Shown: piece by piece, positions 1 to 64,000 of the stretch
Layout: the number at the start of each line of letters is the position of its first letter
Numbering within the stretch: position 1 is the first letter of the stretch
NCBI GenBank assembly: GCA_951812955.1
Contig: OX638340.1
Span: 1,856,001-1,920,000, forward strand
Length of the DNA: 64,000 bases
Direction: 5' to 3'
DNA from: an uncultured Gemmatimonadota bacterium
Lineage (GTDB): Bacteria; JAAXHH01
The notes under the pieces: model-generated
Database searches by the model: none
Told to the model about the DNA's origin: nothing
The model's input: only the letters and a program-made list of their open reading frames with translations
Program-made: the position numbers and the translations under genes

Positions 1-2142
1 CCCGAGATCGAGCTCGTTGTCCGGTTGAGAGGTACAGAATCCGCGTGGCTGGTCGATCTCGGCAACACAATCTACTATGAACGCAAAGTCATCTGGGCGG
101 GATCGGACCTGTTCAGGATGTTCAGTTTTCCACTGGTCGCGGGCGACCCGGGCACCGCGCTGGCAGAACCGTATTCGATGGTGATCACCGAGGAATTGGC
201 AGACAAGTATTTCGGCGCCGAAGAAGCCATTGGCAAAGCAGTCAATCTCGACAATCGCTGGGACTTCACGGTGACGGGCGTCATGAAGAACATTCCTACC
301 AATTCTCACATGCGTCCAGACATGTTCGTATCCTATAGCACAATGATTGCGATACAGGCCTCCTGGGACCTGGAAGACTGGGAGTACCACCGAAACCTGT
401 ACACCTACATCCGGCTCCGCGAGCATGTGTCACCGGATGATCTGGAAGCGAAATTGCCGGCATTTCTGGAACGTCACGCGGGTGACCAGTACCGGGAGGC
501 GGGCATCAGCCTGCGGCCGTCGCTCCAGCCCCTGGTGGACATCCACCTCTATTCTAACCGGGAGAGTGAGCACGAACCCAACGGCGATATCCGGTACGTG
601 GCCCTCTTCATGGCCATCGCGTTCCTGATCCTTATTATCGCATGCATCAATTTCATCAACCTGGCCACGGCCCGTTCCGAGATGCGCGCCAGGGAAGTCG
701 GTGTGAGAAAGGTACTGGGCGCGAATCGGATCCAGTTGATCCGCCAGTTCCTGGGAGAATCGGTCCTCATGGCAGGTCTCGCCGCGATCGTTGCGGTAAT
801 ACTGGTCCATCTCGCCTTGCCTGCCGTGAACGATATCGCGGGGAAACAACTCGCGCTGCCGCTTGCTGACTGGACCGTGCTGGCCGCGCTGGCCCTCGGT
901 ACGACCTTGATCGGATTAACCGCCGGCAGTTATCCCGCGGCATACCTGTCGGGATTTCTTCCCGCCGTAGTAATGAAAGGCAACCCGGAGACGGGAAAGA
1001 AAGGCCTGGGGATGCGGCAGGCACTGGTGGTGATACAGTTCTCCATGTCCATCTTCCTGCTGGTCAGTACGGCCATCATCCATGATCAGCTCGATTACAT
1101 CCAGACCAAGCGGCTGGGTTTCAACAAAGAGCACGTTATGGTCGTCCCCATAACAGGTTCCCCGCAACTGCCAAATACGCCTGTCCTGAAGCAGCGCCTG
1201 TCGGAATTGCCCGGTGTCGTGGGTATCGCAACGACCACCGGCGTGCCAGGCATGCGGGTTATGCCTATCCTGGAGGTACGTCCCGAAGGAATGCGGCCTG
1301 AGGATCACCTGATGATGGCCACGCTGCACGTGGACGAGCACTTCCTGGACGTCATGAACATCGATCTCGTCGCTGGCCGGAACTTTTCATCGGACTGGGG
1401 TACGGATACGACCAGGGGGATCCTGATGAACGAGACGGCCGTCCGGTACCTGGACTGGGGAGCGCCCGACGACGCCATCGGCAGGCAAATCGAGCGGCTC
1501 AACTACAACAGGACGAAAGGCCGTGTGATCGGCGTGGTTCGGGATTTCCACCTGCGGACCATACACGAAGAGATCGAACCCGCATTGATCATGACCAGCA
1601 CCTATCACATTTTCGTCCTGATTCGAATCCAGCCCGAGGGAATCTCTGACACCATTGCACACATCGAGGAAATATGGAGGGATGTGGATCCCAGGTTTCC
1701 GCTGGATTATACCTTCCTGGACGAGGATTTCGACGCGCTGTACCGGACCGACCAGCAGCTTGGCGAGATCTTCGCGGTCTTCGCGTTTCTCGCGATCTTC
1801 GTGGCCTGCCTTGGACTCCTGGGTCTGGCTTCCTTTTCCATCCAGCAACGCACCCGCGAGATCGGAATCCGCAAAGTAGTCGGTTCATCGGTTTCCAGTA
1901 TCGTGTTGCTCCTGTCGAAGGATTTTATGAAGTACGTGCTCCTGGCGAACCTGATCGCCTGGCCGCTGACCTACTTCGTCATGAACAACTGGCTGCAGAA
2001 CTACGCCTACGCCGCGGAACTTCGATTCGAGTGGTTTATGGCCGGCGGTGTTTTTGCCCTGGTCATTGCCTGGTTGACGATCGGTGCGCATGCCCTCGCT
2101 GCGTCGCGTAGGAATCCGGTGAACGCGTTGCGGCAGGGGTGA
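1..2142 (+). CDS. ABC transporter permease, FtsX/MacB-like double-domain family (5'-partial; reading frame open from nt 1)
   Basis: The frame is open from the window edge. The C-terminal FtsX domain is present (…REIGIRKVVG…, TM helices). There is a MacB-like periplasmic core. It is a close paralog of the 20017..22422 product, with a nearly identical C-terminus (IAWLTIGAHALAA..RNPVNALRQG). Confidence 0.85.
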   Translation, partial: PEIELVVRLRGTESAWLVDLGNTIYYERKVIWAGSDLFRMFSFPLVAGDPGTALAEPYSMVITEELADKYFGAEEAIGKAVNLDNRWDFTVTGVMKNIPTNSHMRPDMFVSYSTMIAIQASWDLEDWEYHRNLYTYIRLREHVSPDDLEAKLPAFLERHAGDQYREAGISLRPSLQPLVDIHLYSNRESEHEPNGDIRYVALFMAIAFLILIIACINFINLATARSEMRAREVGVRKVLGANRIQLIRQFLGESVLMAGLAAIVAVILVHLALPAVNDIAGKQLALPLADWTVLAALALGTTLIGLTAGSYPAAYLSGFLPAVVMKGNPETGKKGLGMRQALVVIQFSMSIFLLVSTAIIHDQLDYIQTKRLGFNKEHVMVVPITGSPQLPNTPVLKQRLSELPGVVGIATTTGVPGMRVMPILEVRPEGMRPEDHLMMATLHVDEHFLDVMNIDLVAGRNFSSDWGTDTTRGILMNETAVRYLDWGAPDDAIGRQIERLNYNRTKGRVIGVVRDFHLRTIHEEIEPALIMTSTYHIFVLIRIQPEGISDTIAHIEEIWRDVDPRFPLDYTFLDEDFDALYRTDQQLGEIFAVFAFLAIFVACLGLLGLASFSIQQRTREIGIRKVVGSSVSSIVLLLSKDFMKYVLLANLIAWPLTYFVMNNWLQNYAYAAELRFEWFMAGGVFALVIAWLTIGAHALAASRRNPVNALRQG

Positions 2143-2184
2143 TTTCGAGGTTGGAGGATTAAACGGCTGGAGATCGATTGGGAA

Positions 2185-2535
2185 ATGTCCGATTACCAGA
2201 ACGCGAAACTGATCGTCTTATCCATCCTGGAGATTTCAAAGGACGCGATCCACATTCATATAGGATTGATCGTGTTTTTTGCAGCGGTGGTCCTATGGAA
2301 AAAAGGCTCGGTTGAAGGTCGTTGTCTGATCCCGGTCGTAATTGTTGCATCCTTGATGGAAATGCTCGATCTACGAGATCTCTATATCCAATCTGGCTCT
2401 TTACACATCGCTGCCCTTACAGCAAGTGTACACGATTTACTCAATACATTATTCTGGCCGGTGGTCATCGTAGCACTTGCCTGGATGAGTAATCTGAATG
2501 ATCACCGTACAGGCAGGAAACGCTTTGGAGCATAG
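2185..2535 (+). CDS. hypothetical small membrane protein (3-4 hydrophobic segments)
   Basis: 116-aa ORF whose GC (~47%) is clearly lower than the flanking genes. Hydrophobic stretches: IGLIVFFAAVVLW, LIPVVIVASLMEML, LFWPVVIVALAWM. No recognisable family. Confidence 0.3.
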   Translation: MSDYQNAKLIVLSILEISKDAIHIHIGLIVFFAAVVLWKKGSVEGRCLIPVVIVASLMEMLDLRDLYIQSGSLHIAALTASVHDLLNTLFWPVVIVALAWMSNLNDHRTGRKRFGA

Positions 2536-2700
2536 TTGTGGATTGGGTACGTGATTTCTATTCCAGGCAACACATCGCGCTTGCTCATGCGTAGTTCGTC
2601 TCAAAAAGGGCACGCAATCCAGTCATTGAGCATGTAGTGCATCCGCTCAGTATCCAAAGTAAGTCCTTCCCACCACGATTACCCCCAATCAAAGGCGCAA

Positions 2701-5106
2701 ATGGTTTTCCATTACCTCAGAATCGCCCTACGTAACATGATCCGGCAGCCTGGCTACGCCGGCATCAACATCCTCGGACTGGCGATCGGCATCACCTGCT
2801 GTATGCTGATTTTGCTGTATATCCGGAACGAACTGAGCTACGACCGTTTCCATGATCATGCCGATCGGATCTACCGTGTAGTAAACGGCAATTCCGCCCG
2901 CACGCCACCCGCAGTGGGACCGGCGTTCAAAGAACTGTTCCTGGAGGTAGAGGAATATGCCCGGATGCGGGGCACAGCCAATATCTGGATGATGGCCTAT
3001 GGGGACAATGCCTTCTTTGAAAGCGATGTCTTCAGGGCAAGCAGAGGCGTTTTCAAGGTCTTTTCTTTTCCGCTTGTACGGGGAAATCCACAAACCGCAC
3101 TGGACGACTATGCGCATCCGGAACAAACTGTCGTCATCAGCGAAACTATGGCGACTAAACTCTTCGGTGACGAAAATCCCATGGGCAAGCTGATCCGCGC
3201 GGACGATGAGGAAGACCTTCGTGTGACCGGTGTGATGAAAGCTGTGCCGTCCAATTCCCACTTCGCCGTCGAATATCTGGTTTGTGAGCGTCTCGATGTT
3301 GGAAATCTCAGCGAGCGTTACGCAACGAACTGGTTTGCTGCGGTGCATTTCACCTACGTTCTGCTGTCAGAGGGAACAGACCCCAGTGAATTGGAGAATA
3401 AAATCGCCAGATGGGCAGATACCTTTGAACCGCTGATGCGGCTCAAGGCGCGAGGCCTGCCCTTCACTCCCCGGCTACAGCCAATGACCGACATCCATCT
3501 GCGGTCGCACCTGGAAGAGGATATGGCAAGCAACAGCGATATCAGCTACATCTACATCTTTTCGGTCGTAGCGTTTTTTGTCGTTCTGATCGCCTGTATC
3601 AACTTCATGAATCTGGCCACGGCGCGGGCTACCATCCGGGCTAGAGAAGTGGCCATTCGGAAAACAACAGGCGCTTCGCGGACCGAGTTGATCATACAAT
3701 ACATGGGCGAGTCCATGATGTCGGCCGGGTTGGCCTTTGTAGTTGCCATGGCCCTCTTTATCGCCATCCTGCCCTGGTTCAATACGCTGGTGGGAAAGGC
3801 GTTTCAGATCAGTTACCTTGACAGTCCGGAGATGTTGCTCTGGATGATGGGCATAACGTTGTTTGTGGGACTGTTGTCCGGCAGTTATCCTGCGCTGTTT
3901 ATATCCAGGATTCATCCGGCAGGGATTTTCAGGGGTGAATTGACAAGCGGAACCACGGGTTCCACACTGCGCAAGAGCCTTGTGGTGGCGCAGTTCACGC
4001 TATCGATTCTGCTGATTATCAGTACGGCTATTGTGTATCAACAGCTGGATCACATGCAAAGTAAACAACTGGGATTCGATAAGGACCAGGTCGTGGTAAT
4101 CCCACTTATCGGAGGTGTGGAGCGGGATTTCAATGCCTTCAAGGCCCGGCTTTCCCAGAGTCCACATATTCAGCGTGTTACTCGATCTGTATTGATGCCG
4201 GGACGTATGGCCAGTTCCGTTCAAATGCCCGCCTTTGCAACACGTCTGGCAGATCAGCCTGAAGAGAAAATGGTCAGGATTCCCGCCCTGTTTGTTTCTG
4301 CCGATTTCGAAGAAACCCTTGGTCTCAGATTGCTTTCCGGACGTCCATTTTCCAGCGAACTGAACGATGATTCGAACAACGCGGTGATCCTTAACCGGGC
4401 CGCGGTTGAACGATTGGGGCTGACCACACCGGAGGAAGTCGCAGGACTTCATATACGTTACATAGGGAGCTCTCCAATCAGGATCATAGGCGTCGTAGAG
4501 GATTTCCATATGCAGAGCGTTCATAGTGCGGCAGGGCCGGTACAGCTGAGGTTCATGAACCGCGGTGGCGGCGGCCAGGCGGCGATACGATTACAGGCGC
4601 AGAATATACCGGATGGGATTGATGCGATTGAAGACACATGGGCTTCGATATTCCCCGACTACCCGTTAGCGTATTCGTTTCTGGATGAAGATTTCGAGCG
4701 ATTGTACGTGTCGGAACGACAGACCGGCAATCTGCTCGGGGCATTCAGCTTTCTAGCCATCTTCATTGCGTGTCTGGGCCTGTTCGGCCTTGCTGCGTTC
4801 ACCACCCGTCAGCAAACCAAAGAGGTCGGTATTCACAAAGTAATGGGGGCTTCGGTGACTCGTATCGTCTTTATGCTTTCAAAGGATTTTCTCAAGCTGG
4901 TAGCGATTGCCGTACCGGTCGCCTGGGTCCTGGCTTACTGGGCCATGAGCAACTGGCTGCAGAACTTCGCGTATCGGGTCGATATCGGCCCCGCGTGGTT
5001 CCTGATCGCCGCTTTCCTGGCACTGGCCATCGCACTGGCTACAGTCAGTTTCAAGGCGGTAACGACTGCGTTGACGAACCCGGTGGAGAGCCTGCGGTCA
5101 GAATAG
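2701..5106 (+). CDS. ABC transporter permease, FtsX/MacB-like double-domain family (801 aa)
   Basis: N-terminus MVFHYLRIALRNMIRQPGYAGINILGLAIGITCCMLIL is typical of FtsX-family permeases. It has two FtsX 4-TM modules with periplasmic MacB-like domains. It is more divergent from the other two copies. Confidence 0.85.
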   Translation: MVFHYLRIALRNMIRQPGYAGINILGLAIGITCCMLILLYIRNELSYDRFHDHADRIYRVVNGNSARTPPAVGPAFKELFLEVEEYARMRGTANIWMMAYGDNAFFESDVFRASRGVFKVFSFPLVRGNPQTALDDYAHPEQTVVISETMATKLFGDENPMGKLIRADDEEDLRVTGVMKAVPSNSHFAVEYLVCERLDVGNLSERYATNWFAAVHFTYVLLSEGTDPSELENKIARWADTFEPLMRLKARGLPFTPRLQPMTDIHLRSHLEEDMASNSDISYIYIFSVVAFFVVLIACINFMNLATARATIRAREVAIRKTTGASRTELIIQYMGESMMSAGLAFVVAMALFIAILPWFNTLVGKAFQISYLDSPEMLLWMMGITLFVGLLSGSYPALFISRIHPAGIFRGELTSGTTGSTLRKSLVVAQFTLSILLIISTAIVYQQLDHMQSKQLGFDKDQVVVIPLIGGVERDFNAFKARLSQSPHIQRVTRSVLMPGRMASSVQMPAFATRLADQPEEKMVRIPALFVSADFEETLGLRLLSGRPFSSELNDDSNNAVILNRAAVERLGLTTPEEVAGLHIRYIGSSPIRIIGVVEDFHMQSVHSAAGPVQLRFMNRGGGGQAAIRLQAQNIPDGIDAIEDTWASIFPDYPLAYSFLDEDFERLYVSERQTGNLLGAFSFLAIFIACLGLFGLAAFTTRQQTKEVGIHKVMGASVTRIVFMLSKDFLKLVAIAVPVAWVLAYWAMSNWLQNFAYRVDIGPAWFLIAAFLALAIALATVSFKAVTTALTNPVESLRSE

Positions 5107-5136
5107 GGAAGGTAGTCTGACAAGGCGGCCTGATAG

Positions 5137-6003
5137 ATGAACATTACTTTTCTCGGAACAGCGGCCGCGCCATCGATGCCGATCCCTTTCTGCGTCTGCG
5201 AGGTCTGTTCGGAAGCCAGAAGGGTTGGCGGCAAGAACCTCCGCCGGAGATCGTCGTTGGTAATCAACGATGATCTGCTGGTGGACATCGGTCCGGACAT
5301 CGCGGCCGCGTCATTCCAACAACAAATCTCGCTCGCCGGCATCGGCATATGCCTTCAAACGCACCCGCACGCGGACCATCTGGATATAGGATTTCTCCTC
5401 TCTAGACATACCGAATACGGGACGGAAGTCTCCGGCGACCTGTTGCTTGCTGGCTCAGATGAAACACTGCGCGTGATCGATGATTTTGTGAGTAAACAAA
5501 GTGCGTACGGGAGCATTTTCGATTCGGAAACACAGTCTGCGTTGAAGTTGAAACTTCTATCCCTTACGCCTTTTGAAGCATACAGTATAGATGGATACCA
5601 CATTACCGGATTTCCCGCCAGTCACGGCAACGATCAGGGGTTTCTACTATATTCAATTGTGCAGGGAGACCACGCCGTGTTCTATGGCACCGACACGTCG
5701 GTGCTGTCCGAAGAGGTCTGGGAACACCTTCAGCAGGAACGCACCATGTTTGACGTGGTCATACTCGATCACACCTACGGAATCGGTTTTGAATCCAGGC
5801 CGGCGGACCATCTGGCGTCGAAGGATGTTGCCGCCCACACGGATCGATTCCGCGAATGCGGATTGCTTAAGGACAACGGCTTGGTGTACGCGACTCACCT
5901 GTCTCATGAAGGGAACCTGGTGCACGATGAGTTGGATGAATACGCCAGGAATTTCGGCTATCGAGTGGCCTATGACGGGTTAAGTTTGAAGCTGGATGAC
6001 TGA
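5137..6003 (+). CDS. MBL-fold metallo-hydrolase, PhnP-like phosphodiesterase family
   Basis: HxHxDH motif (HPHADHLD). The N-terminal Cys cluster FCVCEVCSEARR resembles PhnP. Length 288 aa. Confidence 0.7.
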   Translation: MNITFLGTAAAPSMPIPFCVCEVCSEARRVGGKNLRRRSSLVINDDLLVDIGPDIAAASFQQQISLAGIGICLQTHPHADHLDIGFLLSRHTEYGTEVSGDLLLAGSDETLRVIDDFVSKQSAYGSIFDSETQSALKLKLLSLTPFEAYSIDGYHITGFPASHGNDQGFLLYSIVQGDHAVFYGTDTSVLSEEVWEHLQQERTMFDVVILDHTYGIGFESRPADHLASKDVAAHTDRFRECGLLKDNGLVYATHLSHEGNLVHDELDEYARNFGYRVAYDGLSLKLDD

Positions 6004-6078
6004 GTATCGCGCATCTGCGTTGTTCGCGTAACAACCCGGATAACAAATCGTTACTACCTATGGAAAAGACGATTTGAC

Positions 6079-7086
6079 GTGGAATTGGATATGGTATTCG
6101 AGTTGCCGAACCCCGAGTGGCTAAACCGCCAGTATGGTATCTGCTGGGACGGGCAGTACTGCGACATGAGCGGCAACTTTGCCCGTGTAGCCCGGATCGA
6201 GTCGAAGGATGACGGCAAATCGCTCGTCCTACGGATCTCCGACCCCGGTCGCATATCAAAAGAACGGCTGAAACGGGTACACTTGTACCAGACCCACGTG
6301 AATACGCAGGGTGTACGGACGGTCCTTCCGCTGAAGACCCTGGAAGGTGACACCGTTTCCACGACGGTACAGGGAATGACTATGGAGGTCTTTCCATTCA
6401 TCAAGGGGAGATCGCCCCAAAGAGGCAATTCCACGGACATTCGTCGGGTCGGTTGCGAATTAGGCAGACTGCACAGTGCCGGAACCGATTTCTCGCAACT
6501 GTACGACGAGGAAAGTCTGTTTCAAAACCATCTCGCAGTCAACCAGTTGATGGAAGAAGTCCGGGAGAAACGAGAGTCAACCAAGGATAAGATTTTTCAT
6601 GAACAGTTCATCGAGTACGTTGAGGAGACGGAACGCTGGATTGAAGCGATCGAAAGCCGGCGCAGCGGACTGGTTGAAACGGGTCTTCATATGGACACCG
6701 GCCCACAGAACATGATCATCGACAGTGAAGATGAACTCTGGTTTATTGACTGTGCCCATATGGTTAGAGGAAGGCGTGTGTTCGAGATATGCGTTACCCT
6801 GTACTACCTCGACCCCAGTTCTGGTAAACAGTTAGGTGAACCGGCCAGGTATCAACTCGCTGTTGAAAGCGTGGAAGCCGCCTTTCTGGATGGATACACG
6901 GATAACTGCGAACCTCCGTGGAGCGACCAGGAATCGGTGGCACTTGGGATCGAACGCATGCTTATGTTCATCCACGGAGTTACCTACTGGACGGAACGGT
7001 GGGATGAAGATACGGTCCTGAAAGAGTATGGCCGATGGAAAGAGTACCATACCGCCATGAGAGCAGAACTCAATCACATCGTGTAA
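6079..7086 (+). CDS. phosphotransferase enzyme family protein (APH/choline-kinase-like kinase fold)
   Basis: Brenner-type catalytic motif HMDTGPQNMII (HxDxxxxN) and downstream FIDCAHM (DFG-like). Length 335 aa. Confidence 0.55.
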   Translation: MELDMVFELPNPEWLNRQYGICWDGQYCDMSGNFARVARIESKDDGKSLVLRISDPGRISKERLKRVHLYQTHVNTQGVRTVLPLKTLEGDTVSTTVQGMTMEVFPFIKGRSPQRGNSTDIRRVGCELGRLHSAGTDFSQLYDEESLFQNHLAVNQLMEEVREKRESTKDKIFHEQFIEYVEETERWIEAIESRRSGLVETGLHMDTGPQNMIIDSEDELWFIDCAHMVRGRRVFEICVTLYYLDPSSGKQLGEPARYQLAVESVEAAFLDGYTDNCEPPWSDQESVALGIERMLMFIHGVTYWTERWDEDTVLKEYGRWKEYHTAMRAELNHIV

Positions 7087-7148
7087 TACGATTGGAAGAT
7101 CGATACGATGCAGGCAGGATTCACGCCGTGCGATAGAGAAACAACATT

Positions 7149-8054
7149 ATGACACCCATCAATCCAGACTACGTCCGACTGGTGACATCCGATATCGGCA
7201 ACTTCTGGCGGGCATACGACCTGTCGGAAGGCAAAACTACAGAAGAAAAGATCGAAATCTACAATACGGAATACCTGGCTAGAGGTAGCATTGGTCTCCG
7301 GGATTTTGTAGATGCCAGAATCAAGAGCGCCGAAGAGTTGGTCAAGGCTGTTGAGACTATGCCGAAGTTCTATGCTTCTATCAGAGAAAGTTCGAATCGG
7401 GTTCTGGAGATGACAGATCGAATTCGAAGCTATATGCACAACTTCAAGGCCCTTTATGACGATGCGATATTCCCGGACGTGTACTTTCTGATTGGTAGAA
7501 TGAACAGTGGCGGAACAACCTCGCAGAACGGTCTGCTCATAGGGACTGAGATACTATGTCGAACAGACGATACACCCGAAGACGAACTTCCACAGGTGTA
7601 TCGGAAACTTATCAAACCAATAAACTACCTGCCCTATGTGGTTATTCACGAACTCATACATCCCCAGCAGAAGTACAATTTCGAAGGCAACAAGCTCCTG
7701 GGGGGTTCCATAATGGAAGGAGCGGCCGATTTTCTCGGAGAACTTGCCAGCGGAGGACTATTGAACGAGCATCAGCACGAATATGGACGAGTTCACGAAA
7801 CCGAGCTATGGGAAGCGTTTTCTGAAGATATGCTTCAGGATGATTGGAGAAAATGGTTCTATAACTACTCTGATAATACAGGCGATAGGCCTCCCGATAT
7901 GGGATATTACATAGGCTACAAAATATGTGAATCATACTACGAGAAGATGGACGACAAACGGCAGGCCATACGAGACATCCTGGCTGTCAAGGATGCAACA
8001 GACGCACTTCGATTCCTGACAGAAAGTGGATACGGTAAATCGGGCCATCCATGA
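7149..8054 (+). CDS. putative Zn-dependent metallopeptidase (HExxH; DUF2268-like)
   Basis: HELIH motif about two-thirds of the way into the protein. The size and overall pattern are reminiscent of the DUF2268 predicted-protease family. There is no signal peptide. Confidence 0.4.
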   Translation: MTPINPDYVRLVTSDIGNFWRAYDLSEGKTTEEKIEIYNTEYLARGSIGLRDFVDARIKSAEELVKAVETMPKFYASIRESSNRVLEMTDRIRSYMHNFKALYDDAIFPDVYFLIGRMNSGGTTSQNGLLIGTEILCRTDDTPEDELPQVYRKLIKPINYLPYVVIHELIHPQQKYNFEGNKLLGGSIMEGAADFLGELASGGLLNEHQHEYGRVHETELWEAFSEDMLQDDWRKWFYNYSDNTGDRPPDMGYYIGYKICESYYEKMDDKRQAIRDILAVKDATDALRFLTESGYGKSGHP

Positions 8055-8072
8055 CTTCGACTTGCTCCTTGT

Positions 8073-9215
8073 TTGGCAATGAACGTGCTGCGGAATTGGA
8101 AAGGCAACATGAAATTAAAGTCCAATGAGTCTCTCGATCACCTGGTTCTGCAGCTGGAAGAACAGATCCCTCAGATTATGAGGGAAGCCAACGTTCCTGG
8201 TCTCTCGATCGCGTTGATACAGAATGTGGAAGCGGTTTGGACACATGGCTTCGGCGTAATGAACACGGAAACGCGTCAACCCGTGAAACCGGAAACCATA
8301 TTCGAAGGCTGTTCATTGAGCAAACCGATTTTCGCATATGCCGTGCTTAACCTCTGCGAGACGGGGATTCTGGACTTGGACAAGCCATTGTCCCATTACA
8401 GTCCTGATCCTTATGCGGCCGATGACCCCAGAGTTCAGATGATTACCATGCGACAAGCTCTTGCCCATACTTCCGGTTTACCAAACTGGCGCCCTGACTG
8501 CTGGGATTCAGAAGGATGGAATCCTGAAGGCAAACCTTTGCAAACCTATTTTGAACCCGGCGAACGTTTCAGCTATTCCGGTGAAGGATACATGTACGTG
8601 CAGCATGTGGTTGAGCATATTGCGGGTCAATCCGGCGAGTCTTATATGCAAAACGAGTTGTTCAATCCGGCGGGAATGGAGTTCAGCACGTATCTATGTA
8701 CATCGGATCAAGCCCCTGGTATGGCAACCGGGCATGATGAACACGGGCAACCGGTTAAAAAACAGATGTACAGGTCCATGTGTTCGGCCGCTAGCCTCCA
8801 TTCGACACCTTCGGACGTAGCTAAGATCTTGTGCGCCTGTATGCGACCCCGAACTGGTGCTTCCTGGCACATCAATGCCGAATTGGCGAAGGAAATGGCC
8901 ACCGCCCAGGTCCCGGTAAACGATTCTGCTTCGTGGCATGACAATTGGCCGGATGTCCCGGTAAAGGATGATCCCTTTGTTTCGTGGGGACTCGGTTGGG
9001 CTACTCAATACCATAATGGGCTAAAAGCTATCTGGCATTGGGGAGACAACGGTCCCTTCAAGGCATTTGCATTAGGGTATCCTGAAGAGGGAACAGGTTT
9101 AGTGGCCATGGCCAACGGATCAAATGGTTACAAGCTCTGGTCCGCGTTGTGCAGCATGGCATTGGGCGGAGAGTATCCCTGTATCGACTGGTTGGACCGG
9201 GTGGTGTATAGCTGA
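8073..9215 (+). CDS. serine hydrolase, beta-lactamase/transpeptidase-like family
   Basis: S-x-x-K active-site motif (SLSK) about 80 aa from the N-terminus. Class C beta-lactamase/esterase-like N-terminal pattern (…VPGLSIALIQN…GFG). Confidence 0.75.
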   Translation: MAMNVLRNWKGNMKLKSNESLDHLVLQLEEQIPQIMREANVPGLSIALIQNVEAVWTHGFGVMNTETRQPVKPETIFEGCSLSKPIFAYAVLNLCETGILDLDKPLSHYSPDPYAADDPRVQMITMRQALAHTSGLPNWRPDCWDSEGWNPEGKPLQTYFEPGERFSYSGEGYMYVQHVVEHIAGQSGESYMQNELFNPAGMEFSTYLCTSDQAPGMATGHDEHGQPVKKQMYRSMCSAASLHSTPSDVAKILCACMRPRTGASWHINAELAKEMATAQVPVNDSASWHDNWPDVPVKDDPFVSWGLGWATQYHNGLKAIWHWGDNGPFKAFALGYPEEGTGLVAMANGSNGYKLWSALCSMALGGEYPCIDWLDRVVYS

Positions 9216-9322
9216 TTGCGGGATACTAGTTCGAGACATTGAAGCCTCCGTTTTTGAGCGTAGTGAATTATGCCGTGCTGTAAAGTGGTCTCCAAATACT
9301 GCCTAAATTCAAAGTTGAAACA

Positions 9323-10087
9323 ATGGAAGAATCCCCTGATCGTCCAGTCGCGCTGGTTACAGGCGTGAGCCGAAAAATAGGCATCGGTGCAGCAATCTCT
9401 CTGGCCTTAGCCAAAACAGGTTGGGACGTGGCCACTTCTTACTGGCAACCGTACGATGCTTCCATGCCATGGGGTAGCGACGATACCGAAGCCGGAAAAA
9501 TCACTGATCAGATCCGTGGCTTCTCCGCAAGGACGGTTTCCATTGAAGCCGACCTTTCAGACACCGCGTCACCGAAGCGTATTTTTGATCGTATCGAAAG
9601 TTCACTTGGATCAGTAACCGCTCTAGTTATGGCTCATTGTCATTCGGTAGACAGCAGCATTAAGTCCACCACAATCGAGAGTTTCGATTTGCATTTTACT
9701 GTAAACGCTCGAGCTACATGGCTGCTGATCCGGGAGTTCGGGAGACGTTACCGAAATGAATATGGGCGGGGCCGTGTTATCTCGATAACCAGCGATCATA
9801 CTACGCACAACTTGCCTTACGGGGCCAGCAAAGGAGCCATGGATCGGATCGTCCTCGCGGCAGCGCAGGAATTCAGGGAACTGGGAGTCACGGCAAATGT
9901 TATCAATCCGGGTGGAACAGACACGGGTTGGATGTCGGATGATCTGAAGGAACGCGTACAAAGTGAGACACCGTTGGGCCGAATCGGCTTGCCTGCAGAC
10001 TGTGCCTGTCTTGTCAGTTTCCTCTGTTCCGAAGAGGGTGAATGGATCAACGGCCAGTTAATTTACAGCAATGGCGGTGTTCGGTAA
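9323..10087 (+). CDS. SDR family short-chain dehydrogenase/reductase
   Basis: N-terminal TGxxxxIG dinucleotide-binding motif (LVTGVSRKIGIG) and catalytic YxxxK (YGASK). Confidence 0.8.
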   Translation: MEESPDRPVALVTGVSRKIGIGAAISLALAKTGWDVATSYWQPYDASMPWGSDDTEAGKITDQIRGFSARTVSIEADLSDTASPKRIFDRIESSLGSVTALVMAHCHSVDSSIKSTTIESFDLHFTVNARATWLLIREFGRRYRNEYGRGRVISITSDHTTHNLPYGASKGAMDRIVLAAAQEFRELGVTANVINPGGTDTGWMSDDLKERVQSETPLGRIGLPADCACLVSFLCSEEGEWINGQLIYSNGGVR

Positions 10088-10216
10088 GGATATGGTCGTT
10101 GAAACAAGCGGCACATGCATTCCGCTTAACAGAAGGGTTTGCGTGGCGGAGATTCACTCTGGGCTCGCAATGCACGAGTTTCCGTAAGAATAAGATCAGT
10201 CCGAGAGGCCCAATGT

Positions 10217-10744
10217 ATGAAATGGGACTATTACCGTCCTCATATAGACCGAAGAGTCCCGGGAAACAAAGTTGACCTGACTCCCTTGTGTAACGAATCC
10301 GAAGTTCGCAGGAACCTGATCCTGGATCTCGCCCGTCCCTTCCGCAACGTCGATCTGGACAAGGTAGCGAGTCCGGAATCGTTGGGATTCATCCTGGGCA
10401 GTGCGGTAGCCCAAAAGCTGAACAGGGGCTTCATTCCATTTCGTAAAGGGGGAGAACTACCCATCCATCGTCAGCACAGGTCGAGGGTCTCTTTTGTAGA
10501 CTATACCAGTGAGCGGAAATCCCTGGAGGTAAACAAAGACCTTATTCAACCTGAGGAACGCATTCTGATCGTGGATGATGTGATAGATACAGGTGCCCAG
10601 GTAACGGCCATGATTAAGTTGATCGAACGTCTACGTGGCGAAGTCGTTGGTGCTTCGGTACTTGTCGCCGACAGGAGCCCGAGAACAGCTCGTCTCATAG
10701 ACAAGTACAACGTACATGCTATCTATATGCCCATCATCGATTAA
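10217..10744 (+). CDS. adenine phosphoribosyltransferase-like type I PRTase
   Basis: PRPP-binding motif ILIVDDVIDTGAQV. An Apt-like region GFILGSAVAQKLNRGFIPFRKGGELP aligns by eye with the Apt consensus. The longest ORF begins at 10139, but the ATG at 10217 gives an Apt-sized 175-aa product. Confidence 0.6.
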   Translation: MKWDYYRPHIDRRVPGNKVDLTPLCNESEVRRNLILDLARPFRNVDLDKVASPESLGFILGSAVAQKLNRGFIPFRKGGELPIHRQHRSRVSFVDYTSERKSLEVNKDLIQPEERILIVDDVIDTGAQVTAMIKLIERLRGEVVGASVLVADRSPRTARLIDKYNVHAIYMPIID

Positions 10745-10917
10745 ATGGGCACTGCGGAGACGGAGACAAGCCCTTCCGGAAAACCATCTGGTCAAAGGCT
10801 CGGATGAGATTCAGATTGTTAACGTCGTTTCACTTGCATCAACGCAGAGCAGCATCGAAGGCGTAAAACGGATGTCGCAGGCATCTTTAAACAAAAACAT
10901 TCCGCAGGTATCTGAAA

Positions 10918-11367
10918 ATGTCCACCGAATCTGATAAACAGCGCGTATACAACGGTGCGTATGGTTTGTGTCGTGACCCATCAGACCGCTTGCTCCTGGT
11001 TCGTGTAACAAGCGGATTGGCGGATGCCGGACTATGGACATTGCCTGGCGGTGGTATCGAATGGGGAGAGCACCCGGAAGACGCTTTACTTCGGGAATTG
11101 GAAGAAGAGACAGGCATTGTGGATATTGAAAGGTATCGGTTGGCTGCGGTTTATTCCCAGGTGTATGATAATCCGGCATATCGGGCGGACGACTCGGTAC
11201 ATCACATTGGATTGGTCTACGATGTTACGCTCGTAGCGTTCAGCCTCAGGGACGAAAAAGACGGTTCGACTGATCACTGCGAGTGGTTTACCGAAAGTCA
11301 GGCTCGACTATTGCCGCTTGGGCAACTGGGTGAATTTGGCGTCGAACTGGCTTGGCCAAAATCATGA
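10918..11367 (+). CDS. NUDIX hydrolase
   Basis: Canonical Nudix box GGIEWGEHPEDALLRELEEETGI (GX5EX7REUXEEXGU). Confidence 0.8.
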   Translation: MSTESDKQRVYNGAYGLCRDPSDRLLLVRVTSGLADAGLWTLPGGGIEWGEHPEDALLRELEEETGIVDIERYRLAAVYSQVYDNPAYRADDSVHHIGLVYDVTLVAFSLRDEKDGSTDHCEWFTESQARLLPLGQLGEFGVELAWPKS

Positions 11368-11390
11368 TACGCTCACAAAACTAGAATGGC

Positions 11391-11765
11391 GTGAAACAAA
11401 CAGGTGCGCTAATGACACGAGCTCCGATTAAAGAACCCATCGCATTCGAAGACTTCGAAAAACTCGACATTCGGGCCGGTACGATCACTTCGGTCCGGGA
11501 AGTGGCCAATTCGAACAAGCTCATGAAGCTGGTTGTCGACTTCGGTGATCACACCCGTTCAATTCTGGCCGGAATAAAGAAGGAACGTGCAAACCCTCAG
11601 GAAATCGAAGGTAAGCAAGCACTCTTTTTGCTGAACCTGGCCGACAGGAAAATGGCAGGCGAGATTTCGCAGGGAATGCTCTTCGATATCGGCTATGCGG
11701 ACGGACTTACCCCGTGCCTCCTGGTACCCGAAATGCCTGTGCCAGATGGCGCGCGGGCTGGATGA
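11391..11765 (+). CDS. tRNA-binding domain protein (CsaA/EMAP/Myf-like)
   Basis: 124 aa. The pattern FEDFEKLDIRAGTI…KLMKLVVDFGD matches the tRNA-binding OB-fold of CsaA and the C-terminal domain of MetRS. Confidence 0.65.
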   Translation: MKQTGALMTRAPIKEPIAFEDFEKLDIRAGTITSVREVANSNKLMKLVVDFGDHTRSILAGIKKERANPQEIEGKQALFLLNLADRKMAGEISQGMLFDIGYADGLTPCLLVPEMPVPDGARAG

Positions 11766-11798
11766 AAAGTGCCTTCTTGGGATGGTAGGTAGTAAAGA

Positions 11799-12650
11799 TT
11801 GAGATTAGGGTTGTGCCAGTCTGGTCTGGCACCAAGGACGGGCATCATGAATCAACCATTCGATGAAGCGGTAGAGGCCATTATAACCGGGGACGCAGCC
11901 ACCCTGACGAAGCTGTTGGTGGCACATCCCGATCTCATCAAGGCCCGGTCCCGGTCCGATCACAAGGCGACCCTGCTGCACTATGTGGCTGCCAATGGCG
12001 TCAAGGACGAGCTGCAAAAATCGCCGGAGAATGCCGCGGAAATCGCCCGGATACTGCTCGAGGCCGGGGCGGAGGTCGACACCCTCGCCGAAACATACGG
12101 TGGGGGCACGAACCAGACGACGCTATGCCTGCTGGTTTCCAGTATACATCCGGCGGCAGCGGGTGTGCAGCCGGCGCTGGTGCAGGTTTTATGTGATGCG
12201 GGCGCGGCTGTTAACGGAGTCGCTGATGACGGGGCGCCACTGGGAACCGCGTTGCTGTTCAGCTATAGGAAGTCGGTCGATATGCTGGCGAGGTGCGGCG
12301 CGCGCATCGATAATCTGCTTTTCGCCGCCGGCGTGGGCGACCTCGCGAGGGTGAAGTCCTTTCTCCACACAGACGGCCGGCTAAGACCCGAGGGGATGTA
12401 CCATGGGTCCCATCTCCCATCCCCTGCCGATGAGAAGTCACAGGTCGACCTGGCATTCGGCCTGGCCTGCTATCACTTGAGGATCGAAGTGATCCGGTTC
12501 CTCCTTGAAATGGGCGTGGATGTCAATGTTCGTTCGAACATTTTCGGTAGCATGCAAACCGGTCTATACTGGGCAACCCACGGTTTCCATACGGAGGAAG
12601 AGGAGCGCCCTGTCGTTGCGTTTCTGCAGTCACAGGGTGCTACCTCGTAA
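11799..12650 (+). CDS. ankyrin-repeat protein
   Basis: Several repeats with the ankyrin consensus (…ATLLHYVAANG…ILLEAGAEVD…; …LVQVLCDAGAAVNG…; …LACYHLRIEVIRFLLEMGVDVN). Confidence 0.6.
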   Translation: MRLGLCQSGLAPRTGIMNQPFDEAVEAIITGDAATLTKLLVAHPDLIKARSRSDHKATLLHYVAANGVKDELQKSPENAAEIARILLEAGAEVDTLAETYGGGTNQTTLCLLVSSIHPAAAGVQPALVQVLCDAGAAVNGVADDGAPLGTALLFSYRKSVDMLARCGARIDNLLFAAGVGDLARVKSFLHTDGRLRPEGMYHGSHLPSPADEKSQVDLAFGLACYHLRIEVIRFLLEMGVDVNVRSNIFGSMQTGLYWATHGFHTEEEERPVVAFLQSQGATS

Positions 12651-12733
12651 CTCGGTGGAGTGCTATATCGCAGCACGGCGAAGCAATGTTTTTAGCATGG
12701 CGAGGCTGGTCGATATAAAAACAGCGATTCAGC

Positions 12734-14017
12734 TTGAATGGAGGCTGTATGACATCCGATACCGTTACCGGCCGCCGCCAGCGTGAGCATGCGCGCTTCG
12801 GGGCCGCAACCCGGCTGGAATCCGATGGCCCGCTGCCACAGCCCTTTCCCCGGGAGATCGGTCCGCGGGCCATGGAGTACCTGGCCGAAGTCGTCGATTC
12901 CGGACTTACCTGCGACATGGTGGGCCGGTTCGAGCGCGCATTTGCCGATGCCAACGGCGTAGCGCACTGCATCGCAACGCCAGGCTGCACGCCGGCCCTG
13001 GCCGTGCTGGCCGCCGCTTTCGACTTTGAGCCGGGTGACGAGATCATTGTCAGCTCGGTCAGCGACTTCGGTACCGTGCAGGGCCTGATCAGCGCCGGTT
13101 TCATTCCCGTGTTCGCCGATACCGCTCCGGGCACGATCAACGTCAGCGCCGAAACGATCGAGTCATGCATTTCCGACCGCACACGCGCGATCCTTGTCGT
13201 ACACCTGAGTGGACTGATCTGCGACATGGACGCCATCAATGAAGTCGCCGCACGCCACGGCCTGGTCGTCTACGAGGACGCCTGCCAGGCAGTATTCGGT
13301 CGGTACAAGGGCCGCTTGGCCGGTACCCTGGCGACGGCTGGAGGCTTTTCTTTTGACGCCGAGAAGACCATGGGTTCCGACGTGGGCGGTTGCATCCTCA
13401 CCGACGACGACGCGTTGGCCGAGCGGGCGCGCTTCATCGGCCATGCCCGCGCCGGTGAGATGGTAGAGCACTTCGGGCGCGTTCACACGGCCAACGGCTT
13501 CGCTCATCGCATGACCCAGTCGACCGCGGCGATCAGCCTGGCCCAGCTTGAAATCATCCAGCCGCAGGTGAAGAAGCGCGATCGCATGATCCGCCTGCTG
13601 AGCTCCCTACTCGACGAGATCCCAGGCGTGTCGGCGTTGCCTATTCCGCAGGAGACCGAGGTGTACTCTTGCTGGATGGCGGGATTCACCATCGACCCGG
13701 AACAGTTCCGATGCGACGTGGAAGAGTTCGGCGCCCAGGTAGCAGCCGGAGGCATCCCCGGAGCCAGCCCGATGCGCTACTATTTGCTGCCCGTAGCCCT
13801 TCCCTTCCTAAACGAAGCAGCCGAGCAGCAGCGCTTCCCCTACTCGCAACCTCCGGCGTCACGCACCTACCGCTACGACGCGGAAAGCTGTCCGAACGCC
13901 CACGGGATACTTGAGCGTTTCATCCGCTGGAGTTCGTTCTGCGACAAGTACGAGCCCCACCACTGCGAGCAGGCAGCCGCCATAGTGCGCCGCGTAGCCG
14001 ACGAGAACCGCAGATGA
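12734..14017 (+). CDS. DegT/DnrJ/EryC1/StrS-family PLP-dependent aminotransferase
   Basis: N-terminal FPREIG…LAEVVDSG pattern. PLP-lysine region SFDAEKTMGS. Length 427 aa. Confidence 0.8.
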   Translation: MNGGCMTSDTVTGRRQREHARFGAATRLESDGPLPQPFPREIGPRAMEYLAEVVDSGLTCDMVGRFERAFADANGVAHCIATPGCTPALAVLAAAFDFEPGDEIIVSSVSDFGTVQGLISAGFIPVFADTAPGTINVSAETIESCISDRTRAILVVHLSGLICDMDAINEVAARHGLVVYEDACQAVFGRYKGRLAGTLATAGGFSFDAEKTMGSDVGGCILTDDDALAERARFIGHARAGEMVEHFGRVHTANGFAHRMTQSTAAISLAQLEIIQPQVKKRDRMIRLLSSLLDEIPGVSALPIPQETEVYSCWMAGFTIDPEQFRCDVEEFGAQVAAGGIPGASPMRYYLLPVALPFLNEAAEQQRFPYSQPPASRTYRYDAESCPNAHGILERFIRWSSFCDKYEPHHCEQAAAIVRRVADENRR

Positions 14018-14808
14018 CCAAGAACAGTGGAGAACATTCGGTGGAGAAAGCGCTACAACTGCCCGCCCGCTACTACAGGGCCCTGCCGACTGATCGACCA
14101 GGATTCGAAGAGGTCATTCTTTCGCTCCCATTGAAGAAAACGGCCCTGGTAGGCATGCACTGCTGGAACATCGGCTGCCCGGACGGCCCGTCCGTGGACA
14201 CCGATTTCTGCGTCGGCATGGGCTGGCCCCAGGCATCCCAGGAGGCCGCCCGAATCATGGCCGAGGTCATCCGCCCTGCCATGGACCTTGCCCGTTCGAT
14301 AGGTATGCCCGTCTGCCACGTAGAGACGGATTGGATGGACCGACAGTATCCCCACGTCGAGTCCCGGCGCTCTCGCGACTCGGCACCGATACACCCCAGG
14401 CAGCGCGAGATGCTCGAACGGGCTCACGGCAAAGACTACATGGAGCGTTCCCCACTGGCACAGATGCGGCGGGCCGAAATCGTTTCACCGGTCGGAGACG
14501 AGCCCCTCATGTTCTACTCCGATGTGCTGGACGAGTATCTGAGCGAACGCGGCGTGGATACGCTCATCTATATGGGGTTCGCGGCCGATATGTGCCTGCT
14601 CGGCGCCGAGGGAGGCGCCCGTCCCATGTTGGCTCGCGGATATCGCTGCATCGTGATACGCGACGCGACCGTTGGCGTGGAGTCGCCGGACACCTTCCCG
14701 CAGCGGTTGGCAACCAACTATGGTCTCCACATCTTCGAGTGGACGCTGGGATACGGCTGTACTTTCGCCCAGTTTCAGCACGCTGTCGACGTAATGAGAG
14801 GTGCATAG
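14014..14808 (+). CDS. isochorismatase-family (cysteine hydrolase) protein
   Basis: ALVGMHCWN block at the position of the isochorismatase catalytic-Asp region. GFAADMCLLGA matches the G..T..CV catalytic-Cys motif. There is a 4-nt overlap (ATGA) with the upstream aminotransferase. Confidence 0.5.
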   Translation: MTKNSGEHSVEKALQLPARYYRALPTDRPGFEEVILSLPLKKTALVGMHCWNIGCPDGPSVDTDFCVGMGWPQASQEAARIMAEVIRPAMDLARSIGMPVCHVETDWMDRQYPHVESRRSRDSAPIHPRQREMLERAHGKDYMERSPLAQMRRAEIVSPVGDEPLMFYSDVLDEYLSERGVDTLIYMGFAADMCLLGAEGGARPMLARGYRCIVIRDATVGVESPDTFPQRLATNYGLHIFEWTLGYGCTFAQFQHAVDVMRGA

Positions 14809-14905
14809 CGTCGAGCAGTAAGGCCGAAACATCGAGGTGAAATGTAATCGGTGATGAGATGAACAGCAACGAACCGACGGGCGAAATGGCAAGAGGCGAT
14901 CACCC

Positions 14906-15970
14906 ATGAGTCTGAGCATATGCCCCTGGAAGTACGGCAAGCGCTGGGTTTACTCGATCACCTACGACGAGGCCCTCGCTGACCTGCACCGATTCGCCAT
15001 CCCGATGCACAAGGAATACAGGATTCCTGGCCACGTCGAAGTCGTCGTCGGCCAGTTGGGCGAGATCCGCAAGATCGGAAACTCCAGCTTCAACGGCTTC
15101 CGCCACATGAACGCGGACGAGTTGCGCGACCTGCTCGCTAGAGGCTGGGGCGTGGGCAACCACTCATGGAGCCACGAGATCATCACGCCGGAGACGGTGG
15201 ACCGGGAGATCGGCCAAGCCAAGATGGTGCTGGAAGAAGCACTCGGAGAAGCAATCATCCTGTACTGCTCGCCTGGCGACAACACGAACATGGCGGACCA
15301 TGTCCTCGAGGCCTGCCGCCGCTACGGTTACCTGGGCGCCATGAGCCTGACGGATGCGCTGAATCTGCCTGTGGACGAGCTATTTTGGATCAACCGCACG
15401 GCCCTGCACGACCACTACTACCCACCCTTCTACAGCGCCTTTGACCCGTACCGGAACATCCGCCAGGCCCAGGAGCTGCAGGGCTGGCTCATCGATTACT
15501 GTCACTGCCCTTTGGAGAGGGCCATCCATCCCAACAAGGACTGCTCCGAAGCCCAGCTACGGCAGCGACTGGAGACTGTACTTACCGAGGGGGGTGACGC
15601 GGTCTGGTGCGCGATGCCCGAAGAAGCGCTCAGTTATCACCTGATGCGGCGACATGCCAGGATCGAGATAGTGGCTCTGGGTAATGGAAAAGTGGGTGAT
15701 GATAATGACGAAATGGAAAGTGGCGCGTCTGGAGATGACGACGATGATGCGCGGCGCTATCGCATCGCCCTACCTGAATTGCCCGTGCAGGTACCCTACC
15801 GAAGCCTGACGCTGGAAGTCGGCGTGCCTGCCGCCTGGTGTCGCGACCCCCGTGTGACGGTGGATGGACAGGAACAATCGGCGGAAGCCCTGCGGCCGGG
15901 TGTGCTTCGGGTGACTACGCTCGTGAAGGACGGGACCGAAGTCGAGGTTCGGGAATCTCCACGTCCTTGA
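14906..15970 (+). CDS. polysaccharide deacetylase (NodB-homology) family protein
   Basis: HSWSHE motif (NodB motif 2). The N-terminal YDEALAD matches the NodB Asp motif context. There is an acidic low-complexity tract (DDNDEMESGASGDDDDD). Confidence 0.6.
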   Translation: MSLSICPWKYGKRWVYSITYDEALADLHRFAIPMHKEYRIPGHVEVVVGQLGEIRKIGNSSFNGFRHMNADELRDLLARGWGVGNHSWSHEIITPETVDREIGQAKMVLEEALGEAIILYCSPGDNTNMADHVLEACRRYGYLGAMSLTDALNLPVDELFWINRTALHDHYYPPFYSAFDPYRNIRQAQELQGWLIDYCHCPLERAIHPNKDCSEAQLRQRLETVLTEGGDAVWCAMPEEALSYHLMRRHARIEIVALGNGKVGDDNDEMESGASGDDDDDARRYRIALPELPVQVPYRSLTLEVGVPAAWCRDPRVTVDGQEQSAEALRPGVLRVTTLVKDGTEVEVRESPRP

Positions 15971-16080
15971 CCCTTTAATCCCCAATCCGCAGTTTGGCTC
16001 CTGGCGACGGAACCCGACCCGAGTGGGTCGCATGAATATCTGGCGTTCACACATGAAATCGACCGATATGGGAGGGAAAG

Positions 16081-16470
16081 TTGTCGCGTACGTCATTGGG
16101 TAAAATCTCACCGTTTTGGGTCGTGGACAAATTAGCCCCTTCGGTCGCTTTTTACATAAAATTGGGATTCGAAGTCCGCCACCAGTCACCAGAAGAAGAC
16201 CCGTTCTTTGCAATTGTTGGTCGAGACGACACGCAGATTCTCCTGAAGGAAATCACCGAAGACATCAATCCGCAGCCGAACAGGACACGTCACCCCTGGG
16301 CACGATGGGATGCATTTATCAGCGTCGAGAATCCCGATGCACTGGCGGCGGAGTTTGCCGAGGCCAATGTAAGGTTTGCCAGGGAGCTCGAGGATACCGA
16401 GGAAGGGTTAAGAGGTTTTGAGTTGCGCGACAACGATGGATACATCCTTTTCTTTGGTCGGCCGCGGTAA
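16081..16470 (+). CDS. VOC family protein (glyoxalase/bleomycin-resistance fold)
   Basis: 129 aa. A beta-alpha-beta-beta-beta module pattern with VVDKLAPSVAFYIKLGFEV is typical of the family. Confidence 0.7.
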   Translation: MSRTSLGKISPFWVVDKLAPSVAFYIKLGFEVRHQSPEEDPFFAIVGRDDTQILLKEITEDINPQPNRTRHPWARWDAFISVENPDALAAEFAEANVRFARELEDTEEGLRGFELRDNDGYILFFGRPR

Positions 16471-16554
16471 TTTGCCATGACCAACACTGATACTGGTTTT
16501 TCAATAAGGCTATTAGTACTTTCACAAATTCCACTTCCATAGACGAGGATACCA

Positions 16555-17292
16555 ATGGCAATTATGAGGAGTCTCTGCCTGTCGGTCGTGATGTGCTGCC
16601 TACTGTGGAACGTCCAACCATGCGATGCCCAGTCCGCTGAGCGACAGGTCGCACAACGTCTGTTGCTTGAGAACGGAGAGCTAACCGAGATGAAATACCT
16701 GAAATACCTCCCGCCTTCATATGACAGTAACGAAGAGGAATGGCCGCTGCTTTTGTTCCTCCACGGCGCAGGTGAACGTGGAGACGACCTGGAGATGGTT
16801 AAGGTCCACGGTCCGCCGAAAATGATCGCCCAGGGGAGGGATTTCCCTTACGTCGTCATTTCGCCGCAATGCCCGGAGGATGTCTGGTGGTCCATAGAAA
16901 CGCTGCATGCGCTGGTAAACGAAGTCCTCGAGACCCATCGCATCGATAAGTCCAGGATCTATGTGACCGGTCTGAGCATGGGTGGATACGGTTCGTGGGA
17001 GCTGGCGTATACCTATCCTGAAATGTTTACCGCGGTCGCGCCCATTTGCGGGATGGGGGATCCGGAAAAAGCGCATTTGATGAAGGGCATACCGACCTGG
17101 GTCTTCCACGGCGCGAAAGATGAGATCGTGCCACTGGTGCGATCCCAGGAGATGGTTGATGCGCTCGAGGAGGTCGGAGGCAATGTTCGCTTTACAGTTT
17201 ATCCGGAAGCAGGCCATGTTGGGGCCTGGGAAAATGCGTACGACGATCCTGAGTTTTGGGAGTGGCTTTCGGCGCAGAGGCGTGCGGAGTAA
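16555..17292 (+). CDS. secreted alpha/beta-hydrolase esterase (phospholipase/carboxylesterase, PHB-depolymerase-like)
   Basis: N-terminal signal peptide. HGAGERGDD oxyanion region. Nucleophile elbow GLSMGG (GxSxG). Confidence 0.75.
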   Translation: MAIMRSLCLSVVMCCLLWNVQPCDAQSAERQVAQRLLLENGELTEMKYLKYLPPSYDSNEEEWPLLLFLHGAGERGDDLEMVKVHGPPKMIAQGRDFPYVVISPQCPEDVWWSIETLHALVNEVLETHRIDKSRIYVTGLSMGGYGSWELAYTYPEMFTAVAPICGMGDPEKAHLMKGIPTWVFHGAKDEIVPLVRSQEMVDALEEVGGNVRFTVYPEAGHVGAWENAYDDPEFWEWLSAQRRAE

Positions 17293-17325
17293 CAATAACC
17301 AGGTGTTGAATAGTTCGATTAGCTC

Positions 17326-19845
17326 TCAGCACGACCTCAGAATCGCACCACCCCTCCGCAAAACATCAAATGAATGTTCCCGGCCGCCCACTCTCAACCT
17401 GAACCCACCGTCCTCCCGGCCAACCCGACCCTTCGCAGAACCGCTGCAAAATGCAAGGACCATGACGTCGTCGTCCGTACCCGCCACCAGCCTTGTCGAG
17501 GCCTCGGTTGCATCCGGTAGGAAGCTGACGAGGCTGCCGGCGGCGAGCCCGGAGGGTGCGTAGGGCACCTCCTCTGTCCGCCACTGAAGCCCTTTTCCAA
17601 GCACCGAAATAACCTCCACCAGACTTGATCCCGAGCCTAACCGGGCGCGGTCTCCCTCCAAGCCGCGCAGGTCCACGGGGTTCAGCTTGTAGGACAACTC
17701 GCCACTGCCCGTTTCCGGTCCCAATCCATCTGCCGGATCCACGATGAGCCGGCGTCGGCCCGGGCAGCGGAGGTTGATCAGCGCGATATCGCAGTCCGCG
17801 GAGACTCCGGGCGTCTGGATTGAACCGCCGAAGGCCAATGCGGTATTGGGCTTGACGTAGAACGTGCGCGGTTCTTCCCGAGAAGCGAGTCCCTGCGTGT
17901 CCCGGCCCATCTCGCCGAAGATAACCGGGTCGTCCAGACGACTCGACCTGTCATCAAGAACAATCTCCATCCATGGCTTGCCGCCGCGCCGGTTGAAGCC
18001 GCCCCAAGCGATTTGCACGTCGTGCCACGTGCCTACTTCCACAGTACCCGGCGCTTGTACGGAAACCAGGTTGTTGTTCTGGCTCTGCACATTGAATTGC
18101 AGTTTGCCGTCCGTATCAGCAACCAGGGCGAATGTGTTGACCCCAGTCCCAAGATGCCCGCCGACCCCGTTCCCGGCGTTGAACAGCACCCTGAGGCCGC
18201 TCGCGTGTCCCCGCAACCGGAAACGAAGACGCAGGCGTCCGTCGTTGGCGTTAAACCATGGTTTGGCGTCGTATTGCAGGGCGTCGCCGCCACTTACCCG
18301 AATAAGCGGACTAACGTCCTTTACTACCCTAACGCCGCGTGGGCGACGCCGCAGGGCCACGAGCAGGATAGGATCGTCCCCGCGTGACAGCCAGTATTCG
18401 TGCTCGGTTCGCCGGGAGGAGACGCACAGCCGCTGCCAGTGCTTCATGCGTTTCAGGCCGCCCGGCAAGGCGACGGTCTCGTTCTGGCCGCCCACGCAGG
18501 GCAGGCTGCCGCAAGTCACCGGCTGGGCCTCGAAGGCACTTATGGTACGCAGCAGCGGACTGCCCGCCCACTGAACGTGCAGGCTCATGAAGTTGGCGGC
18601 CAGGCCGCCGGCGTATCCGCTGACGCTTAAAATCGCCGCGTTGGGTTCGTGACCGCTGCGCATCACGACGAATCGGCCCGTGTACATGTCGTAACTACCC
18701 GCCAGCGAAGTCACTTGCCGCGACCTGGTCGAGCGGAAAGCGGGATCGTAATAGCAGTAGGCGTACGGTCCGTAGGAAATCATGCACTCCGCGGTCGAAC
18801 CCTTGACGCCCATTCCGAATCGATACAGCCGACCCAGGCGCGGATCGGAAAGGGCGACATCGCGCAGCCTACCGTCTCCGGCCTCCTGGGCCAGCCTCAG
18901 GAGCACCGGCGAACAATTATCCAGCTGACCGCCTAGTACGACGTTGGAATTGATGGGATAGTACAGCTCGTCGGGGATTTCCCGAGGCGCCGTCCAGTGA
19001 GCGCGGAACCACGCAAGCGGACGACGAAACCGGTCAGGAACCTCGCTCATCAGATCGATACCGGTAACATTGCGCAGCGCATCGGCGAAATGCAGGAGCC
19101 ACAGGTTTTCAAAACCCCAGAAGGTGGGTCCGTCTACGGGCTCGCCACCGGGACCGCAGCCGTGGGGCAGGACGCCGATCCGAAAGCGATCGATAACCGC
19201 CTGCACCCATGCTTCCGCGCGGGGATGCTCACCCAGCAGATGAACCGCGGCTACCCCGAAGTGCCCATAGTCGACGACGGTGTGGTGCCCGCCTGCCTTG
19301 AAGTGCCGTCGTTCGTCCACATACAACCACCAGCGATCCATCAACTCCACGAGACTGTCACGGACCTGACGCTTTTCGGCCTCGAGCAATACTTCGTCCA
19401 TCAGGTCGAGGGCAAGCGCGAAAGCGTGCATGTAGCGGTTGGCAGTGTAGAAGTGCTCCTCCACGTGATCGCCGTGGTCCCAGCCCGCCGCGGCCCGCAG
19501 CCAGGCGCGGGCCCGTCCAAGCCAGCGCGGGTCGTCCGTGAGTCGCCAGGCGAAGGCGTAATTTTCGATCAGGGCCGTGGCCTGCATGGCGGTGTAAAAG
19601 GTAAGGTAGAGTTGGTGATTTGGGTGGGGGCTGTGCATTCGGCGCGGGACCCGTCGCCAAGGCCGCTGACCTGCATACAGCTCGCAGTCGTCCAGAAGTC
19701 TGGAGAGGATGCGGCGGCGAACCGGATCGGCCGGTGGCTTGAACTCGAAACCGGGATCGTCGACTGGCCTGAACAACCGGGGTCTTTCGTGGCGGATAAC
19801 CGAGACACGAGAATGATCCGGCGAGTTGGATTGTATGGCGGTCAT
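17326..19845 (-). CDS. heparinase II/III-like (polysaccharide-lyase-like alpha/alpha toroid) protein with C-terminal LamG/ConA-like domain
   Basis: 839 aa with no signal peptide. The N-terminal two-thirds resembles alginate-lyase/heparinase II/III folds. The C-terminal ~150 aa is beta-rich with the W-x-hydrophobic pattern of LamG-like domains. Assignment is by pattern only. Confidence 0.35.
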   Translation of the reverse strand: MTAIQSNSPDHSRVSVIRHERPRLFRPVDDPGFEFKPPADPVRRRILSRLLDDCELYAGQRPWRRVPRRMHSPHPNHQLYLTFYTAMQATALIENYAFAWRLTDDPRWLGRARAWLRAAAGWDHGDHVEEHFYTANRYMHAFALALDLMDEVLLEAEKRQVRDSLVELMDRWWLYVDERRHFKAGGHHTVVDYGHFGVAAVHLLGEHPRAEAWVQAVIDRFRIGVLPHGCGPGGEPVDGPTFWGFENLWLLHFADALRNVTGIDLMSEVPDRFRRPLAWFRAHWTAPREIPDELYYPINSNVVLGGQLDNCSPVLLRLAQEAGDGRLRDVALSDPRLGRLYRFGMGVKGSTAECMISYGPYAYCYYDPAFRSTRSRQVTSLAGSYDMYTGRFVVMRSGHEPNAAILSVSGYAGGLAANFMSLHVQWAGSPLLRTISAFEAQPVTCGSLPCVGGQNETVALPGGLKRMKHWQRLCVSSRRTEHEYWLSRGDDPILLVALRRRPRGVRVVKDVSPLIRVSGGDALQYDAKPWFNANDGRLRLRFRLRGHASGLRVLFNAGNGVGGHLGTGVNTFALVADTDGKLQFNVQSQNNNLVSVQAPGTVEVGTWHDVQIAWGGFNRRGGKPWMEIVLDDRSSRLDDPVIFGEMGRDTQGLASREEPRTFYVKPNTALAFGGSIQTPGVSADCDIALINLRCPGRRRLIVDPADGLGPETGSGELSYKLNPVDLRGLEGDRARLGSGSSLVEVISVLGKGLQWRTEEVPYAPSGLAAGSLVSFLPDATEASTRLVAGTDDDVMVLAFCSGSAKGRVGREDGGFRLRVGGREHSFDVLRRGGAILRSC

Positions 19846-20016
19846 CAGTAGAGATCACGCTCCCGGGGATAGACTTCGTGTACCTGCATTCGAGTTTGTA
19901 ACATGCATTGTGTAACCGTCGACGGCGTGTATCTTGCTTATTATGTACTGCATTCTCCACGACTGAGCAACACCAGCGTGAGATATACGGACGGAACCCT
20001 GTCTGCTTGATGTATC

Positions 20017-22422
20017 ATGCTCCAAAACTACCTCACCATAGCCATTCGCAACCTGCTCAGGTATCCCGCCTACACGCTCATCAACATCGTGGGGCTCGCG
20101 ATCGGCCTGGCGGCCTGCATGCTGATCCTGCGCTACGTCTGGGACGAGATGAGCTACGATCGGTATCATCCACACGCAGATCGGGTTTACCGGGTAGTCG
20201 ATGACATAGAAAGCGCGGGGCAGACAGTCCAGACGGCGGGATCTCCTTTGGGGTGGGGGCCCGCTCTGAAGCGTGATTTTCCCGAAATCGAGCTTTTCGC
20301 CCGGGTGCGGGGCACGACATCCGTCTGGTTTATCATGCATGAAGAGAAACGTTACTATGAGAAAAAGGTCATCTGGGCGGATGCGGCTCTGCTCGACATG
20401 TTTTCCATCCCCTTTGTCGCCGGCAATCCCCGTACCGCGCTGACCGAACCGTATTCGATCGTGATCTCGGAGGATATGGCCTTCAAGTATTTCGGTGGCG
20501 AGGACCCCATGGGGAAAGTCCTCAGGGGGGACAATGTCTGGGATTTCACGGTGACCGGCGTCATGCGCAACATACCGGCCAATTCCCATCTGCGTCCTGA
20601 TATGATCATGTCCCTTGTGACACGGAATGCCATTTTTGCAAATGACCTCGATGAATGGGAGATGCACGAGAATCGTTATACTTACATCAGGCTGCATGAA
20701 AACGCCTCTCCGGATGCCCTGGAAGCTCAGCTGCCCGCCTTCGTGGAACGAAATAAAACCGGGCGGTTCCGTGATTCGAGCAAAGTGTTGAGACCGTCTC
20801 TGCAGCCCCTGGTGGACATTCACCTCCATTCGCACAGGGACAGCGAGCTCGAGCCCAACGGAGACATCCGCTACGTAACGCTCTTCATGATTATCGCCTT
20901 CCTGATTCCTATCATCGCCTGCATCAACTTCGTGAACCTGGCCACGGCACGATCGGCCATGCGCGCCAGGGAGGTGGGCGTACGCAAGGTTATGGGGGCC
21001 AATCGCCCGCAGCTACTGGGGCAGTTCCTGGGCGAAGCCGTCGTCATGGCGGGACTTGCCATGATCGTCGCGGTCGCGCTTGTACATCTAGCCCTGCCCG
21101 GCGTAAACGTGCTGGCCGGCAAGCAACTGGATTTTGCTCTTTCGGACGGCTGGGTGTTGGGAGCGCTGATCGCTGGAACCATCGTTATCGCAATGGCTGC
21201 CGGTAGCTATCCCGCAACCTACCTATCTGGTTTCCTGCCCACCGATGTACTGAAAGGGAATCTGAAGTCAGGAACGCAAGGCATGGGATTGCGGCGGACC
21301 CTGGTGGTGATCCAGTTCGTCATGTCCATCTTTCTGCTGGTCAGCACCGCCGTCATCTACGACCAGCTCGAGTACATCCAGGACATGAGGCTCGGTTTCA
21401 ATAAAGAGCATGTAATGGTGATCCCGATTACCGGCCAGGCTCAGCGCGAAAACACCCCGGTGCTGAGACAACGCGTCGCGCAGTTGCCCGGCGTGGTAGG
21501 GATAGCGACGACCGATGGCGTCCCGGGCGAACTCTCACCGCGGATTATGGCCGTCCGTTCCGATGAGATGAGCCCCGAGGACAACCTGATTGTGTCTGTG
21601 TTCTCCTCAGATGATCAGTTCCTGGAGGTCATGGAAATCGGCCTGGTGGCAGGCCGGAACTTTCAGGCCGAGTGGGGCAGGGATACAACCATGGTAGTCC
21701 TGCTGAACGAGACCGCTGCCCGTAAGCTGGGTTGGGATGCGCCGCCCGACGCAATAGGTATGCTTGTGGAATGGATCGAGTACCGCGGTACGAAGGGACG
21801 CGTCCGGGGTGTTGTGGAGGATTTTCATCTGCAATCGATTCATGAGGAAATCGAACCGATCGTATACATACACTATCCCATCGACTTCAGCGACATACTC
21901 ATCCGAATCAGGCCGGAAAACGTACCGGATACCATCACACGGATCCAGGAAGTGTGGCGGGAAGTCGAACCCCTGTATCCTCTGGCATATACGTTTCTCG
22001 ACGAAGATTTCGACAGCCTCTACCGTGCCGAACGCCAACTGGGTACGGTATTCGCGGTCTTCGCCTTTCTCGCGATCTTCGTGGCGTGCCTGGGCCTGCT
22101 TGGACTGGCTTCCTTCTCCATCCAGCAGCGGACCAGGGAGATTGGAATCCGCAAGGTACTCGGCGCTACCGTTTCGGACATCGTCCTGCTGCTCTCAAAG
22201 GATTTCATGAAGTATGTACTACTGGCCAATGTGATCGCCTGGCCCCTGGCATACCTTGCCATGGCACAATGGCTGCAGAACTATGCCTATGCGGCGGAAA
22301 TCAACTTTGCGTGGTTTATCGCGGGAGGCCTCGTTGCGGTCGCCATCGCCTGGCTTACGATCGGGGCGCACGCGCTGGCCGCCGCGGGCAGAAACCCGGT
22401 TAACGCACTAAGGCAGGGGTGA
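20017..22422 (+). CDS. ABC transporter permease, FtsX/MacB-like double-domain family (801 aa)
   Basis: N-terminus MLQNYLTIAIRNLLRYPAYTLINIVGLAIGLAACMLIL. Two FtsX modules. Close paralog of the 1..2142 product. Confidence 0.85.
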   Translation: MLQNYLTIAIRNLLRYPAYTLINIVGLAIGLAACMLILRYVWDEMSYDRYHPHADRVYRVVDDIESAGQTVQTAGSPLGWGPALKRDFPEIELFARVRGTTSVWFIMHEEKRYYEKKVIWADAALLDMFSIPFVAGNPRTALTEPYSIVISEDMAFKYFGGEDPMGKVLRGDNVWDFTVTGVMRNIPANSHLRPDMIMSLVTRNAIFANDLDEWEMHENRYTYIRLHENASPDALEAQLPAFVERNKTGRFRDSSKVLRPSLQPLVDIHLHSHRDSELEPNGDIRYVTLFMIIAFLIPIIACINFVNLATARSAMRAREVGVRKVMGANRPQLLGQFLGEAVVMAGLAMIVAVALVHLALPGVNVLAGKQLDFALSDGWVLGALIAGTIVIAMAAGSYPATYLSGFLPTDVLKGNLKSGTQGMGLRRTLVVIQFVMSIFLLVSTAVIYDQLEYIQDMRLGFNKEHVMVIPITGQAQRENTPVLRQRVAQLPGVVGIATTDGVPGELSPRIMAVRSDEMSPEDNLIVSVFSSDDQFLEVMEIGLVAGRNFQAEWGRDTTMVVLLNETAARKLGWDAPPDAIGMLVEWIEYRGTKGRVRGVVEDFHLQSIHEEIEPIVYIHYPIDFSDILIRIRPENVPDTITRIQEVWREVEPLYPLAYTFLDEDFDSLYRAERQLGTVFAVFAFLAIFVACLGLLGLASFSIQQRTREIGIRKVLGATVSDIVLLLSKDFMKYVLLANVIAWPLAYLAMAQWLQNYAYAAEINFAWFIAGGLVAVAIAWLTIGAHALAAAGRNPVNALRQG

Positions 22423-22433
22423 TTTCGCGGAAA

Positions 22434-23024
22434 TTACACGACGTTCCGAGACTGGGTATCCGAGGCGTTCCAGCAAGTCTCGATCACATTAAAATCAGGT
22501 CGGGACAGGACAACGTAGGAAGGGAGTCCCAACTGTTTCCACATCGCGAATGGGTCCTGGCGAGTAATGCGGCTCACATACAGGCTCAGAACGGTCCCAT
22601 GGGTAATGAGCGCCAGGTCTTCTTGCGGAAATCGTTCTAACAGTCCGTCGACGGACTTTGAGAATCTTCTGTACGCTGTATCCGCGGTCTCCTCGCCAAA
22701 AACCAGCTCCGCAGGTTGAGCGTAGAAACGGCTGATCGACTGCTCAAAGCACTCCTTCTCCAGGAAACCGACACTCCTACGCTCATGTTCCTGCAATCCC
22801 TCGATGACTTCTACCGGAACATTCAGTCTGTGCGCTGAAATATTGGCTGTTTCTATGGCTTTAGGTTCGTTGCTACTGAATATCATATCCAGATTATACG
22901 GTCCCAGTTTCTCAGCCAAGATCCGGGAGCGGACTTGACCTTCTTCAGACAAACGCCATTCCCTGGAAGGAACCGCAGGATCGATCTCAGGCAACGAATG
23001 CTTCACCAGAACCAGTACCGGCAT
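22434..23024 (-). CDS. histidine phosphatase superfamily protein (SixA/PGAM-like), divergent
   Basis: N-terminal VLVLVKHSLPE sits at the position of the RHG motif (K-H-S variant). A second His region LALITHGTVL is present. Length 196 aa. Confidence 0.45.
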   Translation of the reverse strand: MPVLVLVKHSLPEIDPAVPSREWRLSEEGQVRSRILAEKLGPYNLDMIFSSNEPKAIETANISAHRLNVPVEVIEGLQEHERRSVGFLEKECFEQSISRFYAQPAELVFGEETADTAYRRFSKSVDGLLERFPQEDLALITHGTVLSLYVSRITRQDPFAMWKQLGLPSYVVLSRPDFNVIETCWNASDTQSRNVV

Positions 23025-23046
23025 CCTTTCGGTACCTCCTTCTATA

Positions 23047-24153
23047 CTACGGCGTATTCACCGGAAAGTGCTTGATCATTCTGATGATCTTCAACTCTGT
23101 TCCCGACGGCATCTCCGAACTACCATGGTGCAGTTGTCGAAAGCCGTTTTTCTCGTAGAACTCCACGGCTGCAAGCGAAGAATTGAGTACGATACGCTCC
23201 GCGCCTGCGCGCATGGCCTGGCATTCCGCTGTTCTGTAAAGTGCCGAACCGACTCCTTTTTTACTCGCCCTGCCGGAAACGAAAACCGCGGCATTGTACT
23301 CAGTACCCTTTGCCCGATGCACCTCGGAGAATCCCAGTAATCCCGTGGCATCTTCGGCCACATAGATTGTCGCTCCCTGCGCAACGGCACCAAGGTACTT
23401 CTCTCGAGATATCGGAGCGATCCACTCCTCGAGAACCTCCATGGCGTAGTAAGGTCCGCAATGGGATCTTATCGATTCTTCGTGTATGATTGCTAGTTCG
23501 TCAAAGTCGGCCTCAGTCGCGCGGCGGACACAGTAGGAGCGTTTAGCCATTTCGACCATCTGCGTGAGTGCGCGGGGATGCTGGTGGTTTTCGAGCGCTT
23601 TTAAAACCCGTGCGGAAGCGTCCTCCGGTGCTTCGGCGGAAGTATCCACCTCGACGTCATAGACCGCGTACCTGTGCACCTGTTCGTACTGGTTTCTCGC
23701 CAGGCCTATAGTCCGATCTCCCCTCGCGACTTCCCTTCGTTCCAATTCATCGAGCGGACAGAAAACCTTCACAAACAGCACATCGAAAGGGCTGAGAATT
23801 TTCACACGATGACGTAACAGATCCAGGACATCGAACTCTTGCCCTGCCGGCAGATGCTGAGGTGGAGCGATAACATCGTCGACGATCACATTGTTACCGC
23901 TGCGGGCCAAGGCCGCGATGCACTCCGCAAACCCCATCTCGAAGTAACGGATGTCGGGGACCAACCCGCGCTTGATCTGTTTGCGCGAAGGAATCTCGTC
24001 GAACAGGTTGATGGAAAAATAGAGGAACGGTTCCTGCAGCACGTCGAGCAACGCCTCAGCCAGCGTCGTCTTCCCAGCGCTCGACGATCCATTGAGATAA
24101 ATCACACTGCCGCTGCGACTAGGGGTTTTCAAGTGCTCAACGTGGGATTTCAT
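23047..24153 (-). CDS. fusion protein: chloramphenicol-phosphotransferase-like P-loop kinase (N-terminal) + GNAT N-acetyltransferase (C-terminal)
   Basis: The N-terminal ~190 aa aligns by eye with Streptomyces CPT (YLNGSSSAGKT, LQEPFLYF, IVDDV, REVARGDRTIGLARNQ, YDVEVDTS). The C-terminal ~170 aa carries GNAT motif A (GVGSALYRTAE…EFYEKNGFR). The ATG at 24153 overlaps the upstream GNAT stop as ATGA. The longest ORF extends to a TTG at 24177. Confidence 0.7.
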   Translation of the reverse strand: MKSHVEHLKTPSRSGSVIYLNGSSSAGKTTLAEALLDVLQEPFLYFSINLFDEIPSRKQIKRGLVPDIRYFEMGFAECIAALARSGNNVIVDDVIAPPQHLPAGQEFDVLDLLRHRVKILSPFDVLFVKVFCPLDELERREVARGDRTIGLARNQYEQVHRYAVYDVEVDTSAEAPEDASARVLKALENHQHPRALTQMVEMAKRSYCVRRATEADFDELAIIHEESIRSHCGPYYAMEVLEEWIAPISREKYLGAVAQGATIYVAEDATGLLGFSEVHRAKGTEYNAAVFVSGRASKKGVGSALYRTAECQAMRAGAERIVLNSSLAAVEFYEKNGFRQLHHGSSEMPSGTELKIIRMIKHFPVNTP

Positions 24154-24761
24154 TCTGAAGTCCATTCGCTGGGCCAACTTCCGAGTCGTCGTTCAAAGTA
24201 CAGTTCTAAACCGTCCTCTTCATCAATATGTGAGCCGATTTCCCGAAATCCCATCGACCGAGCCATGCCCAGGGATGGGATGTTACCTGGGTTGATAGAC
24301 AGGACGAAACAACGTTGACCATGTTCTTCATACGCCCATTTCATCAACGCAAGCGCCGCTTCGTTGGCGATGCCCCGTCTGCGGAAGGGTTCTCCAATTT
24401 CGTAGCCGAGTTCTACCCCATCTGCCGCTACATTTCGCAGATCCTCGGGACCGGGCTCGGAGTGGAAGCCGATCCGACCACACATAGTCTGTGACTGTTG
24501 AATGACTATGGCCCGCAACAACCAGGGCTGTACCTCTGGACTGGCATTGAGTTGTCTTAGCCGATTTCGTAAAGTACGGGTGTTGAGAACAAGGTCTATC
24601 GGAATCTTAAAGCCGGCGATCTTCTCTGCCAGCAGTTGATTCCGGGCTATCAACGCTTCCAGCAGTCGCGGGGCCATCGGAACCAATTCCAGCCGACGTG
24701 AGGTAATGATGTGGATTATTGGCTGTTCTCCGTTCGTCACCAGTGTTACAGAGAGGAACAA
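24150..24761 (-). CDS. GNAT N-acetyltransferase, RimJ/RimL (Acetyltransf_3) type
   Basis: The N-terminal TSRRLELVPMAP pattern and the core GRIGFHSEP…ELGYEIGEPFRRRGIANEAALALMKWAYEE…NPGNIPSLGMARSMGF match the RimL family. Confidence 0.75.
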   Translation of the reverse strand: MFLSVTLVTNGEQPIIHIITSRRLELVPMAPRLLEALIARNQLLAEKIAGFKIPIDLVLNTRTLRNRLRQLNASPEVQPWLLRAIVIQQSQTMCGRIGFHSEPGPEDLRNVAADGVELGYEIGEPFRRRGIANEAALALMKWAYEEHGQRCFVLSINPGNIPSLGMARSMGFREIGSHIDEEDGLELYFERRLGSWPSEWTSE

Positions 24762-24826
24762 TTAGACCGATGCCGTAAGTATAATGGCAGCACGCGTCCG
24801 TTACCAACCATTCCCTGCCGATCCGC

Positions 24827-26245
24827 CTACTCCCTGATTCCACACGCCTCGTCCGTCAGCACGTCGTAGTGATGTATGTACTTGACGCCGTCGATCACGA
24901 GCCGATCGGTTTGTGGTAGATCCTCCTCCCACGTCATTTCGACTCCCTGCAAATGGGGTGGCTTCTCCCGCTTGCCCCAGTGATTGCCGTTGTAGCGCCG
25001 GAACAGCAGCGTGCGGCCAGCGCGGGTGACGTACGCCATGACCAACACCGCTCGTTCGGACGTATCTTCGTCGATATCGAAAACCCGCATGCATTCGAAT
25101 GTCCGATCGCCGATGCACACCGTGTAGAGGCCCTGTGAAAACACCAGCGGCGCATCCGATTTCTTAATGAACGTTCCATCCGGTTGTTCCGTCAGGTAAT
25201 CCCGGTCTTCGACCAGACGGGGCGTCATCCCGAAATCCCATCCAAAGTCCTCGTCCAGGCAGGTCAGAAGTTCCCTGGTTCCATCGGATTTCATGCTCTC
25301 GACGGCCAGCCAATGCACCTCCGTCTCTTCCAGGCGGCCCCAGACCCGGGTATGGCGATCCCTCGTTTCCGGATCATGGTTGAGCGTTAGGAGACCCTCC
25401 CGGTCTGGACGGCGTTGTTCATCCATCTCGATCTCTACGCATGGTCTTCCGTGTATGATGGCGCGCCGCGTTGCAACCATGTCCTTGACCTCGGTTAACT
25501 TCCAGGCCGAACCATCCCGCGTAGGCTCGTAATCCGCCCATCGGACCTGATCACCGATTTCGGGTACGATGAACCACCAGGACAGCTCCCGAAGATCTAT
25601 GGAAAATGGAGTTGCCGTACTTATCTCGATGGATATATCGGGCCGGTAATTGGGAAAGGGTACAGTCGTAGCTTTTGTGTCGTCGCTCATGGCCATGCTC
25701 CTTCTATTGGTGGTTACACCCAGTTCGATTCGAACCATGTCCCGTCCGTGAGACAGCCGCCGCTCGATGGTTCCCGGTGGGCAGCGATGACGGGCCGCAA
25801 TTTCCGCTATGCTCAATCCATCCAGGTAGAACGACCTCAGGGCCGCTTGTTCCTTATCGGGCACGTGATCGAAGGCTTCGACCACATCCTTCGCTGCCCG
25901 CCGTTGACGGGCCGTCGGCACACCGAATCGATTAATCATCGTTGCCAGTTCCTCGGAATCGACGAAGCGCTCTCGCCGTTGTGTAGAGCGCATGAAGTCG
26001 ACGCAGCGGTTGCGCGCAACCTGGTACAGCCAGGCGCGCACGTTTCTCGGTGATCGAACACGCAACCCCAACCAGGCATGAACGAGCGTCTCCTGTAGCA
26101 CGTCCTCTACCGCCTCCACCGACCCGATACGATCCCGGATCAATGCGGCCAGAGATCGCTCGTAGCGCCGGATCAGGGCCACGAAGGCCCGTTCGTCGCC
26201 GGTCCGGATCTGTTGAACAAGTACCTGGTCACTGAGGAACCCCAT
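24827..26245 (-). CDS. ECF-family RNA polymerase sigma factor with ~290-aa soluble C-terminal extension
   Basis: Sigma-70 region 2 (VQQIRTGDERAFVALIRRYERSL…LQETLVHAW) and region 4 (LRSFYLDGLSIAEIAARHRCPPGTIERRLSHGR) lie in the first ~180 aa. The remaining ~290 aa has no predicted TM helix and no recognisable domain. Confidence 0.75.
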   Translation of the reverse strand: MGFLSDQVLVQQIRTGDERAFVALIRRYERSLAALIRDRIGSVEAVEDVLQETLVHAWLGLRVRSPRNVRAWLYQVARNRCVDFMRSTQRRERFVDSEELATMINRFGVPTARQRRAAKDVVEAFDHVPDKEQAALRSFYLDGLSIAEIAARHRCPPGTIERRLSHGRDMVRIELGVTTNRRSMAMSDDTKATTVPFPNYRPDISIEISTATPFSIDLRELSWWFIVPEIGDQVRWADYEPTRDGSAWKLTEVKDMVATRRAIIHGRPCVEIEMDEQRRPDREGLLTLNHDPETRDRHTRVWGRLEETEVHWLAVESMKSDGTRELLTCLDEDFGWDFGMTPRLVEDRDYLTEQPDGTFIKKSDAPLVFSQGLYTVCIGDRTFECMRVFDIDEDTSERAVLVMAYVTRAGRTLLFRRYNGNHWGKREKPPHLQGVEMTWEEDLPQTDRLVIDGVKYIHHYDVLTDEACGIRE

Positions 26246-26425
26246 TAGATCGTTCTCCCTTCATCTAACAGGGCGATGTTGGCGGGGGAAAGGTTCACGG
26301 AGTTTGGAAAAGGTGACTACGTGGAGTATTGGAATGAAGCCATGAGGTACGGTCAGTTTGGCTTCTTCTGACTGAGGTGGAATAGGCTTCGTATCAGCTT
26401 ACCCCAGGATGAAAGACCAGCGAAC

Positions 26426-26785
26426 TCACCCAGATCCTGCTACAGGCCAATCAGCACCAGCCCCTGGTCCGATAACATGCCAATGCATGTGTGGCGTAAC
26501 TCCTGGCGCCGCCGCATTGGCACGCACATAGAATCCCCTGCCATCCAGCAGACCGGTGGACTTTGCAGTCTGCTGGACAGCACGCACCATGGAAGAGAGC
26601 AGATCCCCATCCAGGGCGGCCTCATCCATAAGCCCAGCAACGTGGGTTTTAGGTACCACTACCACATGGACCTGGGCTACGGGTCGCGGGTGGCGGAACG
26701 CCAATACCAGATTGTCCTCATAAATCCGTTTCACGTCGAGCTTTCCTGAGAATACATCCTCGCAATACCAATCTCGTCGCGCCAT
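26426..26785 (-). CDS. HIT (histidine triad) family nucleotide hydrolase/phosphoramidase
   Basis: HIT motif HMHWHVIG (HxHxHxx) near the C-terminus. Length 119 aa. Confidence 0.8.
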   Translation of the reverse strand: MARRDWYCEDVFSGKLDVKRIYEDNLVLAFRHPRPVAQVHVVVVPKTHVAGLMDEAALDGDLLSSMVRAVQQTAKSTGLLDGRGFYVRANAAAPGVTPHMHWHVIGPGAGADWPVAGSG

Positions 26786-26843
26786 ATACTTCCCACTTTC
26801 CCGAACCTAAGGTGCAGACACTTGGATCGCCTTAATCATAATC

Positions 26844-26868
26844 ATTAGATGTAACACTGATTAGATGT
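26844..26868. promoter_or_regulatory. 9-bp direct repeat ATTAGATGT x2 (period 16) in AT-rich divergent promoter region
   Basis: ATTAGATGT at 26844-26852 and 26860-26868, within the 162-nt AT-rich spacer between the HIT gene (-) and the GNAT gene (+). Confidence 0.3.
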
Positions 26869-26947
26869 TAATTTACATTAAAACCAGGAATCCCGTTTAA
26901 GGTTTTATATAGCAATATTCCAGACTAGCCATATTGGATTCAACACC

Positions 26948-27427
26948 ATGCGGAACAAACAGGAATTGATTCGAATCGAACCCCTTGAGACGAAACATCA
27001 TTGCGGGATCCTCGAAATCGTAGAGCGTCTCCCCGAGTGGTTTGACGAAACCGCACGAACAAAGTCTGTCCCCACCGACTTGCGGCATCAGCTCGGTTAT
27101 GTAGCCGTCTCAAATCATAGGGTGGTCGGATTTGTCACCCTATACGTTACAGAGGGTCGGTTGCATATCGGCTGGCTTGGGGTCGAAAAGGAGTTACAGC
27201 GGCAGGGACTGGGCAGTCGGCTTTTGGGAGCGGCGGAATCGAAAGCTCTACAGATGGATATAGACCAACTCGCAACATATACGCTGGGTGACAGCGTCAC
27301 GTACCAACCCTACGAGGTGACGCGGAATTTCTACTGGAAGCACGGATTCAAGGTCTACAAGCGATCCAGGACAGACAACCCCGGATGCCCTGAAGAAATC
27401 TGGATCTCGAAGCAGGTCAAACCATGA
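26948..27427 (+). CDS. GNAT family N-acetyltransferase
   Basis: Motif A LGVEKELQRQGLGSRLLGAAE. Length 159 aa. Confidence 0.7.
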   Translation: MRNKQELIRIEPLETKHHCGILEIVERLPEWFDETARTKSVPTDLRHQLGYVAVSNHRVVGFVTLYVTEGRLHIGWLGVEKELQRQGLGSRLLGAAESKALQMDIDQLATYTLGDSVTYQPYEVTRNFYWKHGFKVYKRSRTDNPGCPEEIWISKQVKP

Positions 27428-27539
27428 AATGCATCCACCAAAGCGTTCATTGGTAGAAACGAAAAGACGAAACTCGGCATTTCGGAAGCCTGCGTCTCGC
27501 GAAGAATGTAATTGAACAGGTGTTTTCCCGGAGTTCAGC

Positions 27540-28346
27540 GTGGACCGTGACGTAATCCAATACTACGAAGAGCTTGAGAACGAATCCGATCGCCTGGATA
27601 GGGGTACCGCCCGGTTGGAAAGCGAAAAGACCAGGGAGATCCTTCGGGAATACCTCCCCGCACCGCCGGGTCGCATCCTCGACGTGGGCGGCGGTCCGGG
27701 CGCTTACGCCTTCTGGCTGGCAGAGCAGTCCTATGAAGTCCATTTGGTGGACATTGTCCCGCTCCACATCGAGCAGGCAAAGGAACGCGATAAAGACGGA
27801 ATCTTGAAAAGCGCGGAAATCGGCGATGCCAGAAACCTGGACTTCGAGACTGATTCCATGGACGCGGTCCTTCTATTGGGACCGCTGTACCACCTTCCCG
27901 AGCGGCCGGACAGGCTCGCGGCGCTTGAGGAATCCCTTCGCGTGCTGAAACCGGAGGGAGTCCTTTTCTGTGTAGCCATTTCCAGGTTCGCTTCGCTCCT
28001 GGACGGTATGAGAAAGGGATACCTGTTCGATCCGGTGTTTTCCAGGATAGTCCTGAAAGACCTGGTCGAAGGGCGCCACGAAAACCCGGACATGGATCCA
28101 CGCTACTTCACCACGGCCTGCTTCCATCGGCCTGAAGAACTCGAAGAAGAGATCACGGACGCGGGGTTCGAACTGTTAAAGACGTCAGGCCTGGAAGGGC
28201 CGGCGTGGCTTCTCGGCGATTTCGACGACCTGTGGGCAGACGAGACCAAGCGCAAGGAATTGCTCACTTTCCTGAAGCTGGTCGAGACGGAAACCTCGCT
28301 CATCGGCGTGAGCGCGCACATCCTTTCAGTAGCGAAAGCGCCTTGA
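27540..28346 (+). CDS. class I SAM-dependent methyltransferase
   Basis: Motif I ILDVGGGPGAYAFWLAE with the acidic post-I residue (VHLVDIV). Confidence 0.75.
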   Translation: MDRDVIQYYEELENESDRLDRGTARLESEKTREILREYLPAPPGRILDVGGGPGAYAFWLAEQSYEVHLVDIVPLHIEQAKERDKDGILKSAEIGDARNLDFETDSMDAVLLLGPLYHLPERPDRLAALEESLRVLKPEGVLFCVAISRFASLLDGMRKGYLFDPVFSRIVLKDLVEGRHENPDMDPRYFTTACFHRPEELEEEITDAGFELLKTSGLEGPAWLLGDFDDLWADETKRKELLTFLKLVETETSLIGVSAHILSVAKAP

Positions 28347-28415
28347 ATGTGCTGGCATCCCGTGAAGTGTTCTAAACTACCTTAACGTGCCGTCCGTTTC
28401 TTAGAGACCAAAACC

Positions 28416-29108
28416 TTGTCCATCTCAGCAATCTCATTCGATGGCGACATGACACTTTGGGACTTTCAGAAGGTCATGCGCCATTCATTAAAAAAAGCTC
28501 TGGCAGCACTTCGCGGGCTGGTTCCGACCCAACGCGCTGTGGACCTTTCCGTGGAGGAAATGATTGCGATTCGCGGTGAGGTCGAAGAAGAAGTGAAGGG
28601 CAGGATCTGGAACCACGAGGAAATCAGGCGGCTCTCCTTCGAGCGGACACTCGAAATCATCGGCCGCCCGGATCGTGAAATCGCTGCCTATCTCAATAAG
28701 GTATACCTGAAACACCGTTTCGAAGACATCGAATTGTATCCCGACGTCATCCCTACTTTCGATGAACTGGCACCTCATTACAAGCTGGGTCTGCTGTCAA
28801 ACGGAAACAGTTATCCGGAACGCTGTGGGTTGGAGGCACGTTTTGCCTTTGTCATCTTCTCGCAGGATGTACAAATTAGGAAACCAGACCGGAGAATCTT
28901 CGAGATAACCGCGCAGAAAGCGGGCTGCCCATTGGAGGAGCTGTTGCACGTAGGGGATTCTCTGAAAAACGACGTCGCTGGGGCGAATGCAGCAGGCGCA
29001 CGATCGGTCTGGTTGAATCGCGACAGTCAGGCAAGTCACTCTGGGTTCGCGGCGGAATTTGAAATCGCTACATTGGCCGACCTTCCAGCAGTTCTGGAAA
29101 ATGACTGA
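28416..29108 (+). CDS. HAD-superfamily hydrolase (subfamily IA-like)
   Basis: Motif I FDGDMTLWD (DxDxT/V). C-terminal motif HVGDSLKNDVAGANAAG. Confidence 0.75.
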   Translation: MSISAISFDGDMTLWDFQKVMRHSLKKALAALRGLVPTQRAVDLSVEEMIAIRGEVEEEVKGRIWNHEEIRRLSFERTLEIIGRPDREIAAYLNKVYLKHRFEDIELYPDVIPTFDELAPHYKLGLLSNGNSYPERCGLEARFAFVIFSQDVQIRKPDRRIFEITAQKAGCPLEELLHVGDSLKNDVAGANAAGARSVWLNRDSQASHSGFAAEFEIATLADLPAVLEND

Positions 29109-29156
29109 TTTGGGGCAGATTGTTCAAATCACGCTTGGAAGTACAGATATGCACAA

Positions 29157-29972
29157 TTGGGTATCGGAAAGGAGCTTCATATGATCATCCACAAACTGGT
29201 CGCAGCCACTTGCATGATCGGTCTGGGAATGTACGGCTGTTCCTCTTCAGAGATTCCTGAGGACCCGCCGGTCCAGACCGAGCAGGTCGCATGGGGATAC
29301 GGTGACGAGAACGGACCGGACGTCTGGGGCCAGTTAAGCCCGGATTTCGCCTTATGTGCCGAGGGATCGCTGCAATCTCCGATCGACCTTGCGAATGCCA
29401 CGTCGTCGGAACTTCCCGAAATCGTCTTCAACTATAGTCCGTCGGCGGTGAATATCCACCATAACGGCCACACGATTGAAGTGGCGCCCACCGGGGAAAA
29501 CTCGATTGAGATCGATGGTGTACGTTACGCGCTTCTGCAGTTCCATTTCCACGCTCCGAGCGAGCACTCGGTGGACGGCCGGTTATTCGACATGGAAATG
29601 CACCTCGTGCACCGGAACGAAGAAGGCACCCTGGCAGTTATCGGAGTTCTGATCGAGCAGGGCGCCGACAATGCGACGTTCGGTCCCCTGTGGACGAATA
29701 TGCCGGACACGCCCGGCGTAACGAACAGCGTAGAGAACGCCACCGTTGATGCCGGCGACTTGCTGCCGGGCGACAGGCAGACCTATCGCTATGACGGCTC
29801 GTTGACTACACCGCCGTGTTCAGAAGGTGTCAAATGGAACGTGCTGACAACGCCCATTGAACTGTCCGAACCGCAGATCGCCGCTTTCAAAGCAGTTGTC
29901 CATGACAACAATCGGCCGGTACAGCCGCTGAATGAGCGTGAACTGCTTTCGGATGGTGCTGGAGAAGGCTAG
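29157..29972 (+). CDS. alpha-class carbonic anhydrase, secreted (possible lipoprotein)
   Basis: Signal peptide ending …GMYGCSSS. Alpha-CA hallmarks: WGY…GP..W, SPIDL, zinc-ligand histidines in QFHFHAPSEH and HLVH. Confidence 0.85.
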   Translation: MGIGKELHMIIHKLVAATCMIGLGMYGCSSSEIPEDPPVQTEQVAWGYGDENGPDVWGQLSPDFALCAEGSLQSPIDLANATSSELPEIVFNYSPSAVNIHHNGHTIEVAPTGENSIEIDGVRYALLQFHFHAPSEHSVDGRLFDMEMHLVHRNEEGTLAVIGVLIEQGADNATFGPLWTNMPDTPGVTNSVENATVDAGDLLPGDRQTYRYDGSLTTPPCSEGVKWNVLTTPIELSEPQIAAFKAVVHDNNRPVQPLNERELLSDGAGEG

Positions 29973-30022
29973 GCCAGCAAGAATATCAGTCGAGGGGGAG
30001 AAACACTTTCTTTGGTTTGGAA

Positions 30023-30056
30023 CGGGCCGAGGAAAACGGCTGTTGTCGTCGGCCCG
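30023..30056. terminator. GC-rich hairpin between convergent genes (carbonic anhydrase / MFS)
   Basis: 8-bp stem CGGGCCGA…TCGGCCCG with an 18-nt loop. Flanking T-runs are weak, so this is only a candidate bidirectional terminator. Confidence 0.3.
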
Positions 30057-30110
30057 CTTCTCCTTCAGCGTACCTTCTCAGCCCCGCCCCGTTGCAGCGC
30101 GGTCTCGAAA

Positions 30111-31415
30111 TCAGCCCCGCCCCGCCAGCGGAATCCCGTACCGCTGCAGCGTGGTAATGAGCGTCGGGCGACCGAGGCGGATCCGGCCGTCGTTCAGCAG
30201 GTAGGAAAACAGATAGCCCGCACCGAGCATGATAATCCCTATGAGGAAACAGTACATGACTGCGCGATCGGGATAGACGTCTTTCAGGTACCCCACGTAC
30301 AGCGGACCGAAGATCCCCGCGGCGGCCCACGCGGTCAGCACCGCGCCGTAGATGGTGGACATCTTCTTCGTGCCGAACACGTCGAGGACGAAGGAAGGCA
30401 TGGTGGCGAAACCGCCGCCGAAGCAGAGCAGCACGTAGCAGACCAGCGCGGAGAAGACCCAGGGGTTCGTCTCGGTCATGAGTATGCCGAAGACTACCAT
30501 CTGGCTGCCGAGCAACACCCTGAAAACCGTAACCCTTCCGAACCGGTCGGACAGCAGTCCCCAGAACAGCCGCCCCAGTCCGTTGCAGATCGAGCTGACC
30601 GCGATGAGGGTAGCCCCGTACTCGGCCAGCATGGTGGGTTCGATTGAATCATCCGCCAGGCCCCAGATCTCCTGCAGAATTTCCGACTGGAAGCTGACGA
30701 CAGATATCCCGGCCGCAATGTTGAAGAAAAATACGATCCACATGAAGACGAACTGCGTCGTACCCAGGTAGGCGCGGGCGTACTTCGGTTCGTCGGCCTC
30801 ATCGGGATCGGTCGCGGTAGTCGACGGACCCGTGGGATCCGGCGGCGGGTCGGTCAGCGCCAGGCTGCAGGGGATGAGAATCAGGGCAAAGATGATACCG
30901 AGCCAGAAGAAGACTTCTGGCAATGCGCCCGCGGTCCGGACGATGAGGAAGGGCGCAAGGCCCTTGCTAAGCAGGAACGCCCCCACGCCGAATCCCATGA
31001 CGACGATCCCGGTAGCCAGGCCCTTGCGATCCGGAAACCACTTGGCCACGGTGGCGACCGGCGTGACGTACCCCAGCCCGATGCCCGCGCCGCCAATCAC
31101 TCCGTAGCCGAGATAGAACAACGGGATACTGTTCATCTCAAGTGCCAGGCCCGAGACCAGGTAACCGCACGCGAACAGGAAGCTGCCTATAAGGGCGAGT
31201 TTGCGCGGTCCCATCTTCGGCAGCATATTCCCGGCCCAGGCTGCCGATACGCCGAGGGTAAAGATGGCGATGCTGAAGGCCCAGGCCGTCTCGGTGTGGG
31301 TCCAACCGATCTGGCGCACCAGTATCGTCTGGAAGAAACTCCAGGCGTATACCGTGCCGAAGCAGACCTGCAGCGCCGTGCAGAAGAGCGCGATGGCGCT
31401 TCGGGGAATGCGCAT
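30111..31415 (-). CDS. MFS transporter, oxalate/formate-antiporter (OFA)-like family
   Basis: N-terminus MRIPRSAIALFCTALQVCFGTVYAWSFF is typical of OFA-family MFS. About 12 TM helices. The ATG at 31415 avoids overlap with the upstream gene; the longest ORF extends to 31463. Confidence 0.75.
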   Translation of the reverse strand: MRIPRSAIALFCTALQVCFGTVYAWSFFQTILVRQIGWTHTETAWAFSIAIFTLGVSAAWAGNMLPKMGPRKLALIGSFLFACGYLVSGLALEMNSIPLFYLGYGVIGGAGIGLGYVTPVATVAKWFPDRKGLATGIVVMGFGVGAFLLSKGLAPFLIVRTAGALPEVFFWLGIIFALILIPCSLALTDPPPDPTGPSTTATDPDEADEPKYARAYLGTTQFVFMWIVFFFNIAAGISVVSFQSEILQEIWGLADDSIEPTMLAEYGATLIAVSSICNGLGRLFWGLLSDRFGRVTVFRVLLGSQMVVFGILMTETNPWVFSALVCYVLLCFGGGFATMPSFVLDVFGTKKMSTIYGAVLTAWAAAGIFGPLYVGYLKDVYPDRAVMYCFLIGIIMLGAGYLFSYLLNDGRIRLGRPTLITTLQRYGIPLAGRG

Positions 31416-31428
31416 CGCTTTTATCCTC

Positions 31429-32169
31429 CTACCGTGCCTTCTCCGGCGGCGCGCCGGGCGCACTGGAGTCGGGCGACTGATCGGAGATGTGGCGGAAGAG
31501 ACGGGCCAGATCGCCTACTTCGTCGTCCCGTCCAAGGAGATCGTCCGCCGAGGCTTCCGTTTCCTTGTTGCCCGCGATATTGACGGCGTAGGCGAGTAGC
31601 TCCGCGAGGGGTTTTGCTGCGAGATTGACGAGCCAGATCGAAGCAAGAACGCCCACGACGAGGAATATGCAAATGAGGATTACCTGCTGGCCGATGGCGC
31701 GCTGGATCTTGAGGGCGACCTCATCCTGGTCCATGCCTACGTGCACCGTGCCCGCCACGCCCGCCAGGATGGGACTGCCGACCTCCAGGAAATCACCCAG
31801 GCCGGGGATGCTTCGCTCCACGGGCTCGAGATTCGAATGATCGCTCGCGAGAATCTGCTCGGGTATGCCGGGCACGAAGGTATGGGCGAGATACTCGCCG
31901 TCCTCACTGGTGATGTAGATGTACCGGATACCCTGAATTTCTACGAACTGATCGATCATCGATTGCAGCGTCGCCAGGTTTCGGTTGAGCAGGATGTCGA
32001 CGCTGGCGTCAGCAACGCTCTTGGCGATGTTCTGACTGTTAGACTCGTATTCCGCCGTCAGTTGTGTATCTACGGTGTATATGCACAGGGCCGAGGTGGA
32101 GAGGACGATGACGCCGAAGAGCAGAAAGATCCCGAAACGGGTGCGCTGGAACAGTTTTTGTATTTTCAT
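31429..32169 (-). CDS. membrane protein with periplasmic Cache-like domain and cytoplasmic HAMP domain, no output domain
   Basis: Layout is TM1 (res ~13-35), a ~125-aa periplasmic segment with a Cache-like YIYITSEDGEYLAH motif, TM2, then a HAMP consensus (KPLAELLAYAVNIAGNKETE…DEVGDLARLFRHISD). The protein ends ~15 aa after HAMP. Confidence 0.6.
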   Translation of the reverse strand: MKIQKLFQRTRFGIFLLFGVIVLSTSALCIYTVDTQLTAEYESNSQNIAKSVADASVDILLNRNLATLQSMIDQFVEIQGIRYIYITSEDGEYLAHTFVPGIPEQILASDHSNLEPVERSIPGLGDFLEVGSPILAGVAGTVHVGMDQDEVALKIQRAIGQQVILICIFLVVGVLASIWLVNLAAKPLAELLAYAVNIAGNKETEASADDLLGRDDEVGDLARLFRHISDQSPDSSAPGAPPEKAR

Positions 32170-32170
32170 G

Positions 32171-33550
32171 TCAGGAAAGCCAGCTTTGCCAGTCGTCCAG
32201 AGTAACGAACCGGCCCTCTTCTACGACGGTATAGTAGACGGTTTGCAGCCCCTGCCGGCGGTCAGGACCGAAGGAGACCCGCTCGCTGATCCCGAGATCG
32301 TAGTTTTCGACCGAGAACACCGCATCCTCCAACCCGTCCCTTTCTGGATTTCCTCCCAGGCGCCGCAGGATCTCGGTCATCAGCTTGGCGTCCAGAAAAC
32401 CCTCGAGACTGACGAAACTCTGCGGAAACGGGCTGTATGCCTCCTTGACGAGTTCCTCGGGAACTGCGGGATCATAGCGTTCCATCAGTTCGCGATATTC
32501 CTGCACTGCGGGAATGGACGTGTCCTCGTAGCTCGGGACCACCTGGGAGTTGACGAGATAACGTGAGTAGGTCTCCACGTCCTCTCCCAGATCGCCGAGC
32601 AATTGGAGCATGTTCTCGCTTCCCACGAATGAAAGGTTGGCGATGGGAACCCGCAGGTCGCGGTCGACGGCGTCGCGTGCGAAGGCCGCGCAGGCCGCGT
32701 ACGACCCGATGCAGATGACGGCGTCCGGAGAATTCGCCTTGAGGATTTCCACCTGTTCCCGCATGCTGCCCGTGAATCGCTGGCCCCTGCGGTAGGTCGC
32801 TTCGCCCGCGAGTCGTTCGCCGTGCCTGTCGAGTGCCGCCCGTACCCCGGCCCAGCCGCTTCTGCCGTAGGCATCCGCCTGGTAGAATACGCCGATTTTC
32901 CTTTTGCCCGCGGCGAGGAAATTGTTCACGAGTCCGGCTGTCTCCTGCCGGTAGGAAGCCCGGAGGTTGAAGGCGAAATCACCATACGGCGGTTCCCGCT
33001 GGGGCTGGGCGCCGGTGAAAGGGAAGAAAAGGTAGACCTGCTCATCCTGGAACTTCTTCAGAAGAGGAAGCACGCGCGTTACGGTCGGCGTGCCCACGTA
33101 CCCGAAGAGCAGGAACACGTTGTCCTCGAGCATGAGATTCATGGTGTTCCGTACACAGGGATCCGGCTGGTACCCGTCGTCGTATAGCTTCAGGGTGATC
33201 TTGCGACCCGCTACACCTCCGTTGTCGTTGACGTAGTTGAAATACGCCATCGCCCCGCGGTACAACTCGCTTCCAAGGCCCCTGGAAGGACCCGAAAAGG
33301 CGGCCGACATGCCCAGGACGATTTCATCGTCCGTGGCGCCTTCAAAGCCGGTTTCGATTTCCTGTGCTGAGACCATGTTCGCTCCTCCCAGTACGGTATC
33401 GGCGCCCCTCCAGCCCGCGCCGGAAACCGCCAACAATCCCGCGAGGCCTCGGCGCAGCATGGTCCTTCGCGTTAACAACGGCAAAGGAGACTCGGGTTTT
33501 TTCCCGGATTGACCGTTACCGTCACGCACATTCATACGTTTCCTCGTCAT
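32171..33550 (-). CDS. periplasmic solute-binding protein, PBP type 1 (Leu/Ile/Val-, amide/urea-binding family), Tat signal
   Basis: Twin-arginine motif TRRTMLRRGLAGLLAVSGAGW. Mature domain begins IVLGMSAAFSGPSRGLGSELYRGAMAYFNYVNDNGGVAGRKITLKLYDDGYQP, typical of LivK/AmiC-like PBP1 proteins. Confidence 0.75.
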   Translation of the reverse strand: MTRKRMNVRDGNGQSGKKPESPLPLLTRRTMLRRGLAGLLAVSGAGWRGADTVLGGANMVSAQEIETGFEGATDDEIVLGMSAAFSGPSRGLGSELYRGAMAYFNYVNDNGGVAGRKITLKLYDDGYQPDPCVRNTMNLMLEDNVFLLFGYVGTPTVTRVLPLLKKFQDEQVYLFFPFTGAQPQREPPYGDFAFNLRASYRQETAGLVNNFLAAGKRKIGVFYQADAYGRSGWAGVRAALDRHGERLAGEATYRRGQRFTGSMREQVEILKANSPDAVICIGSYAACAAFARDAVDRDLRVPIANLSFVGSENMLQLLGDLGEDVETYSRYLVNSQVVPSYEDTSIPAVQEYRELMERYDPAVPEELVKEAYSPFPQSFVSLEGFLDAKLMTEILRRLGGNPERDGLEDAVFSVENYDLGISERVSFGPDRRQGLQTVYYTVVEEGRFVTLDDWQSWLS

Positions 33551-33834
33551 CTCATGAGCCGCAAATAGTCTGCCAACCGTAAATTACGGCAGTCTGTCAG
33601 CCACGACCTGGCTGAAATGTTGACTAAACCGGAAACCGCTGAATTGAAGTCTGATATTCGAAATGTAGTGATTGTTACCGCGTCAGATGCAGTTGTGTTG
33701 AATCAAAATGATAAAACCGGAACAACTTCGTTGCAAGGTATTTTTGTGTCCTTGCTCAAGGTCCCGCGGGACTTTGAGCCGCTTCAATATCGAATAGGAT
33801 ACGCAATATCTTCTTTGAAATTCAACCGGCGAAA

Positions 33835-35178
33835 TCAATCCTCTGCAGGGCCGTATCCGCTGTAAGGTTCCGGAAGACCCTTACTCGCCACATCTTCCAT
33901 CACATCGCAGAAGTAATCCAGCTCGGGCAACGTAGTGTACAGATTCGACGAGATACGGACCCACCGCCGGCTGGAGTCCGTCCTGTCGTAACGGCCCCGG
34001 GACGTCTGGATCTGATGTTCATCCCATAGATAGTCTCGCATCCCGGTCGGATCAACCCCATCAATCCCGACCCCGGCAATACAGCAACTCATTTCAGGGG
34101 CCGTCGGCGTGTATACTTGAATCCTCGGATGCGTCTGAAGCCGTTCCGCCCAGTGGTTCTTCAGATACCGGAGCCGTTCTTCCTTGCGTTTCGATCCAAT
34201 GGCGTTGTGGAAGGCGAGGGCTTCGCCGATGGCAAGAAACGGCGCATGGGACAGGGTTCCGACGGACTCGTATTTCAGCATGCTTGTTCTGGGGTTGTAA
34301 CGGCGGCTCCTGGCCGGACCGTACAACGGCTCTATCTTCTCAACGTGATCGCGTTTCATGTAAAGCATCCCGGTCCCTTTCGGCGCGCTGAGCCACTTGT
34401 GCAGACTCGTACCGTAATAATCGCAACCCAGTTCCGAGACCTTGAAGTCTAGTTGGCCGACCGCATGGGCGCCGTCCACGACGACTTCGATACCGTACCG
34501 GTGCGCCAGGTCGCAGATACGCCGGACCGGGAACACCTGTCCGGTGGTATAGGTGATGTGGGACACGAGGATCAATCGCGTCTTCGGTGTGATGGCGCGC
34601 TCGAAGATCCCCACCAGGTCGTCCAGCGACTGTGCGGGCAGCGGCACCGGCGCCTGAACCAGCTTGATCCCCTCCTGCTTTTCCCGGTTCCTCAAGGCGC
34701 TCACCATGGAAGAGTAATCATGCGTCGTGGTAAGTACCTCGTCTCCCGGGTTCAGGGGAATGCCGTACAGGACCGTCTTGAGCGCCTCGGTCGTATTGCG
34801 TACGAGGGCGATTTCATCGGGACTGCTCCCGAAGAGGCGCGCCAGGGACCTCTTCACGGTACTCTCCTGGTCTCTGGCCTTTTGAACGTACAGGCCGTAC
34901 GGTCCCTGTTCCTGTTCCCATATGTACCGCACAACCGCTTCCGTGACGACGCGGGGCGACGGGCAGGTATAGCCGTTGTCCAGGTTGATCAGGCTTCGGT
35001 TCACGGTAAAGGCCTGCTTGACTTCGCTCCAGAGCCCTTCGTCACGGGCGGCCTGCTGCGGCGTCAGGTCCGAGATTTCGCTTACCGCCGCCTCGACTCC
35101 CCGGAACGAAGCGGGACCGAGGAACGTTGCCAGCCCTGCGGTCATGCCGGCGGTTTTCAGGAAGTGACGCCGTTCCAT
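33835..35178 (-). CDS. class V aminotransferase-fold PLP enzyme (isopenicillin-N-epimerase/cysteine-desulfurase-like) with Tat signal peptide
   Basis: Strong Tat motif MERRHFLKTAGMTAGLATFLGPASFRGVEA. PLP-lysine context GTSLHKWLSAPKG. The longest ORF extends to 35289 (an extra 37 N-terminal aa), but the Tat motif favours the 35178 start. Confidence 0.7.
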   Translation of the reverse strand: MERRHFLKTAGMTAGLATFLGPASFRGVEAAVSEISDLTPQQAARDEGLWSEVKQAFTVNRSLINLDNGYTCPSPRVVTEAVVRYIWEQEQGPYGLYVQKARDQESTVKRSLARLFGSSPDEIALVRNTTEALKTVLYGIPLNPGDEVLTTTHDYSSMVSALRNREKQEGIKLVQAPVPLPAQSLDDLVGIFERAITPKTRLILVSHITYTTGQVFPVRRICDLAHRYGIEVVVDGAHAVGQLDFKVSELGCDYYGTSLHKWLSAPKGTGMLYMKRDHVEKIEPLYGPARSRRYNPRTSMLKYESVGTLSHAPFLAIGEALAFHNAIGSKRKEERLRYLKNHWAERLQTHPRIQVYTPTAPEMSCCIAGVGIDGVDPTGMRDYLWDEHQIQTSRGRYDRTDSSRRWVRISSNLYTTLPELDYFCDVMEDVASKGLPEPYSGYGPAED

Positions 35179-35570
35179 GGCATTCGGGCGTTCCACGGGA
35201 CGGTCGTTTTCTTCGAGACGGTCGTTTTCTTCGTTTTGCGGTCTCATCGTGCTTCTCCTTTTCCGGGCCGTTTCTGCCATCCCGGTCATCCAATGAGGTA
35301 TTCAGCGAAATGAGTGCTACTGACTCAATGAAAAGTGTCCTTGACTCGCATCCTACTGTTTTTAAACTGATGACATCGGACCCGCTCGACGGATAGAAGA
35401 ACCGGGAAACCCGCTTCCCCTTACCTTTTTACACCGTGACCCCATATAAACTTGTGAAAAACATGGCTTCAAGCGCAGCATCCCGTCAGGTCAACGTTTA
35501 CACCGATTTCATTAACGACGAATCGAAGTGATCTGCCCGTCCAGATGTTAACCAGGAAAGAGAATCATCC

Positions 35571-36254
35571 ATGAACCCAAGCCTGCGACAGAGCATGAAC
35601 GAGTATTACGATGAACGAGCGGCCGAGTTCGACGAGATCTACACACTGGGCAAGCCGCCTGGTACGGTCACAGATCCGGAGCTATACAAAAAAGAGGCCC
35701 GGTCGCTGGCGCATCTCGTCCGGGTACACTGTCGCGGCAGCATCCTCGATATTCCCTGCGGAACGGGCTACTGGCTTCAGTTCTACGCCGCAAACTGTTC
35801 GGCGATCACGCTCGTGGACCAGTCGGAGAACATGCTGCGGGAAGGAAGAGAAAAAGCGCGCAAGCATGGCGTCGAGCCAATCACCACGTTCGTGGAGGCC
35901 GATGCCCTTGAAGTGCCGTTGGAAGACCGGTCATTCGATACCGTCCTGGTGGGCTTCTTCCTCAGTCACGTCACGGATAGCCAGATTGCGCTGTTTTTCA
36001 ATACACTGCGAAACCTGCTGAAACCGGACGGCCGCATGCTCATCCTGGACTCCAACTGGACCCGCTACCGCGGATCACGGCCCAAGGAAGGGACCACGTT
36101 GCGTACGCTCAATGACGGACGTAAATTCGAGATCTACAAGCGGTACTTTGAAGGGACCGATTTCGACCGGATGTCGGAGACCTGCGGAATGGATTTCACC
36201 GTGCGGCACGACGGCAAGCTTTACCTCGGCGTCACAGGCACGCTGCGTGATTGA
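35571..36254 (+). CDS. class I SAM-dependent methyltransferase
   Basis: Motif I ILDIPCGTGYWLQFYA. Motif II/III region TVLVGFFLSHV. Confidence 0.75.
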   Translation: MNPSLRQSMNEYYDERAAEFDEIYTLGKPPGTVTDPELYKKEARSLAHLVRVHCRGSILDIPCGTGYWLQFYAANCSAITLVDQSENMLREGREKARKHGVEPITTFVEADALEVPLEDRSFDTVLVGFFLSHVTDSQIALFFNTLRNLLKPDGRMLILDSNWTRYRGSRPKEGTTLRTLNDGRKFEIYKRYFEGTDFDRMSETCGMDFTVRHDGKLYLGVTGTLRD

Positions 36255-36973
36255 ATCAGATTATGCGAATCAAGCCAGTACCTGAAAAGCTGAAACCGGA
36301 GAACCTGAATCGGGCAACCATCGCCTATTACAACCTGCGGCAGGTTCATGGCGACATGCCTCACAGGATCCCAAGGGGGCCCTCGCCTGATCTGCCTGAC
36401 GAACAAGCCAGGATGATCCGGGAATCTCGGGAGGCCATGCGGGGCCGAAGGGTACTCGAGGTAGCGAGCGGTACGGGATCGGCGTCCAGGGAAATCGCGG
36501 TGACCGCAGTGTCTGTCACGGGCGTGGAGATCGCTTCCAATATGTTGAGCATCGCTAAAGAAAGCGATAACCCGTCCAACGTAAGTTACCTGGCTGGCGA
36601 CGCATTCGACCTTGAATCCATAGCGTCAGGTGAGCGCTTCGACGGTGGATTCGCATCTGGGTTTATGCACACCTGTCCTTCCTCGAGGTATTTGGAATTC
36701 CTGGATGGTTTTCACGGGCGGCTCGAGAAGGGCTCTACCGTATTCATGCGGTCGTCCAGACCGACAAGTCCTGATGCGGTAAGCAGGCTTTTCCGGGTTG
36801 AAGGTCACGCGGACCAGTTCATGACACGGCAGTTGTCCGATGGCTCCGAATATGTCATGGTCGAGAACGATCCGACCGAAGACGAACTCAGGCGCATATT
36901 CGAACCCCTGTCGAAGAACCTCATGGTGCATATCGGAAACTACTGGTGGTGGATCAGGTACGAACTGCCCTGA
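36251..36973 (+). CDS. class I SAM-dependent methyltransferase
   Basis: Motif I VLEVASGTGSASREIA. It overlaps the upstream methyltransferase stop as ATGA. Confidence 0.65.
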   Translation: MNQIMRIKPVPEKLKPENLNRATIAYYNLRQVHGDMPHRIPRGPSPDLPDEQARMIRESREAMRGRRVLEVASGTGSASREIAVTAVSVTGVEIASNMLSIAKESDNPSNVSYLAGDAFDLESIASGERFDGGFASGFMHTCPSSRYLEFLDGFHGRLEKGSTVFMRSSRPTSPDAVSRLFRVEGHADQFMTRQLSDGSEYVMVENDPTEDELRRIFEPLSKNLMVHIGNYWWWIRYELP

Positions 36974-36982
36974 GGCGGCTTC

Positions 36983-37864
36983 ATGCATGAGATCGTGCAA
37001 CATGATCACGCGCAAGATCTCCTCACGCTTTCCGGACCCTGCCTGGAATCACGCGAGAGCGAGAACAACCTGCCTCTGGGCCTTGCGCATACGCTGGCCA
37101 GGGATCCCCGGTACTTCGGCGATGATCCACCACTGCTCCTGAGCATACTGGAAAACGGCATTCCCGTCGGCGTAGCGGTCAGGACGCCGCCGCGTAAAAT
37201 CGTCCTGAGCCGATTCGATGCCGAAATCGAAGCGGCCGTGAACCGGCTAGTCAAACACCTGCGCAGCAATCCAATGATGGTTCCCGGCATCGTCGGACCG
37301 GAACGGGAATCACAGTGTTTCGCGGACCGCTGGTCGGAAGCCATTCCCGGACTTGCCGCAACGATTTCCACTCGGTTGCGGGTATTCGAGGCGCGCAGAA
37401 TTGTCGACGTGCCTCTTGCGCCGGGCTGCCTGCGCCGGGCCGGGATGGAGGACCTTCCGTTAATGTCCGAGTGGATCGAGGGCTTCGCCCGGGAAGCGTT
37501 AGGAGAAAAATCCGATCCCGGCAAGGCGCTGGACAAAGCGGAGAAATACATTGAAGAAAGGAATCTGTTCGTCTGGGACCATGGGGGACCGGTATCGATT
37601 GCCAGGGAATCCCGGCCCATGAAGCACGGCACGGTGATCTCGCTGGTGTACACGCCACCGGAACGCCGCGATCGGGGCTACGCGACTTCGTGCGTATACC
37701 GGTTGACGAAGAAACTGCTTGCGGGACGGTATCAGTTCTGTAGCCTGTTTACCGATCTGGCGAATCCGACCTCCAACCACATCTATCCGAGGGTCGGTTA
37801 CGTACCCTTAGGCGATACTTTGGAATTCGATTTTGATCACGCGGCAGGACCTACCGAACGCTGA
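36983..37864 (+). CDS. GNAT-fold acetyltransferase-like protein (two-lobed)
   Basis: The C-terminal lobe has GNAT motif A (VISLVYTPPERRDRGYATSCVYRL). The N-terminal lobe is unassigned. It starts 9 nt after the upstream methyltransferase. Confidence 0.45.
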   Translation: MHEIVQHDHAQDLLTLSGPCLESRESENNLPLGLAHTLARDPRYFGDDPPLLLSILENGIPVGVAVRTPPRKIVLSRFDAEIEAAVNRLVKHLRSNPMMVPGIVGPERESQCFADRWSEAIPGLAATISTRLRVFEARRIVDVPLAPGCLRRAGMEDLPLMSEWIEGFAREALGEKSDPGKALDKAEKYIEERNLFVWDHGGPVSIARESRPMKHGTVISLVYTPPERRDRGYATSCVYRLTKKLLAGRYQFCSLFTDLANPTSNHIYPRVGYVPLGDTLEFDFDHAAGPTER

Positions 37865-37950
37865 CCCTGTGCCTGCATCGCGCCATTTAGCGCCACAAAA
37901 CGAGCGTCTACCGCACGGCGAAGATCACTGAGTTCATAGGAGTACTGGTT

Positions 37951-38787
37951 ATGGGATATCAACTAAATGAGCAGCAACTCGCTTTCTTTGACACCTTCGG
38001 ATACCTGGGGTTTCCAGGTCTGCTTGATGATCGTATCGACGAGATCATCAACGACTTCGAGGAGGTCTGGGCAAGTCGCGGGGGCGGCCATCACGGGCGG
38101 CCCCATGACGGTAAGGAGCGCTCCTGTATTGTACCGTTCATTGACCAGCAAGAACGGCTTTCCAGCCTGCTGGACGACGACCGGATCAGGGGCATCGCGA
38201 CCAGTCTGTTGGGCGATGACTTCAACTATATGGGCAGCGATGGCAACTACTACGCTGGAGATACCCGGTGGCACTCCGATGGATGGCACCCTGAAACACT
38301 GCACATAAAGATCGCCTTTTACCTGGACGAATTAACACGGGACACCGGCTGTCTGCGGGTCATTCCCGGCAGCCACAAGCGGGATGACGCCTATGCGGAT
38401 TCACTGCAGCAGCATGTCGGAGAGAGTTCGTCCGTGTGGGATACGGACCCGCGGGATGTGCCTGCGATGGCGCTGGAGACCCGTCCGGGCGACATCGTCT
38501 GTTTCAATCACAATACCAAGCACGCCTCATTCGGCGGCGGCGGGCACCGGCGCATGTTTACCATGAACCTGTGTCAGCGCTATCCCGAGCATCGCCTCCA
38601 GGAACTGCGCGATTACATCAGCGGCGGAGCCCGTTTCTGGTTGGACGAAGCATACGGTGAGGCGATGATCCGCACCGCTACTCCGGATCGCAAGCGTCAC
38701 CTGGAGCAGGTCATGGCCAACGACGATCACTTGCCGGAGTTGAGCCGCCAGGCCAGGGAAAGCATGAGCGAACCGTCAAGGGGCTGA
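37951..38787 (+). CDS. phytanoyl-CoA dioxygenase (PhyH)-family Fe(II)/2-oxoglutarate oxygenase
   Basis: HxD…H facial-triad candidates (WHSDGWH; HNTKHASFGGG). Size and overall pattern match the PhyH family. Confidence 0.6.
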   Translation: MGYQLNEQQLAFFDTFGYLGFPGLLDDRIDEIINDFEEVWASRGGGHHGRPHDGKERSCIVPFIDQQERLSSLLDDDRIRGIATSLLGDDFNYMGSDGNYYAGDTRWHSDGWHPETLHIKIAFYLDELTRDTGCLRVIPGSHKRDDAYADSLQQHVGESSSVWDTDPRDVPAMALETRPGDIVCFNHNTKHASFGGGGHRRMFTMNLCQRYPEHRLQELRDYISGGARFWLDEAYGEAMIRTATPDRKRHLEQVMANDDHLPELSRQARESMSEPSRG

Positions 38788-38877
38788 TCTCGCAGCTCGT
38801 TCGTCGACTAACCAGTTAGAATGAACGGCCAGTATACGTGGCGGTACACTGGGTATTCGTTGCGCGCACGCCTCAGT

Positions 38878-39735
38878 TCAGGTCATCTTCCATTTCGTGT
38901 CGGGAATATCGCCGTGCTGGACGCGCCGCTCCAGTATGGGCGTCTGACGCAACTCGCGAATCAGTTCGATCAGGCCGTTGATGGCGGCCTCCAGGAACTT
39001 TTCTCCCTTCTCTTTCGTCGCTTTGGTGGCATCCCCCATGACCCCGCTGGGCGATATCGAACTCCAGTAGGGCACCATGCGGGCGTCGGATCCCTCGGGA
39101 TGCCCGCTGGCCAGGAGATCGGTCTTAAAACTGTTTGGCAGGGGACTCCTGTTGTCCACAGCCTTGTCCATTTCAACCAGATCGGGCTTGAGGGCAAGGT
39201 ATAGAGACGTCTCGTATTCCCCTCCATGAGACGTGCCGCCATAGTCCGAGTCGCGTAACGCCTTGCCCACCTCCCTTGCCTGCCTCAGTCCCCAGTGGTT
39301 GGCGCTGGCGCACAGTATCTTCCCTTCGAAATCGATGACGGTAAGGCGGGCGGCCAGGTCGAGGGGCGAGGTGTTGCTTCCGTGGCCGTTGATGATCAGG
39401 ATGCGCTTGAAGCCGTGATAGGCCAAACTGCTGCACACGTCCCGGACGTAGTTGATGAAGGTGTCCCACCGAATGGTGATCGTCCCGTGGAAATCCATGT
39501 GATGGGGACTGTAACCGTGGGTCACCGGAGGGGCGAGCACGACCTCCTCCGGTATGCGTGCCGCGGCCCGCCGGCAGATCTCCGTCGCCAGGACCACGTC
39601 CACGTCCACGGGCAGATGGGGACCGTGGTCCTCGTAGGTCGCCACCGGGAGGAGTGCGACCCGGTCCTGGGCGGCCGCGTCCCTTATCTCGTTCCAGATC
39701 ATCTCCGAGTAGTCGTACTTGACCGACGCCATCAA
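38878..39735 (-). CDS. creatininase-family amidohydrolase
   Basis: Creatininase-family hallmarks: LLPVATYEDHGPHLPVDVD, HGYSPHHMDFHGTIT, ILIINGHGSN. It lies 80 nt downstream of hutF on the same strand. Confidence 0.75.
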   Translation of the reverse strand: MMASVKYDYSEMIWNEIRDAAAQDRVALLPVATYEDHGPHLPVDVDVVLATEICRRAAARIPEEVVLAPPVTHGYSPHHMDFHGTITIRWDTFINYVRDVCSSLAYHGFKRILIINGHGSNTSPLDLAARLTVIDFEGKILCASANHWGLRQAREVGKALRDSDYGGTSHGGEYETSLYLALKPDLVEMDKAVDNRSPLPNSFKTDLLASGHPEGSDARMVPYWSSISPSGVMGDATKATKEKGEKFLEAAINGLIELIRELRQTPILERRVQHGDIPDTKWKMT

Positions 39736-39815
39736 GGCCTCCTTTTCACTGGTTCTTTCACCTTTACGGGTTCAGGTTATACTACCGTTACGCTTGCTTG
39801 TACATGCTTTTCATA

Positions 39816-41063
39816 TCAGATCAACTCCATGTATTTCAGCGACTTGCGGTATAGATCCAACGTCTCGTCGTATTGGGCGTGACGACCCTCGGCAACGATC
39901 TGTTTTCCCGCGACCGAGACGGATCTCACCGCCCGCGGCGTGGCGCCGAAGAGGATGGCGTCAGGAGCGTGATCGGGATCCATGGCAGCAATGGATGGAT
40001 CGTCGGGATCCAGGTGGACATGATCATCCCGCCAGGATTCATCCAGACCGCAGGCCGCGTATCCCAGTCTCGTAGCCGCGTCAAGCAGCACCTGCGCCTC
40101 AGCCACTGTATGCCGCTTCTCCAGCCGTGACCGCTCGTCCAGCTCCACGGCCCGGATTTCCTCGAAGGCGTTCTCGCATGAGTGGCTGTCCACGCCCACG
40201 CAGAGGTGGGTTCCGGCCCTGAGCAGCTCGGCCGCGGGCGGGAGCCCATCGCCGAGATCTCTTTCCGTGGTACGACAGATGCACACCATGCACTTGTAGT
40301 CTCCCAGCGCTTCGATTTCACCTTCATCGAGATGCGTGGCGTGCACGGCCACGAACCGCGGGGACAAGACACCTTCATTGGTAAGTAACGCGACGGGCGT
40401 GGTCCCGTATTCAGACCTGCATGCTGCAAGCTCGGCCCGTTGTTCGCAGACGTGCATGTGGTATGGAAGTTCATGTTCTTCGGCGTAGGCCGACAGAATG
40501 CGGATATCGGGGAGGGGCACGGCCCGAATGCTGTGGGCGGCCACGGCCACGGAGACGTCGGAATCATCCGCGTAGCGCGATCTCAGCACATCGAGATCCC
40601 TTAACACGTCATCGATCGACGGGTCGATGAACCGTTTCTGCGCCGGTACCGCGGACCGCCGGTAACCTGCTCTCAGGTAGGCGGTACGGATCAGGCAGAT
40701 ACGCAGGCCGACATCCCTGGCAGCACGCACGACTGCATCCGCCAGTTCGGTGCGGTCTGCATAGGGACGCCCCCCGGGACCATGATGCACGTAATGGAAC
40801 TCACCGACGGCCGTAACCCCGGACATCGCAAGTTCGGTATAGGCGAACCGCGCGATCGCGTACAGGTCATCCGGTCGGAGCCTTTCGACCAACCGGTACA
40901 TCTCGTCCCGCCAGCCCCAGAACGTGCCCGCGCGGGTCGCGCGGCGCTGGGTCCGCCCACGAAGCGCACGCTGGAAAGCGTGGGAATGGGCCGTAGCGAG
41001 ACCGGGCATGACCCAGTGGCCTTCTTCGTATTGAACGGAAGGCAGGTTATTCCCGGAATTCAT
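39816..41063 (-). CDS. hutF: formimidoylglutamate deiminase
   Basis: Amidohydrolase-superfamily member with the HutF-typical N-terminal block PGLATAHSHAFQRALRG. ATGA overlap with hutI. Confidence 0.75.
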   Translation of the reverse strand: MNSGNNLPSVQYEEGHWVMPGLATAHSHAFQRALRGRTQRRATRAGTFWGWRDEMYRLVERLRPDDLYAIARFAYTELAMSGVTAVGEFHYVHHGPGGRPYADRTELADAVVRAARDVGLRICLIRTAYLRAGYRRSAVPAQKRFIDPSIDDVLRDLDVLRSRYADDSDVSVAVAAHSIRAVPLPDIRILSAYAEEHELPYHMHVCEQRAELAACRSEYGTTPVALLTNEGVLSPRFVAVHATHLDEGEIEALGDYKCMVCICRTTERDLGDGLPPAAELLRAGTHLCVGVDSHSCENAFEEIRAVELDERSRLEKRHTVAEAQVLLDAATRLGYAACGLDESWRDDHVHLDPDDPSIAAMDPDHAPDAILFGATPRAVRSVSVAGKQIVAEGRHAQYDETLDLYRKSLKYMELI

Positions 41064-42343
41064 GGGTTCAACACCTGCCCGTTCTTGATCACGGTATGCA
41101 CCGGGTTTCCGCCAAAGAAATAGGGTATGTGGCGGTAATCGGCCTCGTTCAGAATCAGTATATCGGCCCGCTTGCCGACTTCAATGGAACCGGTCCGGTC
41201 CCCCTGGCCGATGGCGAAAGCCGCGTTGATGGTGGATGCGTTCAGCGCTTCCGCGGGGGTGAACCGCTGGTACCTGCAGGCTATGGCCATGACCGTGGGC
41301 ATGGATGGACAGGGTGCCGAACCGGGATTGAGGTCGGTGGCGAGGGCTACGACGGCGCCGGCTTCCATCATTGCCCGCCCATCGGCGTAATCTGCCATAC
41401 CTAGGTTGAAGTTCACCGCCGGTAGCAGGACGGCGATCGTGTCCGAGCGGGCCAGCGATTCGATCGCCTCCCGGCCCGTCACATCGAGGTGGTCCACCGA
41501 GGCGGCGCCGAGTTCCATGGCCATGGCGACTCCGCCGAAATCGTTGAACTGGTCCACGTGCATCTTCGCTTTCAAACCGGCATCAATCCCGGCCTCCAGC
41601 ACCCGCCGGGACTGGGCGAGATCGAATGCGTGGTCTTCGCAGAACACGTCGACGTGCAAGGGAACTTCGCGATCCGAGAAGCGCGAGGACTGGTACCAGG
41701 CCGCCGCTTCCGGCAGGATCTTCTCGATCACGCACCGTGTATACGCTTCGGAATCTCCCTCGAATTCCGGTGGCACCGCGTGAGCGCCCAAAAAAGTGGG
41801 CACGATGTCGCAGGGATGGTCCCGGTCTAGCTGTTCGATGACACGCAGCATCTTCAGTTCGTCGGGAGCGCTCAGACCGTAACCGGTCTTGATCTCCACG
41901 GTCGTTGTGCCCAGTGCGAGCATCTCGTCGAGACGGGTGGAAGCGGACGATACGAGTTCGTCCACGGTTGCGGCCCGCGTGTACCGGACCGTATTCACAA
42001 TTCCCCCGCCTGCAGCCATGATCTCCAGGTAGGAAGCCCCCTTGATCCGCATCTCGAATTCCGCGGCGCGGGCTCCGCCGAAGACCGTGTGGGTGTGGGC
42101 GTCTACGAAACCGGGACAGAGGGATCTCCCACGGCAATCTATCGTGCGCTTGCCCGCGTACCTGCCATCCAGGTCCTCGGCCGGTCCGACCGCCGCGATC
42201 ACCCCGGCCTCTACCGCCACCGACCCGTGCTCGATCATGTGCACCGAGGCCATGTCCGAACCGCGCCGAGGTGTCCCGGGCGACCGTGGCGTGCAGGTCA
42301 CGACCTGATCCGCGTTGTGGAGGTAAAGATCGACGGGTTTCAT
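41060..42343 (-). CDS. hutI: imidazolonepropionase
   Basis: PGFVDAHTHTVFGGARAAEFEMRIKGASYLEI is a near-consensus HutI metal-binding N-terminus. Length 427 aa. Confidence 0.85.
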   Translation of the reverse strand: MKPVDLYLHNADQVVTCTPRSPGTPRRGSDMASVHMIEHGSVAVEAGVIAAVGPAEDLDGRYAGKRTIDCRGRSLCPGFVDAHTHTVFGGARAAEFEMRIKGASYLEIMAAGGGIVNTVRYTRAATVDELVSSASTRLDEMLALGTTTVEIKTGYGLSAPDELKMLRVIEQLDRDHPCDIVPTFLGAHAVPPEFEGDSEAYTRCVIEKILPEAAAWYQSSRFSDREVPLHVDVFCEDHAFDLAQSRRVLEAGIDAGLKAKMHVDQFNDFGGVAMAMELGAASVDHLDVTGREAIESLARSDTIAVLLPAVNFNLGMADYADGRAMMEAGAVVALATDLNPGSAPCPSMPTVMAIACRYQRFTPAEALNASTINAAFAIGQGDRTGSIEVGKRADILILNEADYRHIPYFFGGNPVHTVIKNGQVLNP

Positions 42344-42459
42344 ATGCCCGCTCGATGAAAGATGGGTGGTCTTGTCGGTCTCGGAGGTTTCATTGCGGCG
42401 CCGGCGTTAAAATGTCAAAAGAAAGGGCCCGAAGCTCGTTGCCCAACTTGCGGTACGTC

Positions 42460-44049
42460 TCAGTCCAGCGTCGGACCCGGAATCTCCAACTTCTCCCCGA
42501 CCGCACCGACCACGTCCCCCCGTGCGACCAGACCACGCATGATTTCGATCAGCGGCGCAAGCGGTACGTCGCGGTCCAGGAAGGGCACGTGCCGGCGGAT
42601 CATTCGGTACGCCGCGCCGGTCCCCCGTCCCATTCCATCCGGCGTGACGCCCGGTTCCCGGCACCTGAAATCGATGGCCTGTGCCGCGTCAATCAGTTCT
42701 ATGGCAACGATGGTCTCTACGTTTTCCAGGACCTGTTGCGTATGATGCACCGACGCCGCACCCATGCTCACGTGATCTTCCGTATTCGCGCCGCTCGGTA
42801 TCGAGTCCGCGCTGGCCGGGTGGGCCAGCACCTTGTTCTCCGACGCAAGGGCCGCCGCCGTGTACTGGGTGAGCATCAACCCGCTTTCCAGTCCGCCATG
42901 GTCCGTGAGGAACATGGGCAGGATGCCGCCGTTGGAGTCGGCGTCTACGAGCCGGGCCGTACGCCGCTCGCTCATGTTGCCCATGTCTACGATCGACAGC
43001 TTCATGCTGTCCATCGCCACGGCGATGGGTTCGCCGTGGAAGTTGCCCGCGCTGATGATCTCCGTGTCTTCGGGATCATCCCCGGCGAAGACCAGGGGAT
43101 TGTCGTTCGCGGAGTTCAGCTCGATGTTGATCATCCAGCGGGCGTAATCGATCGTGTCCCGGACCGCTCCGTGCACCTGGGGGACGCAGCGCAACGTGTA
43201 GGGATCCTGTACGTTGCCGGGATCGTCGGAACGGAGCAAACGGCTGCCGTGCAGCATGTCCCTCAGGAAGGCCGCGCAGGCGACCTGCCTGGGATGGGGA
43301 CGGATGGCGTGCACGCGGGCGTCGTACGCACGGTCGGTGCCGATCAGCGCTTCCAGGGTCATGGCGGCCGCGATGTCCGCCGTAAGCGCGAGATTTGTGG
43401 CCCGGTGTACCAGCAGGGCGCCGAGTCCCGCCATGAGGGTCGTGCCGTTTGTGAGGGCCAACCCCTCCTTCGCCCCCAGGATAACCGGTTCAAGCCCCGC
43501 CTTCCGGAGGGCCGTTGCGCCGTCGAGACGGCGGGAACGGTACATGGCCTCACCTTCTCCGATCAGCACCAGGGACATGTGCGCCAGGGTCGCCAGGTCT
43601 CCACTTGCGCCAAGGGAACCCCGGCCGGGGATGCAGGGGTGCACGCCCTCGTTGAGCATGTCCACCATCAGCTGGACGACTTCGGGCCGGATGCCCGAAT
43701 AGCCCATGGCGAGCGTATTGGCCCGGACGATCAGCATGGCGCGTACGGTCTCCTCGTCCAGTTCGGGCCCTGCACCGGCCGCGTGGCTTCTTATCAGATT
43801 GAGTTGCAATTCGGCGACCTGTTCGGAAGAGATCAGCTTGTCCTTGAATCGGCCGAAACCGGTGGTGATCCCGTAGGCGATCCGGCCCTCCGAGACCAAT
43901 CGATCCACCACTTCCCGGGAGCGTTTCATGCCGGGGAGGGCATCGGGGTGTATTGCGACGGGGCGGCCCTTCGAGACGGCGACCACCTCGTCGATGGTGA
44001 GATTGTAACCCGTGAGAGGCAGGACATCCTGGGAACGATCCATATCCAA
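42460..44049 (-). CDS. hutH: histidine ammonia-lyase
   Basis: MIO-forming Ala-Ser-Gly triad in the GSLGASGDLA context. Aromatic amino-acid lyase family architecture. Length 529 aa. Confidence 0.9.
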   Translation of the reverse strand: MDMDRSQDVLPLTGYNLTIDEVVAVSKGRPVAIHPDALPGMKRSREVVDRLVSEGRIAYGITTGFGRFKDKLISSEQVAELQLNLIRSHAAGAGPELDEETVRAMLIVRANTLAMGYSGIRPEVVQLMVDMLNEGVHPCIPGRGSLGASGDLATLAHMSLVLIGEGEAMYRSRRLDGATALRKAGLEPVILGAKEGLALTNGTTLMAGLGALLVHRATNLALTADIAAAMTLEALIGTDRAYDARVHAIRPHPRQVACAAFLRDMLHGSRLLRSDDPGNVQDPYTLRCVPQVHGAVRDTIDYARWMINIELNSANDNPLVFAGDDPEDTEIISAGNFHGEPIAVAMDSMKLSIVDMGNMSERRTARLVDADSNGGILPMFLTDHGGLESGLMLTQYTAAALASENKVLAHPASADSIPSGANTEDHVSMGAASVHHTQQVLENVETIVAIELIDAAQAIDFRCREPGVTPDGMGRGTGAAYRMIRRHVPFLDRDVPLAPLIEIMRGLVARGDVVGAVGEKLEIPGPTLD

Positions 44050-44065
44050 CCGATTCCTTCCGGGT

Positions 44066-45715
44066 TCAGTCCATCATGGGGATCTTCACGCCACGGGCTT
44101 TCGCAACTGCCTCGGCCTCTTCGTAACCGGCGTCGACGTGCCGGGCCACGCCCATGCCCGGATCGTTGGTGAGCACACGCTCCAGGCGCGCGGCCGCCTC
44201 CGGTGTGCCGTCGGCGACGATGACCTGTCCGGCGTGCAGGCTGTATCCGATGCCCACGCCGCCGCCGTGATGGTAACTCACCCAGGTGGCTCCGCTGGCC
44301 GTATTGATGAGCGCGTTCAGCACGGGCCAGTCCGCGATGGCGTCCGACCCGTCTTTCATGGCCTCGGTTTCGCGGTTCGGGCTGGCGACGGACCCGCTGT
44401 CCAGGTGATCCCGGCCGATGACGATGGGCACACTGATCTCGCCCGAGGCAACCAGTTCGTTGAATTTGAGCCCGGCCCTGGCCCGCTCCCCGTAACCCAG
44501 CCAGCAGATTCGGGCCGGCAGCCCCTGGAATTCCACGTGCCGCCGGGCCATCGTGATCCAGCGGAACAGGTGGTCGTCCTCGGGAAACAGTTCGAGGACG
44601 GCCTGGTCCGTCCGGTAGATATCCTCGGGATCCCCCGAGAGGGCGACCCAGCGAAAGGGCCCCCTGCCTTCGCAGAACAGGGGCCGGATGTAGGCCGGCA
44701 CGAAACCGGGATAGTCGAAGGCCTCTTTCAGCCCGTTGTCGTATGCGCGTTGCCGGAGGTTGTTGCCGTAGTCGAAAACCACGGCCCCTCGCTTCTGCCA
44801 TTCGAGCAGGGTCCGTACGTGCACAGTCATGGATGCGATCGAGCGTTCCTGGTATGCGTCCGGATCGCGGTCGCGCAGCATTGCCGCCTCGTCAGGCGAC
44901 AGACCTGCGGGTATATAACCGTATAGCGGATCGTGGGCCGCGGTCTGATCGGTAACTACGTCGGGCGCCAATCCCCGGTCCAGCAGTTCGGGAAGTACCT
45001 CCGCGGCGTTACCGATCAGGGCGATCGACCGGGCTTCACCCGCGCTGAGTGCCTCGTTCACCCAGGTCAGCGCCAGGTCGAGGTTTTCCGCCACGGTATC
45101 CACCTGGCGCAGTTCGAGGCGCCGCCGCGCCCGCCGGGGATCCACCTCCACCAGCAGGCCCACGCCGCCGTTCATGGTGATGGCCAGCGCCTGGGCGCCG
45201 CCCATCTCTCCCAGGCCGGCCGTGACTACGAGCTTTCCCGCCAGGCTGCCCCATCCTTGCTTGCGGGCCAGCGCGCCGAAGGTCTCGTAGGTGCCCTGCA
45301 GGATGCCCTGCGTTCCGATGTATATCCAGCTTCCGGCCGTCATCTGGCCGTACATGATCAGGCCTTCGCGCTCCCAGGTATCGAAGTGCTCCTGTGTGGC
45401 CCAGGCCGGTACCATGTTGGAGTTTGCGATCAGAACGCGCGGCGCGTCTGCATGGGTGCGAAAAACCGCCACGGGTTTGCCCGACTGCACCATGAGGGTT
45501 TCGTCGGGTTCCAGGTCGCGCAGGGCGCGCAGTATGGCGTCGAAGGCTTCCCAGTTCCGGGCGGCCTTTCCCCTGCCGCCATACACGACAAGGTTGTCAG
45601 GATCGAAAGCGACCAGGGGGTCCAGGTTGTTCTGGATCATGCGGTAGGCCGCTTCGATGAGCCAGTTCTTACAACTCAGCTTCGTCCCCGTGGGGGCTTT
45701 CACGTTTCGTTTCAC
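44066..45715 (-). CDS. hutU: urocanate hydratase
   Basis: Aligns by eye with Pseudomonas HutU from the N-terminus ([28 protein letters not shown]…[16 protein letters not shown]…QSGKPV…[22 protein letters not shown]). GTG start codon at 45715. There is an in-frame stop 8 codons upstream. Confidence 0.9.
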
Positions 45716-45808
45716 ACCTGAACTTACGCGTTCCTTTCACGGTTCTTCCACTCTTCGTGGGCTAAACCTGAACTTACGCGTTCCTTTCACGGTTCTTCCA
45801 CTCTTCGT
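45716..45808. repeat. perfect 43-nt tandem direct repeat (period 50 nt)
   Basis: ACCTGAACTTACGCGTTCCTTTCACGGTTCTTCCACTCTTCGT occurs at 45716-45758 and 45766-45808. The second copy is the 3' end (last 11 codons plus stop) of the RraA-like gene. The first copy sits directly upstream of the hutU GTG start. Confidence 0.9.
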
Positions 45809-46448
45809 AGATGAAATCTGGGCTGGTGATCATGTCGAAATGGGACCGCTCCCAGGTCCTGATTTCCCCCGCCTTTCTCAGCGTGTCTGCCGCGATGTCG
45901 AGGGGGATCTTCACCACGCCGTCGACGTCGGCGAGCAACAGGTCGCCGGTCTGAACCAGCAACTGGCCGGCGACGAGGGGACGGCCGACTGCCCGCACGT
46001 TGAAGGGACCGTGGCCCGATACCGTGCCGATGCCCCATATGGGCAGTCCCGCCCCCCGGATTCCCTCGAGATCGCGCACGCAGCCTTCGACAACGGCGCC
46101 CACCACGCCGAGCTTTCGGTGGATATGCGCCATGCCGTCACCGAAAAGGGCGGCACGCTTTGGGCGGGTGTCGACGTCCTTCATCACCGCGATCTTGGGA
46201 CCCGGTGTCTCGTTGAGCACGTCGTAGTAGTCGGACCAGTTCATGTTGGGGGGAGTGGGGTCCAGCGGCGTGACCTCGGAAGTCACGGCATACCCGACCA
46301 CGGTGCCGAATTCGGGCGTCAGGTACTGTATCTCCGGTCCGGTGTAATCGTCATTGGAAACGCCCTGTACTTTTTCTACGGCGTTGTATACCGTGGCCGA
46401 GTCGAATTCGGCCAGTCCGGTCAATACGGCGTTGTCCACGCGGGTCAT
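45774..46448 (-). CDS. RraA-family protein (RraA / 4-hydroxy-4-methyl-2-oxoglutarate aldolase-like)
   Basis: 224 aa. RraA/DlpA-family pattern (…NAVLTGLAEFDSATVYNAVEK…GDLLLADVDGVVKIP…). Confidence 0.7.
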   Translation of the reverse strand: MTRVDNAVLTGLAEFDSATVYNAVEKVQGVSNDDYTGPEIQYLTPEFGTVVGYAVTSEVTPLDPTPPNMNWSDYYDVLNETPGPKIAVMKDVDTRPKRAALFGDGMAHIHRKLGVVGAVVEGCVRDLEGIRGAGLPIWGIGTVSGHGPFNVRAVGRPLVAGQLLVQTGDLLLADVDGVVKIPLDIAADTLRKAGEIRTWERSHFDMITSPDFIYEEWKNRERNA

Positions 46449-46678
46449 TCAGGTAACTCCTTTAATTGAAGAAAGAACAGATATTTGACGTATATAAAAC
46501 CGTCGCTGAGGGGAAGGTGAGTCGAGCGCTGTGCCTCGTAGGCTATAATCGATACGGGATGATCAAAAATCAAGGGAATTACGGAACTTACACCGCGTAA
46601 TCCACGGCCACCCGCGTCAGCAATTTGACCTGGTCCTCTCACCAAGTCGAATGAATCAATCGTTCGACGTAAATGCGT

Positions 46679-46702
46679 TGACACAGGCACGTACTTGTGT
46701 CA
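46679..46702. promoter_or_regulatory. inverted repeat TGACACA-N10-TGTGTCA overlapping a TTGACA -35-like hexamer in a divergent promoter region
   Basis: Perfect 7-bp arms with a 10-nt spacer, about 70 nt upstream of the 46770 start codon. Lies in the 321-nt divergent intergenic region between the RraA/hut operon and the DUF2911 gene. Confidence 0.35.
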
Positions 46703-46755
46703 TTTTCTCCTGGCAAAGCCAACTTCAATGGCGTGTCAGAACAAGAACCGTATTC

Positions 46756-46761
46756 AGGAGG
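46756..46761 (+). promoter_or_regulatory. Shine-Dalgarno AGGAGG
   Basis: AGGAGG lies 8 nt upstream of the ATG at 46770. Confidence 0.6.
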
Positions 46762-46769
46762 TTTTTTTT

Positions 46770-47330
46770 ATGCTTCGCATTACCCGTTTATTCAGTGTAC
46801 TGGCGCTTTCCGCGGCTTTCGTGGCCATGGGTAGCGGCGCCGTCGACGCTCAGACGACCATGCCTTCGGGCGAAGACAGTGCGGACATGGGCCGTGGCAT
46901 GGTGGAAGTATCGTTGATGGGCGGCAAGGTGTCCATCGACTACGGCCGTCCGGAAATGAAGGGCCGGGATATGCTGGCCATGGCGCCTGATGGATTCGTC
47001 TGGCGCTTCGGCAGCAACAAATCCACCACCTTCACTACGGAAGCCGATCTTATGTTCGGCGACCAGTCGCTGGCCAAGGGTTCCTACAGCGCGTGGATCA
47101 AGCACGTCGAAGGCGATTCCTGGACGCTCATTTTCAATAGCGAAGTGGGGATCTGGGGCGCACCCGGCGCCAGTCGGGAGAACGACGTGCTGGAAGTACC
47201 GCTGACCTACACCGTGGAAGATGAGATGGTCGAACGGCTCACCGTGAGACTCATGGTCATGGAAGACAAGGGTTTCGTGGGAGTCGGGTGGGGTACCCAC
47301 CGCCTGATTGTCAGTTTCTCGGCCAAGTAG
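46770..47330 (+). CDS. secreted DUF2911-like protein
   Basis: Signal peptide MLRITRLFSVLALSAAFVAMGSGAVDAQ. The mature region (…SIDYGRPEMKGRDM…VWRFGSNKSTTF…GSYSAWI…DSWTLIFN) matches my recollection of the DUF2911 pattern. The start was chosen at the ATG with a strong SD; the longest ORF begins at 46695. Confidence 0.5.
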   Translation: MLRITRLFSVLALSAAFVAMGSGAVDAQTTMPSGEDSADMGRGMVEVSLMGGKVSIDYGRPEMKGRDMLAMAPDGFVWRFGSNKSTTFTTEADLMFGDQSLAKGSYSAWIKHVEGDSWTLIFNSEVGIWGAPGASRENDVLEVPLTYTVEDEMVERLTVRLMVMEDKGFVGVGWGTHRLIVSFSAK

Positions 47331-47394
47331 CTGCCGCGGCAAACGCGCGATGTAATCGTAAAAGGGACAGGTGCAATTCGCCTGTCCCTTTTCT

Positions 47395-48453
47395 TTACCA
47401 GTTTTCAGGATTCAAGCCGACGCGGATTCCCGCTTCTTCGATCTGCCGCCAGGTGGTATCGTCGATGCTGATCCCTTCACGGCGCCGTTCCTCCGCCAGC
47501 CTGAATTCCGGTTCTCCCGGAACGAGAATCTCTTCGAATCCCGGCGCGGTCCGGCTGGATTTCACGTGCCGGATCAATCCCTCGATCTCCTGGTAGTACC
47601 AGTCCAGGTCCGAGAAGAACGAAATATCGAAGACGGTGAAGAGCACGCCGTTGCTTTCCACGATCTGTTCGCCCTGCGCGCAACCCTGTCCGCTCAGCGC
47701 ACCGCCCAGGACCTCCACCATCAAACCCAGGCTGTAACCCTTATGGGCGACGATTCCGCCCATGGGCAGGATGGCGCCGTTGGGGGGCGGTCCCTTGATG
47801 ACCGTGGGATCCGTGGTGGAGTTGCCTTCGTGGTCGATCAACCATCCTTCCGGAACCCGCACCCCCTTGTTCGCGGCGACCCGGACCTTCCCTTCGGCGA
47901 CGACGGAGGTAGTCAGGTCCACCATGATGGGATCGGCGTCTCGACGGGGCGCCGAAAAGGCGATTGGGTTGGTGCTGATTCGTCCGTCGATACCGCCAAA
48001 AGGCGGAATCTGGCGTCCGAAGCGGCCCGCGTTGACGAAGGCCAGCCCGATCAGACCTTCCCGGGCCGCCATGAGGGGATAGGCGCCTACGCGGCCCACG
48101 TGGCTCGTACGCCGGAGCGTAACCGTGGCCGTGCCGTGCTTACGTGCTTTCTTCATGGCGAGCCGCATGGCGATGGTGCCGCCAACCTGGCCGAGGGCGC
48201 CGCCGTTGTCCACCAGGGCCGTGCAGGGACTTTCTCTCACGATGCCCACGTCGGCCCGGGCCTTGAATCGTCCCTCGTCCATAATGGCCTTGACGTACTC
48301 CGGTATCCGAATGGCGCCGTGGGAATCATGGCCGAAGAGATTCGAGTCCACGAGGTGGTCCACGACGCTGCGGGCATCGTCCTCGGTACAGCCGGCCGCT
48401 TCCAGCACCTCGCAACCGATGCGATGGAGTTTATCGGGGGTAATTACGGGCAT
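47395..48453 (-). CDS. Ldh_2-family oxidoreductase (malate/L-sulfolactate/Pyr2C-reductase-like)
   Basis: N-terminal VLEAAGCTEDDARSVVDHLVDSNLFGHDSHGAIRIPEYV is characteristic of the Ldh_2 family. Confidence 0.7.
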   Translation of the reverse strand: MPVITPDKLHRIGCEVLEAAGCTEDDARSVVDHLVDSNLFGHDSHGAIRIPEYVKAIMDEGRFKARADVGIVRESPCTALVDNGGALGQVGGTIAMRLAMKKARKHGTATVTLRRTSHVGRVGAYPLMAAREGLIGLAFVNAGRFGRQIPPFGGIDGRISTNPIAFSAPRRDADPIMVDLTTSVVAEGKVRVAANKGVRVPEGWLIDHEGNSTTDPTVIKGPPPNGAILPMGGIVAHKGYSLGLMVEVLGGALSGQGCAQGEQIVESNGVLFTVFDISFFSDLDWYYQEIEGLIRHVKSSRTAPGFEEILVPGEPEFRLAEERRREGISIDDTTWRQIEEAGIRVGLNPENW

Positions 48454-48535
48454 TGTCTTCCTTTCCAGGTCTTACGTGTGTACCGACTCTTCAAACGCGC
48501 GATCTGCAACCCGCGGGCGAATGAAACCGGTCGGG

Positions 48536-49570
48536 TCAGGTTCTGTATTTCTCCAGTTTCTTCTGTAATCCCGGCCGTTCGAGCACAGCCCTGTTCACCA
48601 CGTAGGGCGGCTCTTCGCCCCTGGAGACGGCCAGGGCCGCCTTGACGCAGTCGTGGCCGATATCACGAAACAGCTCATGGGTCCAGCACGACGCGTGGGG
48701 CGCCAGGATGACATTCGGGAGCGTGAGCAGCTCATCATCGGGATCGGGCGGCTCCCGTTCGAAGACATCGATGGCCGCGCCCTTGATCCAACCGTCCCGC
48801 AGGGCCCGGGTCAGCGCTTCCTGGTCGACGATCGCGCCACGGGCCGTGTTGACCAGGAAGGCGTCCTCCCTCATGAGGCGCAGTTCCCGCGCGCCGATCA
48901 GGTGCCGGGTGTGTTCGTTCAACGGGCAGTGGATGGTCACGAACGTGCTGCGCCGCAACAGGGTCTCACGGTCCACCAGTACAACGCCCAGTTGCGCGGC
49001 CTCTTCCGCGGACACCGCCGGATCGCTGATGAGGACTTCGGACGGCTCGAAGGGCGCCAGCATGCGCACCACCTCGCGGCCGATCATGCCCATGCCAATC
49101 AGGCCGACCACGCGGCCGCGGATCTCGCATCCCATGTGATCGAACCGGACACCCCAGTCGTCATTCCGTACGATGGCGTCCTTAATCGTCACCCGGTGGC
49201 AGAGTCCGAGCATCAGGGCCATCGTGGCGCTGGCCACGGGCCTCCGGGTGGCCTCCGGAGTGATGGTAATCATGACGTCCGCGTCTGTCGCCGCAGCGAG
49301 ATCGATCATGTCGTAGCCCACGCCGGTTCGCGCGATGAGCGCCAGGCGTTCGACGCCCGCGAAGCTTTCACGCGTGTAGGCCTGTCCCATGGATACGACC
49401 ACGTCGAAGTCTGAAAGCTGATCCGGGGTGACGGGACTCCGGTCTTCGGCAAGGTACGCGTGAGAGACTCCGGCCTTGTCCAGCAGGTCGACTCCGAAAT
49501 CGTCGAACACGACCCCGCCGTCTGGACCCAGCAGGTCGGCGACCAGGGCTACGCGGAATTCATCGGTCAT
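48536..49570 (-). CDS. D-isomer-specific 2-hydroxyacid dehydrogenase, NAD-binding
   Basis: GxGxxG Rossmann motif VVGLIGMGMIGREV. Catalytic R/E/H context (NTARGAIVD…APHAS). Confidence 0.8.
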   Translation of the reverse strand: MTDEFRVALVADLLGPDGGVVFDDFGVDLLDKAGVSHAYLAEDRSPVTPDQLSDFDVVVSMGQAYTRESFAGVERLALIARTGVGYDMIDLAAATDADVMITITPEATRRPVASATMALMLGLCHRVTIKDAIVRNDDWGVRFDHMGCEIRGRVVGLIGMGMIGREVVRMLAPFEPSEVLISDPAVSAEEAAQLGVVLVDRETLLRRSTFVTIHCPLNEHTRHLIGARELRLMREDAFLVNTARGAIVDQEALTRALRDGWIKGAAIDVFEREPPDPDDELLTLPNVILAPHASCWTHELFRDIGHDCVKAALAVSRGEEPPYVVNRAVLERPGLQKKLEKYRT

Positions 49571-49598
49571 ATAATGTGTTCCAGGATTGCGGTGCGTG

Positions 49599-51656
49599 TC
49601 AGAACAGGATCTGGGACGTCGACTTGGCGATCAAGACCAGGGAGACGGCCGCCATGCCGATCAGCCCAAGGCCGCACCCGTACCCGGCGAGGATCACCGG
49701 CGCGTAGGCGCGCCATCGTTTCTCTCCGTAGCGCCGTCCGAAATAGAACCTTCCCAGCATGGCGCCGATGAACGTGGGCAGCGTGTAGTGAATCCACGCG
49801 CCCGTGCCCAGTCCGGCCACCAGGCCGTAGAAAAGCAGCGGCGGCGCTTTGAGCAGGCTCAGCACCCCGTACAGCGCGAACGTGAACCCCATTCCGGCGC
49901 CGATATACTCCCAGCGGATCAGTTGCCCGATCACGTCTGAGCCGCCCGGCAGGGTAGACTTGATCCAGATCGTCTCCATCGTGGCCTGCAGCGGCCACAT
50001 CTTCTCGACGAAAGGATAGGCCGCGGACGGTATGGGCGCCAGTTTCCAGATCAGGGCGTAGAACACGAAACTGAATACGATAAGCAGTATCAGGCTCAAT
50101 ATATAGAGTTTGACCAGGCTTGGAAATCGCGTTCGGGTGAGTTCCAGCTGCCGGAAAGTCGCCACGACGCCGCTGTGATCGAAGAGGGGAACCGGGGCGA
50201 ACCAGATCGCCACCCCCTTGTAGCCCGACAGGTAGAAGGACCCCTCTCTGGCGTAGGGGAAGGATGACCCGTAGGGAGAGCCCGTCAAACCTATCATGCG
50301 GGCGCCGATGTAGGAGAAAAAAGGCGTCCACAGAAACCCGAACACCACGGAGATCCACACGGGAAACGCCGGTTCAAGGTAGTAGACCAGGGCAATAAAG
50401 CACAGGGTCGAAACCACCCAGAGCGCGATGGGGATGGGCAGCCTGAAATCACCCCTTTCCGGCGGCGGTTTGCGGGGGCCCTGCCCGCCGGACGCCCCAT
50501 CCGGGTCTCTCCTCAACGCGCGGGCGAAGGCGACCAGGCCGATCAGGCCGATGACCAGCGAAGTGCCGATGGAAGAAAAACTCAGCCAGAAGTCGATGGT
50601 GTTGTTGATGGAGGTGGGTATGGTGCTCATCCCCGGCGTCCAACTGTGCAACAGGCCGAAGTGGTAGAGGAGCGGATTGGCAATAAAGGTGATGACGAAG
50701 GAACTGATGAAGGTGCCGACCACGATCCAGAAGGGCAGGACGAATCCCACCAGGAGGGTGGCCATGTCCGTTCCGATGCCGATGGGCGACGCGGGCAGCA
50801 CGTCCCGGAACCGCGGCGTGAAGTCCGCGAAGGGAATGGGGAAGACCTCCACACCCTTGGTCAGCACCACGCCGGAAATGGTGGGGACGACGACATATAA
50901 TATGCCCCAGCCCAGTCCGATCATGGCGCCGACGGTGAACATTCGCCATCGCCAGGTCTCTTCCCCCGCCGACGATTCGGCCAGGGCGGTAGCGCCGGCC
51001 GCCTGCACGGGCGCCAGGGGGAAGGGCAGGCGTTCGGTGTCGGCCGTAATCCGGAAGAGCACGTATCCCAGGGAGAGCGCGTTGACCAGGCCGAGGATGG
51101 ACACGAGGACGGCCAGGAGAATGGGCTCCAGCCACTCCATGGAGAAGAGGGTCCGGGTGATCAACGAATCGGCACCCCGGGGCGGGGAAACCCACTGTGG
51201 AAGAAGCTGGGCCAGGCCGTCCGCCTGGGGAGACTGGATCAGGTACTGGAACCAGATCATCTTGGCGAAGGGCGCGCCGTGCACCGACGACCCGGCCGCC
51301 ATACCGCTGGCGCCCAGTCCCGTGGCCGCAAGCCCGGCGGCAAGCCAGTAGAGGATGATGGCTTCCTGAGGCTTGAGCTTTATAAACAGGCGCTTGCCGA
51401 TCTCGATGAACATGATGATGGTGACCCATTCCGCGGCGCCCGCGAAACTCTTGCCCGTCACCAGTTCCAGGTAGATCGCGCCGGGGAGCATGACCAGCCC
51501 CACGAAGAAGGCGGCCCAGATGATGCGGCTGCTGAACCCGTCCTCGTAGGGCAGGTTGTCCGGAACGATCTGCCACCGGTCATCCTGTTCGGCTCCGGTG
51601 GGAATCGCTTCCCGATCCCGCTGTTCGTGCTGCTCGCGTCTGTTTTCGTCGCTCAT
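49599..51656 (-). CDS. large polytopic membrane protein (685 aa), tentatively OPT-superfamily-like transporter
   Basis: Roughly 14-16 predicted hydrophobic helices. The N-terminal block SRIIWAAFFVGLVMLPGAIYLELVTGKSFAGAAEWVTIIMF weakly resembles the OPT-family N-terminus. ATG start. The family call is low-confidence. Confidence 0.45.
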   Translation of the reverse strand: MSDENRREQHEQRDREAIPTGAEQDDRWQIVPDNLPYEDGFSSRIIWAAFFVGLVMLPGAIYLELVTGKSFAGAAEWVTIIMFIEIGKRLFIKLKPQEAIILYWLAAGLAATGLGASGMAAGSSVHGAPFAKMIWFQYLIQSPQADGLAQLLPQWVSPPRGADSLITRTLFSMEWLEPILLAVLVSILGLVNALSLGYVLFRITADTERLPFPLAPVQAAGATALAESSAGEETWRWRMFTVGAMIGLGWGILYVVVPTISGVVLTKGVEVFPIPFADFTPRFRDVLPASPIGIGTDMATLLVGFVLPFWIVVGTFISSFVITFIANPLLYHFGLLHSWTPGMSTIPTSINNTIDFWLSFSSIGTSLVIGLIGLVAFARALRRDPDGASGGQGPRKPPPERGDFRLPIPIALWVVSTLCFIALVYYLEPAFPVWISVVFGFLWTPFFSYIGARMIGLTGSPYGSSFPYAREGSFYLSGYKGVAIWFAPVPLFDHSGVVATFRQLELTRTRFPSLVKLYILSLILLIVFSFVFYALIWKLAPIPSAAYPFVEKMWPLQATMETIWIKSTLPGGSDVIGQLIRWEYIGAGMGFTFALYGVLSLLKAPPLLFYGLVAGLGTGAWIHYTLPTFIGAMLGRFYFGRRYGEKRWRAYAPVILAGYGCGLGLIGMAAVSLVLIAKSTSQILF

Positions 51657-51756
51657 GGATTACACTCGGCCCCGGCCCGGTACCTACCTATTCGCTCTTC
51701 CAATCTTCACTCCCCGATCACTGCTTATAATGCGCCATACGCGCCCATTCTCCCGC

Positions 51757-52914
51757 CTACTCCGCCCTGATATAGTTGCCCGCCTTGTCCCAGTCCGGCC
51801 GCGTCAGGCCGTTCAGGTCCCATACCACCTGTCCGGCGCGCACGGTCAGCAGGCATCGCAGCCGCCGGTCGCCGCGCATGCGGGCGAGGCCCGAATCGAC
51901 GAAGCCGAATTCCCCGTATTCCAGTTCCAGCACGGCGACGTCCGCCTCCGCGCCGATGCTCAGGGTACCCAGTTCCGGCCGCCGTATGGTCCGGGCGGGA
52001 TTGCGCGTGGAGCGCATGACCACGTCCTCCAGGGTCATCCCCATGTTCAGGCATTTCGACATGGTCGTGATCATGCTCGCGTTCGGCATAAGGGCACTGT
52101 ACTTGTGGAAATCCGTGCTGACCGTATCCGGCAGGAAGCCCTGCTCGATGGCCGGCACGGCGATGCGGAACCAGAAGCTGCCGCCGCCGTGGCCCAGATC
52201 GAACAGGATGCCCTTGTCCCGCGCCTCCCGGACGTAGTCGTTCACCCTGCCGCGATGGTCCAGCAAGGGGATGTGCTGTGCGTACAGGTGGGTGTGTATG
52301 TCGCCCGGACTCAGTTTCTTCAGCAGCAGGTCCCGGTAGCTGCGGTTCGGCTTCGGTGCGAAATCGATCATGGCAATGGCGCCGCTCCGCCGGGCCGCCT
52401 CGACGGCGCCGTCGACCGCCTCCCACCCCGGTCCGTTGAAATGGGCGGTCTTGGATCCCACGACGTGTTCCGGATACCTGCTGATCATGTCCGCGCAGGG
52501 CACGGGGTCCATCTCCGACACGTCCTGTTCCACGGCGCCTTCCATACCGGCGCCCACGATGTTGATCAGGGCCAGCACCCGGGTTATGGACTCGGCGATG
52601 ACCGTGTCCTTGAAGTCTTCGAATTTCTTCCACCCGGCGCCCCCTGTATCGAGCACCGTGGTCACGCCGTTGGGGAGCACGTGGGCATCGGGGAACACCC
52701 ATCCCCGGTAGCCGCCATAGGCGTGCATGTGGATGTCGATCAGGCCAGGCGTGACGTAATGGCCGTGGACGCGGGCGACCTGTCTCCCGTGCTCCGCCGG
52801 GATGTCGTGTCCAACCGCCGCAATCAGTCCGTCGTTGACGGCGACGTCCCGGCTATCGTTGATGCCGTTTTGGGGATCGATGACCTGTCCGCCCTTGATT
52901 ATGAGATCGTACAT
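51757..52914 (-). CDS. amidohydrolase-superfamily protein (dihydroorotase/D-aminoacylase-like)
   Basis: N-terminal IIKGGQVIDP…VAVNDGLIAAVG…YVTPGLIDIHMHAYGG is the classic metal-dependent amidohydrolase opening. Confidence 0.7.
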   Translation of the reverse strand: MYDLIIKGGQVIDPQNGINDSRDVAVNDGLIAAVGHDIPAEHGRQVARVHGHYVTPGLIDIHMHAYGGYRGWVFPDAHVLPNGVTTVLDTGGAGWKKFEDFKDTVIAESITRVLALINIVGAGMEGAVEQDVSEMDPVPCADMISRYPEHVVGSKTAHFNGPGWEAVDGAVEAARRSGAIAMIDFAPKPNRSYRDLLLKKLSPGDIHTHLYAQHIPLLDHRGRVNDYVREARDKGILFDLGHGGGSFWFRIAVPAIEQGFLPDTVSTDFHKYSALMPNASMITTMSKCLNMGMTLEDVVMRSTRNPARTIRRPELGTLSIGAEADVAVLELEYGEFGFVDSGLARMRGDRRLRCLLTVRAGQVVWDLNGLTRPDWDKAGNYIRAE

Positions 52915-52924
52915 CGCTGCTCCT

Positions 52925-55900
52925 TCAGGTCAATTGCGGCGCTTCCGCGGGCGCTCGTTCCTCGACTTTCCGGTACTGGTCCTTGATGGACTCGGAAAGG
53001 GTACGCCACACGAGGAAACGTTTCCGCAGCACGGTGAAGAACCGGCGGTTGATGGTCTGCCACTGCGCAAGGTCCCCGCTGCGCCGGCGGATTGCGATCA
53101 TGATCCGGTACAGGCTTTCACCCGGTACGGGCTCCAGTTCCAGCGCCACGTCCTGGCTGATGGCGAGATCGTAGGGCGCGAGCCATACCGTCGCAGATAC
53201 ACGGTAGCCTTCTATAGGCCGGGCCGGTACCACGTCATGCGCCGTTCCCTCCGCGACGAAATCCTCGGCCGAACTGTCCTCGTGGGTCTGGAAAATGTGT
53301 GCCAGGTATCCCGCCAGCGGATAGGCCTCCGGGATGGTGACGGTAAAGGGAAACTCGAAGCGCCAGTCGTCGCCGTCGGGCGTTGGTGGCGCCCAGCGCC
53401 GGGTCACGTCCTCCACCGTCATGTCCGCGGCCTTTTTGGCCGGGTAGAGGGTGGACAGGAACACGACGACCATGACGACCACCGTCGCGTATACGGTCGA
53501 CAACGAGGAATAGTTCAGCGACAGGCCGCCCAGCAGGTCCCACTGCGACAGGCCCATGGTGATGATCTGGCCGGTGAGGTACCCGAACACAGCGCCTAGG
53601 GTGGCGAATACGGCCGCTTCGGCGATGAACAGCGCGGCAACGTGGTTCGGCGCCAGGCCCACGGCGCTGTATACGCCGATCTCCCGGAACCGTTCGAACA
53701 CGGCGCCCATCATGGTGTTCAGAACCAGGAACGCCGCGATGAGCACCGGGATGATCAGGTTGGCCAGGCCCGAGACCGAAGTGGCGCCAAGGGAGCTGTA
53801 GACCTTCACCTCGTCTTCCGTTCCGACAAACACGGCCAGGAGGACCCGTGACATGAAGGCCTCCACGGAATCGCGGAGTTGATCGCCATCCGCGAACCCC
53901 GTGATCGCCACGGACCGCGTGGATCCGTTCAGGTCGAGGGTCTGGCGGTAGGGCAGGACCAGCACGTTGCGGGATGGCAGGTGTTCGGAGGCCTGGATCG
54001 TTGACATGAATACCTCCACGTCCATTTCGGTCAACGAACGGGTCATGGAAAAACTGGCGGGCATGATGCTTTCGTCGTCCATGTCCCGGTAGGCGTCCAG
54101 GCCATCGGATTCGAGCAGTCCGATCACGGTATAGCGGCCGCCCAGGATCTCCACGACCGCCGTACCTACGTCCTCGGGCTCCACGTCCAGCCTTTCGGCC
54201 AGTTCCGTGGGCAGCAGACACACCGCCCTTTCGTCAGGACCGAACCATCGCCCGCCCGGTACCAGGTAGCGGTCCAGCCCGGAAATGGCCGGTTCGTCGG
54301 CGTGAAGTCCGAGCAGGGACTGTACCGTGGTGGAGGTTCCCCGGCCCGGCGCCCGCAGGTCTATGTAGGGGCTGGTGAGATCCTCGGGCTCGTACCACGA
54401 CCTGGGCACGACCTCGGCCTGCGCTTTGAAGGCGTTTTCCACGTAGGGCAGGAAAGAAGAGGGCAGCGAGTGCCACGACAGGTTGCGCATGAGGACGCCG
54501 TCGTACGGGGGGGCGTTCTCGCGGTCCAGCGTATAGAACTGGATGCCGGTCCTGAAGGAGGTGAAGGAAAGCACGGTAAAGGTCAGCAGGGTCAGCGTCA
54601 CCGCCGTCAGAGCCGTGCGCAGCTTCCGCTTGCGAAGGTTCGAAATCCCGAGCGATATGGCCACCGCCGTGGCGCTCAGCCGGCCGATGTCCGCCTCGTG
54701 AAGGCCGGCCGCCGACCGGGTCAGGTTCTTCATCTCCGTGTCGAACCGCGTGACGATCATGGTAATGATAATCAGCGCCATGGCCAGGATGATGAAGGCG
54801 AGGAAAACCATGTAGGGCGTCAGGCTGAGTTGAAAGGCCGGATGCACGTTCTGCAGCAACAAAAAGACCGCCGCGAAGATCACGCCCACCGCGAGCAGCC
54901 GCTTGCGAATGTCCGGGAACCCGAAGAACAGTCGCTCGAGGAAGAAGCAGAAGGGTACCAGCAGCATGAAGTAGAAAACGATGCCGTCCACCGTGTCGTC
55001 CGCGGCGTACCGTACATCGGGATAGGCGCGGGCCTCGTAGCCCCACGCTTCCCTCGACCGGGCCACGAAGGCATCGTAGCGGCGGTCTTCCAGGGCTTCC
55101 CGCGCCGCCCGAAGCGCCTGCGTGCTTTCTTCATGCAACTCGGCTGCCCGGGCGTTCGTCACGCCGTGGTCCTCCAGTTTCATCAGCCGCGCCCTGTTGA
55201 GCGACCACAGGTCCAGGGCGCTCTGGTAGAAGGGATAGAGAATCGGCCCCCGGTCCGCCGTGAAGCCTTGTCCCTGTGCCAGGGCCATGACGTCGTCGGA
55301 GATGCTTTCCGGCGGATCGTCGAGCCAGGACTCCGGCGTATTGGTCAGCAGGTACTTGACGCCCCGGGGACCCGCGCTCATGAACATCTTGACGCGGTCC
55401 TCGGGCTTTGCGAAGACCACCGCGGCGTTGGTCATCCAGTTGCCGAAGAAACTCTGGTCTTCCACGAAGGCCGCCCCGTACTTTCGCAGTGGGCTGTTGT
55501 CCCGTCCGAGCACGGTCAGGTTGTCGAGAGCGACGAAGACGCCGGGATCGACGATATCGAAGAGGTTGATCTCCTCGCACGGAAAGAGGACCTGTATGGT
55601 ATTGTTCACCTTGGACGAATTCGGCACCGCGAGAGGGAAGGTGGCGTCGCCCTCCTCCCCCAGGTCCGGCGCGTACACGACCCTGCCTGTGTCGTCCAGG
55701 CCATAGCTGCGAACCTCGGTCGGGCCCTTGGAGTCGCGGACCATGGAAAAACGGAAGTAACCCATCGAATCCGCGTGGGTGACCATGAACCCCCGCACGC
55801 CGCTGTGGCTCTGGTAGCCCGGCTCGTAGACGACCAGGGCATCGGATACCGGGGTGTTGGGCTTGAAGAAATCCACGGTGCGGTCGAACTCGAGGACCCG

Positions 55901-57511
55901 GCCCTCGATGTCGCGGCCGTCGTCTTTCAGCCGAATGGACTCGTCCACGTCGAAGGCCTCGGGGTCCGACAGCATGGCCGGCAGCAAGGTGCCGATGGTC
56001 CTGATCTGCCGGACCAGGTTGGGGAAATCGACGTGCTCGACCCGGTCGACAGGCGTATCGATCAGCAGCCTGTTGTCGTTCACCGTGGAGAAGGTCATGC
56101 CATGCAGCCCCGCGAGCGTGACCATCTCATGATCGAAGGCTGGACCCGCGGGCATGTAGCTTTCCTGGGACCTGAGCGAAGGCGTCAGCGTATTGAGGTA
56201 GGCCGTCCGGCTGTCCTCCCGATCGTACACGCCGGCCTTGCGTGCGTAATTCATGTACCGGTCCGCATAGGGTTCGTACAGTATATCCAGATTCGAGGCG
56301 AAGAAGATGTAATCGCCGTAGCTGAACAGCCCGACCTGGTCCATCCGGCTGGTCAGGTCCAGACCCAGGAAAAGCGTGAAGGGGATCCGGTCCGCCTCAG
56401 GTATGCGTTCCAGGAAAAAATCGTCCGTCCGATAGTGGCGGTCCAAGAAGTCGTTTATGCCCTGCATGCCGTGGAAATGGGCGGACGTGGCCAGAAACAG
56501 CACGGTGTATCCGGGAGGATGGGCGCGGAACACGTCCAGCAGTTCCAGCATCGCCGCGATGCCGCCCGCGCTCTCGGCGCCCGGGGCCTGTCCGGGTACG
56601 ACCGACATGGCGTCATAGAATGCCGACAACACGACGACGCGGTCCTTCCACTTTTCTGTCCCGTCGCCGCCGGGAATCGGTTCGTCCCGACCCTGTATCC
56701 ACCCCATGACGTTCCAGGTTTCAGCCCGTTCCCACGACATGCGACCCCGGATCGTCACGTCGATGTTGCCGGGTCCTTCGGACCGGGCGGCCTGCAGCAC
56801 CTTCGCCGCGTGGGGATCGGGAATCCAGAACCGCGGGACGTCTGCGGGCACGTCCAGGATCTTGCGCTGGGCCTGGTTGTTGGTCACCGCGCCCGGACCG
56901 CTGTCGTAGAACAGGATAGCCTGCGCGCCCAGCATCCGCGCGTTGAGATACTGGTCTCGCCCGTCGAAATCGATCAGGACGATGCTTCCCTCGATCTCTT
57001 TCCCGTTGAAGGCCTGGAATTCGCCCCGGCGTCCATAGTGCAGTGGGCCTTTGATGCCGTTGGGAAAGGAATTCAGCCGGACCAGATTGGGCCAGAACTG
57101 GTACACCGGGATTTCGGTTTCAACTGAATCGTGCAGGGTAAGCGTGAACCCGTGGTCGACCGGCGAGGAAACGGTGAAGGTATCGATGGTTACTTCGGAC
57201 AGTCCCCCTGCATGGAACGCGTCGACCACGTACTCCATGGCCGCGCGGTTCCCCGGGTAGCCCACGACGCGCGACGGATGTGCGCTCATCGACCGGACGT
57301 GGGCCTCGACGCCCTCCACGGTCACGATTTCGGAGACTTCTTCCCAGGTCACTGGAGCTTCTTCGAGGGGCCTGGGAGTCACGTCATCGGGAAGCGAGAC
57401 GAACCTCAGGATCACGTGCTCCGTGACCCAGGCCGGACCGGCCACGGCCACGGCGAGGAAGAGCAGGACGCCCACGACAAGAAAGAAAGTTCCGAAAATC
57501 CGAGAATACAC
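52925..57511 (-). CDS. 1528-aa fusion membrane protein: N-terminal TM + PA domain + M28-peptidase-like domain, fused to a MacB/FtsX-type permease module, with a ~190-aa C-terminal tail
   Basis: PA-domain pattern GSIVLIDFDGR…AQAILFYD. M28-like blocks VVVLSAFYDAMSVVPGQAPGAESAGGIAAMLELL and LFLATSAHFHGMQGINDF. Three TM helices around residues 835-900. An FtsX N-terminal TM (NLRKRKLRTALTAVTLTLLTFTVLSF), a ~300-aa periplasmic domain, and an FtsX C-terminal 3-TM bundle (…REIGVYSAVGLAPNHVAALFIAEAAVFATLGAVFGYLTG…). GTG start, 1 nt after the upstream stop. Confidence 0.65.
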   Translation of the reverse strand: MYSRIFGTFFLVVGVLLFLAVAVAGPAWVTEHVILRFVSLPDDVTPRPLEEAPVTWEEVSEIVTVEGVEAHVRSMSAHPSRVVGYPGNRAAMEYVVDAFHAGGLSEVTIDTFTVSSPVDHGFTLTLHDSVETEIPVYQFWPNLVRLNSFPNGIKGPLHYGRRGEFQAFNGKEIEGSIVLIDFDGRDQYLNARMLGAQAILFYDSGPGAVTNNQAQRKILDVPADVPRFWIPDPHAAKVLQAARSEGPGNIDVTIRGRMSWERAETWNVMGWIQGRDEPIPGGDGTEKWKDRVVVLSAFYDAMSVVPGQAPGAESAGGIAAMLELLDVFRAHPPGYTVLFLATSAHFHGMQGINDFLDRHYRTDDFFLERIPEADRIPFTLFLGLDLTSRMDQVGLFSYGDYIFFASNLDILYEPYADRYMNYARKAGVYDREDSRTAYLNTLTPSLRSQESYMPAGPAFDHEMVTLAGLHGMTFSTVNDNRLLIDTPVDRVEHVDFPNLVRQIRTIGTLLPAMLSDPEAFDVDESIRLKDDGRDIEGRVLEFDRTVDFFKPNTPVSDALVVYEPGYQSHSGVRGFMVTHADSMGYFRFSMVRDSKGPTEVRSYGLDDTGRVVYAPDLGEEGDATFPLAVPNSSKVNNTIQVLFPCEEINLFDIVDPGVFVALDNLTVLGRDNSPLRKYGAAFVEDQSFFGNWMTNAAVVFAKPEDRVKMFMSAGPRGVKYLLTNTPESWLDDPPESISDDVMALAQGQGFTADRGPILYPFYQSALDLWSLNRARLMKLEDHGVTNARAAELHEESTQALRAAREALEDRRYDAFVARSREAWGYEARAYPDVRYAADDTVDGIVFYFMLLVPFCFFLERLFFGFPDIRKRLLAVGVIFAAVFLLLQNVHPAFQLSLTPYMVFLAFIILAMALIIITMIVTRFDTEMKNLTRSAAGLHEADIGRLSATAVAISLGISNLRKRKLRTALTAVTLTLLTFTVLSFTSFRTGIQFYTLDRENAPPYDGVLMRNLSWHSLPSSFLPYVENAFKAQAEVVPRSWYEPEDLTSPYIDLRAPGRGTSTTVQSLLGLHADEPAISGLDRYLVPGGRWFGPDERAVCLLPTELAERLDVEPEDVGTAVVEILGGRYTVIGLLESDGLDAYRDMDDESIMPASFSMTRSLTEMDVEVFMSTIQASEHLPSRNVLVLPYRQTLDLNGSTRSVAITGFADGDQLRDSVEAFMSRVLLAVFVGTEDEVKVYSSLGATSVSGLANLIIPVLIAAFLVLNTMMGAVFERFREIGVYSAVGLAPNHVAALFIAEAAVFATLGAVFGYLTGQIITMGLSQWDLLGGLSLNYSSLSTVYATVVVMVVVFLSTLYPAKKAADMTVEDVTRRWAPPTPDGDDWRFEFPFTVTIPEAYPLAGYLAHIFQTHEDSSAEDFVAEGTAHDVVPARPIEGYRVSATVWLAPYDLAISQDVALELEPVPGESLYRIMIAIRRRSGDLAQWQTINRRFFTVLRKRFLVWRTLSESIKDQYRKVEERAPAEAPQLT

Positions 57512-57512
57512 G

Positions 57513-59507
57513 TCAGTCTATCCCGTAGATATGATGCCCCGCGTGGGGGAACCATATGTAATCAACGAACATGGAGATGACCACGCCGGTAGCCACACCG
57601 AAGATAAGGCCCAGGAAGAAGGGCTGACCCTTTCGGTACAGCTCGATACCGCCGACCCACATCATGATGCTCTTGATGACCCAGCAAACGAACATGGACG
57701 ACACGATAGCGCGTGCGGGCCACGAGTAGGAAAGGAAGAAACCGAGGGGATGCAGCGGCCAGCCGGGCAGCCGGGCCCTCAGGGTCATGAGCAGGAACAT
57801 GAGCCAGCCGCCCACCATGAAGAACATGAGGCGGGCCGTGTCCGGTCCGAAGGGATCCCGCATCTTGGTGAGCGTTTCGTTGTAGGGGATGGTCGATCCG
57901 ATCCTTCCGAACCACCATCCGTTGGTGAACTGCCGCGTGCCCTGGTCGAATCCCAGGTAGATCGTCCAGATCAGCGCGATCACCACGCCGATCACCGCGG
58001 CGGACAGGACTGTCCAGCCCAGTCCACGGTGCCAGCGCGCACCGATCTCTGAAAGCTTGGCCACCTGCATGAAGGCGGGCATGAAGGTCGATTTGATCTC
58101 GCTGACGGGTCCATAGGTCTGGGCCATCGCCGTCATGGTGGACATGGACAGGTTCGCCGACCCGACCGAGTAGAATACGAGCACCTGGGCGATCATGGGC
58201 GAACGCACGTAGGGCAGCCCGGCTTCGGCGATGATGCGGGAGACGCCGATATAGATGACGAAGACGCCCGCGAGGAGGAACACGGCAATGGGCACGCTCA
58301 TGCCCAGCTGGTTCAGCCACACGATCCCGTAGACGAACCCGCCGAGAAAGCCGAAGACGGCGACCCGGTAGGGCAGCATCTCATCGGAGTCGTCCAGGTC
58401 CGATCTGCGGCCGAACGCATGGGAGAACACCGCGCGGATGTGAAACCTGGCCCGCCACAGCCCCCAGGCTACGAACACGATGAAGGCGCCCATGTTCTGC
58501 CAGTCCAGCATGGGGTGGATTGACGTGTAGTTGTCCCTGCCAGGTATGTCGTAACCGATCCGTTGTGCGATGCCTACCTGGATGATCCCGATCATGTAGA
58601 ACACCCAGAACCCGGCCAGCACGTCCAGGTTGACGAAGTAGGAAATACCGAGGATGGCTGGCCGGAAGTTGATCTCCAGCGGAGGGAATCCTTCGCCGAA
58701 GACAATGGGCGGCGCCGACCCGAAATAGGGAAACTGGGGCACGACCGGTGTGAAGTATCCGATAATGTTGTACATCATCACGCAGAAAGGGATGGAAAAG
58801 CCGATCCAGAAACGTTTCTCGGTCATAAATTCCGGGATGCGTCCCGACGATTCCATGCCTCGCGTCAAGGCGAGGGGGATCTGCATCATGGGGAATACCA
58901 GTTTCTCGTGTTCGACCCACTGTCTTCTGAGGATCACCACGAGACACAGCCCCATGAAGATGATCGGTACGATGAAGGTCAGCCACCAGAACAGGGGAAT
59001 GCCCCACACGCTCCAGGGTATGGACTCACCGGGCGGGATACCGTCGACGAACCAGGTCAGCGCATTGCCCTGGTTGGTGACGTTCGCCCAGGGTTTCAAA
59101 TAGGGATAAAAGTATTCTGCCCACTGGTTCTCGGGCGTCGCCAGGAGATTCGGCGCCATGAGCGTGGAGATAAACGGGGCGCCCATGCCGTTGGTCGACA
59201 GCCCGGAAGCCGCCATGCCCATGGCCAGGGGGATGACGAACTCGTGGGACGTCAGGGCCCAGTCTTTCTTCCACCGGGCCAGTATCACGTTGAACAGGAT
59301 GAGATACGCAAAGGCCAGGAACAACGCACCGATGTGAAGATGGTCCGCGCCGAGTTGAGACGAGGCCATGGTGTACTGAAAATAGGGGACGATCAGGGAA
59401 ATCAGGACGACGCTCGTCAGGCCCAGGAGGATGGATCTCGGCGTAATGATCCGGGTCGCGGTCGTCGGGCCGGCGGAAGAGGATACACTTTGCTGGGCTG
59501 AGGCCAT
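57513..59507 (-). CDS. large polytopic membrane protein (~665 aa), tentatively OPT-superfamily-like transporter
   Basis: Many hydrophobic helices and similar size and architecture to the 49599..51656 product. The first ATG is at 59507 (MASAQQS…). The longest ORF (TTG at 59615) adds an F/Y-rich 36 aa encoded by AT-rich DNA, so I judge the extension non-coding. Confidence 0.45.
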   Translation of the reverse strand: MASAQQSVSSSAGPTTATRIITPRSILLGLTSVVLISLIVPYFQYTMASSQLGADHLHIGALFLAFAYLILFNVILARWKKDWALTSHEFVIPLAMGMAASGLSTNGMGAPFISTLMAPNLLATPENQWAEYFYPYLKPWANVTNQGNALTWFVDGIPPGESIPWSVWGIPLFWWLTFIVPIIFMGLCLVVILRRQWVEHEKLVFPMMQIPLALTRGMESSGRIPEFMTEKRFWIGFSIPFCVMMYNIIGYFTPVVPQFPYFGSAPPIVFGEGFPPLEINFRPAILGISYFVNLDVLAGFWVFYMIGIIQVGIAQRIGYDIPGRDNYTSIHPMLDWQNMGAFIVFVAWGLWRARFHIRAVFSHAFGRRSDLDDSDEMLPYRVAVFGFLGGFVYGIVWLNQLGMSVPIAVFLLAGVFVIYIGVSRIIAEAGLPYVRSPMIAQVLVFYSVGSANLSMSTMTAMAQTYGPVSEIKSTFMPAFMQVAKLSEIGARWHRGLGWTVLSAAVIGVVIALIWTIYLGFDQGTRQFTNGWWFGRIGSTIPYNETLTKMRDPFGPDTARLMFFMVGGWLMFLLMTLRARLPGWPLHPLGFFLSYSWPARAIVSSMFVCWVIKSIMMWVGGIELYRKGQPFFLGLIFGVATGVVISMFVDYIWFPHAGHHIYGID

Positions 59508-59739
59508 GGAAAGGGCCGGATTGTGATACTTGCGGTGACTGAAATACGGTAATGAATCTAGTCTGCGGGTCCAGAATATGTAAAATGGCAGACGGTATAA
59601 GTCAAAGAAAAACAAAGTTCCATGAGGTCCTGAGCCACCATCGGCCAGACCTTTTCGTTGTTGACACGATTCCGGTTTGCGGGGATATTTCCATACCTTG
59701 ATGTACCCGTTTCATACGAGGGATTTACAGTGAAGGCCG

Positions 59740-62270
59740 AAACGAGAGCCGCCATAGACCGCTTGCTGAACAGGTACATCGCCTTCATCTGCCGCCATCC
59801 GGCGAAGATCCTCCTGGGTGCGCTGCTGACCGCATTGCTCTCCGCGCATTTCGCATCCAGGCTTCAGCTTAAAACCGACTTCGTGGAACTGCTCCCGGAA
59901 GGCTACCGGAGCGTCGACGACATTCACCGGATCACGGAGCGCGTCGGCGGCATCGGCAACCTGACCGTCGTCATTGAAACGGAAGACCTGACTTCGGCAC
60001 AGCGGTTCGCCGACGACCTCGCCGGCAGGATCCATTCCGATCTTCCCGAGGGGTATATCCGGTATATCGAGTACCGGGTGGACGAGGAGAAGCGCTTCTA
60101 CGAAGACCACAAATATCTGTATGCGGATCTGGAGGACCTGGAAGAGATCCAGAACCGCCTGAGCCGACAGATCCTGAAGACGAAACTGGAGCAGAACCCC
60201 CTCTTCGTTTCCGAGGAAGACCTCGGGCTGGAAACGGAAGACGAACCGTTTACCTTGAGCGATCTGGAAGAGAAGTACGAAAAGAAAGCGGGGGAGAAGC
60301 TGGACAAGTGGGTCGACGGCTATTTCACGGGGCACGACGAGCAGGGGCAGTTTCTCGTCATGGTCCTGAAACCCTTCGGTTCGTCGACCGGCGTTTCCTT
60401 TTCGCGGGACCTGTGCGAACGGGTACTCGCCATCGTAGAAGGGCTTGACCCCCCGTCATACCATCCATCGCTGAAAGTGGGCCTCACCGGCAAGTACCGC
60501 CTGATCCTGGACCAGTACTCTTCCGTCCAGCGGGAGATCTTCTCGTCCGCCGCCTTCACACTGACCCTGGTGGCCCTGGTCATCTTCCTCTACTTCCGCA
60601 CCATCGTCCCGGTCATCAACATCACGCTGGTCGTGGTCGTCGGCATACTCTGGACGTTCTGCCTGACCTATTTCCGCATTGGCTACCTCAACATGCAGAC
60701 CGCCTTCCTGGGCGCCATCATCATTGGGAACGGCATCAACTACGGCCTGATCCTCATGGCCAGGTACAAGGAAGAAAGGCTGCAGGGAGCGGACGCCCTT
60801 GAAGGCGTGCAGATCGCCTTTCGGAATACGATTACCGCGACGGTCACAAGCGCGGCGTCCACGGGCCTCGCATACGGCACGCTCATGATCACTGATTTTC
60901 GCGGCTTCAATCACTTCGGGTTCATCGGCGGCCTCGGCATGCTGCTGTGTTGGATTTCCACCTTTTCTATCATGCCGGCGCTGCTGATGCTGTGGGACCG
61001 CACCCGTTTCGGGCGGAAGACCTGGACGCGGAAGGTCTCGCGGGGCGGGTCGCTGACCCATCTCGCCAACCTGGTGCAAAAGGCGCCGCAGGCCGTGGTG
61101 GGCACGAGTATCTCCCTGGTCGTGCTGGGTACCGCCCTCCTGGTGTGGTGGCTTCCGAATTCCTTCGAATACGACTTCTCGAAACTGCGAAACGAACCGC
61201 GGGGCGATACTTACGAGCGGATCCTCAACCACCGCGTAAACGCCCTGTTCGGTATATCGCAGTCTCCCGCGGTTATCCTCGCGGACCGCCTGGACCAGGT
61301 CCCGGGCATCCGGCGCGCCGTGCTGGACAAGAAAGAAGCGGAGAAAGAGGGTCCCAAACCGACCATCGACCGGGTGCGAACCATCTTCGATCTGCTGCCG
61401 GAGGACCAGGAAGACAAGATCGACGTGCTCTGGGACATAGATTACATGCTGGACACCAATCCGCCCGACGAACTTGGCATACCGCCCGACCAGCTCGAAA
61501 GGATCAACGCGTTCCGAGAGAACCTGAGCCTGGATGAAATCACCGTTGATGACCTGCCCCAGGCGCTCACGCGTCCCTTCGAGGAGCGGGACGGGACAGT
61601 GGGCAGGCTCGTCTACGTCTACCCGAGGTCGGACGCCGGACTCTGGAACGGCAGGAACCTGATCCGGTTCGCGGAAGTCGTCCGTTCCAACCGCCTGCCA
61701 GACGATGAAGTCATCTATTCCTCCGGTGAGGCCGTGGTATTCGCCGACATGCTGAAGGCCGTGGACCGCGACGGCCCCATTGCCACGGTCGCCTGCTTCG
61801 TGGGCGTTATCGCGCTACTCTTACTGGCATTCCGCAGCGTCCACGCGTCGGTCGTGATCCTGGCTTCCCTGCTGGGCGGCATGCTGGTCATGGGCGGCGT
61901 CATCGCCGTCTTCGACATCAAGGTGAATTTCTTCAACTTCATCGTCATACCCACTACGCTGGGGATCGGCGTGGACTACAGCGTGAACCTGTATCAACGC
62001 TACCGCCTTGACGGACGCGGTTCCATACGTAATATGGTACAGCATACAGGCGCGGCCCTGGTCATGTGTTCGTCCACGACGCTGATCGGTTACACTTCTC
62101 TCATGCTCACGTCCAACCGGGGCCTGCATTCCTTCGGCATCATGGCCAACGTGGGAGAGATCGCCACGCTGGCAACGGCCCTGGTCGCGCTGCCCGCCTA
62201 TCTGCTTATTATGGAAAAGCGGATGAGGAACAAGGCGCCTGGAACGCGGAGTCCGGTTCACGCCGCTTGA
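59740..62270 (+). CDS. RND-superfamily exporter, MMPL/HpnN-like (two large periplasmic loops, 12 TM)
   Basis: Layout is N-terminal TM (ILLGALLTALLSAHF), a periplasmic domain, a TM bundle, a second periplasmic domain and a second TM bundle, ~840 aa. GTG start at 59740 preceded by GAGGGA (59728-59733) at 6-nt spacing. The ORF track's TTG at 59658 would leave only 42 nt of divergent intergenic space. Confidence 0.7.
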
Positions 62271-62323
62271 GACCGACTTCTACAGCCCTGCCGTTCGGAA
62301 ATGAGTCGAACAAGGCCGGTTAC

Positions 62324-63958
62324 ATGAACCTTCATGCAGTGGACTACCGCCAGGTGTTGCCGGATCACCTGCTGCATACCTTTCTCGACGATTTCGAGTC
62401 ACTGCGGCACTTCTATACTTACGATCCCCGCGACCCGGACGTCTGGCCGCGCGCGATCGATGCAGTAAGATCCCGGTCAAATCCCCCACCGAGAAAGGCC
62501 GTATCCCGGACGCTCGAGGCGCAGAACGGCCGCTACGGGGCGGACGAAAGCGTCCTCGAAAACGCCCGTGCCCTTGGCGGCGAGGATACCTTCGTGATCT
62601 CCACGGGTCAGCAGACCGGACTATTCACCGGTCCGCTCTATACGATTTACAAGGCCATCACGGCCGTCAAGCTGGCGAAGCGGGTATCGGAAGAAACGGG
62701 CGTGCGGGCCGTACCGGTTTTCTGGATGGCCTCCGACGACCACGACTACGCCGAGATCAACCATGTCCACGTCTGCCGAGCGGACGGGGACGCCTTGCGC
62801 TTTGAACTGAGTCCCGACGACCCCAATGACCGCCGTTCCGCGAGCGACCGCCTGCTTGGACCCGAAATCGCGGCGCTGCTCGAGCAGTTTGCCGATGCCC
62901 TGCCCGATTCGGAATACAGCTCCTCCGCCATCTGCGCGCTTCGGCAGCACTGTACCGCCGGAACTTCGCTTTCCGAAGCCTTTGCCCGGCTGATGACACT
63001 GCTATTTCAGGGACAGGGCCTGGTTCTCGTAGACCCCACCGACCCGGCACTGAAACCCCTTATGAGCCCCGTGTTCGAACAGGAAATCCGCGATCCGCTC
63101 GCATCCACGCGCTCGGTCCTGTCTACTTCAGAAAAACTGTCCGACGCCGGGTTCGATTCCCAGGTCTCCCGTCTCCCCGAGGCGGTAAACCTGTTTCTCT
63201 ACCAGGACGGACAGCGGAACGCCCTGAGCTACGGGAATGGACGGTTCAGCAACCGGGACGGCAGCCTGTCCTTTACGGAACGGGACCTGCTGCGCGTGCT
63301 CGAGGATTCGCCCGAGCGATTCACCCACAACGTCATCACGCGTCCCCTGGTGCAGGACAGCCTGTTTCCGACGCTGACCTATATCGGCGGTCCGGCGGAA
63401 ATCGCCTACTACGGTCAGCTTGGCGGAGTCTATCGCCAGTTCGGTCTGCCTTTCCCCGTGGTCTATCCCCGCGCTTCCCACACGCTGGTGGGCGCCAGGA
63501 CCGCCCGGATACTGGAGAAGCACGGCCTCACGATCTCCCATTTCGTCCAGGGGATAGAGTCCGTGGTCGACCGGAAACTGCGGGACGACATGCCGGTACA
63601 TATCACCGAGGGACTTCGTGCCGCCCGTGGCGACGCGGAAGCCCATTACCGGAACCTGAAGGGACACGTGACGGCGCTCGACCCCGGGTTGAGCCGGATC
63701 GTGGACGCTTCGGAAAGAAAGACCAACTTCGCCCTGGGCAAGCTGGAGGAAAAGACCCTCCGGGCCATGAAGAGAGCGGACGGAGTCATGCGCGGCCAGA
63801 TCATGCGGGCGGACCGCATGATCTATCCCAACGGTCATCTCCAGGAACGGGTGGCCAACATCTGGCAGTACGTCGCCCTCTACGGAGTCGATGTCATGAA
63901 GACACTCTTCGAAGCCACGGATGAAACGGACTTCAGGCACAGGATAACCCCGCTATGA
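62324..63958 (+). CDS. bshC: bacillithiol biosynthesis cysteine-adding enzyme
   Basis: Aligns by eye with B. subtilis BshC (YllA): TGQQTGLFTGPLYTIYKAITAVKLAK vs GGQQAGLLTGPLYTIHKIISIIVLAK, and VPVFWMASDDHDYAEINHV vs IPIFWVAGEDHDLDEINFV. Length 544 aa. The ORF-track start at 62066 overlaps the RND gene and is probably too long. Confidence 0.8.
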   Translation: MNLHAVDYRQVLPDHLLHTFLDDFESLRHFYTYDPRDPDVWPRAIDAVRSRSNPPPRKAVSRTLEAQNGRYGADESVLENARALGGEDTFVISTGQQTGLFTGPLYTIYKAITAVKLAKRVSEETGVRAVPVFWMASDDHDYAEINHVHVCRADGDALRFELSPDDPNDRRSASDRLLGPEIAALLEQFADALPDSEYSSSAICALRQHCTAGTSLSEAFARLMTLLFQGQGLVLVDPTDPALKPLMSPVFEQEIRDPLASTRSVLSTSEKLSDAGFDSQVSRLPEAVNLFLYQDGQRNALSYGNGRFSNRDGSLSFTERDLLRVLEDSPERFTHNVITRPLVQDSLFPTLTYIGGPAEIAYYGQLGGVYRQFGLPFPVVYPRASHTLVGARTARILEKHGLTISHFVQGIESVVDRKLRDDMPVHITEGLRAARGDAEAHYRNLKGHVTALDPGLSRIVDASERKTNFALGKLEEKTLRAMKRADGVMRGQIMRADRMIYPNGHLQERVANIWQYVALYGVDVMKTLFEATDETDFRHRITPL

Positions 63959-64000
63959 AACTCGACGTCCTGGCCGTATCCCCGCATCCGGATGACGTGG
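63955..64000 (+). CDS. bshB: LmbE/PIG-L-family deacetylase, likely bacillithiol BshB (3'-truncated by window end)
   Basis: Starts MKLDVLAVSPHPDDV, the hallmark N-terminus (AHPDD) of LmbE-like deacetylases. ATGA overlap with the bshC stop. Only 15 codons are visible. Confidence 0.5.
   Translation, partial: MKLDVLAVSPHPDDV

Follow-up and report, generated by a model that had tools for sequence, protein, structure and literature searches.

The locus described here raises the question of what a single polypeptide that joins an aminopeptidase-like ectodomain to an FtsX-type permease module does in the cell, and with which partners it does so. To our knowledge, MacB/FtsX-type permeases have so far been understood only as ATP-driven mechanotransmitters, and OPT-family transporters only as stand-alone secondary carriers. 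In the 64-kb stretch of DNA that was analysed (the window), the fusion gene lies between genes for OPT-fold membrane proteins, and this OPT-linked fusion suggests that uncultured bacteria have an uptake machine not yet studied.

Layout of the fusion protein and its family

The fusion gene (52925–57511, minus strand, as are all the features given below for it and its neighbours) starts at a GTG codon and is an uninterrupted ORF of 1528 aa, for which full-length homologues exist. Hydropathy revealed eight TM segments, at residues 5–23, 840–858, 868–886, 902–920, 968–986, 1246–1264, 1291–1309 and 1332–1350. The first of them (57443–57499) reads as an N-in signal anchor; possibly it is a cleavable signal peptide instead, with AVA|GP coming next. 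It is followed by an ectodomain of about 815 aa (residues 24–839; 54995–57442), which is M28-like with a putative PA insert and continues in a conserved extension of about 310 aa; the PA match covers residues 168–213 (56873–57010) and the M28-like core residues 287–502 (56006–56653), the latter including F298, D300, E313, H345, F346, D385, E462 and D485. A bundle of three TMs (residues 840–920; 54752–54994), also defined by hydropathy and conserved in the family, joins the ectodomain to a cytoplasmic loop (residues 921–967; 54611–54751) ending in SNLRKRKLRT, the canonical FtsX N-terminal basic motif. The rest of the protein is made up of the FtsX/MacB-type permease module (residues 968–1350; 53462–54610), that is one TM, a MacB-like periplasmic domain of about 260 aa and three TMs, and of a cytoplasmic tail (residues 1351–1528; 52928–53461).

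In a Pfam scan, Peptidase_M28 (PF04389, 30.2 bits vs a cut-off of 21.3, residues 287–502), MacB_PCD (PF12704, 28 bits vs 27, residues 966–1159) and FtsX (PF02687, 51.3 bits vs 25.5, residues 1255–1364) all scored above cut-off in this one ORF. The PA model (PF02225) did so only with the isolated segment (24.6 bits), the full protein reaching 21.9 bits, under the cut-off of 23.9, and the homologue P0024 29.6 bits. The scan and the hydropathy profile confirm an earlier, sequence-only reading of this DNA, which had recognised a M28/PA ectodomain, three TMs, a complete FtsX module and a tail in one polypeptide; of the sizes that it gave, about 300 aa for the periplasmic FtsX domain and about 190 aa for the tail, the former is closer to 260 aa and the latter to 165–178 aa.

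The FtsX module has the topology of the MacB/FtsX/LolCE permeases, with four TMs and a periplasmic core domain between its TM1 and TM2; it carries the ERxxEIG loop and the C-terminal PAxxAA motif, and its best solved relatives in a PDB profile search were YtrF, MacB and LolC. The cytoplasmic coupling loop between TM2 and TM3 of the module (residues 1265–1290; 53642–53719; motif ERFREIG) is the most conserved stretch of the protein, 14 of its 26 positions (54%) being at least 95% conserved, and together with TM1 of the module and the tail it forms the part under the highest conservation. The role of a coupling helix at this place is known from type VII permeases (PMC5985334). No Pfam family at E ≤ 10 and no PDB profile matched the tail, whose model predicts a beta-alpha-beta4-alpha-alpha arrangement of helix-grip/KA1-like type; a cryptic nucleotide-binding domain was considered and rejected, as the tail is without Walker motifs and has this predicted fold. 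Three further ORFs of the window contain FtsX modules (25–2142, 2701–5106 and 20017–22422), and all are ADOP-like duplicated permeases. The fusion protein, with a single FtsX unit and not two, scored 21.7 bits with the ADOP model TIGR03434, vs a cut-off of 622.3.

Relatives were found at no fewer than 587 loci in species-representative genomes and in 642 clusters at 50% identity (E ≤ 1e-30), mostly in Latescibacterota and Gemmatimonadota and under generic names only. Genomes of Latescibacterota, Gemmatimonadota and Zixibacteria, sponge-associated lineages among them, carry several copies each, which suggests that the diverged copies are substrate-specialised uptake modules. Neither Pfam nor NCBIfam holds a specific model for the fusion architecture, and no description of an M28-FtsX or FtsX-OPT combination was found in the literature; the earlier reading had not recognised the architecture as a described family, and this holds as far as models and papers go, but with so many loci the family is well populated, though without functional annotation. 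The chance that a frameshift or an assembly error has created the long ORF from two genes is practically nil. The one observation in this direction is that gene calling on a low-coverage contig (L087) assigns the ectodomain part to an overlapping gene of its own; against it, 110 of the best 150 representative homologues have all four parts in one protein of about 1450–1900 aa, full-length homologues in a single ORF number in the hundreds, come from different phyla and assemblies and are present in closed MAG chromosomes too, and conservation is unbroken over all domain junctions. The fusion is a real, widely conserved but undescribed membrane protein family.

The M28-like ectodomain and its metal site

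Several canonical M28 metal-ligand positions had been read by hand as substituted, on the basis of the strings SAFYDAM, GAESAGG and AHFHG. All three are present in the fusion protein, and profile alignments to the Aeromonas aminopeptidase and to E. coli Iap place the motif blocks at the same sites. With respect to the Aeromonas enzyme, His97 is replaced by F298, Glu151 by H345 and Glu152 by F346; with respect to Iap, by hhalign, the bridging Asp corresponds to E313, the Glu-Glu pair to H345-F346 and a further Asp to D385. The alignment to Iap reaches the fourth ligand, not the last His, and the correspondence of His256 to D485 is a motif match alone (RVDTPxD vs RIHTTQD); the C-terminal half of the M28 block, used alone in a PDB profile search, gave no matches. 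The five canonical co-catalytic zinc ligand positions are occupied by F298, E313, F346, D385 and D485, so that the site is altered, with four of the five ligands replaced and D385 the only one unchanged.

This pattern extends to the family, in which the first His is Phe or Tyr and sometimes His, Asp is Glu, Glu-Glu is His-Phe, the following Asp is kept and the last His is Asp. In 121 relatives, D300, E313, H345, D385, E462 and D485 show little or no variation; H345, which aligns with Glu151 of the Aeromonas enzyme and with the first Glu of the Iap pair, is found in all 121, while His occurs at position 298 in about one quarter and at position 346 in about one fifth. The Glu-Glu pair, providing general base and ligand, is in none of the members examined. 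As the canonical M28 catalytic machinery is absent, any trimming activity is speculative, and a catalytically dead pocket is plausible from the alignments. On the other hand, the invariance of the replacement residues indicates a conserved, remodelled polar pocket, which may yet coordinate a single metal or have some catalytic role. The earlier proposal of a pseudo-peptidase used for binding stays at the level of plausible.

The closest solved relatives of the M28-like block in the PDB profile search were Nicalin (E 1.5e-7, over about 66 residues) and bacterial aminopeptidases. The best Aeromonas match was 2anp, the sequence of a Glu151His mutant, reportedly deposited as a functional one. The comparison with the transferrin receptor and PSMA, made from the sequence alone, was not borne out, since neither protein was among the matches and TFR_dimer gave none at E ≤ 10 in residues 520–860, a region without any Pfam family at E ≤ 10 or PDB profile match. 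One variant of the family has LysM (peptidoglycan-binding) repeats in its ectodomain.

OPT-fold partners and the ABC ATPase

Upstream, a gene whose stop codon precedes the start of the fusion gene by 1 nt (57513–59507) encodes, from an ATG at 59507, a polytopic membrane protein of 664 aa with DUF6785 and DUF6784. The AF2 model of this protein (pLDDT 87, pTM 0.88) predicts an OPT/YSL fold with about 16 TM helices, and in a Foldseek search the sole significant match of this model was HvYS1 (E 1.9e-9, TM-score 0.63/0.69). A second polytopic membrane protein of 685 aa, here called OPT-B (49599–51656), has no Pfam or NCBIfam model and is a remote homologue of DUF6785 (hhalign probability 95.5%, E 1.5e-8, 557 columns). 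For both DUF6785 and OPT-B, neither the Pfam OPT model at E ≤ 10 nor a PDB sequence search gave a match; since both fail the Pfam OPT model, to infer a substrate from the OPT family is weak. No paper on DUF6785 or DUF6784 was found.

An amidohydrolase/deacetylase-family metallohydrolase (51757–52914; PRK09237, 367 bits vs a cut-off of 371) lies between the fusion gene and OPT-B, and a D-2-hydroxyacid dehydrogenase (48536–49570) is at the end of the same-strand cluster. These two genes, which were counted toward the direction of uptake, are linked only in the close orthologous group; in other subfamilies OPT-B is directly downstream of the fusion gene. DUF6785 or OPT-B was found within 6 kb of 81 of 86 fusion genes, and of 60 of the 61 with full flanks. 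No neighbour family besides the OPT-like genes spans the subfamilies, from one to another of which the remaining neighbours differ; at the loci inspected, neither metal- nor iron-related genes lay beside the fusion, and genes for division or the cell wall were not linked to it. At one locus the pairs are duplicated in tandem. In mirror-tree comparisons, the high overall correlation stems from the orthologous groups; between subfamilies, co-evolution was modest with OPT-B (r 0.34), and with DUF6785 it was not significant (r 0.10, a value reached by 72 of 300 permutations). The OPT-fold partner genes on both sides, of a kind that adjoins the fusion gene almost universally, are the most informative feature of the locus, and they had been missed by the sequence-only reading.

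In one subclade the cytoplasmic tail and DUF6785 belong to a single covalent chain. For the protein P0314, a 6363-nt ORF on a 123-kb contig encodes the ectodomain, three TMs, the FtsX module, the tail and also DUF6785 and DUF6784, and six more clusters, on separate contigs and with 47–65% identity to P0314 as query, have FtsX and DUF6785 in one protein. Such covalent joining speaks for an OPT-like protein that is integral to the system and against a downstream recycler.

All characterised MacB/FtsX-type permeases use an ABC ATPase (PMC5985334). That none occurs in the window, in spite of its four FtsX-module proteins, had already been noticed; scanning all six frames for motifs agrees with it, as does a phmmer search in which two ABC queries gave nothing at E ≤ 10; moreover, an ABC ATPase abuts the fusion gene in none of the 86 related loci. 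In five of them a LolD-type ATPase is encoded 4–5 kb downstream, in a cassette of X300, a PqqD-like gene, a mini-FtsX gene and the ATPase. This ATPase is no general cognate partner and at most a lead, being present at five loci only and having its own small FtsX permease, a pair confined to two lineages; the ABC genes near loci of the L001 and L018 type were also discarded, because they belong to a BPD_transp_1 importer about 8 kb away.

A tentative uptake model, its alternatives and known systems

We propose, tentatively and at somewhat less than an even chance, that the 1528-aa protein is a subunit of an inner-membrane uptake system with the OPT-fold partners DUF6785/6784 and OPT-B. The PA/M28-like ectodomain, outside the membrane, would be the receptor of a nutrient that is peptide-like or carries an amino group in some other form, and it might also trim this nutrient as a non-canonical enzyme; the substrate would then pass to the OPT-fold permease, which would import it with protons as the driving force. 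Import is the direction suggested by prokaryotic OPT genes, which often adjoin peptidase genes and are predicted to encode peptide importers (PMC3061005). As in other MacB-type permeases, the FtsX module would probably form a homodimer, and it would relay conformational changes that link the cytoplasmic face with both periplasmic domains, the movement being driven either by an unlinked MacB/LolD-type ATPase acting on the coupling loop, or via the tail and the permease. It is rather doubtful, but conceivable, that the module works without any ABC ATPase, the proton cycle of the permease being mechanically coupled to the stalk and ectodomain, or the reverse; such a heteromeric transporter, coupled through the conserved loop and the helix-grip tail, would loosely resemble the pseudo-enzyme "heavy chains" of eukaryotic heteromeric transporters, from which it would differ in its ABC-type permease fold.

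The same parts could be arranged in a different way, as a type VII mechanotransmission system in which an ATPase encoded elsewhere powers the FtsX module and so moves the hydrolase-like ectodomain to process peptidoglycan, exopolymer or lipoproteins of the envelope, after the manner of FtsEX-EnvC/PcsB/RipC or YbbAP-TesA, while the OPT-like proteins only recycle the products. The complete FtsX module with its near-invariant coupling loop, the LysM repeats of one variant and the five loci with a small FtsX and an ABC ATPase a few kb downstream are in line with this, as are known systems paired with periplasmic hydrolases (PMC12646458, PMC7668044), and these genomes have many orphan ADOP-like FtsX permeases, common in this window too, which could use the same ATPase. 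We consider it unlikely, however, in view of the missing ATPase in the window and next to the fusion gene in 86 loci, of the restriction of the small FtsX/ATPase pair, with its own permease, to two lineages, of the several paralogues per genome without linkage to division or cell-wall genes, and of the covalent fusions between tail and DUF6785. An active membrane-tethered metallo-aminopeptidase feeding OPT import, probably with a mononuclear site formed by E313, H345, D385 and D485, to which some members add H298 or H346, is improbable to us as well, together with its corollary that the FtsX part is mainly an anchor and dimerisation scaffold. The known linkage of peptidase and OPT genes (PMC3061005) is a precedent for this assignment. 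The replacement residues are invariant in 121 relatives, unlike the drift expected in a dead site, and the best Aeromonas match is the Glu151His mutant 2anp; but in most members Phe/Tyr and Phe stand in for two of the five canonical ligands, the Glu-Glu pair occurs in none, and selection acts most strongly on the coupling loop and the tail and not on the ectodomain, which would be odd for a passive anchor.

Less credible still, and in our opinion a long shot, is the uptake of metal chelates (metallophores), with the ectodomain as a transferrin-receptor-like or chelate receptor and a Yellow-Stripe-like permease importing the complex. Among solved structures the partner has a single relative, an iron-phytosiderophore transporter, there could be room for a metal in the conserved acidic/His pocket, and prokaryotic OPTs fall in the "iron-siderophore subdivision" of the family tree (PMC3061005); the same work, however, predicts from genome context that most prokaryotic OPTs have peptides as substrates, and neither similarity to the transferrin receptor or PSMA nor iron or metal genes beside the fusion were found, the latter in the loci inspected.

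Whatever its substrate, the large family described here has the FtsX and OPT folds hard-wired to each other, by operon in most members and covalently in one subclade, and a remodelled aminopeptidase-like receptor domain is proposed to be part of the same system. If true, the uptake model would mean either that nutrients are captured here by a machine of a new type or that an FtsX module can be energised by a new route, and it would give a first functional handle on DUF6785, DUF6784 and an unmodelled 680-aa membrane family.

Among known systems, the PA-domain M28 aminopeptidases (Aeromonas AAP, Bacillus YwaD, Aneurinibacillus 2EK8, E. coli Iap) share the Pfam M28 match, the PA match at the score of the isolated segment, and a profile alignment that takes in the motif blocks HxD, GAxDN and EE as well as the Asp of the fourth ligand, whereas in the fusion ligands and base are altered and the domain lies within a 1528-aa membrane protein. 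Nicalin and nicastrin share the concept of a degenerate peptidase ectodomain as receptor subunit, but they are eukaryotic and single-pass and have other partners, and the match, of about 66 residues, may reflect no more than the shared M28 fold. The OPT/YSL transporters (TC 2.A.67; barley Yellow Stripe 1, PDB 7WSR/7WST) have 12–13% identity to the partner, DUF6785/6784 and OPT-B being separate families, and no OPT protein working with an FtsX-type subunit was found in the literature. The ADOP-like permeases (TIGR03434), three of which are in the same window, are likewise orphans of FtsX type with no adjacent ATPase, but have two FtsX units instead of one. With MacB, LolCE, FtsX and YtrF the fusion has in common the 4-TM module, the MacB-like domain between TM1 and TM2, the FtsX 3-TM part and the ERxxEIG and PAxxAA motifs; it differs in having no fused or adjacent ABC ATPase (window and 86 loci), in the four extra TMs and the ectodomain of about 815 aa at its N-terminal side, in the helix-grip-like tail predicted at its C-terminus, and in its partner, an OPT-fold protein and not a periplasmic adaptor or an ATPase. 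The FtsEX systems with EnvC, PcsB, CwlO or RipC, and YbbAP-TesA, also combine an FtsX-type module with an extracytoplasmic domain of hydrolase fold (PMC7668044, PMC12646458); in the fusion, by contrast, the hydrolase-like domain, of M28 fold with a remodelled site, is covalently attached, and the partner has the fold of a secondary transporter.

Architecture and spread of the fusion protein

The ORF at 52925..57511 (-) runs uninterrupted for 1528 codons from a GTG start, and HMM searches with Pfam placed PA (residues 168-213), Peptidase_M28 (287-502), MacB_PCD (966-1159) and FtsX (1255-1364) within this one polypeptide. Hydropathy revealed eight TM segments, laid out as follows: TM1 (residues 5-23, N-in), an ectodomain of ~815 aa (24-839), three TMs (840-920), a 47-aa cytoplasmic loop between the three-TM block and the FtsX unit, the FtsX unit itself (968-1350, with a periplasmic domain of ~260 aa) and a cytoplasmic tail (1351-1528). 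Since Pfam domains and TM layout agree with it, the anatomy proposed in the sequence-only reading is correct, with domains slightly smaller than claimed. A 310-aa extension of the ectodomain had no detectable relative in Pfam and PDB profile searches.

A word-indexed search gave 360 homologous clusters, nearly all of 1460-1890 aa and named only 'FtsX-like permease family protein', 'M28 family peptidase' or 'hypothetical'; Planctomycetota were present among the protein names. In a scan of GTDB with a single genome for each species, at least 587 stretches encoding the protein were found, with at least two diverged copies per genome; among the matches listed, the genomes were mostly Latescibacterota and Gemmatimonadota MAGs, but also Zixibacteria, and sponge-style isolate names were frequent. 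One locus, L003 (OY762445.1), encodes a protein with 98% identity to that of the window. Moreover, an exhaustive HMMER search with the ectodomain as only query returned, at E<=1e-30, representatives of 642 clusters built at 50% identity; ectodomain, three TMs, FtsX and tail were all present in 110 of the best 150, whose short members look like contig-end fragments. This abundance of full-length single-protein homologues rules out a frameshift-joined pair of genes, which the first reading had named as a possible refutation. That reading had also not recognised a described family: the names are indeed generic, but the fusion, recovered in hundreds of clusters, is not rare. Some homologues are elaborated: P0329 (2451 aa) has an ectodomain interrupted by LysM repeats and by an NMB0315-like domain, a LysM variant that hints at contact with glycan or peptidoglycan, and P0245 has an N-terminal extension of more than 1100 aa with Big_5 Ig-like domains, comparable in length to those of P0246 and P0248 (2769-3053 aa for the three).

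The M28-like metal site

Residue numbers count Val1 as the first (those of alignment A1 are shifted by -1). In the family profile aligned with the Aeromonas aminopeptidase (AAP), F298 and D300 occupy the positions of His97 and Asp99; this profile and the alignment with the E. coli aminopeptidase Iap both place E313 at the bridging Asp, where the loop is shorter by one residue, and H345 and F346 at Glu151, the general base, and Glu152. D385 corresponds to the fourth-ligand Asp by hhalign against Iap, and D485 to AAP His256 by motif match alone (RVDTPxD vs RIHTTQD). Across 121 relatives, positions 298/300/313/345/346/385/462/485/489 read [F/Y/H]-D-E-H-[F/H]-D-E-D-D, with His at 298 in 29 and at 346 in 24, and none has the Glu-Glu pair. 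Judged by this ligand pattern, the canonical di-zinc aminopeptidase machinery is absent; as the replacement residues are invariant, the alignments describe a site that is remodelled and under selection, rather than decayed.

The substituted ligands first noticed by hand are thus borne out by profile alignments and residue pattern. A 'pseudo-peptidase', as then suggested, is possible; non-canonical chemistry, perhaps mononuclear, is possible too. The proposed likeness to TfR and PSMA found no support: the best solved relative by profile is Nicalin (E 1.5e-7), bacterial aminopeptidases are also among the best, TfR and PSMA are not, and no TFR_dimer domain was detected in the fusion protein.

OPT-fold partners and the search for an ATPase

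The gene directly upstream of the fusion (57513..59507, -) ends in a stop codon 1 nt ahead of the start codon of the fusion gene and encodes a membrane protein matching DUF6785 (369 bits) and DUF6784 (78 bits). Its AlphaFold model (pLDDT 87, pTM 0.88) matches only barley Yellow Stripe 1, an iron-phytosiderophore transporter (Foldseek E 1.9e-9, probability 1.0, TM-score 0.63/0.69). The match assigns the modelled structure to the OPT/YSL fold. In sequence, this protein has no match to the Pfam OPT model. Two genes downstream of the fusion lies OPT-B (49599..51656, -), a polytopic membrane protein of 685 aa to which neither Pfam nor NCBIfam assigns a family. In other subfamilies, the gene directly downstream of the fusion encodes a protein with 49-51% identity to OPT-B, and an hhalign comparison of the OPT-B profile with DUF6785 spans 557 columns (95.5%, E 1.5e-8); by these comparisons, OPT-B is a conserved family remotely homologous to DUF6785, and it merits a family model of its own. 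At least one partner type was found within 6 kb of 81 of the 86 fusion genes (84 loci and the window), and of 60 of the 61 whose flanks reach 6 kb or more in both directions. In one genome, DUF6785-fusion-DUF6785-fusion pairs occur in tandem. Besides the OPT-like partners, no neighbour family spans the subfamilies. In a co-evolution comparison between subfamilies, the correlation with the fusion was insignificant for DUF6785 (r 0.10, reached by 72 of 300 permutations) and modest for OPT-B (r 0.34).

In some homologues, the two proteins are also covalently joined. P0314 (2120 aa), a single ORF on a 123-kb contig, comprises ectodomain, three TMs, FtsX, tail, acidic linker, DUF6785 and DUF6784; using its tail plus DUF6785 as query, we found six further clusters with FtsX and DUF6785 in one protein, on separate contigs and with 47-65% identity to P0314. 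Both joined ends are cytoplasmic, which makes the joint topologically consistent. Natural fusions and operon structure together are strong evidence that the fusion protein and DUF6785 act as one system.

As stated in the sequence-only reading, the window has four FtsX-module proteins and no ABC ATPase: a motif scan found none, and neither of two different ABC ATPase queries gave a phmmer hit at E<=10. The other three proteins (25-2142, 2701-5106 and 20017-22422, all +) are ADOP-like duplicated permeases, with MacB_PCD and FtsX twice and TIGR03434 scores of ~300 bits, under the cut-off of 622, and none has an ATPase gene nearby. The start of the first periplasmic domain is missing from ORF 25-2142, whose true beginning probably lies ahead of the window. 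Conservation in the fusion protein is highest in the TM2-TM3 cytoplasmic loop (ERFREIG; 54% of positions at least 95% conserved), followed by FtsX TM1, TM3-4 and the tail, and lowest in the ectodomain (8-11% of positions). This distribution makes a conserved cytoplasmic partner likely; the candidates are an unlinked ATPase, the tail itself (modelled at pLDDT 84 as beta-alpha-beta4-alpha-alpha) and the permease. In five loci of two lineages (L074, L058, L031, L036, L037), a cassette lies downstream of OPT-B (L074 14234-17365; L058 17394-20329). It encodes a ~300-aa protein, a ~126-aa protein that looks PqqD-like in sequence, a 228-aa mini-FtsX with nearly no periplasmic loop (60% identity between the two lineages) and a LolD-type ABC ATPase; we treat it as a lead only, either to the missing ATPase or to an independent system.

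Several other genes of the window were noted. The only genuine Walker A motif found in its ORFs belongs to a fusion protein that joins a chloramphenicol-phosphotransferase-like kinase domain to a GNAT acetyltransferase domain (23047-24177, -), and a Peripla_BP_6 periplasmic binding protein (32171-33550, -) is another orphan transport component, with no ABC ATPase in the window. Divergent from the DUF6785 gene lies an MMPL/RND-type transporter (59658-62270, +), followed by BshC of bacillithiol biosynthesis (62066-63958, +); counted from the first possible start codons, the two ORFs share ~200 nt, and the true BshC start is therefore probably further downstream. A histidine-utilisation cluster (39816-45715, -) comprises urocanase (44066-45715), a hutH-like aromatic amino acid lyase (42460-44049), an imidazolonepropionase-like amidohydrolase (41060-42343) and a further amidohydrolase (39816-41063), all on the minus strand, beside creatininase (38878-39735) and PhyH dioxygenase (37951-38787) genes. 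The stretch 2001-12000 is low in G+C (0.50-0.53 vs ~0.60 elsewhere), with positive GC skew, and holds beta-lactamase-fold, APH, GldB-like and SDR genes, with an ankyrin-repeat protein gene (11799-12650, +) at its edge. Finally, the 424-aa ORF at 47371-48645 (+) has no family match, and the 839-aa protein at 17326-19845 (-) has weak DUF4962 and Laminin_G_3 matches, both under cut-offs.

Proposed function

We tentatively favour, at a little under even chances, a membrane uptake system joining ectodomain, OPT-fold permease(s) and FtsX unit. The ectodomain would capture, and possibly trim, a peptide-like substrate, the permease(s) would import it, and the FtsX unit would couple cytoplasmic and periplasmic conformations. 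We propose uptake because peptidase genes often adjoin prokaryotic OPT genes (PMC3061005), because the fusion gene's cluster in the window also holds an amidohydrolase and a 2-hydroxyacid dehydrogenase, and because the several paralogues per genome resemble nutrient-acquisition families, which is indirect support.

With a remote ATPase, to which the cassette might be a clue, the FtsX unit could instead belong to an envelope-remodelling type VII ABC system; we consider this unlikely, the window itself being devoid of such a gene. To the same degree we doubt an active aminopeptidase of a non-canonical kind, anchored by FtsX, for which the invariant replacement residues would leave room. Metallophore uptake, to which the Yellow Stripe 1 match could point, appears very improbable. 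Lastly, a machine transmitting mechanical movement independently of any ATPase is also improbable.

In the literature searched, we found no paper on DUF6785 or DUF6784, nor on an M28-FtsX fusion or FtsX-OPT pairing. The component folds are all already known; ATPase-independent mechanotransmission, if true, would be categorically new.
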